From the NCBI GenBank assembly GCA_947629315.1, contig CANRDB010000001.1:4829-68828 (forward strand): 64,000 nt of DNA, read 5' to 3'. Each line of letters opens with the position of its first letter. The stretch's first letter is position 1. This document shows, one piece after another, positions 1 through 64,000 of the stretch. Below the pieces are notes generated by a model. That model had not been told where the DNA came from and made no database searches. It was given only the letters and a program-made list of their open reading frames with translations. The position numbers and the translations under genes were made by a program. This DNA comes from an uncultured Bacilli bacterium. Lineage in GTDB: Bacteria > Bacillota_I > Bacilli_A > RF39 > UBA660.

Positions 1-1218
1 TTTCTTTTTTCTTGATGGATATCTAGTTCTAATCGTTTCATTTGAAGAAAATCAGTTGTTTTTACAACGGTTGAACCTACCTTTACCATCGCCTCCAAAG
101 GAATTTGAATAAGACAACCACTACTGGCCTCTTTCACTCTCTTTTTACCAAGATAAATGACATCTATTTCTTTTCCTACATCCTCTTTTCCTAAGATGCG
201 AATTCCATCCTGAACATGGATATCAGCAGACAATTTAATTTCTACGGTCGTCGGAGTTTTTTTGGTAACTACCCCTACCGGTACTCCCATATGATTGGGT
301 CTATATTCATTGATAAATTGGTGATAATCCTCATGAAATAAAAAGCCTTTTGTAAATCCTCTATTGAAGATCTGTAACAATTCTTCTTGATCTTGGGAAG
401 ATATCTCTATTTTTCCTGTTTGAACATAGGAGTCAATTGCTTTTCGATAAATAGAAGTAACCACATATACATATTCCGGTCTTTTCATTCTTCCTTCTAT
501 TTTGAAACTATCCACATGATTGTCAATTAAAGAAGAAAGATTTTCAAGAGTATTTAAATCTTTCGTACTTAATAAATAAGAATTGGTATTCTTTTTCTTA
601 CCATCCACAAGTAAATCGTAAGGTTGTCGACAACATTGTGCACAAGTTCCACGATTTCCACTTCTTCCTCCAATTAAACTACTCATTAAGCACTGACCAG
701 AATAGGAAATACAAAGGGATCCATGGATAAAGATTTCCATTTCTAAAGAAGTATGTTCCCGTATTTTTTTGACCAGTTCAATAGGTGTTTCTCGCGCTAA
801 TACCACCCGCTTGATTCCTAATTCTTCTAGTAGTTTTACACCCTCTAAATTGTGGACATGCATTTGGGTAGAAGCATGAATTTCTAACGAAGGATACAAT
901 TGATGAAGTAAATCCATCATACCTAAATCTTGGACAATTACCGCATCCGCAGAAATCGTTTGCAGAAACTCTACATATTCCAAAAAATGTTTTACTTCCG
1001 ATTCGTAGATTAAGGTATTAATAGTAACATATACTTTTACACCATATAAATGGGCATACGTAATGGCTTCTTTTAATTGTTGCTCATTAAAATTGGTCGC
1101 AAAACTACGCGCACCGTACAAATTTCCCGCTAAATAAACTGCATCACATCCACCTTGAATGGCAGCATACAAACTTTCCATACTACCTGCTGGCGCTAAC
1201 AACTCTGGCTTTTTCATA
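1..1218 (-). CDS. Peptidase U32 family (collagenase-like PrtC/YhbU); start codon is in the window and the 3' end runs off the window start
   Basis: Reverse-strand translation from 1218 reads MKKPELLAPAGSMESLYAAIQGGCDAVYLAGNLYGARSFATNFNEQQLKEAITYAHLYGVKVYVTINT, a typical U32 N-terminus. No stop codon before position 1. Confidence 0.7.
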
Positions 1219-1274
1219 AGACATCTCCATTCCCTCTTATTATATAGAAAAAAAGAAGATTTGAAAACGTTTTT

Positions 1275-2099
1275 TCAATCTTCTTTGATATGATTTGTTA
1301 AAGGGGCAATCGTTAACCCACGCGATTCAATATAGGAAACAATATTTGGAAATTCCTCTAGGAATTGATTAGTCACTTCATACGTCAAAAAAGTCCCCGG
1401 CTTTAAAATTTTCTTGGTCGTCTGTAATGGTTTATGACGAATTACTTGCTCGGTAGTAATAGAATAATAGTGATAATCCTGACAGAGCGTATGGAGTTGT
1501 TCATCTTGTGTAGCGCTAAAGCAAAGGAGTGGTTCTTGTTGATAGGTAAGAAGTTTCTGTCTCATGGCAAGAAAATCTTTTTCTTGATGATCTGTTAAGA
1601 GAATTTGATGACCATTTTGAATAGCCTGTTCTATTACTTCAGATTGACTTTGAAATTGATAATTCTGTAATACCAAAGACACCTTATAATCGCCTAATTT
1701 CTCTAAAACAGAAGACAAATTTTTATGATCAGTCAGAAGGATGATACTCACCATTTTTTTCTTCGCATTGCCATAGGGAATCCATTTGTCTAAATAATTA
1801 TCTAAATTAGATACCGGTTTCGTCTTTACATACTGTAAATAATCTGGATTGTAAGTACCTATCTTTTGCATTTCTCGGTAGCTCGCATCTACATCTACTT
1901 TCATAGATGGCAGTCCTGGAACTACAAATGAGTCAAAAACTAAAGCATTTTCTCCTTCCTTTTGGTATTGATTTTGATCACTCTTAATTTGAACCATAAT
2001 ATCATCTACTTCTTTGACGACGGTAGCTGTTTGATTGGTTAAGAAAAAACTAAAACAAAGAAGCGCCAAAATCCCGATATATTCAAAAAAACGTTTCAT
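1275..2099 (-). CDS. Hypothetical signal-anchored/secreted protein
   Basis: ORF-track ORF 1275..2135. The likely true start is MKRFFEYIGILALLCFSFF (hydrophobic N-terminus), preceded by TAGGTGG as RBS. No family motif recognised. Confidence 0.4.
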   Translation of the reverse strand: MKRFFEYIGILALLCFSFFLTNQTATVVKEVDDIMVQIKSDQNQYQKEGENALVFDSFVVPGLPSMKVDVDASYREMQKIGTYNPDYLQYVKTKPVSNLDNYLDKWIPYGNAKKKMVSIILLTDHKNLSSVLEKLGDYKVSLVLQNYQFQSQSEVIEQAIQNGHQILLTDHQEKDFLAMRQKLLTYQQEPLLCFSATQDEQLHTLCQDYHYYSITTEQVIRHKPLQTTKKILKPGTFLTYEVTNQFLEEFPNIVSYIESRGLTIAPLTNHIKED

Positions 2100-2188
2100 A
2101 AACCACCTACTAGAGTATATGAAAAAGGATATCATTTATCACTAATCACCAAAACAAAATCCCTGCATATTCTATTCATGAAAGGAGA

Positions 2189-2434
2189 ATGTCTATGTTT
2201 AACAATAGCAATAACATGGTTCCAAATCCTAGTATGCCAGTCTCTTACTCTCCTGCTGTCCAGGATGAACGTGTTGGGTTTTTGGGTCCATTCTTATTAG
2301 GAGGCATTACGGGAGGACTCGTTGCCCCTTTCTTCTATGGCGGAAATTATGGGGGAAACTACGGTGGTTATAACCCTCCATACTATACCAATAATTACTA
2401 CTACCCACCTTATCCATACTATGGACCTTATTAA
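2189..2434 (+). CDS. Small Gly/Tyr/Pro-rich low-complexity protein (tyrosine-rich, spore-coat-like composition)
   Basis: 81-aa ORF with a good RBS (gaaaggagaatgtctATG). C-terminal half reads GGNYGGNYGGYNPPYYTNNYYYPPYPYYGPY. Confidence 0.5.
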   Translation: MSMFNNSNNMVPNPSMPVSYSPAVQDERVGFLGPFLLGGITGGLVAPFFYGGNYGGNYGGYNPPYYTNNYYYPPYPYYGPY

Positions 2435-2532
2435 AAAGTACTGACATGGTAAACTAATTTACCAATCAATTTTTTTAGAAAGAAAATGGGTGGCGAAGAA
2501 CTGCACCAAAAAAGTCCAACCAATGGACTTTT

Positions 2533-3219
2533 TCATTTGCCTAAATATTGAAAAATTTGACTCATATCGACACTATATTCTTTATAGTTATGAGGATTAA
2601 CATACACTGGTACTTGTCTAATCTGATATTGATCTAAAACAGAATCAATTTCTTGAAAGAACCATTCACTTTGAAAGTGATAAAGGATTTGATTCTCAGG
2701 ATTTTGATACTGAGCTTCTAACCGATACGGATGTCTTCCATTAATCGTTACCTGCTCATCCAAAGATACATCCTCAATTTTTGCATAAATAATAAAATGA
2801 TAAGAAAAAATTCTTTTCTTTTTATAGGATATATAAATAGGAATCGATAAGAAGATACAACCGATTAGAGCAAAGATTCCACCGGAGAGAATAAAAACCC
2901 ATAGAGGTGCTTCCTTGATAGCGAACTCTACTATTCGATGGGGATTATTAGAGTCATAGTAGATGGTTATCTTCTCCCCCTCTTCCATCGAAGCAGAAGT
3001 AGGAAGTTTTTCTCTATAAATATCATCACCGATAGTGTATTGAACATATACAGAGCGATTGCCATTTTCATCCGTTTCCACTTTAGTCACAATGGCTTCT
3101 TTTTCAAGATAGGTACTCATCGACTTTTGAACGCTCCAAAAGGCAACCAACTCTATCGACCCTACGAGTACAAAAATAACCCCCATGAATGTTAATATTT
3201 GTTTCATACTATTCACCAT
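2533..3219 (-). CDS. Membrane protein, DUF3592-like architecture
   Basis: N-terminal TM segment, then a soluble region, then a second hydrophobic segment. Confidence 0.4.
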   Translation of the reverse strand: MVNSMKQILTFMGVIFVLVGSIELVAFWSVQKSMSTYLEKEAIVTKVETDENGNRSVYVQYTIGDDIYREKLPTSASMEEGEKITIYYDSNNPHRIVEFAIKEAPLWVFILSGGIFALIGCIFLSIPIYISYKKKRIFSYHFIIYAKIEDVSLDEQVTINGRHPYRLEAQYQNPENQILYHFQSEWFFQEIDSVLDQYQIRQVPVYVNPHNYKEYSVDMSQIFQYLGK

Positions 3220-3257
3220 TATTAGTATACCATGATTTTTCTAAATAAAAAAGGAAG

Positions 3258-4811
3258 CTATTTTGCTTCCTCTGTTGCTCTAGTTTCTCGAATGACAGTA
3301 ACCTTGATAGTACCAGGATATTGTAACTTTTCCTCAATTTGATTTTTGATATCACGAGCCACTTTATGACTAGCTACATCATCAATCTCTTCTGGTTTTA
3401 CCACTACACGAAGTTCACGACCTGCCTGCATAGCATAAGCTTTATCAACTCCAGAGATATCATTAGCAATCTCTTCCAAATCATGAAGTCTTTGCACATA
3501 GTTCTCAAGAGAATCATTTCTAGCACCAGGTCTACTCGCAGATACAGCATCCGCAATCGCCACTAATTCCGAAATAACGGAAGTAGGTGCGGTATCCCCG
3601 TGATGAGATTCAATGGCATTGATAACAACACTATTTTCTTTATAGCGTTTAGCAAGAGAACTACCAATCTCGACATGGCTACCTTCCATTTCATGATCAA
3701 TGGCTTTTCCAATATCATGAAGTAAACCAGCTCTTTTAGCAAGCATGACATTCTCCCCTAACTCGGCAGCCATAATTCCCGCTAAATGAGCGACCTCAAT
3801 AGAATGGGTCAACACATTTTGACCATAACTGGTTCTAAAATGCAATTTTCCTAATGTCTCAATGAGTTCGGAATCCATCTTCGTAATTCCTAATTCAAAT
3901 AAGGCTGCTTCTCCATACTCTAATATCTTTGCTTTCATCTCTTTTGCCGTCTTATCGTATATTTCTTCAATTCGTGCGGGATGAATTCGACCATCTTTAA
4001 TTAACGTTTCAATCGTCACCCGTGCAATTTCACGACGTAATGGATCAAAACTAGAAAGAACAATTGCCTCTGGAGTATCATCAATAATTAAATCGACACC
4101 CGTTACAGCTTCAATCGTTCGTATATTTCGTCCCTCTCTACCAATAATTCGACCTTTCATGTCCTCACTTGGTAAATCGACTACCGTTACGGTTTGCTCT
4201 GAAGATACATCACTAGCATATCGTTGCATCGAAGAAATGAGCATACTTTTCGCATTTCGATCAGCCACTAATGCGGCTTCTGCCTCTTGCTCCTTAATAT
4301 AAGTAGCAATTTCTAATGACATCTCTTCTTCTACTTTTTTCATGACAATTTCTCTAGCTTGTTCTTGATTATATCCTGCAATTTTTTCCAGTAACTCATA
4401 TTGTTGTTTTTTTATTTCTTCCACTTTTGCTTGTTCGTCTTGGATATCATTTTGTTTACTAATAAGATTATTTTCTTTCTCCTCTAAAAGATTTTCCCGA
4501 TTTTGAAGAGACTGATCCCGTCTATTAATATTCTCTTCACGAGAATCCAAGCGTTGCTCTGTCTTCTTTAATTCATTTTTTCTCTCGCGAATCTCTTCCT
4601 CGGCTTTTTTCGTAAGTTGGTTAGCTTCCTCTTTCGCTTCCGCTAAATAATCTTTTTTTATTTGTTCTGCCTCTAATTTGGCATTTCCTAATAAATCTTC
4701 CACTTTCTCAGCTGTCTTTATATTCCGTACATAATGGAAGATAAACATTACAATTATTCCAACAACAAGTCCTGCTAGGACTAGCAAAATGGAGATTAAA
4801 ATATCTGGCAT
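3258..4811 (-). CDS. rny: Ribonuclease Y
   Basis: N-terminal TM ([21 protein letters not shown]), long coiled-coil, KH region, and an HD domain ([12 protein letters not shown]). RBS GGAGGAG precedes the MPDIL start. Confidence 0.9.
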
Positions 4812-4963
4812 ACTTAACTCCTCCATTTCTAAATATCAAGTGATTATCAACCACTCTAGTAATATTGTAAAATGGATTGCTTAATAAGTCAAGAAAAAAG
4901 TACAGGAGCTCATGTCTTTTTTAGTGAAAAAGACAAAAGAAAAGCAAAAGAATCACTTATCGT

Positions 4964-5986
4964 TTATTCTTCTGCTCCACCGATTGCAAGAGTGTCATGA
5001 CTAGCATAATATTCTCTTACTTTCGCTTCAATCTCATCCTTTTTATCAGGATTTTTCTTTAACCATTCCTTTACATTTTCTTTACCTTGCCCTACTTTTT
5101 CACCTTCGTAAGCATACCAAGAGCCACTTTTCTCTAAAATACCTGCTTCGGCTCCTAAATCGACAAGTTCACTAGTTATCGAAACTCCCTCACCATACAT
5201 AATATCAACTGTACAAGTTTTAAAAGGAGGTGCCATCTTATTCTTAACAACTTTAATATTGGCTTTATTACCAATAATGTCAGTACCTAACTTAATTTGT
5301 TCCCCTCTTCTAATTTCAAGTCGCACAGAGGCATAAAACTTTAAAGCACGTCCACCAGGAGTTGTCTCAGGATTTCCATACATCACGCCGACTTTTTCAC
5401 GCAATTGGTTAATGAAAATACAAACCGTATTGGTTTTATTGATGACACCAGACAATTTTCGCAATGCCTGACTCATCAAACGAGCTTGTAAACCAACGTG
5501 AGAATCTCCCATCTCTCCCTCGATTTCTGCTTGAGGAACTAAAGCGGCAACAGAGTCAATTACGATAACACTAATAGCACCACTACGAACAAGTGCTTCA
5601 CAAATCTCCAATGCTTGTTCTCCATTATCGGGTTGACTCAATAATAACTCGTGAATATCTACCCCTATTTTAGCAGCATATTGTGGGTCTAAAGCATGTT
5701 CAGCATCGATAAAAGCAGCACGTCCACCTCTCTTTTGAGCCTCCGCAATGGCATGAAGCGCAAACGTTGTTTTACCACTAGATTCAGGCCCGTAAATTTC
5801 AATAATTCTTCCCTTGGGATAACCACCAATTCCGAGGGCAGCATCTAACGATACTGAACCACTAGGAATGGTATCGATTTTCTGATGTTCATGTTCTCCT
5901 AATTTCATCACAGCACCTTTACCGAATTGCTTTTCAATATCTGCCATGACTTGATCAAGTGTTTTATCACCAGATGTCTTTACCAT
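4964..5986 (-). CDS. recA: Recombinase RecA
   Basis: 340 aa containing GPESSGKTT (Walker A) and canonical RecA sequence throughout. Confidence 0.95.
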
Positions 5987-6018
5987 AAATCTTCCTCCTT
6001 CAATCTTTCATGTCTTCA

Positions 6019-6046
6019 TTATACTACTGGATATTTTTCTTGTCAA
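6019..6046 (-). promoter_or_regulatory. Sigma-A type promoter for recA (TTGACA-17 bp-TATAAT) with a weak Cheo/LexA-like half-site just upstream
   Basis: Reverse complement reads TTGACAagaaaaatatccagtagTATAAT, a perfect -35/-10 with 17-bp spacing. CGAACAAATGTATG at 6056-6069 only partially matches GAAC-N4-GTTC. Confidence 0.5.
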
Positions 6047-6083
6047 TAGTTTTCGCGAACAAATGTATGTAATTTTTGTATCT

Positions 6084-6602
6084 TTATTTTTCCACTTTTT
6101 CTATTTTATCAACACGATACTTATGCATTTTTTTATATTGGCGCAATTTTGTAACCCAAAAATAAAAAACTGCTAAATAAAGACTATTCCACAAGATAGA
6201 AGAAACAATGCTTTGAAAATAAATGGACCATTGCCACATAGACATTCCTAAAAGAACAAAGAACACCGCTAGTACAGTACGATATAACCATATAATAGTC
6301 ATGCCGACTAAATAGGTATTCATAAAATCTATCGCTATATAGTGAAAAATCGTATGAACAAGGTAACTCACTCCTAAAAAAAGCAAAGCATGTAAAAATA
6401 AGGTATTCGTATAAGAAATATCATATAGAGCACCCAAGAGAAAAGCAATGCTATAATAAAACTTTTTAGATTGCCGAAAATAAGGATAAATAATAACTAG
6501 CGATAATAAAGTACAGAGAGGTTGCAATACTGTATGAGGCGAAACTGTACATAAAAGTATATCATCTAGTAGAAAAGACGACAATAAGACGATATAAATC
6601 AC
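6084..6602 (-). CDS. mreD: Rod shape-determining protein MreD (polytopic membrane protein)
   Basis: 172-aa multi-TM protein immediately downstream of mreC and overlapping it by 4 bp. Confidence 0.55.
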   Translation of the reverse strand: MIYIVLLSSFLLDDILLCTVSPHTVLQPLCTLLSLVIIYPYFRQSKKFYYSIAFLLGALYDISYTNTLFLHALLFLGVSYLVHTIFHYIAIDFMNTYLVGMTIIWLYRTVLAVFFVLLGMSMWQWSIYFQSIVSSILWNSLYLAVFYFWVTKLRQYKKMHKYRVDKIEKVEK

Positions 6603-7450
6603 GAAGCATCGACCTCCCGAACCAAAACAGTAACAAACGACAAATCTCCCGTAGAAGCACTTGGTTTTACAGAAACCTCTTTTGCTAAATCAAAACTATC
6701 CGTCGATACATCTTGAACGGTACCAATGAATAAACCGCTTGGAAAACGATCACTTAATCCCGTCGTCGTCACTTTCGCACTGATTGGAATATCAACATAA
6801 TCACTAATTCCCTCAATTTTATAAGTTTGCGTCTTCGCATCATAACCAGTCAATAAACCATACGCATATTTTCCTTTTGTCAATTCTATTTTCACAGATA
6901 CCTGATTCTCCAAATGTGGACTAGTTAACAACTTCACCGTACTCGTATGGGCACTAGTTTGGGAAATATAACCAATCACACCACCATTTCCCATAACCGC
7001 CATATCTACCTGAAGACCATCTTTCTCTCCTTTATTAATCGTAAATGAAGATAACCAATAAGTGGCATCTCTACCGATAACAGAAGCATGAACCACTTGA
7101 TATTGAGATAAAGAAGCATCCATTTCTAACAATTTTTTCAATTCTTCATTTTCCTTGGTCAATTCCTCAATCGTCGCTCTATTTTGTTCTTCCGATTGAT
7201 AGTCCCGCTCTAACTGTTCATGTTCTTCCACCAATTGATCGTATTTGGAAAAGAACGATAACTTATCTTGAAGAAATCGAACGGGTGTCGCAAAAATATT
7301 TCCTACTACCAAGACCGTATCTTTCACACCTTTTTCAATCCAAGATAATTTTCTATTTACAGAAATAGAATAAGCCGTAACTCCTAATAGGAATGTAATG
7401 ATAACGATCCCAATGATACCGTACTTTTTCCAGTTCTTTTGAAATTTCAT
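6599..7450 (-). CDS. mreC: Rod shape-determining protein MreC
   Basis: N-terminal TM, a coiled-coil (EEHEQLERDYQSEEQNRATIEELTKENEELKK), then a beta-rich C-terminal domain. Lies between radC and mreD. Confidence 0.7.
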   Translation of the reverse strand: MKFQKNWKKYGIIGIVIITFLLGVTAYSISVNRKLSWIEKGVKDTVLVVGNIFATPVRFLQDKLSFFSKYDQLVEEHEQLERDYQSEEQNRATIEELTKENEELKKLLEMDASLSQYQVVHASVIGRDATYWLSSFTINKGEKDGLQVDMAVMGNGGVIGYISQTSAHTSTVKLLTSPHLENQVSVKIELTKGKYAYGLLTGYDAKTQTYKIEGISDYVDIPISAKVTTTGLSDRFPSGLFIGTVQDVSTDSFDLAKEVSVKPSASTGDLSFVTVLVREVDAS

Positions 7451-7454
7451 CCTC

Positions 7455-8165
7455 TCACCTAACTTCTTCCTGTATTTTATTCTCTAAAAAACTATAATAG
7501 TTATGCTTTCCTATAATAATATGATCCAACATTTTTATTCCTAAGATTTCTCCTACTTGTTCTAATTTTTCGGTCAATTCTATATCTTCCCGACTTGGAA
7601 GAACATTCCCAGAGGGATGGTTATGACAACAAATAATCGCACTAGCAGAAACGCGATAAGCTTCTTTAAAAATCTCTCTTGGATGAACCACACTATAATT
7701 AATAGTTCCTACAAAAAGTTGTTTATCGCCAATAATCTGTTTAGCAGTATCTAGATAAACAACATAAAAATATTCCTGTTTCTTATTCCCTATCCGAGGG
7801 CGATAATATTCATAGACCATTTGACTACTCGTTAATTTTTGATGCTTGATATCGGTCTGTTCTCTCTCCATACGACGCGAAAGTTCTAGAGATGCCAACA
7901 ACGTACAAGCTTTTGAACGACCAATCCCTTTCATGTCCACTAACTGCTCATACGATAACTCTGCTAGTGCAGGAAGAGAATCCACTTTTTTCAACAATTG
8001 ACATGCCAAATCTTTAGAAGACTGATTCTGATAACCCGTCTTCAACAAAATAGCCAATAATTCTTCATTGGATAAGTTCTCTACTCCATAATGTTCTAAT
8101 TTTTCATAAGGCCTTTCTAATACCGGTAATTCTCTAATCTTCACTACCATTGACATATTCCTCAT
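7455..8165 (-). CDS. radC: RadC-like JAB/MPN domain protein
   Basis: HNHPSG JAMM motif and a helix-hairpin-helix N-terminal region. Confidence 0.8.
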   Translation of the reverse strand: MRNMSMVVKIRELPVLERPYEKLEHYGVENLSNEELLAILLKTGYQNQSSKDLACQLLKKVDSLPALAELSYEQLVDMKGIGRSKACTLLASLELSRRMEREQTDIKHQKLTSSQMVYEYYRPRIGNKKQEYFYVVYLDTAKQIIGDKQLFVGTINYSVVHPREIFKEAYRVSASAIICCHNHPSGNVLPSREDIELTEKLEQVGEILGIKMLDHIIIGKHNYYSFLENKIQEEVR

Positions 8166-8637
8166 ATTTTTCTAAAATTTGACTACTGATAGAAGAAATA
8201 ACAACCCCATCATCTGTACCTTGTAAAATCATATCATAATTTTGTAGAGACTTTAAAAACGTTGGATTGGTAACCAAAAACTCTTCTGTAATCGTATGAT
8301 AACCAATAGAACTAAAATAATTATTCATTTTAATCAAGTTGTCAGCATCTTTCGTAATACCGATATAGACATCATATTGACCATTGTTTTCTCGATAGAT
8401 ATAGTTCGTTAACGATAGTGTTTTTTTCTCCATCTCTTCTAAAGAATCATACGTATCATAACGAATAAAATAGAGCATCTCCCCAGAGTTGGAAGTCAAT
8501 TCAAGTCCACGGAAAGATTCATATTGTTCTAGAAATGTTTTTGCTAGAAAAAAACCGACGATTAATGCAATGAATATGGATAAAAAGTATTTTTTCATAA
8601 TATCACCATATTTATTGTATGTCCTCAAACTGTCCAA
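8134..8637 (-). CDS. Hypothetical signal-anchored protein
   Basis: Probable start MKKYFLSIFIALIVGFFLA; no motif recognised. Confidence 0.35.
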   Translation of the reverse strand: MDSLRTYNKYGDIMKKYFLSIFIALIVGFFLAKTFLEQYESFRGLELTSNSGEMLYFIRYDTYDSLEEMEKKTLSLTNYIYRENNGQYDVYIGITKDADNLIKMNNYFSSIGYHTITEEFLVTNPTFLKSLQNYDMILQGTDDGVVISSISSQILEKYEEYVNGSED

Positions 8638-8733
8638 AAATGTCGAATATAGGTCGAATTATTCAATATAGTAGTATAGCGATTTCCTCCTGCAAAGTCA
8701 ATTATTTTCAAGAAAAAAAGTCGACATTGTCGA

Positions 8734-11040
8734 CTACTCTTCTGAAGAATCTTTATCTCCATATTTCACAAGTACTTCTCTTGGTTTAGAACCATTCTGT
8801 GGTCCTATAATTCCTCGCTCTTCTAATAGGTCAATACAACGAGCTGCACGGTTATATCCTAAACGGAATCTTCTTTGTAATAAAGAAGTACTGGCTTTTC
8901 CCTGTTCTACTACAAAATCTACAATTTCATCATAGAGAGGCTCTTCCATCGCATCTGATTTACTTTCCACACCCGTAATAGCATGCTCCTCTTCTATGGT
9001 CTGTTCTAAAGATTTATCATAATTTGCTTTCTGTTGTTTACATACGAAATCAACAATAGCTTTCGTTTCTTCTTCAGAAATAAATGTTCCTTGAATACGA
9101 ATAGGAGTATTAACACCTTGTGGTAAAAAGAGCATATCTCCTTTTCCTAACAATTTTTCCGCACCAATCATATCCAAAATGGTACGAGAATCGATACCAG
9201 AAGATACGGCAAAGGAAATACGAGAAGGAATATTAGACTTAACAACTCCTGTAATAACATCAGTGGATGGACGTTGCGTCGCTACAATCAAGTGAATTCC
9301 TGCTGCCCGCGCCATTTGCGTAATTCTCATGATAGAATCTTCTACTTCTTTAGCAGCTACTAACATCAAATCCGCTAACTCATCGATAATAACGACAATG
9401 TATGGCATCAATTTTACCTTTTCCTCATCTGGCTTTGACTCATTTTCTTTCATCAAATGCTCATTATAACTGGTGATATTCTTGGTCCCACTACGTTCAA
9501 AAATATCATAACGATTCTCCATCTCAGCCACTATTTTTTGTAAGACAATATTGGCTTTTTTAGGATCTGTGACAACTGGCGTTAATAAGTGAGGAACCCC
9601 ATTATAGACGGATAATTCTACTTTTTTAGGGTCCACTAAAACAAGTTTCACTTCATCTGGTTTTGTACGCATCAAGATAGACGCTAAAATACTATTAATA
9701 CAAACAGACTTACCACTACCAGTAGAACCTGCTACCAATAAGTGAGGCATTTTATTAATTTCTAGGAATCGACATTCTCCTTCAATATCTTTTCCTAATA
9801 CTGCCAATAATTTTTTATCTAAAGATTTATCTTCCTCATTAGCTTTTAAAAGTACTTCTCGTACACCAACCATGGAAATGGTAGGGTTTGGAAGTTCAAT
9901 ACCAACCGTATTCTTACCAGGAATAGGCGCTTGAATACGAACATCTTTGGCCGCTAACGAAAGAGCAATCTCACGGTTAAGACCTAATATCTTACTAACC
10001 CTTGTACCCGCTTTAATCTCTAACTCATATTGAGTTACAGCAGGACCGACTTTCGCACGAACTACTTTTCCCTCAATTCCAAAATCTCTTAGTACTTGTT
10101 CTAGAGTTGGAATATTTTTCTTAATTGCCTCTTGATTTTCCTTATTACTATTTTTCGTTGTCTTATTCAAAAGATTCAATGGTGGATATTCCCAATGAGT
10201 ATTTTCTTCATAGACTTCGACTCTCGTCACTTCTCCCGTCTCTTCATCGACAACCGGTTCCATCTTTGTTTGATGCACTTCTTCTCTTGGGATAACACGA
10301 CGATTATCTTCCTCTACCTTATCATCATCCTCAGATTCATCCTCTTCGTCCTCTGATTCCTCCTCTTCCTCATCGTCATCATCAGCCTCTTCATGCTTAC
10401 GACTAGAGTGTTCCGCAATTTTATGCATCTTTTCCTTAGCCTTCATCAAGGTATCATAAATAGAGATACCTGTAAACATAATGAATCCGCAAATCATCAG
10501 AGCAATCGATACGACAATCGTACCATCTAGTGTTAAAAGAGCAACAAACAAGCTAGAGAAAATCGCACCAATTACTCCCCCTCCTAAATTAGACATAGAA
10601 GAAATGAGAGTATTGCCTTCGCTTTTGACAAAGTGCATAACACTATCAATGGTCTCAGAAACAACCGTCGTCGTATCTTTTACCAATTGAAAATGTTTGA
10701 CATCAATATTCTCTAAATGATTTAAATATGCCGTATGTGATAAAATTAACGCACAAATGAGCATAATATAAAGCCCTAAAAATTTAACATTTAAAAAGTC
10801 TGGACGTTCCCGACGGATAATCATAAAAATACCACAGATTCCTACTACAACTAGTAAAATTGCCCACCAAGTTCCCACTAAGAAAGCAGCAAACCCTTTA
10901 ATGATATCCGCAACAATTCCAAAAGGACAACATCCAATAATCGCAATTAATACTAAACCAAAACCTTTTAGTTCTGACAAATTTGTAGATTTTTCCTCTT
11001 TTGCTTTTTTCTTTTGTTTCTTCTTTTCCATCGTCATCAC
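8734..11040 (-). CDS. ftsK: DNA translocase FtsK/SpoIIIE
   Basis: N-terminal TM domain, an acidic linker, an ATPase domain with GSTGSGKS Walker A, and a C-terminal gamma domain. Confidence 0.9.
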
Positions 11041-11096
11041 CTATATTATAAGTATACCATAAAATCAGGCCGTAGAGAAGAAAAAAGAAAATAGAA

Positions 11097-11273
11097 TTAA
11101 CTATTTTCTGCTCTATTTTCAGTATCGTTTAAATTATCATTGTATATTTCATAAATTTTAGGTCCAAATAATACAGCAATCAAAACAATAATAATTACAA
11201 TAATAATAAACTTTGGCGCTGGATTTTTCATATGTGGGTCTCTTCTACTACCCATATTGTCATGTGCTGGCAT
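11097..11273 (-). CDS. Small single-TM membrane protein (below ORF-track threshold)
   Basis: Reverse strand reads MPAHDNMGSRRDPHMKNPAPKFIIIVIIIVLIAVLFGPKIYEIYNDNLNDTENRAENS*, directly downstream of eno. Confidence 0.3.
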   Translation of the reverse strand: MPAHDNMGSRRDPHMKNPAPKFIIIVIIIVLIAVLFGPKIYEIYNDNLNDTENRAENS

Positions 11274-11274
11274 A

Positions 11275-12516
<1,242 letters not shown>

Positions 12517-12615
12517 CTACGATTTCATTTTATCATATTTTTCTATAAAAAAGAAGATTTTCATCATATTCCTCAAAATTTTTTCATACACTTTATTGAA
12601 AAAAGGAGGAAACAG

Positions 12616-13113
12616 ATGATAAACAAAAAAGGAGTTTGGTTTTTAACATTATTCAGTTTAATTTTAGTTCTAAGTGTCTACTATATCACCATGCCACCAG
12701 AATTACTTGTCACTAGTAAAAAAAATCCATCTAATGACAATTCCCAACCAGTTGCCAATATGGAAGAAAGCAGTATCCTTGTCGCATTAAGAGTAGAAGC
12801 AGATGAAACAATGGAAGAAGAACTATCCTCTTTAAAGAAAATCATCAGCAATGCCGAGAGTTCTGTAGAAGATAAGAATAAAGCATTTGAAAAAATCAAA
12901 GAACTGAATTCTAATCGCAGTGCGGAAGAAAATCTAGAATCCAAAATTGAATCTACTTATCAACTCCAATCATTTGTCAAAATTAATGGCAATGTCATCG
13001 AGGTCATCGTTCACAAAAGTGAACACGACAGCAAATTGGCAAATGATATCATGAGAACCATTCAAGAAGAATTTGATACCTCTAAAAATATTACTGTGAA
13101 ATTTCAAAAATAG
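12616..13113 (+). CDS. spoIIIAH: Stage III sporulation protein AH (SpoIIIAH-like), orphan copy
   Basis: N-terminus VWFLTLFSLILVLSVYYITMPP and C-terminus NGNVIEVIVHKSEHDSKLANDIMRTIQEEFDTSKNITVKFQK closely parallel Bacillus subtilis SpoIIIAH. Comparison made from memory. Confidence 0.75.
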   Translation: MINKKGVWFLTLFSLILVLSVYYITMPPELLVTSKKNPSNDNSQPVANMEESSILVALRVEADETMEEELSSLKKIISNAESSVEDKNKAFEKIKELNSNRSAEENLESKIESTYQLQSFVKINGNVIEVIVHKSEHDSKLANDIMRTIQEEFDTSKNITVKFQK

Positions 13114-13194
13114 GCAGAATGAGACACCAAACAAATTTTTTCTCATAAAATACTATGAATATGATAAACCACCCTATCAGGAAGTGAGGGAGCA

Positions 13195-13401
13195 ATGAGA
13201 AAAAATATTTTAACAAACAGAGAAAAAGAAGTGTTTGATTTGTTAATTCAAAACTATACAACCAAAGAAATTGCAAAGCAGTTAAAAATTAGTGAAAAAA
13301 CAGTTCGAAATCACATCTCGAATACCATCCAAAAAATTGGTGTCAAAGGAAGAGCAGCTGCTGTTGTTGAACTATTACGGCTAGGAGAAATTTCTTTATA
13401 A
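13195..13401 (+). CDS. gerE: LuxR-family sporulation regulator GerE
   Basis: 68 aa reading REKEVFDLLIQNYTTKEIAKQLKISEKTVRNHISNTIQKIGVKGRAAAVVELLRLGE, near-identical in pattern to B. subtilis GerE. Confidence 0.85.
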   Translation: MRKNILTNREKEVFDLLIQNYTTKEIAKQLKISEKTVRNHISNTIQKIGVKGRAAAVVELLRLGEISL

Positions 13402-13448
13402 AATGCATGTATATGCATTTTTTTCATATAATTTATTGAGGTGTTACT

Positions 13449-14405
13449 ATGTTAAAAAACATGTCTATGAAAAAAATTATTACCTCTTCTATTGTATTGA
13501 TGATTGTCTCTCTTCTTTCCTTTCTCCCCAACAAACCCAATAATCAGTTAGAAATTCCAACGAGTATTGAATATGTCAGTCAGAATGTTCAAACCCATAC
13601 TATCTACTTATTGGATAACAATAACTATATCAGTAAAACATCAATTAAAATTCGTTCGGAAGATAAAGAAGACATCGCTCGAGAATTGCTAGAGACTATG
13701 ATTCAAGAAGGAAAAAATAGCGATCAAATTCCTAGTGGATTTCTTCCCATTATCCCTAGCAATACAAAAATTAATGCCTTATCCATTCAAGAAGATACTC
13801 TGAAAGTAGACGTTAGTGCAGAGTTCCTAAATACCTCCAAAGAATTAGAAGAAAAACTGATTGAAGCTGTCGTCTATACTTTAACGAGCATTGATGGCAT
13901 CCAAAACATTATTCTTTATGTAGATGGGAACATCCTAACGAAACTTCCGCAAACGAAAATCAATCTTCCTACCACTTTGAATCGTCAAATTGGCATTAAC
14001 AAAACATATCAATTAACCGCTCTTACCAACGTCACCGCCACCAACATCTACTACATTCGTAAATACAACGATAACTACTTCTATACGCCTGTTACTAAGA
14101 TTACCAATGACAATCGAGAAAAAATAGAAATTATTATTGAGGAACTTAGTAGTTCGGTTCCTCAAAACAATCTCATGAGTTTTCTAAATAGCAATACCCA
14201 ACTACTGAATTTTACGATTGATTATGACCAAATGATTATCTGTTTTGATGAATACATTTTTAACGATTTAGAAACCAAAGACATTTTGGAAGAAGTCCTC
14301 GATACCATCTCTCTTTCCATATATGATAACTATCCAGTAGAAGAAGTAATCTTTCAAGTCGATAACCAAGAAATTGCGAAAACTACTGTAAAATCTATTG
14401 AATAA
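13449..14405 (+). CDS. GerM-like (GerMN-domain) sporulation/germination protein
   Basis: Signal anchor followed by two repeated domains resembling the GerMN fold. Follows gerE. Confidence 0.45.
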   Translation: MLKNMSMKKIITSSIVLMIVSLLSFLPNKPNNQLEIPTSIEYVSQNVQTHTIYLLDNNNYISKTSIKIRSEDKEDIARELLETMIQEGKNSDQIPSGFLPIIPSNTKINALSIQEDTLKVDVSAEFLNTSKELEEKLIEAVVYTLTSIDGIQNIILYVDGNILTKLPQTKINLPTTLNRQIGINKTYQLTALTNVTATNIYYIRKYNDNYFYTPVTKITNDNREKIEIIIEELSSSVPQNNLMSFLNSNTQLLNFTIDYDQMIICFDEYIFNDLETKDILEEVLDTISLSIYDNYPVEEVIFQVDNQEIAKTTVKSIE

Positions 14406-14451
14406 TATTATTTTTTATTGTATAATGTACTTGTTCCTTTGGAACGGGTAT

Positions 14452-14528
14452 GTCTCAGTAGCTCAGCTGGATAGAGCATCGCCCTTCTAAGGCGAGTGTC
14501 AGGGGTTCGAATCCCTTCTGGGACACCA
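14452..14528 (+). tRNA. tRNA-Arg (anticodon TCT)
   Basis: Folded by hand. Acceptor GTCTCAG/CTGGGAC, D-arm GCTC..GAGC, anticodon stem TCGCC/GGCGA with loop CTTCTAA, T-arm AGGGG TTCGAAT CCCTT, and an encoded CCA. Confidence 0.85.
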
Positions 14529-14537
14529 TTCGAGAAT

Positions 14538-14562
14538 AACTTGCTTCGGCAAGTTTTTTTTA
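14538..14562 (+). terminator. Rho-independent terminator after tRNA-Arg
   Basis: Hairpin CTTGC-TTCG-GCAAG followed by T8. Confidence 0.6.
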
Positions 14563-14651
14563 TGCCTTTTCAAAATTTTAAAGGAAAATTCCATTCAAAT
14601 TTACATTCTTTCCTATTTCATGATATAATGATAAAAGTAAAATAATAGAGT

Positions 14652-17600
14652 ATGAGGTGTCACATGAGTCAATCGGATAAATTAAAACAAATAACAGGTA
14701 GAGTAAAACGAGAAATGGACCGCACCATTCGTGAAATTAATCGTTACTATGCCAGTTATAGTCAAGAATTAGAAAACAGACAGATTCTAGATCCTAACAA
14801 CGAAGAACAAAGGGCTTTAGCAGAGCAATTCTTTCAAAGAGAGACAGAAAATCTAAAACAGGAATTACATCAATTCATCGAATCTGGCATCAATGAAGAA
14901 GATGCCTTAAAAAGTGAATTACCTCGCGCTTATGCTTTAGTCAAAACAGCGAGTAAATTTTTATGGAACAAGCCTCACTATGATGTTCAATTAATGGGTG
15001 GTATTCTTTTAAATGATGGATATGTTTCCCAAATGGCTACTGGGGAAGGAAAAACGCTAACAGCTGCCCTCCCCGCCTATTTAAATGCTCTTCTCGGTAA
15101 AGGAGTACATGTCTTAACACCAAATGCCTATCTAGCAAAAAGAGACCAAGAAGAGATGGGGGAACTCTACGGCTTACTAGGTCTATCTTGTGGTCTTGCC
15201 AATACTGAACGATTCGATTTTACACAGGCAGATGTACAGCGCCGAATGGATGAAATTATAGCGCGAGAAGTTTCCGAACTTTCTTATCAAATCGACTGTT
15301 CTTCAGCAGGAACTAAAAAAGGACGAAAAACGGATACGGAAACAAGCCAAAGAAGAATTAAAAAATGAATGTCTCGCAAGAAAAAGAAAAGTATATCAAA
15401 TGGATATTGTCTATGGAGCAACCCATGCCATTGCTTTCGATTATCTATGGGATGGTCTTGCGCAAGAGGAACAAGGGACCGTACAACGGATTGGACAACC
15501 AAACTTTGCTATTATCGATGAGGCAGATGACGTACTTTTTGACAGTGCGAGAACTCCTTATATTATTTCCGGTTCTCAAGAAGATGAGGAATTGAGAATT
15601 CGAAGTGAAGATGCCGAAAATGTGGTGAAATCTATCAAACAGGCAAATGAGGCAGTTTCCTATCTATACGATACCATTCAATTTTGGCAAAGAAAAAATG
15701 GAGAAGTTCTAGAAGGAGAAATCCCTGAAAATGAGAAACACAAACGAAAAGATTATGTCTCTTTTGAAAATGACATGAATCTAGCGCTCATTACGACATC
15801 GCAAACTCGTGAATGTGAATTAACCACCCTAGGAGAAACGATTATTTTTCAAAAGTACTATGGACAACAAATTCAAGAGATATTAAATAAAAATCAAGAT
15901 CTTATTATGTCATTGGAACAAAATGGAGCTCCCCTACTAAAATCGAATGTGGACTATTTCATTAATTTAGATGGAGAGATTTCTCTTGCTCCTCGCGCAT
16001 TTGCTTACTTAGTCGCGGGAGAATACATCTCAGAGTTATCTAATCTATTTGTTCATTTCCGTGGGAAAGAACTACTCCAAGATAGTGAATTTATTCAAAA
16101 TGCTTTGAAAGCATGGTTCACGTATCAAGAAGGACATGATTATGCCTTTGATGAGAAAACTTCATCAGTAGTACCAATCATTAACGGTCGAATTTACAAA
16201 GGTAGAAAATACGCTAAAGGATTTCAACAAGCTCTAGAAGAAAAAACCAAAGTATTATTACAAAAGCAATTGGGAGATAGAGCGCCAAAAATCAACGAAT
16301 CCAGACTAACAGAGACATTAGCGTCTATCCCTACCAATGCTTTCTTTGCTCGCTACCAGAAAGTTGGAGGAATGACGGGTACTTCTGCTGTTTTTGCTTT
16401 CAATAACCTTTATGGTCTAGATTCCTATGCGGTACCGAGAAACCGTCCTCGACAAGTTATCGATCACGGAGAGAGATTCTATACAAATAAGGATGCGAAA
16501 TATGAAGCTATTTTCCAATTGGCATTACAAGCCTATCAAACAAAACAACCACTCCTTATTTCTACCACTTCTACGGAAGAGAGTGAACTTCTACAGAAAT
16601 ATTTAATATCTCGATTAGAACAATATCAAAGAGGACTTCCAGAACGGGAAAGAAGAGCGATTAAGATTCCAGTTTTAAATGCCAGTGTTACCAAGTTGGC
16701 AGATGAAGCTAAAATTATATCTAACGCCGGTATTCCTGGGGCGATTACCATTGCAACTGAAATGGCTGGTCGTGGAACAGATATTAAATTAGGAGGAGAA
16801 GTTCCTGATAAACAAGAATTAATTCAGTCCATGCTTAAAATTAAAGTAAGGTCTCTTGTGGAAAAAAGAAAAAAAGCAGGTCTTGTCGATGAACAAAAAT
16901 ATAAAACACAACTGACTTATAAAAAAAGAATAGACCAAGAAGCAAGACAGTGGATTATTGATAACATCGGTATGGATGCCATTGCCAAAGAAATTGAAGA
17001 ACCTTATCGCCTATTAAAACAAGAAAAAGAACAACGAGAAAGTTTTATTAAAAACAACTCAGCGTTTAAAGGATTAAAAGTTGTCGTTTGTGGACATTTC
17101 CCATCTGCACGGACAGATGACCAAGTCAAAGGTCGATGTGGAAGACAAGGTGATCCAGGAGAATATATCTTCCTAAGTGATCCTGATGATTTAGCGCATG
17201 TTGGTATCAATCCTACTACCATTGAACGTCTCAAGATTATCGCTAATAGCCAACCAGATCACTGCATCGTAGAAACAGCGAACTCCAAACTATTCCACCT
17301 TCGAAAAATGATTTTATCCGCACAACGTCATAACGATAATATGAGTCATGAAAACATTCTCTCCTCTCTTCAATTTGATGCCGCTATCAGTACTTGCCGA
17401 GAGAGTGTTAGAAAAGTAACTGATCGATTCAAGCAAACAGAAAATTACATATCTTATATGAAGATAGCGATTGATAATACCTGTCAAAGTATTCTAGAAG
17501 GTTCTTCTGAAAATAAGAACTATACTTATCCTGATATAGAACGAAGTACCATCCAAAAGGCACATCTTAATCTTCCAAAAGTATGTTCTCTTTGTGAAGA

Positions 17601-18366
17601 CTTCCTTGGGGTAGAGATATCCCCTGAACTACTCGCATCCGCTAGAACAGTTCGGGATGTGAAAAATATAATCGAACAGAAAAGTACTCAGAGATTAGAA
17701 GTCTATATCGATCAACAGAAAAAGGAACAAATCAAAAAGTTAAAAGAGAAATATCAAAAACATAATGCGAGAATCTTAAACATTTCGGAAATCGTCAATT
17801 TATTCCGACAGACAGGAATTCAAGGATTAAAAGGTTATGTGCAAGAGCGTCTTAACTTCAAAAAATATGCAAAACTTTCCGATATCGAATTAGAAGCGGA
17901 AGTTACCGAAACGCTCAATGAATCTTTCAAAGAAAAATTTTATCAAACTATCAATCGTGCATGGGATAAATTTGAAGAAGATATTGAGGAATTTAAATTG
18001 CAAGTACAATGGACGAATCAATTTGAGTCTCATCCGTTGTCACCAGAAAGCATTCAAAGTTCTATCCAACGTGATTTCTTTCACTGGATGGATACATACC
18101 AAGCAAGACTCGTCCATGATACGATTCATCCAAGCATTTCTAAAGAGAAAGGTCCAAAGGAAGTGTATCCCGTAAGAATTACGACCGAGGGCATCCAAAG
18201 AGTTGCCGATGATTATGATGAAGAATTACAGGATGAAATTACCAACATTTCGGAAGAGGCATCTGTTCTTGGAGTACTTTCTAGTGATGAAATCGTCCCA
18301 TACAAATTAAAGCCATACGTCAGTATGCCAAATCGAAACGTAGAAAACAGAGGAAGAAGAAGATAA
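14652..18366 (+). CDS. Giant divergent SecA-like translocase ATPase, about 1225 aa; reading frame interrupted by a +1 shift at the A6 tract 15315-15320
   Basis: ORF 14652..15368 carries SecA NBD1 ([48 protein letters not shown]). ORF 15400..18366 continues in the +1 frame, which is open from 15262, with [45 protein letters not shown] and [14 protein letters not shown]. Removing one A from the A6 tract gives a continuous ...[13 protein letters not shown]... reading. Confidence 0.6.
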
Positions 18367-18447
18367 TTCTTCTTTTTTCATTCCCTTATGCAACTTCATT
18401 ACTCCTTTTTATATTCTTCACGTACCTTATAATAGGAGGTTAAAAAT

Positions 18448-18717
18448 ATGAATGATGAAATATATCAATATGCTCTACAAAAAATTGAGTGTGATAGTCA
18501 ATTCAAGCCAATTGGATGTTATGGTAATTCCCGTGGCAGTACTGGCCCAACTGGCCCTACCGGTCCGACTGGTCCCCAAGGACCCGCTAGCATCACCATA
18601 GGTACCACAACAACAGGCGCTCCAGGAACAAGTGCAGCTGTTACCAATTCTGGTACTAATCAAAATAGTATTTTAAATTTTGTGATTCCTGCAGGAGCAA
18701 CTGATGCTATGTCATAA
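18448..18717 (+). CDS. Small collagen-like (GPT-repeat) protein with a short N-terminal domain and a short C-terminal domain; BclA-like
   Basis: RBS ataggaggt. Sequence MNDEIYQYALQKIECDSQFKPIGCYGNSRGSTGPTGPTGPTGPQGPASITIGTTTTGAPG...ILNFVIPAG. The C-terminal domain is homologous to the C-terminus of the 29421..29834 segment. Confidence 0.6.
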   Translation: MNDEIYQYALQKIECDSQFKPIGCYGNSRGSTGPTGPTGPTGPQGPASITIGTTTTGAPGTSAAVTNSGTNQNSILNFVIPAGATDAMS

Positions 18718-18742
18718 ATCACAAAAAAAGAATTGATTAGAA

Positions 18743-20977
18743 TCAATCCTCAATTTCTTTAATCAACATTTGATATAACGCACGATTTCCTTCCTCTGTT
18801 AAATGAATTTTATCCACTCGTACATATTCTTTATGTTGTTGAATCTCTTCATAAAAAGGAATAATATGGAGAGACGATATTCCCAATGTTTCTAGTAATA
18901 TCTCGTCCTCTTCTGTCATCGCTACTACATATAACTCATTTTCTTGGCACAATTGGAAAACTGTTTGTATTTCTTGTTCCAATCTTGGTACCTGACTATC
19001 AAAAGCTACTACTAATCGATAAGTTAACGTATTACTATCCGCAGCTTTTTGAAGTTCTTGTTGCAAATCTTGCCAAGTAAAATCTTGCCGAACAATAAAC
19101 TGTGCTTGTTGATATTCCTGATGTAGTTCATTAAAAATATTCACTAAAACATCATTACCGTAAAAGGTAATTTTATTTTTTAATTCTTCTTCATGATGAT
19201 GAATAATCTCTTCTTTTTTCTGTTGATATCGATCTAGATAAACTTGATAAATAGATTGATAAATTAAGTTGGTGTAAGCCTTTCTTCCTTCTGGAGTTAA
19301 GTGGATACCATCCGCATAAAAATACTTTGAATGTCCTTGTGATGCAGTCTCCCAATCAATAATATGTAAATTAGAATGACTCTTACTTAACTCTTTTAAT
19401 TTACTATTTACATGGACATCTTTATCGTTAGTAACCGTAATCCAAAAGACATCTCTATCACCACACGTTTGTAAAATTTCTTCCTTACAAGAAGAAGAAC
19501 AATCTCCATTCGCACCCAAATTCAATATTACAGGATTACCTAACAGATTACTATCCTCTAATTCTTCTAAAATACCGTTCGCTACCCAAATAGAACGTGA
19601 TACCTTCGCATCAAAATATCCATTTGGAAATTGTTTATAGAGATTATCAACAGCTCCTAACATAATAGAATCCCCGACTCCAACTACGGATAACTCAGAA
19701 ACAATCTTTTGAATTTCTTGTTCCCCATTCTCTAAATCCTCTAAAACAGAGAACCAATCTTCTTGTTCCTGTTGTAATCGATCCGCATACTCTTTTTGTT
19801 TTTGTTGAATAACCTCTTCATTAGCCGCTAACTCTTCTTTTAGTCTTTTCATTTCTGCCGTATGATCCTTCGTTTGTGCATAACAATAAACACCAGGAAC
19901 ACAGATGACACACAATATGATAGCCATCGCTGCATGCATTCTCGTTCTAGCATGGGGTCGACTACTGATGCTAAAATGAAAAACGGAACCTACTACAAGC
20001 ACTCCTAAAAGAATCGATAAAATCCGTACAGAATCCGACATTGAAAAGGCTTGCAAAAAGTAAATAATCGGATACTGAACCAAGTAGATGCAATAACTTC
20101 TATCTGAAAACCAATGAACAATTCGGTTTCCTACCCCTGCTAATTTGTTTACCATCAAAGTACTATAATCAATCATCCGACAAGTAATAAGAGATACTAT
20201 CAACATTGCTACTGCCCAAGAAGGTGCAGAAGCATCGATTGTTAAAAATAACCAAACTAAGAGAACAAAATATCCTCCAAAAAGACCATAGGCAATCAGA
20301 GAATGTTTCATGTTTTTTAGAATAAGTGGATAATAATAAAACTGAATAAACCCTAAAGTCATTCCCCAAAATAAGGAAAACATTCTCGTAAACGTATGAT
20401 AGTAAACCACCATAATATCTTGCGTGCCACTCATTTGATAAAAATACCAAGCACTTCCTATCGATACTACCAATAATAGTAAACAAGGAATCATTTTATG
20501 AATATGATCTCCTATTTTACGTAATATTTGATAGAAGAATGGAAAAAGCAAATCAAATTGCAATAAAATAGAAATATACCATAAATGCATAAATGGAGAA
20601 TCTAAGTGTCTAGCAAAATAATCTAAATTCGCCCCTAATTGCCAAAAATTATTATATCCTAACAAAACAGATGTTGTCTCTGGTTTTAAATTCAACCATG
20701 TATACTGGGAACAAAAAAACACAACAAAAAGAGTTAAGAACACAGTCAATAACAAAGGAAAATATATTTTAGTAAACAGTCTCTTATAATATTCCCAAAT
20801 AGAAAAATGATTCTTATGAAAAGCTGAAACGCACGATAGATAGCCACTTAACACAAAGAAACAACAGACCGCTAAATAGCCTCCTTTTAAAACATGCAAA
20901 TGATAAAGCAAAACGGCAATGCATGATAACACTCGTAAATAATCTAGTGCATAATAATACTTCTTAGTACTTTCCAT
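18743..20977 (-). CDS. Acyltransferase-3 family membrane protein fused to SGNH hydrolase and an extra C-terminal domain (OatA-like O-acetyltransferase)
   Basis: N-terminal ten-TM acyltransferase_3 pattern (YLRVLSCIAVLLYHLHVLKGG) and an SGNH motif (VGVGDSIMLGAVDNL). Confidence 0.7.
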   Translation of the reverse strand: MESTKKYYYALDYLRVLSCIAVLLYHLHVLKGGYLAVCCFFVLSGYLSCVSAFHKNHFSIWEYYKRLFTKIYFPLLLTVFLTLFVVFFCSQYTWLNLKPETTSVLLGYNNFWQLGANLDYFARHLDSPFMHLWYISILLQFDLLFPFFYQILRKIGDHIHKMIPCLLLLVVSIGSAWYFYQMSGTQDIMVVYYHTFTRMFSLFWGMTLGFIQFYYYPLILKNMKHSLIAYGLFGGYFVLLVWLFLTIDASAPSWAVAMLIVSLITCRMIDYSTLMVNKLAGVGNRIVHWFSDRSYCIYLVQYPIIYFLQAFSMSDSVRILSILLGVLVVGSVFHFSISSRPHARTRMHAAMAIILCVICVPGVYCYAQTKDHTAEMKRLKEELAANEEVIQQKQKEYADRLQQEQEDWFSVLEDLENGEQEIQKIVSELSVVGVGDSIMLGAVDNLYKQFPNGYFDAKVSRSIWVANGILEELEDSNLLGNPVILNLGANGDCSSSCKEEILQTCGDRDVFWITVTNDKDVHVNSKLKELSKSHSNLHIIDWETASQGHSKYFYADGIHLTPEGRKAYTNLIYQSIYQVYLDRYQQKKEEIIHHHEEELKNKITFYGNDVLVNIFNELHQEYQQAQFIVRQDFTWQDLQQELQKAADSNTLTYRLVVAFDSQVPRLEQEIQTVFQLCQENELYVVAMTEEDEILLETLGISSLHIIPFYEEIQQHKEYVRVDKIHLTEEGNRALYQMLIKEIED

Positions 20978-21122
20978 ATTTCAAACCTCATTCATTGTGA
21001 TTATATATCATAAAGCCTTAAAATTCAAGACACTTTACGTCAATCCTAACTAATATTTTGTGAGAAAAAAACATGATTATTTGTTTCATTTTATTTTATG
21101 CAATTAGAAAGGAGTTATACTG

Positions 21123-23120
21123 TTGAATCAAAAAAGAGTGGCATTATATCTACGATTATCCAAAGAAGATATCGACAAGCCAACCAAGTTCTCTATCAGC
21201 GAAAGTATCAAAAATCAAGAACTATTACTGCGTGAAGAAGTGAAAAAACACCCTGATTGGGTCGTAGTAGCTGTCTATTCTGATGAAGACTTTTCAGGAG
21301 CAGGAACTTATCGACCAAGCTTTGACAAAATGATTCATGCCTGTGAAAAGCACATGATTGATATCATTCTCTGTAAAAGTCAGTCCCGTTTTTCTAGAGA
21401 TATGGAATTAATTGAAAAATATATTCATAACAAATTTAAAGAATGGAATATACGATTCATTAGTATCGTAGATAATGCCGATACTGATAACGATGGCAAT
21501 AAAAAATCTAGACAGATTAATGCTCTTGTCAATGAATGGTTTCTAGAGGATTTATCCGATAATATTCGGGCAACTTTACGAACAAAATGGCAGCATGGAG
21601 AATGTACCGCTGCTTTCGCTAAATATGGATTTCTAAAAGATCCCCAACATAAAAATCACCTAATCATAGATACGGTTGCTAGTCAAACCATTCAAGAAAT
21701 TGCTCATCTCTTTTTAGAGGGAAAAGGTCCAGAAACCATCGCTCACATTTTAGAACAGAAGCATATTCCTAGTCCTTATGAATACAAACTACAAATGGGA
21801 AGTAAACTAAAAATTCCTTTGCTTTCCTTAAACCATCCAAAAATAATTACTAAAAACGGAAAATATATTTTTACCCTTTTTCCAAGTGGAGAACCAATAG
21901 ACCATGTCGTCCTATCCATCCTACCATTTCAAGATTACGATATGACACTAACTCTCATAAAACAAAGTGGCAATGTAAAGGTTTATTATTCCCAGGAGAA
22001 ATTCTCTTCTGCTATCGAAACCGTATTGCCGGTTGAACATTCTTCATTTTGGAGACAATTGCCTATCAATCTTTCTATTTCTCATATTCAACTACTGGCT
22101 ATCTATTGTCTTCCAAACAATTTAGAAAAAACTTATTTAGAATGGGAAATAAACATCCATACCCTACCGTCTCATGATTTTTCTTTAAACATCCAATCCT
22201 TTGATGCAATACACCAACCAATTGATTTTTGGCAGTATCGAATCAGAAAAAAATATCAGTGGAATAGTCGGACAATCTATCACATTTTGAAAGATGAAAC
22301 TTATCATGGTACCTTAATTCAAGGAAAAACAAAGCGAATCAGTTATAAAAATCATACTAGTATTGCTACTCCCAAAGAGCAATGGTATGTTCAAGAAAAT
22401 ATTCTCCCTAAAATTCTAGATGATCAAACTTGGATAGCTATTCAAAATAAATTACAACTACATCCACGCGCAAGCAAAAATGGAAAACACCCTATCTTTA
22501 CTGGAAAAGTTTTTTGTGGAGTATGTGGAAAACCTCTTCAAAAAAACTCGAGCAGTTCTCTTGCTTCCCCTGTTAAAAAAGAATATTTAATTTGTAAAGC
22601 AAGAAAAGAACATTGGAAGAATTGTGAAAACAAAAAATCATTTCCCGTTTTAGAATTACAAAAATTAATCATTACTCAATTTCAAAATTTATGGAATTCC
22701 TATTACGATATGACTACCTTAAAGCAGATTCATAAGGAAGAACCCCATCATCAAACTATAGACGATCTCATGAAAGAAGAACAAAATTTACAAGAAATTA
22801 TCCAGCAGAATAACCAAATTCTTTATCAATTATACAAAGATAAAAGCACTGGCCTCATGGATGATTCTTGTTTTCATACCCTACTTCTACAAAATCAACA
22901 GGAAATGGATACTTATCACCAAAGATTGCAAATGATTGCCCAAGAGTTAAAACAGATTCAAACGAAACAGGAATTTTTCATGTCTACTGTGTGTGAATTT
23001 CTCAATACTCATTCCTTTGAAGACTATTTTTCAACCATTCTACAGCATTTTATTAGCAGCATTTTCATTGGAAAGCTGAACCATCATCAAAGAACAATCC
23101 AAATTCATTGGAAAATCTAA
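21123..23120 (+). CDS. Large serine recombinase (SpoIVCA/CisA-like), TTG start
   Basis: [13 protein letters not shown] catalytic-serine motif, a resolvase N-domain, a recombinase domain, a Cys-rich zinc ribbon (CGVCGKPL...[11 protein letters not shown]) and a coiled-coil tail. RBS aaaggag. Confidence 0.85.
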
Positions 23121-23132
23121 TTTTGTGGTTTA

Positions 23133-23281
<149 letters not shown>

Positions 23282-23301
<20 letters not shown>

Positions 23302-24796
23302 TAACTACTCTTTTTCCCTGTTCTATATTGCCAATTTGTATTCGTTGAATAAAATTCTTTACCGTCTTAAGGGAAAGTTCAAGTTTTCTTTTAGAAAAAG
23401 AAAATGACATTTGTTCTTTTTTCATATTGGCAAGAGTATTTGATAACTTCTCTAACTCTTTGATATAACTTTTTTTGAGATTTTGAAAAACCTCATCATC
23501 TAGTTGTTGTTGAACATAATCGTCATACACTTTTTTTAAGCCTCGTTCTTTTTGATGGTAATCTTTTTCTAATCGTTCAAATTCTTTCTTATATAATAGA
23601 TTCTGTTCTATACTATATTGCTTCTCATATTCTAAAAGCAATTGTTCGTCGACAAATTGATGATAAAACTTCAAAAATTCTTTGAACACTAAAGATTCTA
23701 TCACATCCAAACGAATAGAGGTATGATTATCACAATGTTGCCAATAACTTCTTCTATCACGACAAACTAAATACGAATACACAGAATGGCTAGAAGAATT
23801 TTTTTCAAAGGATTGTCCACATTTTTGACAATATATTTTTTTACTAAACTCATAAATTTTACCCGTTTTAGATTGAATTCTCGTCTTTTGTTGCATTCTT
23901 CTTTGTACCTCATTCCACATCGATAAAGAAATAATCGGGTCATGCTGATGAGATACAACAATCCAATCCTTTTTTTGAAGAGAAATTACCTTTTTATTTT
24001 TATAGGAAATTTTTCGATATTTTCCCTGTACTACACTACCAATATACACTTCATTTTTTAAAATATCTGCAATTGTTTTTTCACTCCATTGATTACTAGT
24101 CGATGGTCCATAATATTTAGAACCTATTTCTTTTTTATATTGACTGGGAGTTGGAATCCCTTGATGATTCAAACACTGCTTAATTTTAGAATATCCATAA
24201 CCTTTCGCATATAACGCATATATTTGTTGAACATATTTAGAAGCAATCGGGTCAATTTCTAAATGATTTTTATCTTTCTTTTGGTAACCAAAAGGCGCAA
24301 AAGAACCGGTAAATAGACCAACTTCTTTTTTATTTCGTAATGTTTTACGAATATTTATAGAAGAATCTTCCAAATACCATTCATTCATCAAAGCATTGAT
24401 TTGTCTGGTTTTTTTATTTTCTTCTACAGAGGTATCAGCATGATCAACTAAACTGATAAAACGAACGTTCCACTCTTTAAATTTATTATGAATATATTGT
24501 TCAATTACTTCTAAATCTCTCGAAAAGCGAGACTGACTCTTACATAATACAATATCAATATTTCCTTGTTCACAATCTTTTAGCATGCGGATAAAAGCTG
24601 GTCTTTCTCTATCGATACCAGAGTAATCCTCATCAATATAAATATCAAAGATATCCCATCCTTCTTCTTGAACTTTTTGAAGTAACATTCTCCTTTGATT
24701 TTGAATACTTTCACTAAAGTCTTTTTTATCAATATCTTCTTTGGATAATCGCAAATAGATTGCTACTCTATTGTTCCCTATCATAAGATTCCTCAT
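23282..24796 (-). CDS. Large serine recombinase, paralog of 21123..23120
   Basis: [13 protein letters not shown] motif with extensive N-domain identity to the upstream recombinase (…[35 protein letters not shown]…), a zinc ribbon (CQKCGQ…[11 protein letters not shown]) and a coiled-coil tail. Confidence 0.85.
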
Positions 24797-24983
24797 TTTG
24801 AGAAAGAATTTCTTGTTCTAATACCGCCAACAACTGACGATTAAAAGTTTCTTTCCTTTGTTCCATAGACTTTTCCTCATCATGGAATACATTGATTATT
24901 TCAATATTATATTTCATATTTTCACCATTACAAAATATGAAAAAAAGCGAAGATTTATATCTCCACTTCTTTCTCCTGCAAAA

Positions 24984-26012
24984 TCATTTTCGCTGTTGGC
25001 TAATATCTAATACCCATAAAATATTCGATGGTAGAATACTTCCACAATACGAGCATATCTTATCAAAGAGTCCCACATTGGCGCCACAATTGTGACATTT
25101 TTTCACACTATTCATCGTAAACTTCGGATAATAATTTTGATTACGAATCAAGGTTACTGTTTCTTTTCCCTGCACTTTTTTGATGCGACCATTGCGTTCA
25201 AAATACTTTCGAATAATAAAAGTAATTCGAATGGCAGGAATATTCCCCTTCTTGATAACTTTATAAGTATCATACTCTAAAATTTCAAAATCTACTAAAT
25301 CTTGATATTGAGGAAAAATTTTCTCATCATAGTAATGCACCAACAATTGGTAATTTAAATCTTGAATAATCTTTTGATTACTCATCCGAACTTTATCAAT
25401 CATAATTCTATCATTCCTTAAGTCACGATAGGTAATCACTTTTACCAAAAGATAAGGAATCAAAAGAAAAGTATACAATAGATGAAGAGTAAATAGCATA
25501 ACAGGTAGTGTCACGAACATCAACATAACGGCAATAAACCAAGGATACTCTCCTGACTGTAAAGTTCCCATAAACGATATACCTGTCAAAATCATGCAAG
25601 TGCTTCCCAAAAAGATTTTATACTTTTTCATAGAAAAAATCTGTTTAAAGGATTGTGTCAAATTTTTTTGATGAACTCCCTGTTCTAAATAAAAAGAAGC
25701 TCCACAATAAGGGCAACCATCGTAAAACTCTTTTTCAGTAGCATGATATCCACATTCAGAACAAGTAAATTCATTATCCCCTCTAGATAATGTCATTGTA
25801 TAAGTTATGTTATCATCAAATTTCTTTTCACGATAAAGACGTTTTCCACCTTGATAATAATTTTTCTCTATCTTATTAGCTTTATAAACAGAATCGTTTC
25901 GGTTTCCATTTAAAGTACGAACAAATAACTGATCTTTATGTCGAAAAATCTCCTCTACTACAAGATTCTTTTTAGCAAGTCTTTGTAAATGCATTTGTAA
26001 AGGACTTGGCAT
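24984..26012 (-). CDS. Membrane protein with two CxxC…CxxC zinc-ribbon motifs flanking a TM region
   Basis: CSECGYH…CPYCGA near the N-terminus, TM helices in the middle, and CHNCGAN…CSYCGS at the C-terminus. Confidence 0.4.
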   Translation of the reverse strand: MPSPLQMHLQRLAKKNLVVEEIFRHKDQLFVRTLNGNRNDSVYKANKIEKNYYQGGKRLYREKKFDDNITYTMTLSRGDNEFTCSECGYHATEKEFYDGCPYCGASFYLEQGVHQKNLTQSFKQIFSMKKYKIFLGSTCMILTGISFMGTLQSGEYPWFIAVMLMFVTLPVMLFTLHLLYTFLLIPYLLVKVITYRDLRNDRIMIDKVRMSNQKIIQDLNYQLLVHYYDEKIFPQYQDLVDFEILEYDTYKVIKKGNIPAIRITFIIRKYFERNGRIKKVQGKETVTLIRNQNYYPKFTMNSVKKCHNCGANVGLFDKICSYCGSILPSNILWVLDISQQRK

Positions 26013-26084
26013 ACTATCACACTCCTACTATTCTCATTATAACAAAAAAAGTCCTCATCACAACTATTTTTTTCTATTTTGACA

Positions 26085-26159
26085 ATGAACTATGGAGCAA
26101 CTGGTCCAGTAGGTCCTACTGGAGACGTTGGCCCTACGGGTCCTACTGCACTCACTTAA
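26085..26159 (+). pseudogene. Very short collagen-like ORF/fragment ([24 protein letters not shown])
   Basis: Read in the correct frame. No RBS, and the ATG overlaps a TTGACA hexamer. Its 5' end is collinear with the start of the 29421..29834 segment. Confidence 0.35.
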
Positions 26160-26256
26160 AAGTGGCACTTTTGCCAAAAATTAGAACGAAAATAAGCACT
26201 TTACATTTCATTTGAAATATTATATAATACAAGTAACTAGAAAGAAGGGATTATAA

Positions 26257-27651
26257 ATGAAAAAAGTAGTAGGAACAGTAATGAAAGGGATGCTTGTTAC
26301 TTCAGGAGTTGTCACTGCTGTTGGTTGTACATTAGCTATCAGTAATCATTTGTTGAAATCAGATGATCTTGTTCTATCCAATCACAATGGTAGCGAAGTA
26401 AAACAAGCAAATGTTTTAGCGGTCGCTCAAAATCAAGTAAAGGAAGCGGAAGTTCAAGAGGCAAAAGCCAACCAAGAATTGACAAAAGCAACAAATGAAA
26501 AAGCAGAGGCAGAAAAAGAAGTTCAAAAAGCGAAAGAAACTGTGAAAGAGGTTCAAAAGGAAAAAAGCAAAGCCGAAGCACAATTAAAAGAAGCCAAAAC
26601 AGAAGAAGAAAGAAAACAGGTAGAAGATCAAATTAAAGTTTTAGAAGAAAAAGTGAAAGAAGCTGAAAATAATCAAAAAGCAGCAGAATCAAAAGTACAA
26701 GAAGCAGAGACTAAGGTTCAAGAGGCTGAAGTGAAAGTTCAAGAGGCTGAAGCCAAGGTTCAAGAAGCTGAGGCTAAAGTTCAAGAAGTACAAGAGACAG
26801 AAATGAAGAAACAAGAAGTAGAAAAACAAGTTCAAGAAGTTCTTCCAGCAAATCCTTCAAAAGAAGAAACTCAAACTACTGTCAAAGAAGAAAACACTAC
26901 CAAACCAGTTGAAAATAATCAACAAGTAACGACTCAAGAAACAAAGCAACCAGAGACAAAACAAACTGAAACGAAACAACCAGAGACAAAGCAAGTTGAA
27001 ACAAAACAGACTGAAACGAAAAAAGAAGAATCTTCAACAAACAATAATTCTTCTAATAATAGTTCTTCTAGATTAACGCAAGAGGCTTTAGAGGCTGCAG
27101 CGAGAGCAGAACAAAAATGGAATGAGGAATATCAAAAATTCCTTGCTGATCAAAAAGCAGAAGCAGATGCTAAAAAGCAAGCAAGAGATGAGGAAGCTAA
27201 AAAAGCAGAAGAGGCTGCTGAAAAAGAATTGGAAGAAAGAAGACAAAGAGAATCAACAGACAGTTTAAAGAACTTTGGTTCAGCGACTACTGATACCGTA
27301 TTTGGAGATAGAACTTTTACATTTGCTCAAAAGAATGTAGATTTACCATTTAATCCAGATATCAAAGAAAATCCAAAGAAAGTGACTTGTACAGGAGACC
27401 ATTGCGGAAAGAATGAACAAGGTTACATTTGGTTTGCTAGATTTAATAACAATTTAAATCTTGATATCTTTAAAGAACCTGGTAGTGATCGTTATGTAAG
27501 TAGTGTTCTTATTGGAAAACGTGGCGATGTAGAATATTGGACGCAATATGCACCAAGTGTTGTAAACGGTCATCAATTTGTAGAGTGGAAAGTAACAGAT
27601 ACTACTGAATATGGTATGAAAATTAAAGTTTATACTGCCATTTATAAGTAA
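26257..27651 (+). CDS. Secreted repeat-rich coiled-coil protein with a globular C-terminal domain
   Basis: Signal peptide, KVQEAE tandem repeats (18-bp units at 26690-26790), TKQ(P/T)E repeats (15-bp units at 26940-27010), and a Cys-containing C-terminal domain. RBS gaaagaaggga. Confidence 0.6.
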   Translation: MKKVVGTVMKGMLVTSGVVTAVGCTLAISNHLLKSDDLVLSNHNGSEVKQANVLAVAQNQVKEAEVQEAKANQELTKATNEKAEAEKEVQKAKETVKEVQKEKSKAEAQLKEAKTEEERKQVEDQIKVLEEKVKEAENNQKAAESKVQEAETKVQEAEVKVQEAEAKVQEAEAKVQEVQETEMKKQEVEKQVQEVLPANPSKEETQTTVKEENTTKPVENNQQVTTQETKQPETKQTETKQPETKQVETKQTETKKEESSTNNNSSNNSSSRLTQEALEAAARAEQKWNEEYQKFLADQKAEADAKKQARDEEAKKAEEAAEKELEERRQRESTDSLKNFGSATTDTVFGDRTFTFAQKNVDLPFNPDIKENPKKVTCTGDHCGKNEQGYIWFARFNNNLNLDIFKEPGSDRYVSSVLIGKRGDVEYWTQYAPSVVNGHQFVEWKVTDTTEYGMKIKVYTAIYK

Positions 27652-27830
27652 TGAAAGAGCGAAACAATTCGCTCTTTTCTTTTGACCTATGATTAAAACT
27701 ATCCTTTTAGAATAATATACATTGAGGAGGTTTGATGATGAAAGTAATCAGTCATTTTAAAGATAATGGTGAAAATTTAACAAAAGTTATAGAAGAATTG
27801 TTAAAAAATATCATTCAAAAATAAAGGCAA

Positions 27831-30925
<3,095 letters not shown>

Positions 30926-30960
30926 ATTTCTCTTTTCTACTTTTTTCTTTTTTCATATCG

Positions 30961-31899
30961 TTATTGTATTAATGATGGAATACCTTGAACATCTACTTCC
31001 ATGCTATATCCATCGTCACCAATCGTAGCATCTGTAATAATCTTATCGATTATATCTACATAACTAGTTCCATAAGTATTATTAGCCGTCCGAATAACCA
31101 CACGAGCAGCTGTTACAGTATCTTTTTCTCTATAGGCATCTACTAAATTCATACCTTGCATATTATAACTAAACATCAAATACTGATTACCATTGACTGC
31201 TTGACGAGTAAGGGTTACATTTGTTGCCCCTGAACCTTCTATTTGTGCACGAAGTTCTTCATCACTATGACTACTAAGACTACTAAAACTTCCAGGAATC
31301 ATTTCAACTTGAGCAACCCATGTAGGATTATTCTCATCATCGGTAATTAATAGCCATTCTCCATCAACGGCTGTTGAATAATCTACTGGTACTTTATAAC
31401 TTACATTTCCTACTTTTACATTAAAGGTATTAGCAACTGGTGTAACAGATCCTCCACTAGAATTACTTCCCGTATTACTGTCGGAATTACTTCCTGAATT
31501 ACTAGTACTAACATCACACTTATCACCTTTACAACCGCCACCATTATTATCCTCTTTCTTATTAGAAACTAATAGAACTACTACAACGGCTACTGCAATC
31601 ACTACTACTGCTATCACGATAGCAATAATCATCTTATTATTTCCACCAGCCTTTGGTGGTACACTATTCATTGGTTGTTGCATCACTGGAGGAACTGGTG
31701 ATTGTGGTGCCCCAGGAACAGCTGGCATAACAGGTGTTACAGGGGATGCAGGTGCCCCTGGAGCGGCTTGTTCGATTGGTGCAACAGGTGTTGCAGGTGC
31801 TACTGGAGTTACAGGAGCAACAGGCGTTGCAGGTGCAGTTGGTGCTACTGGTGAAACAGGCTGAACTGCTGGTATTGAATTTGCATTATTTTCATTCAT
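30961..31899 (-). CDS. Type-II membrane protein: proline-rich cytoplasmic N-terminus (PVAPxTPVAP repeats), single TM, extracellular domain
   Basis: [43 protein letters not shown]…[23 protein letters not shown]. Its N-terminal module is paralogous to that of 36709..38907. Confidence 0.5.
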
Positions 31900-32152
31900 T
31901 TTTATTTCCTCTTTCCTTCTTCTTTATACTCAACACATTCATTGAGTCTATAAATGTTTCTTCAAACGATGAATTTTTGAGTAAAACAATGTTGTTTTCT
32001 GACTGCCGCTTTCCTTCTTAGTTCCTCCTTACTAACTCGTATTCCATTCCAAACTACTAAGAAAGTTACAGCAATCTATCTTCTACCTACTCTATAATGA
32101 TAATACCCCTTTTTAAAGGAATAGTCAAGTATAAAGTTACTTCTTTTATAGG

Positions 32153-33802
32153 TTATTCATATGGATAAGTAGACGAACTCACATTTGCCACTTCTTGAAT
32201 CATATCATCTGTAATCGAAGAATCTGTAGCTTCTAAAGAAATTTTCATAAGAGTAAATTCTGAAAATGTATAAAGCATCACTTTTTCAATGACACGATTC
32301 TTACCATCGTGATAAAATCCCTTATAAATATAATACTCACGACCATTCATTTTCTTTTTTTTAGAAAAAGTAAGCAATTGATAGGTGCCGTATCTAGAAT
32401 TATAATCTTTTATCGTTTTATTTAAAATATCGATGTGAGAAGTAATGATTTGTTCCGCATCAGTATAAACATTATCCAACTGGTAATCTAACATATATTT
32501 ATAGTAAGAACTTAAGAATTCGTAAGTATAATCCATATAGTAAGATCTACTACCAAATATATCAGTAGAATATAAATAATTCGTAATCTCTAGCCAATGA
32601 TTTGGTAATTGGATAGTCCATTGTTCTGCAAGATGTTCGGACTGATTGACAATCCTTTTTAGATTAGAGTATAGATTATCTCCCCTCATCTCTGTATTCG
32701 TATAAAAACCTACTTCTTTAGCAGAAGTTACACGGATATGATTGACCAATTCAGCAGGTACACTATCGCTATCAATGGTGATTCTCAAAGTACAGTTTTT
32801 CGCAATCTCAAAAAGCATTGTAACTTCTTCTGTTTCAAAAGGATTTATATAGGATTCACTACTTGAGAAAGTATAGGTTTCTCGAAAAATATAAAGTGGA
32901 TAGGCGCTGTCTTCTACTTTTTCAAGAGTAGTTTGATAGTTTTGATACATTTGAGAGTTCTGTCTTTTAAACTGGGAATCTGCATACATATCATCCAAAA
33001 CAGTATAGATTGGATATAAACTGGTCATAAAACTAACTTCAAAATTTAATACTGTATCCTCATGTTCATACCGATATCGATAATGAGAGACATTTGACTC
33101 AAAACGAGTTAATTCTAAAACATCCGGTATTTCGTATTCAATTCTATAGTTTACACTAGCGAGTTCCCCTTTTTTGGTTTTGAGAAATTGGTTATTTAAA
33201 TCTTTATCTTGATTCCAGCCAATACTAGAAAGTTCCATTGGGTACTGATAATTTTGCTGCTCCTGTTGAGGATGAACTAGTGAGAAATCTTCTAACATGT
33301 ATTCAAAACTATCCAATAAAATATCAAACTGTTGATGAGGTGCCTGATAACTCCACATCACGATTCCCTCATCTATTTTGGTAAAAATAAATAAAATCTG
33401 ATTCTCTGCCGATTCATAGAGAACCTGATATCCTGGATATTGGCGTTTAGAAATTGTAATATCTTCTTCAGCAATTAATTCATAACCTTCATTTTGTTTA
33501 CTAAATTCATATAGTAATGTTCCTTTTAAATTTTCCAATGTTGTATAATCCGTTTCTTCTAGAGGAAGATACTGTAAAGAAACAGAACTCTCATCATGAC
33601 TTAAAACCGTCTGATATTCCTGTTCTTCTTGTACTTTCCATGTAGTATCATAATGGAATGTATAATAGTCATTCTCATATACTCTCGTTTGAATACGACT
33701 TGGATTCCATACTATATAGGCAATTACACAAGAGATTCCTAATGTCATCGTTACAAAGAAAGCAATCACTACTAATTGATATTTCTTCCACCAGTTTTTC
33801 AT
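32153..33802 (-). CDS. Signal-anchored hypothetical protein, last gene of the peptidase operon
   Basis: N-terminal TM (KYQLVVIAFFVTMTLGISCVIAYIVW). The start overlaps the stop of the upstream gene by 4 bp. Confidence 0.4.
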   Translation of the reverse strand: MKNWWKKYQLVVIAFFVTMTLGISCVIAYIVWNPSRIQTRVYENDYYTFHYDTTWKVQEEQEYQTVLSHDESSVSLQYLPLEETDYTTLENLKGTLLYEFSKQNEGYELIAEEDITISKRQYPGYQVLYESAENQILFIFTKIDEGIVMWSYQAPHQQFDILLDSFEYMLEDFSLVHPQQEQQNYQYPMELSSIGWNQDKDLNNQFLKTKKGELASVNYRIEYEIPDVLELTRFESNVSHYRYRYEHEDTVLNFEVSFMTSLYPIYTVLDDMYADSQFKRQNSQMYQNYQTTLEKVEDSAYPLYIFRETYTFSSSESYINPFETEEVTMLFEIAKNCTLRITIDSDSVPAELVNHIRVTSAKEVGFYTNTEMRGDNLYSNLKRIVNQSEHLAEQWTIQLPNHWLEITNYLYSTDIFGSRSYYMDYTYEFLSSYYKYMLDYQLDNVYTDAEQIITSHIDILNKTIKDYNSRYGTYQLLTFSKKKKMNGREYYIYKGFYHDGKNRVIEKVMLYTFSEFTLMKISLEATDSSITDDMIQEVANVSSSTYPYE

Positions 33803-35496
33803 AATTTCACCATCACAATCAATAAGTATTGAAACTGCGACATGACTATGACTTTATATTTTTTATTTTCATACACATATCGATTATCTTCATTGGATAC
33901 TTCTTGATATCCATCCTCTAATAATTTTGCTTGAAAGGCCGATGCATATTGCATATTACTGACGTATTCTGGAGTTTCGTTTTTATAACGTAGACTGACA
34001 ACCCCGTCTTGATAACTTCCCTTGATTAGTTTTAATGGAATAGTCTTTTCAATATCACCAATGGCAGCATACTTCTTCCAAATTTTATCAGGAATCGTGT
34101 TCACTTCTTGTTCTTGAGTATCTTTTGTATACCGATAATATCGTTCTTTCAAATCATCAAAAGGAACAGACACAATGGTATCAAAATCTTTTTGCTTGAT
34201 GTTATCATATGCTTCTTCTATCAATTCTACAGGGAGAGAAAAAGAAACATTACTATCAATAGACACAGGAACATTCATTCCCACAACCGCACCATCTAAA
34301 TTGAATAATGGACTTCCCGCATCAGATGCTCTCATCGGAATGATAGTTCGTACATATCCTCTCATACGAAGGGCTATTCCAGACTGCAAACTAAATCCCA
34401 CACCAGTCTTGCTATTTACCGTAAAGATTGGATCTTCTAATTGGGCATTCGTAGGACTAATCGTGACTGGATTTCCTTTTTCCTCTTTTAATTTCAAAAG
34501 AGCGATATCCGTATTGGGATTGATGGTGATAATTCCATCCAAATCATAATAATTTCCTTGATAATCTCGGATAGCAATATACTGTGCATTCTCTAAGGAA
34601 CTTTTAATAAAACTCCAAGTTGTTATCAAAATTCCCTCTTTTAAAAAGAAACCATGAGCAGTTGTAATCAATTCATTGTTATAATAAGAATTCAGTAAAA
34701 CAACACTATCAATGGTACGAGTTAACAATTTTTGAAAAGTATTTTTAGAAACATGGTCTAATTGATCATAGTTGTAAATGGAAGAAAAGTTATCACTTCC
34801 CCGAAAAGAATCAATAATATTGGTAGTATTTTTACTTTCTAAAGTCTCTATATTTTGATAGTAGACATTGATACTAGATTCATCAAAAGCTTCCTCAAAT
34901 ATATAGAACAGTTTATACTCACCATCTATTTTTTGCCATTCATAGTAAAGAGTTATATCGACATTCATTTCCTCTTTGTATAAAGGATTATTCTCATCGA
35001 TATTCATCATGGAAACATTAGGCACAAGAATAGTAGATATAAAACTTTTATCATCCACTGCTGTCACATAAATCTCTCCCAAGATAGAGTAACGACAATC
35101 TCGCAAATTGATAGCTTGAAAGGTTTGACTTAAATTCGTATAAGTATAAGAATTGAGAAACTCATCATCATCAGATTGAACAGGTGTGGAATAACGAAAA
35201 TCCATAAAAGTATTATAACGTTGATAATACTCTAACGTCGTTTCCTCTTCTCCGTTCGCTAAAAACAATAATTCCGTAACCTGTTTACTTTTCTCTTTGA
35301 TTTCTTGTTCCACATCATTACTCTCTACCTGTATCTCTTTCGTTAATGTGTATTGGGAATCAAATTCTTTCATGAGGTCTTGCAATTGCTTAGTATTCGT
35401 TAAAATGGCTTTAGAGGAGTCAAAATGCAAAGTCATAGCATACAAAGTAGTTATACTCATGAGACAGAGCATTAGAAATATACTAACTTTCTTCAT
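33799..35496 (-). CDS. Secreted protein with a C-terminal trypsin-like (S1) domain, possibly catalytically inactive
   Basis: Signal peptide. His motif TTAHGFF and Asp motif DIALLKL are present. The GDSGGP position reads SDAGSP, so the serine appears replaced by alanine. Confidence 0.45.
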   Translation of the reverse strand: MKKVSIFLMLCLMSITTLYAMTLHFDSSKAILTNTKQLQDLMKEFDSQYTLTKEIQVESNDVEQEIKEKSKQVTELLFLANGEEETTLEYYQRYNTFMDFRYSTPVQSDDDEFLNSYTYTNLSQTFQAINLRDCRYSILGEIYVTAVDDKSFISTILVPNVSMMNIDENNPLYKEEMNVDITLYYEWQKIDGEYKLFYIFEEAFDESSINVYYQNIETLESKNTTNIIDSFRGSDNFSSIYNYDQLDHVSKNTFQKLLTRTIDSVVLLNSYYNNELITTAHGFFLKEGILITTWSFIKSSLENAQYIAIRDYQGNYYDLDGIITINPNTDIALLKLKEEKGNPVTISPTNAQLEDPIFTVNSKTGVGFSLQSGIALRMRGYVRTIIPMRASDAGSPLFNLDGAVVGMNVPVSIDSNVSFSLPVELIEEAYDNIKQKDFDTIVSVPFDDLKERYYRYTKDTQEQEVNTIPDKIWKKYAAIGDIEKTIPLKLIKGSYQDGVVSLRYKNETPEYVSNMQYASAFQAKLLEDGYQEVSNEDNRYVYENKKYKVIVMSQFQYLLIVMVKL

Positions 35497-36680
35497 GACA
35501 ATCTCTCCTTTAATACCGCCACGATATATTTACTCGCATCCTTAGCTTTATTTCCATTTAAATACGTATCGTGAAAAGCTTCAGCTATCGTCTCATCATA
35601 GATATATCGACCACTATTATCACGTGCTACCGCATAAGAAGATATGGTAGCTCTCCATTCATCTATGGATAACTTACTTTGAAAATCTTTTTGATAATTT
35701 TGATAGGCTTCTTCTACAATTCCCTGAGCATACTCACCAGACTTTGACTCCACTCCAATTTGTGATAACACACTATAGTTTTCAGAATCAATTAATAAAA
35801 TAGAAGTAATTCCATGGCTTTTTAAAAGAGCGATGAAAGACAAATAATGTCCCATCTCATGGGCAACTGGCGAATAAATCGTCGCATTGGGTGGAAAATG
35901 TCCAGCGTGAGAAGCATCTTCGGTTGCTACCTTTAATCTCGTAGGATTTAAAAAGTAAGAAGAACTTAAAAACATTTGGGTCTTAATTACCAATTGGTAT
36001 TGGGAAGATGAAATATTCGCAAAAGCAAAAATCGGTAAAAAAGAAGCAATGACACCACTACGAGACATACTCTCATTTTTAAGAGTTAAATTCGTTAGAT
36101 ATCCCCTTGTCGTAGGAAATTCTTCATATATCTTCTCAAATACTTTTCCCAGTTCTTCAGCAAACTCCACATCCATTTCACATAAATTAATAGCAGTAAT
36201 TCCATATTTCACCGTAAAAGTCTTCTCTAACTCTTGTATTTTTAAAGGACACTTCCTCTTTTGTAGTTTAGAATCCTCTTCAATCAATTGATAAGCTAAT
36301 TCTTTCGTATCTAGATGATCACATTTATAAGTATTATCAGAAACAACAGAAGAAACAGTTCCTCCTGGTTGCATAACCGTTCCCTCTTGTAATTCACAAA
36401 GATTATTGGTAAGTTGCATCGTAGCTACTTTCTCCTCTAAGTGATTCTTGCGAAAATAATAGGATGGCTCTTGATGGAACAAAAGATATCCTAACAACAA
36501 TAAACCACATAGACAAATACTCATCCCGGACCCAGCAAGAATCATTAGAACGTGATTTCTATTTTTCGTCTTTTTACTACTATAACCACAATTTGGACAG
36601 TACCGAAACCGAGTTTCTAATTCGTGATGGCAGTGGAAACACTTCATATCATAGCCTCCTATTCTCTTCCATTTTATCAC
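35493..36680 (-). CDS. Membrane-anchored zinc metallopeptidase (HEXXH) with an N-terminal cytoplasmic zinc ribbon
   Basis: CFHCHHELETRFRYCPNCGY zinc ribbon, a TM segment, and VAHEMGHYLS. Confidence 0.5.
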   Translation of the reverse strand: MIKWKRIGGYDMKCFHCHHELETRFRYCPNCGYSSKKTKNRNHVLMILAGSGMSICLCGLLLLGYLLFHQEPSYYFRKNHLEEKVATMQLTNNLCELQEGTVMQPGGTVSSVVSDNTYKCDHLDTKELAYQLIEEDSKLQKRKCPLKIQELEKTFTVKYGITAINLCEMDVEFAEELGKVFEKIYEEFPTTRGYLTNLTLKNESMSRSGVIASFLPIFAFANISSSQYQLVIKTQMFLSSSYFLNPTRLKVATEDASHAGHFPPNATIYSPVAHEMGHYLSFIALLKSHGITSILLIDSENYSVLSQIGVESKSGEYAQGIVEEAYQNYQKDFQSKLSIDEWRATISSYAVARDNSGRYIYDETIAEAFHDTYLNGNKAKDASKYIVAVLKERLS

Positions 36681-36708
36681 AATTTTGACAAGAAAAAAAT
36701 AGGTTTCC

Positions 36709-38907
36709 CTATTTTATTTCAACCGGTTTTGTGTAAGTGATTTCATTAGAGATATCCCTTACTTCAAAAGCAAAATAGTATCCTTTTCCTTTTGGAACAT
36801 TTTGAAGTACTAATTGATAATCACTTGGTGTTGTTTGATAAGATTGAGCAGTAGCCGTACTTTCCCAATCTTTCGCAAAATATCCACTATTATCTAATAA
36901 CCGATACTTATTAGTTTCAAAGGTTAGTTCAGAATAATCCTCTAACTTCAAAATAGTCATTGATGGTAATAATTCTCTATCATCATCTGACTTTCCTACC
37001 ACATTGACAATAGAACCTTTGTTACTACTCGTTTCAATGGTAGCAACTGCTGAATGATTAATAGAATCTTTGACTACGATATTTGCATTATAAACATTCT
37101 TACTTTTCTGTTCCACAAAAATTGGTCTTTTCGTCTTATTCTTTGAATTAGAATACATCATAATCTTACCATCAAAATTAGCTTTCAATTTTCCATTGTT
37201 ATCTAATGTTGTATCATCACTTTGATAGATGAGAGAATAATCATTTCCATTCTTTTGAAAAATCATATAGGAAGCATTCGCAAAACTTTCTTTTTGAGAA
37301 GCACTAAGTTTCATAGAATAATCATTATTCGCTACACTAACAGTATTCTTTGATAAATCCATATTATAAGTAGAATTGGTCTTTCGATATAAATCAAATT
37401 GCTTTAAGAACGCGGTAAAGGTACTATCTTTTCTACTAGGAAGGTTAGAGAGTGCCTCTAAATTTCTATCAATAACTTCCCCACCATTATATGGGAAGAA
37501 AATAGATAATCCTTTTGAATCCTCCTCTAAGGCATAATTATATTTTACTGCCTCTTTAATAGCTGTAAGTACTTTATCGGCTTCAGTAGGCGCTAAAGCT
37601 TGTAACTGAAAGACAAGTGTATATAAATCAACACTATCGAAAGCAGGTTCAGTTGCTCCATACTGGAAGATATTCGCTCTCGTACGAGCAATGGTATAGT
37701 AATCTCGATTGACACTTAATTTATCGGCAAAAGCATCTAATGTCGTTTCAACTTCTTTAATTTTTGATAAATCCAAAATAGAATAAGTCGTTGGAGCATT
37801 CTGATAACGAGCATACATATCAATAGGAGTCGTATTGAGGTGATCAATGAATTTCTTTCCAAATTCATATCCCCTATCAGAAATCTCAATCTCCTCTAAA
37901 AACTTAAACTTATCAATAGTTGCTGCTGCCAAAGATACCTCTTCAGAGGCTACCATATAATTAGCATAATCATCCATGACACTAGCAACTTCTAGTCCTC
38001 CTAATAAACAATTAATAAATAAAACGGAATCTAATTTTTCTTTACTAAATGGACTACCTTTTAAAGCCTCTTCCAATTCTGCTAACGAAATATTGTCGCC
38101 ATAGATTTTATCAGACTCCAACCCTTGAATTCCAGAACCATGATCCCAGAAAATCAAATCATAGTACTCTGCTGGATATTCGGTATAAGTTTGTGTTAAA
38201 AAGGTTTGAAGAGTTTGAGCAGCCCCCATATTTTTGACTTCTTGTTGTTTTACTTTTTGAAAACCACTTGGTGTCAATCGATAAACAGAACTTTCGTCCG
38301 CTGCGATGTAATCATTTTTCCATGTTTTAGATCCACCTGCCATTAAAATAATGTTATTATTCTCTAAATCAATATTTTCTGGTTTAATATAACCCAACTC
38401 ATTACTAGCATATCCACCAGAATGTTCAAGATCAGATCCTACCATATAAATTAAAATCGTACGATTTACTTTCTCTGCTTGTGGTTCAACAGTAGGCTCC
38501 TCTTTATCTTTTTCAGGAGATTGATTCATCCATAGAGCAACTACTACCATAGCAATGGCTGCTACGACTGCCACAACAATAATCACTAACCATAACTTGT
38601 TATTTTTCTTTGGTGGCACTGTATTCTGCGTTGGTATGGCCCCCATATTCGCTACTGGTGGTGTCGGTATCACTGGGGATGGTGTTTGCGGTTGAGCGGG
38701 CGCCACTGAAGGAACTGGGGATGGTGCTACTCCAGGGGCAGTTGGCATAACAGGTGTTCCCGTTGCAACTGGTGCTACTGGAGAAACTGGTTCAATTGGT
38801 GCAACAGGCACAGGTGCCACTGGAGTTGGCGTTTGTGGTTGCGTGGGTGCCATTGGTACTACTGGTGGAGTAGTACTTTCCATATTGGAATTATTATTTT
38901 CATTCAT
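36709..38907 (-). CDS. Clostripain-like (C11) cysteine peptidase, type-II membrane protein with a proline-rich N-terminus
   Basis: Pro-rich N-terminus, a TM segment, then ILIYMVGSDLE…LIFWDHGSG (catalytic His) …VLFINCLLGG (catalytic Cys). Confidence 0.6.
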   Translation of the reverse strand: MNENNNSNMESTTPPVVPMAPTQPQTPTPVAPVPVAPIEPVSPVAPVATGTPVMPTAPGVAPSPVPSVAPAQPQTPSPVIPTPPVANMGAIPTQNTVPPKKNNKLWLVIIVVAVVAAIAMVVVALWMNQSPEKDKEEPTVEPQAEKVNRTILIYMVGSDLEHSGGYASNELGYIKPENIDLENNNIILMAGGSKTWKNDYIAADESSVYRLTPSGFQKVKQQEVKNMGAAQTLQTFLTQTYTEYPAEYYDLIFWDHGSGIQGLESDKIYGDNISLAELEEALKGSPFSKEKLDSVLFINCLLGGLEVASVMDDYANYMVASEEVSLAAATIDKFKFLEEIEISDRGYEFGKKFIDHLNTTPIDMYARYQNAPTTYSILDLSKIKEVETTLDAFADKLSVNRDYYTIARTRANIFQYGATEPAFDSVDLYTLVFQLQALAPTEADKVLTAIKEAVKYNYALEEDSKGLSIFFPYNGGEVIDRNLEALSNLPSRKDSTFTAFLKQFDLYRKTNSTYNMDLSKNTVSVANNDYSMKLSASQKESFANASYMIFQKNGNDYSLIYQSDDTTLDNNGKLKANFDGKIMMYSNSKNKTKRPIFVEQKSKNVYNANIVVKDSINHSAVATIETSSNKGSIVNVVGKSDDDRELLPSMTILKLEDYSELTFETNKYRLLDNSGYFAKDWESTATAQSYQTTPSDYQLVLQNVPKGKGYYFAFEVRDISNEITYTKPVEIK

Positions 38908-38926
38908 TTTTTTTACTCCTTACTTT

Positions 38927-49544: not shown

Positions 49545-50019
49545 GTTACTCGTTATTTCCAATTTGGATTCTTGGCATGCAGAAGCTTTTTACCCTCAAA
49601 ATAATCTTAGAAATCATAAAGAGTATTGGGAATTATACATGAAAAGACATCCCAATTTATGTCTTGATTATAATCAATCAAAAACGGAAACAGCCCTTAT
49701 GGTCGCTTCGACACAAAAATTAGTATGGATGGACATTTCTAGTAATCCACAACAGGAAACGCACAAGAGTGGTATCCTTTTTTTACCAAAGAATCCATCC
49801 GATTCTCTATTATCTACTCTTTTTCTTTTAAAAGACTGTTTACAGGAACTCGCATTTCTAGAACTCGTCTATAATATTATAGAGAAAGATGGAACATATC
49901 GGTATCAATCAATGATTGGCATATCCCAAAAAGGAAAAAAATCAACCGATGTGATTGACCTATTCTATGAAAAATACTATTCAAAGGAATCTCATCCTAT
50001 CAAACAAAAAATAAGTTAA
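49528..50019 (+). CDS. Hypothetical protein
   Basis: ORF only; overlaps the upstream ORF's end. Confidence 0.3.
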   Translation: MRKLPKLLVISNLDSWHAEAFYPQNNLRNHKEYWELYMKRHPNLCLDYNQSKTETALMVASTQKLVWMDISSNPQQETHKSGILFLPKNPSDSLLSTLFLLKDCLQELAFLELVYNIIEKDGTYRYQSMIGISQKGKKSTDVIDLFYEKYYSKESHPIKQKIS

Positions 50020-50039
50020 CGCATCCCTAATATGCGTTT

Positions 50040-50513
50040 TTATTTTTCCAAAAGGATATGGTTCAGTAAATGTTTTACTTCTTCTAAAATCATTTGCTTT
50101 CCCTCTCGTCTCGTTTGATTGGTAATGGTCAATTGTTGCTCATAATAAATTTGATGTTCTCGGTCATAAAGACTAATATACACCTTATAAGATTCATCCT
50201 CCTCATGACTCGGTTTCGAACCGTTCAATTGTCCTGTAATACCAATTCCATAGTCTGCATCGGCATACTGACTAATCTGTAAACTCATTTCTCTAGCCAC
50301 TTCCATACTGTACACAGTATAGGTAGATATCGTTTCTGGTAAAACACCCATCTTTATTTTGTACTCATTGGAATAGGTAACCGCACTAAAACGAAGAACA
50401 TTACTAGCGCCCTCAATATTAGTAATCTCATTAGTAATGAATCCACCCGTACAAGACTCCATCGCAGCGATGGTTTTATTTTGTTTTCTTAATTCATCTA
50501 CTATTTCTTTCAT
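50040..50513 (-). CDS. CinA C-terminal domain protein (PncC-like nicotinamide-nucleotide amidohydrolase)
   Basis: 157 aa with MESCTGGFITNEITNIEGAS, typical of the CinA C-terminal domain. Confidence 0.6.
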   Translation of the reverse strand: MKEIVDELRKQNKTIAAMESCTGGFITNEITNIEGASNVLRFSAVTYSNEYKIKMGVLPETISTYTVYSMEVAREMSLQISQYADADYGIGITGQLNGSKPSHEEDESYKVYISLYDREHQIYYEQQLTITNQTRREGKQMILEEVKHLLNHILLEK

Positions 50514-50543
50514 GTCTTCCTCCTCAAGTTATGATAAACAATT

Positions 50544-51623
50544 TTAAGAATCTAATTTCTTTTGAATTTTCTCAAAAATTTCTTGCTTTCCATTTTGAAT
50601 GGTATGAATGGAAATCCCTCTATGTAAGGTATCAATAATTTTAGCGATAAATTTAGAACAATCTACCTCATAAAACCAATCTAACTTTTTAATCGTATCC
50701 GGAACATACGATAAATTCGTAGAATATAATTTTTCGAATAGATGATTTTGATAAGCCTCTTGAAATATCTCAATTCCCTCAGTAAAGAGCGCAAAAGTAG
50801 AAATTAAATAAACCTTATGAGCTCCTCTTTTCTTCAGTTCCTCTGCTACTTCTATCATAGAACTACCAGAAGCAATCATATCATCTACTACTAAAATAGT
50901 TTTATCTTGCACATCGGCTCCCATATAGATGTGATCAATAATTGGATTTTTTCCATTGACCACTTTACTTAAATCCCGGCGCTTATAGAATACTCCTACA
51001 TCACATCCTAGTAATTCTGCATAATACCGAGAACGTTCCATAGCTCCCATATCTGGACTAACTACTAATAAATTTTCTAAATCTTCTTGCTCAATTAAGG
51101 TCTCCAGAATGGTATGCGTAGGATAAAAATTCTCAAAGGGTAAATTCGGGATAGCATTGGCAACATTCGGATCATGAGCATCAAAAGTCACAATACTATC
51201 GACTCCTAACGTCTCTAATTCTTGAAGTGCCACCGCACAATCTAGTGACTCTCTTCCCTTTCGTTTATGTTGTCTAGATTGGTATAATAATGGCATAATC
51301 AAGGTAATATGTTCACTACGACCACTCGTAGCTGAAATGACTCGTTTCACATCTTGAAAATGTTCATCTGGTGACATACAATGTTGTTCTCCGTGCAAAG
51401 GATAAGAAATGTGATAATTCCCAACATCACATAAAATAAATAAATCTTGATGACGAACTGTTTCTTCAATGCGAACTTTTCCTTCGCCATTTGAAAAACG
51501 AATATCTGATATTTGCGTTAAATAAGATTCTTTCTGTTTCGTCATTCGTCGCAATTCTTGATCAACTTTCGCGCCTACTTCCTTAAAGTTATCTAATACA
51601 ATTAGTTTTACCGTTTTCCCCAT
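50544..51623 (-). CDS. Divergent ribose-phosphate pyrophosphokinase family protein
   Basis: Prs-like features: IRFSNGEGKVRIEE, VTFDAHDP, and a VVDDMIASGSS PRPP-binding-loop analogue. Confidence 0.55.
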   Translation of the reverse strand: MGKTVKLIVLDNFKEVGAKVDQELRRMTKQKESYLTQISDIRFSNGEGKVRIEETVRHQDLFILCDVGNYHISYPLHGEQHCMSPDEHFQDVKRVISATSGRSEHITLIMPLLYQSRQHKRKGRESLDCAVALQELETLGVDSIVTFDAHDPNVANAIPNLPFENFYPTHTILETLIEQEDLENLLVVSPDMGAMERSRYYAELLGCDVGVFYKRRDLSKVVNGKNPIIDHIYMGADVQDKTILVVDDMIASGSSMIEVAEELKKRGAHKVYLISTFALFTEGIEIFQEAYQNHLFEKLYSTNLSYVPDTIKKLDWFYEVDCSKFIAKIIDTLHRGISIHTIQNGKQEIFEKIQKKLDS

Positions 51624-51713
51624 AAATTCCTCCTACAAAAACCGAACTATCTTCTTATGAGCATTATATTAAAAAGAGGAAAAGAAGTCAATGCCATAAA
51701 AAAAGAAATATAC

Positions 51714-52862
51714 CTACTTATATTTCTTTTGATAACCTGCTTCTGGAAGAACAATCGCTTGATCATATCCCTGTTTCTTTAATTTAGAAGAAAGGTAAGC
51801 TTTCTCTAATGTATACTTTGTATTATCCTCAAATGTTCCAGCTTCTTCTGAAAAAATAGAAGCTAAGACATAGTAATGATAACGAACCGCTTGTGCATCA
51901 TTTTGCATGCCTTGTAAAACATAAGTGGAAAGTGTAGAAAAGCAAAATAGAATATCCTCTTTTGGGATTTCGGTTTTATGCTCCACTATATCTCCAAAGA
52001 TAGTAAGTGTTCTTTCCGCATCTTCTTTCTTGCCATAAACTTTTTCCAAAGCCTCATACAACAGTTCCGGGTCATCGGTCGTATATGCCTTTAATACTGT
52101 ATCAGAACCCACTAAATCACATAATAGTTTCACCATCGTTACTTGATAAGGATAAACCTCCGTTAAGACAAATGGCTGATCGGAAGTATATTCTAGAACA
52201 ATCAACTGATCCATTCCCTCCAAAAACCAATCTGGAATTTTCTCATTATCTTGAATACTGTGCCCATCTTCATGTAACATCGTATCTTCATCATAACGAA
52301 TTTGAAAATAAACAATATCATGGTACTCTGGTAGATAAACAGCCAAAGTATTCTCTCCTACTGGTAAATTTCCTCGGAGCGCAAAACGAGTATTGACATT
52401 CAATAGTCGCTCATACACCTTTTCTTTATCCAAATAGGGATTATCTTGAAAATAATCCGCAAACCGATAAAAAGTATCTTTTTCCCGATTCGTTAAATAA
52501 GGATTTTCTCGAATCGCATTTAACAATAAATAATCATCCTCATTTTGTTCAATAGTAATATTTAATTCTTGTTCTAACTCTTTTAAAATATCCTCTTCGG
52601 CTTCTTCCTCTATAATTATTTCATTTCCACAAAATACATTTTCTGTTAACCAAGGTCTTTCCTGTGGATGATAATAAAAGGCATGCGAAAAAGTAGCCAC
52701 CGCTCCTACTATCATCGTATTCACACAGACGAGTGTTAATAATTTGTTGGCTAAATCCTTTTTATCGATATAAAATTTTAAATGACGAATAGAACCCTTT
52801 TTCATAAAATCACTAGGGCGTATTATACCAAGTTCTTCTCTTTCTGTCAAACAAAAAGACAC
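51714..52862 (-). CDS. Hypothetical signal-anchored protein
   Basis: ORF with a TM segment near the N-terminus. Confidence 0.3.
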   Translation of the reverse strand: MSFCLTEREELGIIRPSDFMKKGSIRHLKFYIDKKDLANKLLTLVCVNTMIVGAVATFSHAFYYHPQERPWLTENVFCGNEIIIEEEAEEDILKELEQELNITIEQNEDDYLLLNAIRENPYLTNREKDTFYRFADYFQDNPYLDKEKVYERLLNVNTRFALRGNLPVGENTLAVYLPEYHDIVYFQIRYDEDTMLHEDGHSIQDNEKIPDWFLEGMDQLIVLEYTSDQPFVLTEVYPYQVTMVKLLCDLVGSDTVLKAYTTDDPELLYEALEKVYGKKEDAERTLTIFGDIVEHKTEIPKEDILFCFSTLSTYVLQGMQNDAQAVRYHYYVLASIFSEEAGTFEDNTKYTLEKAYLSSKLKKQGYDQAIVLPEAGYQKKYK

Positions 52863-52870
52863 CGTAGTGT

Positions 52871-55408
52871 CTATTCTGTTCTCAAAGCCTCTACTGGATC
52901 TTTTCGAGATGCCATACGTGCTGGGAATAATCCGGCAATAAGCGTTAATACAATACTAATGATAACGAGGATAATCGCACCAACAACAGGAAGTTGAGAG
53001 ATATTAGAAATATCCGTCACATTCTTAATAATCATGTTAATTGGAATATTCAAAAGAACGGTTGTCGCTATACCAAAGATACCAGCAGTAAATCCCTCAA
53101 TAATTGTCTCTGCTCTAAAGACACGAGAAATATCTTTTTTACTAGCTCCAATTGCTCTTAAAATACCGATTTCTTTGGTTCTCTCTAATACAGAAATATA
53201 CGTAATAATACCAATCATTATACTAGATACCACGAGGGAAATAGATACAAAAGCAATTAAAACATAACTGATAATGTCAATAATAGTAGTAACACCAGAC
53301 ATCATTACCCCTACGATATCCGTATAATTAATGACATCCTCTTCTCCTACACTATCATTATAGTCTTCAATTAATGACATCAATTCTTCTTTTGCATCAA
53401 AATCCTTTGGATATAGCAAAATAGAACTTGGGCTATCTAAATCAACAATTCCTAAAGCTTTCAAATTATCTTCATAAGTAGCTCCATAAGTCTCCATATA
53501 ATTCGCAATGACTTGCGCTAACTCCTCTTGAGATAGGGATGCTAAATAGGCTTGTTGCTCAGGTGTTAAAGCTGTCATATCAAAATTTTTATTGTCTGTA
53601 TTAAACTCTAATCCGGTAAACACATTAATGTCTGGATTGTCTAGTTGTTCTTTCACTATCTCTTTCTTTTTGATTTCTTTTACCACATACTCCGTAAGTT
53701 CTTTCGTATAGCCAATCTCTCCATGACTAGCAGTCAAAATAGCTTCTTCATTTGGTCGGATAATACCGACAATTGTTAAATCCTCTGATTCCTCTAATAC
53801 TTTTTTCATGTATTCATAGTCATCTTTTTTATTAACCCAAATACCAGATTGTTTTTCGTAATAATCAGGATTCAAAACCAATTTAAAAGTTAATCCAACA
53901 AGTTCATCAAACTCATAAGAAGTTGGTTCAAATTCAAATTTCTCACCAGCTGCTACCTTTTTAAAGAGATCTTCTACCTCTTTTTGATCTTTTAATCCTA
54001 ATGTATAAAGAGTATAGTCACTAATGTTATTCTCTTCATCCACCATCAATACCACTTCGTTATATTTCTCTGGCCATCTTCCATAAACTACATCGTATTG
54101 ACCTTTTAATAATTCCCCATTATCCATGAGTTCACGCCAAACATTATATTGATCCATAGAATAAGACATAGCCGTACTTCCAAAACCAATCTTATCCATA
54201 ATAGGACTCGGATTAACTTGAATAATCTCTTCTGATGTATCAGGATTAAAAAGTTGTAAATCTAGATTGTAAGAATACTGAATCGCATTCGTATAAGAAT
54301 CAAAAGTATCTTGATGGTCTTCTATATGTTTCTTAAATTTCTCTAAGTTATTCTGTGTAATTTGTGAAGTAAAAGAACTAACGACATTTCCTAAAATATC
54401 ATGAGAATAAATCTTATCTAAATCATGTTCTTCCACCCTAGCACCGCTAGACATTAAATCCATCATCGATGTCATATCTACGGTTGCTTCATCCAATTGG
54501 ATAGGATAAGAAGATAACGTATCTTCCTCTACTCTACTAATATATTGTCTTACTCCACTCGATAAAGAAAGTATGAGGGCAATTCCTATGATACCGATAG
54601 AACCAGCAAACGCTGTTAAAATGGTTCTCCCCTTTTTCGTCATCAAGTTATTAAGACTAAGAGTGAGCGCTGTTAAGAAAGACATATAAGTTTTCTTACT
54701 AGTCTTACTTTTTTTCTTTTCCTTTTCCCCTTCATAAGGATTAGAATCATCCACAATACTTCCATCTAATAATTTCACAATACGGGTAGAATAACGATCC
54801 GCTAAATCAGGATTATGGGTAACCATTACGACTAATTTGTCTTTAGCAATTTCTTTCAACAATTCCATAATCTGAATACTAGTTTCAGAATCCAATGCTC
54901 CTGTTGGTTCATCGGCAAGAAGAATATCTGGATCATTAACTAAAGCTCGCGCAATAGCCACTCTCTGCATCTGCCCACCAGACATTTGATTTGGTTTTTT
55001 ATTAACTTGATCTTCCAAGCCAACCTTTTTCAAAACCGCTAAAGCTCTTTTCCGACGTTCTTGTTTTGGTACACCAGAAAGTGTAAGCGCTAATTCTACA
55101 TTAGATAGTACTGTTTGATGAGGGATTAAGTTATAGTTTTGGAACACAAATCCAACAGAGTGATTTCGATAGGTATCCCAATCTCTGTCTTTAAACTCTT
55201 TGGTAGACTTACCATTAATAATTAAATCTCCACTCGTATAACGGTCCAATCCACCCACTATATTTAGGAGGGTTGTTTTTCCACAACCAGATTGCCCTAA
55301 AATCGATACAAACTCACTTTCCCGAAAGGAAATATCGATTCCTTTTAATGCTTCTACCTTCGTATCACCTGTGACATACGTCTTTGTTATATTTTTCAAT
55401 TTTAACAT
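52871..55408 (-). CDS. MacB-type ABC transporter, fused ATPase and FtsX-like permease
   Basis: GQSGCGKTT Walker A, LSGGQMQRVAIARAL signature, a large extracytoplasmic domain and C-terminal FtsX helices. Confidence 0.8.
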   Translation of the reverse strand: MLKLKNITKTYVTGDTKVEALKGIDISFRESEFVSILGQSGCGKTTLLNIVGGLDRYTSGDLIINGKSTKEFKDRDWDTYRNHSVGFVFQNYNLIPHQTVLSNVELALTLSGVPKQERRKRALAVLKKVGLEDQVNKKPNQMSGGQMQRVAIARALVNDPDILLADEPTGALDSETSIQIMELLKEIAKDKLVVMVTHNPDLADRYSTRIVKLLDGSIVDDSNPYEGEKEKKKSKTSKKTYMSFLTALTLSLNNLMTKKGRTILTAFAGSIGIIGIALILSLSSGVRQYISRVEEDTLSSYPIQLDEATVDMTSMMDLMSSGARVEEHDLDKIYSHDILGNVVSSFTSQITQNNLEKFKKHIEDHQDTFDSYTNAIQYSYNLDLQLFNPDTSEEIIQVNPSPIMDKIGFGSTAMSYSMDQYNVWRELMDNGELLKGQYDVVYGRWPEKYNEVVLMVDEENNISDYTLYTLGLKDQKEVEDLFKKVAAGEKFEFEPTSYEFDELVGLTFKLVLNPDYYEKQSGIWVNKKDDYEYMKKVLEESEDLTIVGIIRPNEEAILTASHGEIGYTKELTEYVVKEIKKKEIVKEQLDNPDINVFTGLEFNTDNKNFDMTALTPEQQAYLASLSQEELAQVIANYMETYGATYEDNLKALGIVDLDSPSSILLYPKDFDAKEELMSLIEDYNDSVGEEDVINYTDIVGVMMSGVTTIIDIISYVLIAFVSISLVVSSIMIGIITYISVLERTKEIGILRAIGASKKDISRVFRAETIIEGFTAGIFGIATTVLLNIPINMIIKNVTDISNISQLPVVGAIILVIISIVLTLIAGLFPARMASRKDPVEALRTE

Positions 55409-55424
55409 AGATTTCGCATCCTTT

Positions 55425-55913
55425 CTAAATATATTTTCGTAACAAGCACTGCCATGCCTGTCTTAAGATTCTTTGTTCTTCCTCCGTAAAATTACTTTGA
55501 AAGCACTTTTCTTTTCTTTGTAACAAATTCTCTACTTGCATTGCTTTTGAGATACCTAAATCTGTTAAGTAGACCTTGTAATTTCTCTTCGTGCTACTCT
55601 CCCTATCACGATAAATATAGCCTTTTTTTTCCAGTTTATTCATCACTTTTGTCGTCATTGATTTATCGGTCATGGATAAATTGGTAACTTCCGTCATGGA
55701 AAGTCCCTTTGGATGACAATGAAGCAATACTAGACCAATCATCTCACTTGCATCTACTTGATAAGTTTTTAAATCTCTCATAATTTGTTGATTCATGATT
55801 TTAAATAAATAACGTGCATGAATTAAAAATTTTTCGCTTTCTAACAAGTCTTCCTCATTCATAATCATTACCCAACCTTGCATCAGTATAGCATGTTTAA
55901 GTTTAACTGTCAA
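55425..55913 (-). CDS. MarR family transcriptional regulator
   Basis: Winged-HTH pattern (MTEVTNLSMTDKSMTTKVMNKLEKKGYIYRDR). Confidence 0.6.
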   Translation of the reverse strand: MTVKLKHAILMQGWVMIMNEEDLLESEKFLIHARYLFKIMNQQIMRDLKTYQVDASEMIGLVLLHCHPKGLSMTEVTNLSMTDKSMTTKVMNKLEKKGYIYRDRESSTKRNYKVYLTDLGISKAMQVENLLQRKEKCFQSNFTEEEQRILRQAWQCLLRKYI

Positions 55914-55944
55914 CTTAAATTTTATTAAAAATCATTAAAAAAAC

Positions 55945-56946
55945 TCATGAAAGAGTCTTTTCTAATTGATTTAAAAATTGTACCCCATTTGTCGTCCACT
56001 GACCATCCCGATAATAGTGCGCTAAATTGCCATAACGGACGATAGCTTGTAGAGGATAATCCGTCTTTTGATCTAATTCTTCAATAATTTCATGAGCTTT
56101 CTCAATCGGTGTTGCTAACGTCAAAGTAACATCTAAAACAAATCGCTTATCTTCATTAAAATTAGATAAATTGATTTCCGTCGGCAATGGAATTACTAAT
56201 TTTTTAGAAACAATATTCGTTCGGTCTAATTTCAGTAATCCATCTGACTTTTCATAAATGTAAAATTCAAATAATGTCTTTTTATTCGGAATTTTCTCTT
56301 CAAAATAGTCTTGAATATAGGAATACAATACCTCAAAAGACTGAGATTTCAAGTTAGAATTCAACTGATCTCTATCATCAAAGGAAACTAATCGTTTTTG
56401 TCCATACGAATCCGTATACTGAACAACGTATACATAATGGGTTTTCGCTGGCATACATTTTATTTTATCCTTAAAAGCAATATTTTTAGGTAATTGTTGA
56501 TTCAACTCTATATCTAAATCTAAATCTCCCCCATACTGCTCTTCTAATTTATTCACAAACTGTTCCTGTGTCTTCTTCACAAACTCACATTCAGTTGGCT
56601 GGATTACATAAATATCTTTAAAATGGTAATCATCGAAGACACGTTCCAAATATACCTTATCCCCAAAATAAGACCAAAAAGGTGACAATAAAAAGGCAAA
56701 AGATAAGATAAGGGAAAAAACTTTCGCTGTTCCATTATCATTACGAAAAGCTAAAAACATGATAAATAGTCCGAAAATAAACCCAAGCAATCCCAAATAA
56801 GTATTCGTCCCCACTAAAAACTGGGCACTTAAAATCCAGATATCAATAATCGGCCCATAAAATGGGATGAGAAAAATAGCCATAAACACTAATAAAATAA
56901 AGAATATAGCATCTCCCATATCAATTTTTCTTTTTGGTTTTCCCAC
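55945..56946 (-). CDS. Hypothetical membrane protein
   Basis: ORF with N-terminal TM helices. Confidence 0.35.
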   Translation of the reverse strand: MGKPKRKIDMGDAIFFILLVFMAIFLIPFYGPIIDIWILSAQFLVGTNTYLGLLGFIFGLFIMFLAFRNDNGTAKVFSLILSFAFLLSPFWSYFGDKVYLERVFDDYHFKDIYVIQPTECEFVKKTQEQFVNKLEEQYGGDLDLDIELNQQLPKNIAFKDKIKCMPAKTHYVYVVQYTDSYGQKRLVSFDDRDQLNSNLKSQSFEVLYSYIQDYFEEKIPNKKTLFEFYIYEKSDGLLKLDRTNIVSKKLVIPLPTEINLSNFNEDKRFVLDVTLTLATPIEKAHEIIEELDQKTDYPLQAIVRYGNLAHYYRDGQWTTNGVQFLNQLEKTLS

Positions 56947-57111
56947 GGTACTCCCTACTCTCTATAAGTTAGTATACCATAAAAATTTTAGAAAATCGAA
57001 TGAAATATCTCTTTTCTCCCCTCATTTGTCATTTTCTTTCATATAAAACACTATCAAGATTTTTGAATAACCATCCATAACCTATGTCATATAGTATATT
57101 AGGAGGATTTT

Positions 57112-58032
57112 ATGATGTACGACTATCAATTTGGAAACAAAGTCTATCAATACGGCCAAGATTTAGGAATGGAATATACAACCTACCAAATTATGGCACC
57201 TGAGCAAGAACAAGAAACACAGCCTGGTTTAGAATATAAAATGGTTCCTAGACCTATTTTCGATAATCCCAATTATCGTGGCAGCGGAAAATTAAAAGAC
57301 AAGGTTGCGATTATTACTGGTGGAGATAGTGGTCTTGGTAGAGCAGCTGCTATCGCCTTTGTCAAAGAAGGCGCAAAAGTAGTAATTCCCTATTACAATG
57401 AACATGTGGATGCGAATGAAACCAAAGATTATATTGAATCCCTAGGAGGAGAATGTCTCTTACTGTCCGGGGATATTTCCGATAACCATTTTTGCACAAA
57501 AATTGTGGAAGAAACCTTACAAAGATTTGGAAAAATAAACATTCTAGTCAACAATGCCGGTGTTCAATATCAACAAGATAGCTTAGAACATATCTGTGAT
57601 GAACAATTCGATAGAACGATGAAAGTAAATGTATATGGAATGTTTTATCTAACAAAAAAAGTTTTACCCCATTTACATTCAGGAGACTCCATCATTAACC
57701 TATCATCCGTCACAGCCTTTTTTGGAGAACCACAATTAATTGACTATGTTACAACGAAAGGTGCTATTATTGGATTTACAAGAGCCCTTGCCCGCAATCT
57801 TGCACTTAAAAATATTCGGGTAAATGCTATTGCCCCTGGATTTTTTTGGACACCTCTTCAACCTGCCTGTTGGGTCAAAGAAAAAATACCATCATTAGGA
57901 GCAGATGCCGCGATGGCAAGAGGAGCAATGCCTTATGAATTAGCCCCTACTTTTGTGTTTCTAGCGAGTGATGATTCTAGTTATATGACTGGTCAAGTCA
58001 TCCATAATAACGGCGGTCAAGTCATGGGATAA
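57112..58032 (+). CDS. SDR family oxidoreductase (general-stress-protein-39-like)
   Basis: TGGDSGLGRAAA cofactor-binding motif and a YxxxK catalytic motif. Confidence 0.75.
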   Translation: MMYDYQFGNKVYQYGQDLGMEYTTYQIMAPEQEQETQPGLEYKMVPRPIFDNPNYRGSGKLKDKVAIITGGDSGLGRAAAIAFVKEGAKVVIPYYNEHVDANETKDYIESLGGECLLLSGDISDNHFCTKIVEETLQRFGKINILVNNAGVQYQQDSLEHICDEQFDRTMKVNVYGMFYLTKKVLPHLHSGDSIINLSSVTAFFGEPQLIDYVTTKGAIIGFTRALARNLALKNIRVNAIAPGFFWTPLQPACWVKEKIPSLGADAAMARGAMPYELAPTFVFLASDDSSYMTGQVIHNNGGQVMG

Positions 58033-58101
58033 AGCAAAGGAAAAAGACAAGTAAATTTGAATAAACTTGTCTTTTTTGTTACCATCTTCCCTTATCACAA
58101 C

Positions 58102-59178
58102 TTATTTTAATGACAAATCTCTTTTACAATACACATATTTACTAAGCCAATACTCATCATTATGTTCATTATATTCTCCAACTGGAAGTTCACTTGCTAA
58201 ATCATTTGCTAATTCTAATATTTCCTCTTTTAATTCCACATGATTTTTATATTCTACAGGTATTTGTTCATATCCTAAATATGCTCCCATGATATTGCCC
58301 GTTACCGCTCCTGTCGAATCAGAATCACCATCATGATTAATAGAACAGATAATAGCATCTTTGAAACTGTTAGAATATTTTAAACAAGAATAAATAGCGA
58401 TAGCAAAAGTTTCTTCAGCTACCCAACCTTCACCAAGTTCACGAATGGCCTCTATATCATTTTTATGTTCTTCAGATAGTTTTATCGCTTGATTCACTAA
58501 TTCTATGAAATAATGCTTATATTCTTCATCAAAAATATCGAAGTTTTCTTCATATTGTTTCATGGATTTATCTAATGCTTCTTTGATAGTCAAATCTGTC
58601 CTTGATAAATACCATATTAAAGTTGAAAATACATAGGCTGGAATAATTCCAAGAGGATGTCCGTGAGTAATGGCACTTGCTTCAGCCCCAAATTGTCCTG
58701 CTATTTTAGAATCGTTCATAAATAGACCAATAGGAGCAACTCTCATAATCCCACCGCATCCTTTACTATGATTAATAGGCTGTTCAATCGTTCCTTTCGT
58801 TCCTGAAGATAATGCACTGATACAAGTGTTCCCTGGTGCTCGTGGAATATTTAATTCTTTTAATTCTTTAATCCAGGAAATAGAGGAATGATGATTGGTA
58901 TGATTTTGCGTATCTAACCAATCTAAATAGGAATGATAGATAGCATCAACAGGTAACATTGCGATTCCCCTCATAGCAATTCTTGTTTTTCTAAATAATA
59001 AAGCATTTGCTGTAAATAAAGTCATTTGGGTATCATCTGATATAATACCTATTCCACCTTGAAAGGTAGTTATTTCTTTCTCTTTGACCCCTTGCTTAAA
59101 CTCTATTTGATATCCAAGAGCATCGCCAATTGCCCCACCGATTAATGAACCACAAATTTTATCTCTCCTATTGTCCAT
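58102..59178 (-). CDS. ADP-ribosylglycohydrolase family protein
   Basis: GSLIGGAIGDALG N-terminal motif and DSDSTGAV. Confidence 0.65.
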   Translation of the reverse strand: MDNRRDKICGSLIGGAIGDALGYQIEFKQGVKEKEITTFQGGIGIISDDTQMTLFTANALLFRKTRIAMRGIAMLPVDAIYHSYLDWLDTQNHTNHHSSISWIKELKELNIPRAPGNTCISALSSGTKGTIEQPINHSKGCGGIMRVAPIGLFMNDSKIAGQFGAEASAITHGHPLGIIPAYVFSTLIWYLSRTDLTIKEALDKSMKQYEENFDIFDEEYKHYFIELVNQAIKLSEEHKNDIEAIRELGEGWVAEETFAIAIYSCLKYSNSFKDAIICSINHDGDSDSTGAVTGNIMGAYLGYEQIPVEYKNHVELKEEILELANDLASELPVGEYNEHNDEYWLSKYVYCKRDLSLK

Positions 59179-59361
59179 ATCTTTAACCTTCTTTTCTCAC
59201 TTGAACTAATTATGTTAATTTTATTCCATATATAAAGAAATAGCACTCAATCTAGCATAGATTAAGTGCTTACCACTTAAGGGCAAGTACTCAACTCGGC
59301 AAAGTTAAGTCTTCCCTTTTTATTTTATGCAAAGCATCCTTGACGTATTCATCATAACATA

Positions 59362-59388
59362 AAAACGACTTTTTGACAAGTCGTTTAT
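59362..59388 (-). terminator. Terminator downstream of tRNA-Arg(CCT)
   Basis: Inverted repeat AAACGACTT…AAGTCGTTT followed by a T-rich run on the minus strand. Confidence 0.45.
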
Positions 59389-59424
59389 ATTGTTACTCGA
59401 AAAAATCGAGTTTGGTATCTATCT

Positions 59425-59499
59425 GGTGTCCCCAGTGGGATTCGAACCTACCTTTCACCCTTAGGAGGGGCGCGCACTATCCTAATATGCTATGAGGAC
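59425..59499 (-). tRNA. tRNA-Arg (anticodon CCT)
   Basis: Folded by hand on the minus strand. Acceptor GTCCTCA/TGGGGAC, anticodon stem CGCCC/GGGTG with loop CTCCTAA, GGTTCGAATCC T-arm, and an encoded CCA. Confidence 0.75.
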
Positions 59500-59514
59500 A
59501 AAACAATCATACGA

Positions 59515-60135
59515 TTATCGTTTTTTTATTTTTTGCCTAGAAGAATGAGATATGCCCAATTGTCGAATAGGAACACCCTCTCCTATTCTCCTTGCAATAT
59601 CATAATAATCATATTCACTCACAAAGGGATATTCGTAGGCTGTTTTAAGATGTTCGTCTAAATCATCCATTTCAGAAATCGTTGTTGGGAAAAAATGTTC
59701 ACTACCTAGTTCCGAAATAAGTGGTCGTTTTAGGACATATCTACGACCATTCGTGAGATTATCAAAAAAGGCTTGATAACAAATATAATAACTTCCTTTA
59801 GAAATGATGGCTCCTGAAACATCACAAATAAATGATTTGGTAGCCACTCTTTCTGCAAACTGAGGATACAAAACCACTTCTTGCTCTGGAAACAAAGATG
59901 TACTAGTATGAAGAAGAACGGATTGAGTGAGAATTTTATCTAGCTCTACCAAAGAACATTGATGATGTTCTAAAAGGATGTGCCGTTGAAGTCGATTCGT
60001 TCCCCAACTTTGCATTTCTTGCTGACGCAAATAGAGAATTTGAGATTGAAGATCATCATCCCCCTCTTGCTCAATTTCCATAAGTGTATACCATTCATAA
60101 TCTTCTACCTTAAGCATCCATACCACCAATACCAT
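59515..60135 (-). CDS. Hypothetical protein
   Basis: ORF only. Confidence 0.3.
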   Translation of the reverse strand: MVLVVWMLKVEDYEWYTLMEIEQEGDDDLQSQILYLRQQEMQSWGTNRLQRHILLEHHQCSLVELDKILTQSVLLHTSTSLFPEQEVVLYPQFAERVATKSFICDVSGAIISKGSYYICYQAFFDNLTNGRRYVLKRPLISELGSEHFFPTTISEMDDLDEHLKTAYEYPFVSEYDYYDIARRIGEGVPIRQLGISHSSRQKIKKR

Positions 60136-60177
60136 TATAATGTTTTTTTCTTTGGCTTGTCAAGAAAAGAATAGGAA

Positions 60178-60735
60178 TTATCCTATTCTTAAAAAATGCA
60201 ACAACAAGATGATATATAGATTGGCCATCCGGTGAAAACTATGTTCAAACTTATGTCCAAATTCCACCGTACTAATTCCCTTATCTACTAAATTTACAAT
60301 CCAACTTTCTGCATATTTTGGAATTTTAACATCTAGTGGAAACATGTGTGTACGAATAATATCTTCTTCTTTTTCACTAAGTTCAAAATACTTCTTCGCA
60401 TTCTTCACAGCTGCTTGTGGATGTTTCATAGTATATAGTAATACTTTTTCCCGGAATGTTTCCTGATTATAGACACTATCTAAATAGAAATCATGTAGTA
60501 ATCCAGCTCTCGCTACTTGTTCATAATCTAGTCTTAAATATTTTGCTATTCTATAAGAATAGTAAGATACTTTTAATAAATGATTCAAGCGATTACTATC
60601 ATGATGTTTAATCTGACGCATTTCTTTACTAAATTCATTTTTGGATAAGATAGAAGAAACGATTGTATGGTATTCTTCATCTTGAATAATTCTATCCATT
60701 GATATCCTCCCTAAACCTACACCATTATAGCACAA
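60178..60735 (-). CDS. HD-domain phosphohydrolase
   Basis: GLLHDFY HD motif. Confidence 0.5.
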   Translation of the reverse strand: MCYNGVGLGRISMDRIIQDEEYHTIVSSILSKNEFSKEMRQIKHHDSNRLNHLLKVSYYSYRIAKYLRLDYEQVARAGLLHDFYLDSVYNQETFREKVLLYTMKHPQAAVKNAKKYFELSEKEEDIIRTHMFPLDVKIPKYAESWIVNLVDKGISTVEFGHKFEHSFHRMANLYIILLLHFLRIG

Positions 60736-61041
60736 TTTTATAAAATAGCAAATTTTCTATCCATGATTCTTACTAAGCATCACATCATATTATATTTTAT
60801 TAAAACTACCACATTTCATGTAATGGAATAGTAATGATGAAATATTATTTTTAAATTTTTCCTACCTAGTATATTAACCTATTCTTATTATAGCATACCT
60901 TTTTCATTTGTAAATTGATTGTGTTCTTTTTTGGCACAAGTTTACAGTTTTTCTCACCCCAATTACTGTCAGGAGAGGATTTTCCTTACAAAAAAAGATG
61001 AGCATTTTTCATAAAGTAAGTCCGTTCATCTTTTTATCTAT

Positions 61042-64000: not shown

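Follow-up and report, generated by a model that had tools for sequence, protein, structure and literature searches.

Canonical SecA works with SecY, SecB and the ribosome through a finger-tip motif and a zinc tail. In C. difficile, secA2 adjoins the gene of its client, the variable S-layer protein, and proteins devoid of signal peptides are exported by some SecA2 systems. SecA2 proteins are shorter than SecA1, have a reduced wing domain and are without the C-terminal tail (PMC7503281). Secondary proteins with a SecA_DEAD domain have been described in the Gram-negative phyla Planctomycetes, Verrucomicrobia and Proteobacteria, in association with genes of type I secretion (Kamneva et al. 2015, PMC4452313). 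The locus reported here lies in a stretch of 64,000 nucleotides from an uncultured Bacilli bacterium (the window), where two open reading frames (ORFs) downstream of a tRNA gene both resemble SecA.

Results

A single gene in two reading frames

The region from 14664 to 18366 on the plus strand is a single gene of SecA fold written in two frames, and the removal of one base yields a protein of 1,233 aa (Table 1). The initial annotation had joined the two ORFs into one SecA homolog with a +1 frame change in an A-rich stretch. This is borne out, as Pfam matches span the junction and the deletion of a single A opens the frame. Chance is excluded, since both ORFs match the same family in the right order with strong E-values. 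Past the switch ORF1 runs out of frame to a TGA at 15366-15368. The frame of ORF2 is open from 15262, following a stop at 15259-15261, and contains no ATG, GTG or TTG before 15400. The two open frames overlap at 15262-15365.

With one A removed from the A6 tract, a single open frame of 1237 codons results when counted from 14652. The homologs, however, begin with an aligned MS... that equals M5 of the ORF starting at 14652, and GAGGTG stands upstream of this codon; the start is therefore probably ATG 14664 and the length 1,233 aa. The earlier estimate, about 1225 aa against about 840 aa for canonical SecA, was right as to the much greater length and slightly off in the exact figure.

Judged by its consensus match alone, the site upstream of the start is a putative promoter. 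TGnTATAAT-like elements also precede the L092, L084 and L088 orthologs. The gene does stand beside the tRNA-Arg gene, as first described, and the L083 ortholog is preceded by the same tRNA 3′ end and flank. Integration of a genomic island at tRNA-Arg was considered and rejected, there being no direct repeat of the tRNA 3′ end downstream.

Table 1. Features of the SecA-like locus and its flanks, in window coordinates.
Feature	Coordinates	Strand	Basis or remark
tRNA-Arg (anticodon TCT)	14452-14528	+	ARAGORN, Rfam; directly upstream of the SecA-like gene
Terminator-like hairpin	14538-14555		Terminator scan; after tRNA-Arg
Sigma-70-type promoter-like site, TTTACA-18-TATAAT, extended -10 TG	14600-14629	+	11/12 consensus matches
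Shine-Dalgarno GAGGTG (14654-14659) and probable start ATG 14664	14654-14666	+	Sequence; homolog alignment
ORF1, 5′ part	14664-15368 (as called 14652-15368)	+	Frame 0; N-terminal helices and first half of NBD1
Walker A, MATGEGKT	15033-15056	+	ORF1, NBD1
LGLSCGL motif	15177-15197	+	ORF1, NBD1
NBD1 insertion, 64 aa	15198-15390	+	Alignment, profile vs PDB, hhalign
Interval of obligatory frame change, 0 to +1	15297-15337	+	Homology: frame 0 fits homologs upstream, frame +1 downstream
A6 homopolymer, simplest site of the extra base	15315-15320	+	Sequence
ORF2, 3′ part	15400-18366	+	Frame +1; Walker B to C-terminal tail
Walker B, IIDEADDV	15511-15534	+	ORF2
Enlarged PPXD	Between Walker B and GMTGTS	+	ORF2; alignment
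GMTGTS, NBD2	16369-16386	+	ORF2
Further NBD2 motif	16756-16797	+	ORF2
NBD2 insertion, 90 aa	16798-17067	+	Alignment
Arginine-finger motif	17116-17163	+	ORF2; HSD/HWD after it
66-aa insert, window copy only	17719-17916	+	Alignment
Two-helix-finger region without canonical tip motif	17950-18132	+	Alignment
C-terminal tail, 77 aa	18133-18363	+	Alignment
5′ piece of collagen-like (BclA-like) gene	18448-18717	+	Own GGAGG ribosome-binding site; downstream of the SecA-like gene

Domain architecture and motifs

The repaired protein matches SecA_DEAD (9e-74), P-loop_SecA (7e-37) and part of SecA_PP_bind in Pfam. The family profile covers residues 27-817 of E. coli SecA with E = 5e-157. An AF2 model of a syntenic ortholog, P0003 (pLDDT 85, pTM 0.78), matches full-length SecA structures, with a target-normalised TM of 0.85 to 6itc_A. 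Profile and model give the five-domain SecA architecture, NBD1-PPXD-NBD2-HSD/HWD with a two-helix hairpin. Domain mapping, which the initial annotation had put forward as a check, places NBD1, PPXD, NBD2 and HSD/HWD in the protein.

The NBD1 insertion measures about 62-75 aa in the relatives against 8 residues in E. coli SecA, and it is helical in the P0003 model. Both this insertion after LGLSCGL and the C-terminal extension had been recognized at the outset and were seen here; that list named its sites correctly and missed the further large insertions in PPXD and NBD2 and the 66-aa insert unique to the window copy. The Walker motifs and GRCGRQG are invariant columns of the family and are present in the window protein. 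The finger-tip/IRA1 motif GIxLRGYAQxDPLxEYK is lost; the aligned residues are variable in the family, and only the preceding W..F/H and the Q are retained. The zinc tail CPCGSGxKYKxCCG is lost as well, and neither PF02810 nor PF07516 matches the window protein or another member of the family.

The repaired protein remains well below the cutoffs of the named SecA models. It scores 419 bits against 814 for NF009538 and 393 against 800 for TIGR00963. For the SecA2 models TIGR03714, TIGR04397, TIGR04221 and NF012136 the scores are 352 against 930, 330 against 1085, 254 against 725 and 220 against 1100 bits, respectively.

Position of the frameshift

The switch had been placed between 15262 and 15368, which agrees with the overlap of the open frames, and homology narrows it to the interval of Table 1. 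Homology was used for the placement because the codon-usage likelihood along the switch region is flat within about 5 log units and thus uninformative. The A6 tract had been proposed as the site. Repair there works, but the tract is not the sole candidate; repair in the A5 tract, 15326-15330, is equally valid and gives ...KKGRKRIRKQ.... The argument first used for picking A6, that the restored KKDEKR matches KDEKREAY of B. subtilis SecA, is wrong because KKDEKR lies inside the 64-aa family-specific insertion. The likeness is spurious, and the equivalent residues, which align with the canonical ...REAYAADITYG, are LARKRKVY, located 20 residues downstream.

The NBD1 insertion that contains the frameshift is not conserved at this site, and the homologs are all intact there. 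Exactly at the frameshift point the nearest relatives have about 10 residues more than the window copy, as seen against the L092 protein. As written, translation from the start codon stops at 15368 after 234 residues, leaving a product with Walker A and without Walker B, and the remaining 988 codons on the 3′ side have no ribosome-binding site. Read in this form, the gene would be expected to make no functional protein.

Independent copies of the site were sought. Two contigs of the same species, L089 and L090, match the window with few or no differences, and both end short of the tract; L089 (99.97% identical) stops at 15291, 24 nt ahead of A6. Exact look-ups with ORF1, ORF2, the enolase and each of four repaired proteins (M1 or M5 as the start, combined with repair in A6 or in A5) returned no intact form, in a protein collection whose index also missed the window's own ORFs. 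A JGI metagenome scan with the junction peptide gave no relatives.

A family of very long SecA-like proteins

About 39 proteins of 797-1237 aa, most of them longer than 1,100 aa, share 29-44% identity across as much as 96% of the length. In an exhaustive search of 1.84 billion representatives, about 40 clusters at 50% identity stand above the plateau of canonical SecA. The members, 1,000-1,290 aa long, have the full set of SecA domains together with large insertions. The window protein aligns with them from end to end and shares the NBD1 insertion after LGLSCGL, the NBD2 insertion and, toward the C terminus, motifs such as AY.HC.ESERA.IVRE..NP. These sequence features place the window gene in a rare family of very long SecA paralogs, without a name in public annotation, from uncultured low-GC Bacilli. 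One member carries the NCBI name 'hypothetical protein [Bacilli bacterium]', and literature searches found no description of the family. A second member is also split, into 416 and 738 aa, on another NCBI contig, and its disruption indicates that loss is tolerated.

The cluster representative of ORF2, P0123 (52 aa), is a clustering artefact, and its contig L091 has no similarity to the window. An origin from viruses, plasmids or known defence systems was rejected, since phage and plasmid tblastn, IMG/VR, PHROGs and PADLOC gave matches that were negligible or at the level of canonical SecA. When a genome collection was scanned with the family alignment, the matches listed were ordinary SecA with no family member among them, and the patterns were universal SecA motifs.

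Synteny and divergence

The order enolase-SpoIIIAH-GerE-GerM-tRNA-SecA-like gene is common to the window, L081 and L092. Intact orthologs of 1144/1158 aa and 1124 aa are found at L081 and L092, respectively, and the L083 ortholog is intact too. Pairwise identity among these syntenic orthologs, the window copy included, is only 38-44%, against 91-96% for enolase, 85-86% for FtsK and 66-68% for GerM of the same genomes. The dN/dS between L081 and L083 is 0.15. The family is under purifying selection, and its divergence is nonetheless far faster than that of its neighbour genes. It is also rare, at about 40 clusters, against at least 120 enolase relatives at 86% identity or more among the matches listed.

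The low identity of the orthologs beside that of enolase points to an accessory gene, and the two disrupted copies, indicating dispensability, mark the family in the same way. By inference, the protein probably handles polypeptides as an accessory motor rather than serving as the housekeeping translocase.

The collagen-like neighbour

Downstream of the SecA-like gene, on the same strand and 75-80 nt apart, lies the 5′ piece of a collagen-like gene, which may be co-transcribed with it. The same pairing occurs at L081, L082, L083 and L092, so that it is seen in four genomes (window, L081/L082, L083 and L092). The collagen-like protein has no signal peptide. What had been called a collagen region is one collagen-like gene split by three elements, each with a serine recombinase, and does not represent several secreted substrates. 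It is a candidate for a gene that an uncultured spore-former restores under developmental control; joined at 18703|23150, 23266|26104 and 26148|29446, its pieces would encode a protein of 268 aa. Neither SecY2, Asp nor Gtf was found by a Pfam scan of the 18.4-43.7 kb region, which covered ORFs of 100 aa or more, nor at six related loci.

Discussion

We favour, with a probability of about 0.75, the reading that the locus holds one gene for an accessory ATPase of SecA architecture, 1,233 residues long, that is broken by one extra base within 15297-15337 and is not a recoding signal. An extra A in 15315-15320 or in 15326-15330 would bring about the early stop. With the ATPase motifs kept and the finger tip and zinc tail lost, the intact product would act as an accessory polypeptide-handling motor, a function proposed from the fold alone.

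The extra base is most likely an ordinary mutation or an assembly error, and between these two a recent inactivating mutation is somewhat more likely. The retention of all catalytic motifs gives no sign of long decay. The window copy deviates at 19 of 238 strongly conserved family columns, where the nearest relatives deviate at 2; this count cannot discriminate relaxed constraint, because other intact members reach 26-34.

If the base were an assembly or sequencing error, the true sequence would be A5 (or A4 at 15326-15330) and an intact 1,233-aa protein would be made. This is quite possible, though not our first choice. Homopolymers are the classic site of indel errors, and the shift sits in homopolymers; A6, nevertheless, is short for errors of the Illumina type. 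The remainder of the gene is flawless, with no further stop or shift across 3.7 kb, and the orthologs at L081, L083 and L092 are intact. The sister assemblies of the clade are low-coverage metagenomes, the contig k-mer coverage being 2-6x in L081, L089, L094 and L095. On the other hand, of the roughly 55 ORFs in the window with 100 aa or more, those of the SecA-like gene alone are obviously split, although A/T runs of at least 6 number 206 and those of at least 5 number 587, so that homopolymer indel errors seem to be rare in this assembly. The disruption of another family member, where loss is evidently tolerated, also argues for mutation.

The initial annotation suggested a dedicated SecA2-type translocase at the head of a secreted-protein and collagen region. 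A dedicated SecA2-type motor for the export of the adjacent collagen-like protein, or of other local secreted proteins, is unlikely. The recurrent gene pair recalls C. difficile, where secA2 lies by its S-layer client, and the lack of a signal peptide in the presumed client has precedents among SecA2 exports. SecA2 proteins likewise lack the C-terminal tail (PMC7503281). Nevertheless, all four SecA2 models fall far below cutoff, the length exceeds that of any SecA2 by about 400 aa, the SecY2, Asp and Gtf genes are absent from the scanned ORFs and the six related loci, and the tip motif of the two-helix finger is not conserved. The presumed client is a single recombinase-interrupted gene whose product resembles the BclA-type spore-surface proteins, which are assembled inside the mother cell. 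Distant family members adjoin pyruvate phosphate dikinase or pheST/uvrC/mutL instead, with no collagen gene within 10 kb.

A more speculative and rather improbable variant treats the ATPase and the collagen-like gene as a functional module, in which a dedicated, co-evolving motor would unfold, export or assemble a surface protein without signal peptide. For the collagen-like gene to be whole, three excisions by serine recombinases appear to be required. The extreme differences of the ATPase from one sister species to another could then come from diversifying pressure on a spore- or cell-surface structure, and the frameshift in the window would switch the module off.

That the gene is merely an unusually long housekeeping SecA, the sole one in its genome, is very unlikely, in line with the view taken at first. 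The 64-kb window contains no canonical secA, the full SecA fold and ATPase motifs are there, and in Bacteroidota a housekeeping SecA can indeed reach about 1,100 aa (NCBIfam NF009536, model length 1118). However, a housekeeping gene is hard to reconcile with orthologs so divergent beside their enolases, with scores at half or less of every SecA cutoff, with the loss of the finger-tip and zinc-tail motifs, with the rarity of the family (about 40 clusters) and with disruption seen twice, in the window and on the second NCBI contig.

Programmed recoding by +1 frameshifting or transcriptional slippage, or phase variation, that would tune the output of full-length ATPase is the most remote explanation: tRNA-Lys could re-pair in the +1 frame on A6, a weak SD-like AGGA (15308-15311) lies 3 nt before the first AAA with a spacing reminiscent of prfB, and the locus is hypervariable from one species to the next, a frequent trait of contingency loci, but all homologs are single ORFs with neither a frameshift nor a conserved slippery site, the 0-frame A-site codon is the common AAA or GGA and not a stop or rare codon, and no Rfam element lies near the site. 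Efficient transcriptional slippage needs roughly 8-9 A/T and phase-variable tracts are typically at least 7 long; A6 is far under the former and under the latter. Nor is this tract special, since the window has 129 A/T runs of 6. Slippage is accordingly the least likely of the three origins first listed for the frameshift, the others being sequencing error and pseudogene.

For annotation, the two ORFs should be recorded as one disrupted gene and not as two proteins. The frameshift is unremarkable in itself; of more interest is the family to which the gene belongs. Its members represent a complete SecA machine, about 400 residues larger, that has lost the motifs on which canonical SecA centrally relies in its work with SecY and with SecB or the ribosome. 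Should it prove to be a working motor, the roles of SecA-type ATPases would be broadened beyond the SecA1/SecA2 scheme.

Comparison with known SecA systems

The housekeeping SecA (SecA1; TIGR00963/NF009538; PDB 2vda, 1m6n and 6itc) has the same domain order and fold over its whole length. Walker A, the DEAD-box Walker B and GRxGRQG are common to both, and the N-terminal helices before NBD1 are similar. The window protein, however, has about 400 residues more, which are accounted for by the helical insertion of about 64 aa between LGLxxG and AYxxDITYG, the larger PPXD, the NBD2 insertion of about 90 aa and a new C-terminal region. It is without the GIxLRGYAQxDPLxEYK tip motif and the zinc-binding tail, scores half the model cutoff and evolves several-fold faster than its neighbours.

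The Gram-positive SecA2 proteins (C. difficile, 6sxh; Listeria, NF012136; B. anthracis, TIGR04397; mycobacterial, TIGR04221; aSec, TIGR03714) resemble it as non-canonical SecA-fold ATPases of Firmicutes, in the absent C-terminal tail and in the variable surface-protein gene beside which one clade of the window family lies. The window family, in contrast, is much longer, scores about a third or less of the SecA2 cutoffs and has no partners of the SecY2, Asp, Gtf or SlaP type nearby.

The long SecA of Bacteroidota (NF009536, PRK12901, about 1,100 aa) reaches a comparable length, likewise through insertions in the SecA scaffold. Nevertheless, the window protein scores 306 bits against its cutoff of 1493, the lineage and the insertion pattern differ, and the Bacteroidota protein is the housekeeping SecA of its hosts. 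Similarly, the set of Kamneva et al. consists of extra SecA-derived proteins that lie outside the SecA1/SecA2 scheme and are recognised at the domain level only. The giant family differs from that set in having no type I secretion neighbours, in its occurrence in Bacilli and in keeping all the SecA domains.

Gene structure and the position of the frame switch

ORF1 and ORF2 are the 5′ and 3′ halves of one SecA-like ATPase gene, split by a single extra base. By the stop positions in the window sequence, the two open frames overlap at 15262–15365, a stretch with three A-runs (A6 15315–15320, A5 15326–15330 and A6 15360–15365). Deletion of one A at 15315–15320 joins the two into one continuous frame of 1237 codons, and this repaired frame, together with database matches that span both halves, bears out the proposal of the initial annotation that the two ORFs encode one SecA homolog. 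Its giant size also stands, and the length of about 1225 aa is slightly revised. ATG 14664 is the likely start codon, since GAGGTG lies at 14654–14659 and every homolog starts at the residue aligned with M5, and the protein would then have 1233 aa.

The homologs are matched in frame 0 (window residues against RMKKILDEEAAKLLADVKD) up to ~15296 and in frame +1 (window residues against RKKAKFELKNE...RRKAYQADITYG) from ~15337. The switch is therefore predicted to lie within 15297–15337, in the variable NBD1 insertion, which agrees with and narrows the earlier placement between 15262 and 15368. The A6 at 15315–15320 and the A5 at 15326–15330 are both inside this interval, and repair at either one gives an open frame, the A5 repair reading ...KKGRKRIRKQ.... 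The A6 had been preferred because the restored KKDEKR seemed to match KDEKREAY of B. subtilis SecA. This equation is rejected; in the alignment, the counterpart of canonical ...REAYAADITYG stands 20 residues further downstream. A codon-usage likelihood scan did not refine the position.

Positions of features in the window and in related loci
Feature	Position	Strand or frame	Remark
tRNA-Arg(TCT)	14452–14528		followed by terminator-like hairpin
Promoter-like TTTACA-18-TGnTATAAT	14600–14629		downstream of tRNA-Arg(TCT) and hairpin
ORF1	14652–15368	frame 0	238 aa as called; stop TGA 15366–15368
ORF2	15400–18366	frame +1	988 aa; frame open upstream to TAG 15259–15261
Collagen-like gene, four pieces	18448–18703, 23150–23266, 26104–26148, 29446–29834		BclA-like
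4.4-kb element	18704–23149
Large serine recombinase gene	21123–23120	+	in 4.4-kb element
2.8-kb element	23267–26103
Large serine recombinase gene	23282–24796	−	in 2.8-kb element
3.3-kb element	26149–29445
Cargo gene of element C	26257–27651	+	464 aa; next to serine recombinase
Large serine recombinase gene	27831–29420	+	in 3.3-kb element
Truncated collagen 5′ piece abutting 3′ end of oppositely oriented large serine recombinase gene	L081 13511–15421; L083 4906–6859; L092 2138–3944		related loci
Four-gene operon, then sortase	32153–40512	operon −
Trypsin-like peptidase	33799–35496	−	in four-gene operon
Clostripain-family peptidase	36709–38907	−	in four-gene operon
Sortase	39580–40512	+
Seryl-tRNA synthetase	41207–42580
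T-box leader	42563–42743	−	upstream of seryl-tRNA synthetase

A giant SecA-like protein family

In the joined protein, Pfam detects SecA_DEAD at residues 51–579 (E = 9e-74), P-loop_SecA at 603–848 and the C-terminal half of SecA_PP_bind, with no match to SecA_SW or SEC-C. The NCBIfam scores are low, at 419 bits for the SecA equivalog (cutoff 814), 220–352 bits for the four SecA2 models (cutoffs 725–1100) and 306 bits for the long Bacteroidota SecA model (cutoff 1493). The whole SecA machine is present, as judged from a profile alignment and a structural superposition. A family profile built from the window protein and 22 relatives covers E. coli SecA residues 27–817 in four blocks, helical scaffold and wing region among them. 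The AlphaFold model of P0003, the syntenic ortholog (pLDDT 85, pTM 0.78), superposes on full-length SecA structures, with a best target-normalised TM-score of 0.85 to 6itc_A, a substrate-engaged SecA-SecY complex.

The surplus of ~400 residues over SecA is accounted for by several regions: a helical NBD1 insertion between LGLSCGL and (A/V)Y..DI.YG (64 aa, against 8 residues in E. coli), an enlarged PPXD, a 90-aa insertion after a conserved NBD2 motif, a 66-aa insert present only in the window copy, and a new C-terminal region that replaces the zinc tail. The insertion after LGLSCGL and the long C-terminal extension had both been noticed before. Walker A (MATGEGKT), Walker B (IIDEADDV) and two further NBD2 ATPase motifs are undamaged in the window copy. 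The alignment shows the finger-tip/IRA1 motif GIxLRGYAQxDPLxEYK and the zinc tail CPCGSGxKYKxCCG to be missing from every family member.

Among 5.8 billion proteins, a word-indexed search picked out ~39 relatives of 797–1237 aa, most above 1,100 aa; their identity to the window protein is 29–44%, in alignments covering up to 96% of it. None of them carries PF07516 or PF02810, and the next-ranked matches are ordinary SecAs covering just 22–43% of the query. When 1.84 billion representatives of clusters at 50% identity were searched exhaustively with an HMM, ~40 proteins scored 600–1760 bits against a canonical plateau of ~500–550 bits. The sole publicly named member is MBQ7104930.1, ‘hypothetical protein [Bacilli bacterium]’. 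Phage, plasmid and IMG/VR collections gave matches at the canonical-SecA level alone and no family members, PHROG and PADLOC gave no meaningful match, and no description of the family was found in the literature, where the nearest subjects are SecA2 and, in Gram-negative phyla, the ‘secondary SecA_DEAD proteins’. Many SecA homologs ~30–36% identical to the query, that canonical level, were seen on viral-labelled IMG/VR contigs of 70–325 kb (L123–L169), which are either huge phages with secA or host contamination.

Seen for the family are the SecA fold, intact ATPase motifs, specific insertions, loss of finger-tip and zinc tail, and purifying selection. By established SecA biology, the intact protein would be a motor driven by ATP, in which PPXD, NBD2 and HSD form a clamp for polypeptides. 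As it stands, the sequence would be translated into an N-terminal fragment of 234 residues, and no active enzyme would be made. It is unlikely that the two halves work separately, since Walker A falls in ORF1 and Walker B in ORF2, and ORF2 has no ATG, GTG or TTG in its frame between 15262 and 15399 and no Shine-Dalgarno sequence upstream of 15400.

Origin of the frameshift

The frameshift itself is an ordinary event, mutation or error. We favor a real and recent inactivation of the gene, with a probability of about 0.6. A real mutation is favored because no other visibly split gene occurs in the window despite 206 A/T runs of at least 6, and because a second family member is split: P0397 (416 aa) and P0396 (738 aa), both on one 5,238-bp NCBI contig of another assembly, share >90% identity with P0393 (MBQ7104930.1), which is intact at 1195 aa, and the break falls between residues 416 and 458. 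The frame change may have been caused by an out-of-frame deletion, as the NBD1 insertion of the window copy is ~10 residues shorter than that of the nearest relatives exactly at the switch site.

An assembly error is a weaker candidate that still deserves serious weight. The gene is otherwise without defect and its catalytic motifs are all intact, which speaks for an error, or for a mutation that is very recent. An independent contig of the same species (L089) has 1 mismatch in 2937 nt and stops at 15291, 24 nt before the tract. An intact exact version of the product is absent from a 15-billion-protein collection whose index recall is imperfect, the window's own ORFs being missed by homology search. 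This invisibility is a database artefact: ORF2 (P0122) is filed in a cluster whose representative, P0123, is an unrelated protein of 52 aa from a ‘3x’ contig (L091) dissimilar to the window. Of 238 strongly conserved family columns, 19 deviate in the window copy and 2 in its nearest relatives; this count is not diagnostic, since other intact members deviate at 26–34. Programmed recoding or phase variation is highly improbable, for the homologs are all single ORFs, the site lacks conservation, the A6 is one among 129 such runs in the window, and the following 0-frame codons are common ones.

Synteny and probable accessory status

The window gene order is enolase, SpoIIIAH, GerE, GerM, tRNA-Arg, SecA-like gene, collagen-like ORF and Acyl_transf_3. 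Intact orthologs occupy the same chromosomal locus in L081 (called at 1144 aa, or 1158 aa if started at the upstream ATG) and L092 (GCA_947628235.1; 1124 aa), and the 1151-aa ortholog of L083 (GCA_947632115.1) has the tRNA flank in common with the window. Between these genomes, identity is 91–96% for enolase, 94% for GerE, 85–86% for FtsK, 78% for SpoIIIAH, 66–68% for GerM, 50% for Acyl_transf_3 and 38–44% for the SecA-like protein. A housekeeping SecA is not expected to drift to 40% between species so close, and the family is therefore probably an accessory paralog. The dN/dS of 0.15 between L081 and L083 shows purifying selection on it. A dedicated SecA2-type translocase had been proposed; the non-housekeeping part of this idea probably holds, and the SecA2 part is opposed by the SecA2 model scores and by the absence of SecY2, Asp or Gtf-type genes among the window ORFs scanned (18.4–43.7 kb).

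The chromosomal surroundings of more distant members are ordinary: the gene is surrounded by pheST, xerC-like, uvrC and mutL in L086, and in L084, L085 and L088 it adjoins pyruvate phosphate dikinase. Neither a recombinase nor a collagen gene lies within 10 kb of any of them. A close relative with an enolase 94% identical is represented by three assemblies, whose contigs stop right after GerM, where tRNA-Arg and the SecA-like gene would come (L093 1–93, L094 1–71, L095 1–71); a repeated or strain-variable region that disrupts assembly could explain this.

An apparently interrupted collagen-like gene

The lasting interest of the locus lies in a rare, as yet unnamed group of giant SecA-fold ATPases that evolves fast, and in the adjoining, multiply interrupted collagen-like gene. 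The SecA-like gene had been thought to head a region of secreted substrates. This is weakened, since the collagen region appears to be a single gene in four pieces cut by three recombinase elements; its product has no signal peptide and has a low probability of being linked to the ATPase. The cargo protein of element C has no Pfam match; its N terminus resembles a signal or lipoprotein sequence, and it contains TKQPE repeats and long coiled-coil repeats of the KVQEAE type. Further downstream, the operon and sortase form a secreted-protease and surface cluster, unrelated to the SecA-like gene by strand and distance, and the T-box leader is ordinary.

The core GCAACTG is found at five of the six junctions, the sixth being CTACTG, and imperfect inverted repeats are present at the ends of the elements. 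When the four pieces are joined in silico after ACTG, they form one ORF of 268 aa without interruption. Relatives have the same arrangement: downstream of the SecA-like gene come a collagen 5′ piece and an oppositely oriented recombinase gene, in that order. The three elements in one gene look like sporulation-type intervening elements; they resemble skin, SPbeta and gin, which are sporulation-specific intervening elements (PMC4191935, PMC5595907).

Follow-up and report, generated by a model that had tools for sequence, protein, structure and literature searches.

The stretch of DNA analysed here, which is 64,000 nucleotides long and is referred to as the window, contains a single collagen-like (CL) gene on the + strand which is broken into four pieces by three intervening elements and which, once rebuilt, has 268 codons; in the structural claims made about this gene, taken jointly, we have very high confidence. 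Piece A (18448-18701, + strand) carries the start codon, the N-terminal domain, the collagen run CL1 and module 1 (SITIGTTTTG...NFVIPAGAT). The ORF called for it, of 89 codons in total, ends only at 18717, having taken in four codons of the element (DAMS) and a stop, so that what had been described in the original prediction as an intact gene is a 5' piece with a short element-encoded tail. Piece B (23148-23264, + strand) is composed of 39 collagen triplets without a start codon, and in the integrated state its frame extends into element 2 for 11 residues before reaching a stop. The 15 collagen codons of piece C (26102-26146, + strand) are followed in the integrated state by ALT and a stop, and piece D (29444-29834, + strand) consists of a long (GD[IV]GPTGPT)n collagen run, module 2 (ALTIGTVTT..., with a 15-residue tail) and the stop codon. 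A start codon and an N-terminal domain are present in the first collagen cluster only, the other clusters starting abruptly after non-coding DNA, and all clusters except the last stop a few codons past the end of the repeat.

Excision of 18702-23147, 23265-26101 and 26147-29443 gives a 268-codon ORF without stops or frameshifts in any of the pieces. The rebuilt protein is composed, in this order, of the N-domain, a short collagen run, the 38-residue module 1, a long collagen run, and module 2, which is a second copy of the module plus the tail; partial excision products would be of 135 or 142 aa and lack module 2. A Gly-Pro-Thr-rich central collagen-like region is present in the rebuilt protein, none of the pieces matched a Pfam family, BclA_C (PF18573) is absent, and the protein ends in module 2. 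The sole match of a PDB profile search with the protein family was the collagen-like stretch in BclA structure 1wck, with none for the modules. Immediately downstream lies a gene with glycosyltransferase-2 and TPR domains (29840-30925, + strand), a conserved partner which adjoins the collagen-like gene in 46 of 85 loci. Also in the window are a GerM/Germane gene and a SpoIIIAH-like gene, the latter with 49.7 bits for PF12685, where the cutoff is 30.6. A frameshift is present in the adjacent SecA-like gene and may be a sign of some gene decay or of an error in the assembly. Two further Gly-X-Y frames on the + strand (31688-31858 and 38771-38872) were rejected as collagen, being antisense of proline-rich minus-strand genes, and a promoter and terminator scan of 18.2-30 kb returned counts equal to the shuffled expectation and was uninformative.

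Recombinases and cargo of the three elements

Element 1 (18702-23147, 4446 bp) carries an acyltransferase gene of the Acyl_transf_3 family (18743-20977, - strand) and the recombinase gene rec1 (21123-23120, + strand), which codes from a TTG start for a protein of 665 aa, in which the catalytic domain is followed by an inserted segment of about 145 aa. Element 2 (23265-26101, 2837 bp) is composed of rec2 (23282-24796, - strand, 504 aa), a 49-codon ORF overlapping the start of rec2 (24768-24917, - strand) and a gene for a zinc-ribbon membrane protein (24984-26012, - strand), and element 3 (26147-29443, 3297 bp) of a gene for a secreted coiled-coil protein (26257-27651, + strand), a 29-codon ORF (27735-27824, + strand) and rec3 (27831-29420, + strand, 529 aa). 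All three recombinase ORFs are intact, with no stops or frameshifts, and in Pfam all three products matched Resolvase (PF00239), Recombinase (PF07508) and Zn_ribbon_recom (PF13408) above cutoff. The motif of the nucleophile serine is YLRLS, invariant in the rec1/rec2-family alignment, and YTRLS in rec3; rec1 and rec2 are 53% identical, in the catalytic domain only, and rec3 is about 30% identical to both.

Pfam reported no DUF4368 in rec1-3 at E ≤ 1e-3, and this domain is precomputed on most rec1 homologues. XisF was the best NCBIfam match of rec3 and among the top two for rec1 and rec2, at 68-92 bits against a cutoff of 375; naming the recombinases from NCBIfam was discarded, since the matches were to XisF and Ccr only and far under cutoff. 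No mobilisation gene was evident in the 2.8-4.4 kb elements. Nor was a directionality factor identified among their genes, the candidates being only the small ORFs of about 29-49 codons, of which the 29-codon one is conserved upstream of rec3-type genes in the window and in two related loci (L002 and L006). A phage origin was also rejected: the best match to rec2 in the phage collection (MT837840.1, 40%) is a bacterial fragment of high GC, in which neither collagen nor att similarity is found.

Attachment sites and crossover

Of the six collagen/non-collagen junctions, five have the sequence GCAACTG (at 18697, 23143, 23260, 26097 and 29439), and the sixth, at the left end of element 3, reads CCTACTG (26142); the AC dinucleotide is present in the same codon phase at all six. 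GCAACTG also occurs four times in piece B. With AC taken as the crossover dinucleotide, each attP was rebuilt from the left arm of the right junction and the right arm of the left junction, and the dyad scores about AC were 24/32 for element 1, 19/32 for element 2 and 22/32 for element 3, against a background over all window positions (about 64,000) with a mean of 9.05 and an SD of 2.56. Dyad symmetry about the central dinucleotide is the established form of a serine-integrase attP (PMC5595907). For elements 1 and 3 the true partner arm is the single best of the approximately 64,000 window positions. In the case of element 1 the best partner of the right-end arm in the 64 kb is 18702-18733 (24/32, about 5.8 SD over the mean, the next best scoring 21), which lies directly 3' of a GCAACTG core and in the same register. 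The attP of element 2 contains a perfect 11-nt block, TATTTTGACAA/TTGTCAAAATA, at symmetric positions, and the attP symmetry of elements 2 and 3 was also found as inverted repeats I2 and I10.

Judging by these arms, the true left junction of element 1 is the GCAACTG at 18697-18703, four codons before the ORF stop, because the best dyad partner is at 18702-18733 and the arm motif is found at both ends of homologous elements. The predicted attL of element 1 (18670-18733, + strand) is then composed of a host half-site, the core GCAACTG (18697-18703) with AC at 18700-18701, and the element half-site P' TGATGCTATGTCATAAATCACAAAAAAAGAAT, and its attR (23114-23178, + strand) of the element half-site P AATCTAATTTTGTGGTTTATGTCTTTGCAGCA, AC at 23146-23147 and a collagen half-site. 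The junctions of element 2 have AC at 23263-4 and 26100-1 and cores GGAGCAACTG at both ends, and those of element 3 have AC at 26145-6 and 29442-3. The junction words predicted for the excised state are attB1 GATTCCTGCAGGAGCAACTGGTCCTACGGGGGCA and attP1 TTATGTCTTTGCAGCAACTGATGCTATGTCATAA for element 1, attB2 TGGTCCTACCGGAGCAACTGGTCCAGTAGGTCCT and attP2 AATGAACTATGGAGCAACTGAACCTTATCTGTTT for element 2, and attB3 TGGCCCTACGGGTCCTACTGGTTCTACTGGAGAT and attP3 CTTTGAATGGTTTGCAACTGCACTCACTTAAAAG for element 3. It should be noted that excision in phase follows automatically from a codon-phased target, and hence is no evidence of selection.

The original prediction had placed this left junction 150 bases further upstream, at 18548-18563, on account of an agreement in 14 of 16 positions with 23144-23159, a 16-mer that lies within attR of element 1. 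The agreement was confirmed, and the codon phase is equal at both 16-mers (23146 - 18550 = 4596 = 3 x 1532). The pair is however not specific and is explained by generic GPT-codon repetition, which the original prediction had itself given as a ground for refutation, each 16-mer having five to seven other matches of at least 14/16: when up to two mismatches were allowed, the right-hand 16-mer CAACTGGTCCTACGGG had eight matches in the window and the left-hand CAACTGGCCCTACCGG had six, all but one of them inside the collagen-like repeat pieces and the exception, at 38766, antisense of an unrelated gene. The word at 18548 matches 15/16 at 29494, 29602 and 29629 in the last piece, which is above its 14/16 to 23144-23159. 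The absence of any match to the 16-mers in shuffled sequence means that the collagen repeats are real, and does not make the pair special. The 24 matches of a degenerate 20-nt GPT-GPT pattern are all on the + strand and form four clusters (18535-18581, 23140-23267, 26103-26149 and 29463-29824). Against the right-end arm of element 1 a junction at 18548-18563 has a dyad score of 8/32, which is chance, and the register 9 nt upstream has one of 10/32. The attL of a large serine recombinase is composed of a host half-site and an element half-site, and 18550 is unsuited as attL because both of its flanks are collagen-repeat DNA without an element half-site; the site at 18548-18563 (+ strand) belongs to the ordinary Gly-Pro-Thr repeat of CL1 and is not a recombination site of element 1. 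Of the predicted deletion, which was to fuse the only start-bearing piece in frame to the downstream pieces, the recombinase-bounded segment and the in-frame outcome stand, and the position of the junction and the intactness of the gene do not.

Uninterrupted homologues and interrupted relatives

A search of 5.8 billion proteins returned many uninterrupted homologues of 180-230 aa with 97-99% coverage of the rebuilt protein and the same layout of N-domain, CL1, module 1, CL2 and module 2. Several of these read ...IPAGATGPTG... across the position of junction 1, as after a deletion from 18700, and module 1, which holds many of the invariant columns of the alignment, is present in all 15 aligned uninterrupted homologues. 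Close architectural relatives end in BclA_C (P0003, P0016, P0017, L132, L167 and L171). A scan with the family profile, using one genome per species, gave 490 confirmed loci, 80 of which were kept; these loci are mostly from gut "uncultured Bacilli / Tenericutes / Clostridia", together with Paenibacillus and Hominifimenecus.

The locus L003 belongs to a close relative, with a 94% identical RecA encoded on the same 183,300-bp contig, and shows the SecA-like, collagen and glycosyltransferase synteny of the window. It has one element, homologous to element 2, and nothing is inserted at the sites of elements 1 and 3. The recombinase of this element is 48-52% identical to that of element 2 and the zinc-ribbon gene 74%, there is an extra cargo of upp and a permease, and the two elements have in common the CAACTG core and the TTGTCAAAA/TTTTGACAA arms. 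A second related locus, L006, has at least three elements, one of which carries a rec1-like recombinase (46% identical) with the same acyltransferase cargo as element 1. The attL of this element reads ...GGAGCAACTG up to the junction and CTCCGATGACATAAACCAAAAAAG beyond it, and its attR reads ...TTTCTGTGGTTTAGGTATTCGAAGCAACCG up to the junction; these arms are clearly homologous to 18703-18731 and 23115-23145 of the window, and here too the best dyad partner lies right after the core. The arm sequences of element 1 recur in L172, L167 and L171, with homologous P' arms in L006, L167 and L171, and an arm motif, TGTGGTT(T/A)A.GTC, recurs together with its complement in the loci of rec1 relatives. 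L171 and L172 have two or three recombinases, a rec1-type right junction is found in L036 and a rec3-type right junction in L002.

Searching with rec1 identified at least 25 clusters of relatives of 640-700 aa. The four that were looked up (P0253, P0254, P0267 and P0271) all end only a few bases away from a collagen fragment that lacks a start codon, and two of the four neighbouring collagen genes have a terminal BclA C-terminal domain. Including L006 and L036, six out of six rec1-family elements are located in or beside collagen-like genes, which is a small sample. Shorter relatives of about 530 aa adjoin Amidase_3 genes, with no collagen nearby, and collagen targeting is for this reason the property of a sub-clade. 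Among 80 IMG/VR relatives (near-full-length matches at up to 41% identity) only one abuts a collagen region, in the contig L132, where the recombinase is directly followed by a start-less collagen region ending in a BclA_C-like domain. In L024 a recombinase and a collagen-like gene are 2.3 kb apart, but the 5' end of the latter looks uninterrupted, so that the locus was not counted as an interruption, and a 33-nt non-matching tail in L085 was set aside as an assembly artefact.

Excision state and selection

In same-species contigs from two other metagenome assemblies attL1, attR2, attL3 and attR3, i.e., four of the six junctions, were all in the integrated form, and the only differences from the window were in the repeat number of piece D (-135 bp, in L082) and one 36-bp indel. 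The predicted attB and attP words were absent from all collected loci and the attB1 word from the JGI metagenome contigs, and exact look-up of the full and partial rebuilt proteins in the protein collection gave no match. All of these are weak negatives, given bulk faecal DNA at low coverage (about 2x) and a species represented in low-coverage ENA assemblies only. Among five interrupted genomes (the window, L002, L003, L006 and L036) the start-less module 2 of piece D has a dN/dS of 0.07-0.19, and between L003 and L006 there are 13 synonymous and no non-synonymous changes in this module. This ratio argues that the downstream pieces are still translated, which would require reconstitution of the gene, and some of the divergence may predate the insertions.

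Discussion

We propose that three independent integrative elements have inserted at Ala-Thr-Gly codons (GCA-AC-TG), in or beside the Gly-X-Y repeat of one gene. Each recombinase, possibly with a small directionality factor, would join its own attL to its own attR and so release a circle; the full-length protein would need all three excisions, and the integrated state would yield only an 89-residue stub. That the locus has the anatomy described and that excision restores the function of the gene is, in our judgement, probable. The excision would occur in the mother cell during sporulation, a cell that differentiates terminally, much as for skin, SPbeta and gin, with the genome of the spore keeping the elements. 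Conditional excision in the mother cell is the timing that we prefer, and also the weakest step of the proposal, to be taken as tentative; it is the most attractive because of the SpoIIIAH-like and GerM-like genes, the BclA-like architecture, the BclA_C domain of the relatives and the pairing with a glycosyltransferase. For the collagen-like protein itself we infer, from these sequence features, a role at the spore surface.

The main rival to this proposal arises from the recombinase family itself. The elements could be selfish units in the style of Tn4451 and Tn5397, for which the abundant GCAACTGG words of the collagen repeat are a safe landing pad, with the gene being knocked out and excision being sporadic and without any link to development or to a need for the protein. 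The DUF4368 domain borne by the rec1 homologues marks a multi-targeting, transposon-like clade of large serine recombinases (LSRs) (Durrant et al., 2022, PMC10083194), and TnpX of Tn4451 excises and integrates without any factor, directionality factor included, or developmental cue (PMC5704250). The cargo of metal ATPases, upp with a permease, and an acyltransferase is of the genomic-island type, there are multiple elements per gene at varying positions of the repeat, and the relatives of about 530 aa are found beside Amidase_3 genes. On the other hand, all pieces are open and conserved, the start-less 3' module having a dN/dS of about 0.1 in five interrupted genomes, and all recombinases are intact; the elements of 2.8-4.4 kb show no evident mobilisation gene, and the targets are repeatedly BclA-like genes in Bacillota with sporulation genes. 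The crossover dinucleotide of Tn4451 and Tn5397 is GA, and that of the elements described here is AC. We regard selfish insertion as a serious possibility, although one that we doubt.

Three other explanations appear much weaker. The locus could be a decaying pseudogene with old insertions, on which the recombinases no longer act and of which the pieces are relics; only integrated junctions were found in three independent assemblies, and the SecA-like neighbour is frameshifted. Pieces and recombinases free of stops and frameshifts, three perfect att pairs with identical central dinucleotides, and purifying selection on the 3' piece make such decay improbable. A system of variation, in which the recombinases, or else RecA or slippage, would make different deletions among the pieces of the repeat and so produce collagen stalks of varied length, could draw on the variable repeat number of piece D between samples (-135 bp in L082) and the four GCAACTG copies in piece B. 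We consider it very improbable, as there is for each recombinase a single cognate attL/attR pair, whose arms are distinct, partial excision gives truncated products without module 2 rather than a graded series, and the length polymorphism is ordinary tandem-repeat slippage within one piece. The last of the three is that rec1 or another process deletes 18550-23146 through the 14/16 match in CL1 and joins the N-domain directly to piece B, with GGCCCAACTGGTCCTACGGGG as the expected junction word. The CAACTGG common to the two sites does include the AC dinucleotide of the junctions, in an identical codon phase, and the deletion would leave 218 codons of open frame. However, no element half-site lies to the right of 18550, as the chance-level dyad shows, with a far better site 150 bp downstream, and it is this downstream-type arm that homologous elements bear; the agreement of the 16-mers is generic; and the protein would be without the 38 residues of module 1, which none of the 15 aligned uninterrupted homologues lacks. 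Serine integrases recombine attL with attR, and not an attB-like site with attR, which also counts against this deletion. The protein that it would produce had no match on exact look-up in the protein collection. The 18550-23146 deletion is effectively refuted in silico, and we give it hardly any credence.

If excision does take place in the mother cell, a full-length surface protein would be made only when all three excisions succeed, which would amount to a developmental, and possibly bet-hedging, control of the spore surface. A wider hypothesis is that a clade of recombinase elements in gut Bacillota has specialised on the Ala-Thr-Gly codons of collagen repeats in BclA-like spore-surface genes, and that in the present case three recombinases assemble a four-piece gene in the mother cell; this, like the control just described, is speculative, and we would not be surprised if it failed. 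The locus as a whole is in any case more interesting than the single junction that was first proposed. The three recombinase and att sets (attB, attP, attL and attR of about 64 bp, with one common AC) could serve as orthogonal integrase tools. For annotation the locus suggests that where short "collagen triple helix" ORFs lie beside recombinase genes in gut Bacillota genomes, they may belong together as a single gene and not be separate ones.

Comparison with known systems

In full-text searches no paper turned up that connects collagen-like or bclA genes with serine recombinases or with intervening elements, nor any report of an interruption in the target gene family, and collagen goes unmentioned in the key papers, both those on intervening elements and those on the target sites of recombinases. 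Intervening elements of sporulation genes that are excised by LSRs include skin in sigK (SpoIVCA), SPbeta in spsM (SprA and SprB), gin in gerE (GirC and GirX), and skinCd (PMC4191935, PMC5499854, PMC5595907, PMC5025042). The elements in the window resemble skin, SPbeta and gin in that each encodes its own LSR, lies inside a coding sequence, has a short common core within imperfect inverted repeats, and restores the frame by precise excision, which is here predicted. The host likewise has sporulation genes, the target resembles a spore-surface protein made in the mother cell and, as is the case for gin, the elements are not prophages. They differ in being very small (2.8-4.4 kb) and in their number, with three different elements in one 0.8-kb gene where the examples compared here have one per gene. 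Their target is repeat DNA with many equivalent cores, so that positions vary between genomes, and in contrast to the known systems their directionality factors are candidates only and their sporulation control is putative.

With Tn4451/Tn4453 (TnpX), Tn5397 (TndX) and the DUF4368 clade the elements share LSRs from Clostridia and Bacilli, a small non-phage format with cargo, DUF4368 on the rec1 homologues, and multiple targets per genome. For rec1-3 themselves Pfam gave no DUF4368 match at E ≤ 1e-3; unlike in Tn4451 and Tn5397, all six inferred crossovers are at AC instead of GA and no mobilisation gene is seen. While those elements are multi-locus, all six rec1-family elements, a small sample, are in collagen-like genes.

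In the heterocyst elements of cyanobacteria (e.g., that of fdxN, with XisF) excision is developmentally timed, as is here proposed, and the genes concerned serve a terminal cell type alone. The top NCBIfam matches of rec1-3 include XisF, but the 68-92 bits, against 375 required, mean that these are not XisF equivalogs, and phylum, cell type and target genes all differ. The BclA exosporium glycoproteins share with the window protein an N-terminal domain, a Gly-Pro-Thr-rich stalk, a C-terminal trimer-type domain and an adjacent glycosyltransferase; the window protein differs in ending in the 40-residue module 2 and not in BclA_C, and in having an internal copy of the module.

Interrupted genes that are rebuilt in a terminal cell are represented by a few textbook cases, namely sigK, spsM, gerE and the heterocyst nif, fdx and hup genes. 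The type of system, a gene-intervening element bounded by a recombinase, is known; what appears to be new is the class of target, the presence of three distinct elements in one 0.8-kb gene (with at least three in a second genome), and a recombinase sub-clade tied to collagen-repeat DNA. To the known cases the locus would add collagen-like surface glycoprotein genes as a new target class, an unusual density, with 0.8 kb of coding sequence having taken up three elements whose recombinases are all distinct, and a recurrent recombinase clade which recognises repeat DNA with many equivalent sites.

Cargo genes and recombinases of the elements

In locus L040, which comes from another genome, an acyltransferase 49% identical to the copy in element 1 and a collagen-like gene that carries no interruption are arranged convergently (L040 positions 7089-10197, compared with window 18448-20977). 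The L040 acyltransferase lies 26 bp past the stop codon of the collagen-like gene, a spacing equal to that in the window, and no recombinase was found near this gene pair. Either the acyltransferase was captured by element 1, or L040 is a place where an element decayed. The same pair of uracil phosphoribosyltransferase and permease genes was observed as cargo of an element-2-type element in a close relative (L003, 6563-8712) and of an element-1-type element (L006, 682-2858); cargo modules apparently move between the two types.

An insertion of about 145 residues separates the catalytic and recombinase domains in the family of rec1, the large serine recombinase of element 1 (residues about 235-379; gene at window 21123-23120; other members at L006 5679-7718 and L036 4894-6984). 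It has no match in Pfam and is missing from rec2 and rec3, the recombinases of elements 2 and 3. Immediately upstream of rec3-type genes there is an ORF of 29-31 codons which is conserved in three genomes (window 27735-27824; L002 about 2411-2506; L006 about 9556-9464, minus strand) with the pattern M.[IV]...F.DNG..L.E[IV].E.[FL]L, and a 49-codon ORF on the minus strand (window 24768-24917) overlaps the start of rec2. Both are possible candidates for directionality factors or leader peptides.

Surroundings of the collagen-like gene

Directly upstream of the collagen-like gene, a frameshift within an A-rich run divides a SecA-like gene into two ORFs (window 14652-15368 and 15400-18366); the L003 orthologue is a single ORF of 1124 aa, and the split may reflect either pseudogene formation or a fault in the assembly. 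The adjacent genes for a SpoIIIAH-like protein (PF12685, above cutoff; 12616-13113) and a GerM/Germane-domain protein (13449-14405) indicate that core endospore genes are retained in this gut Bacilli genome.

Comparison with the same-species locus L082 showed a difference of 135 bp, or five 27-bp repeat units, in the last collagen piece (window 29444-29700) and a 36-bp indel downstream of it (32490-32527), both of which are ordinary repeat-length polymorphism. Two apparent Gly-X-Y frames on the plus strand (31688-31858 and 38771-38872) are not collagen genes; each lies antisense to the stretch of a minus-strand membrane-protein gene (30961-31899 and 36709-38907, respectively) that encodes an N-terminal region rich in Pro, Val and Ala.

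Related recombinases at other loci

In three loci, rec2 relatives about 530 aa long were found directly upstream of Amidase_3 genes (L175 6001-8971; L176 3631-5821; L177 6001-8191), with a 156-aa amidase ORF standing alone downstream in L176 and L177 and conjugation genes nearby in L177. The Amidase_3 gene may be another target interrupted by this rec2-related group. L171 (Logan contig, 1-18094) provides a second case of a collagen-like gene with several interruptions, here of the type ending in BclA_C (the C-terminal domain of BclA-type exosporium proteins): together with three serine-recombinase genes, this contig carries a collagen-like 5' piece of 220 aa, with three copies of the small module, and a separate 156-aa BclA_C ORF on the same strand about 7.5 kb away.
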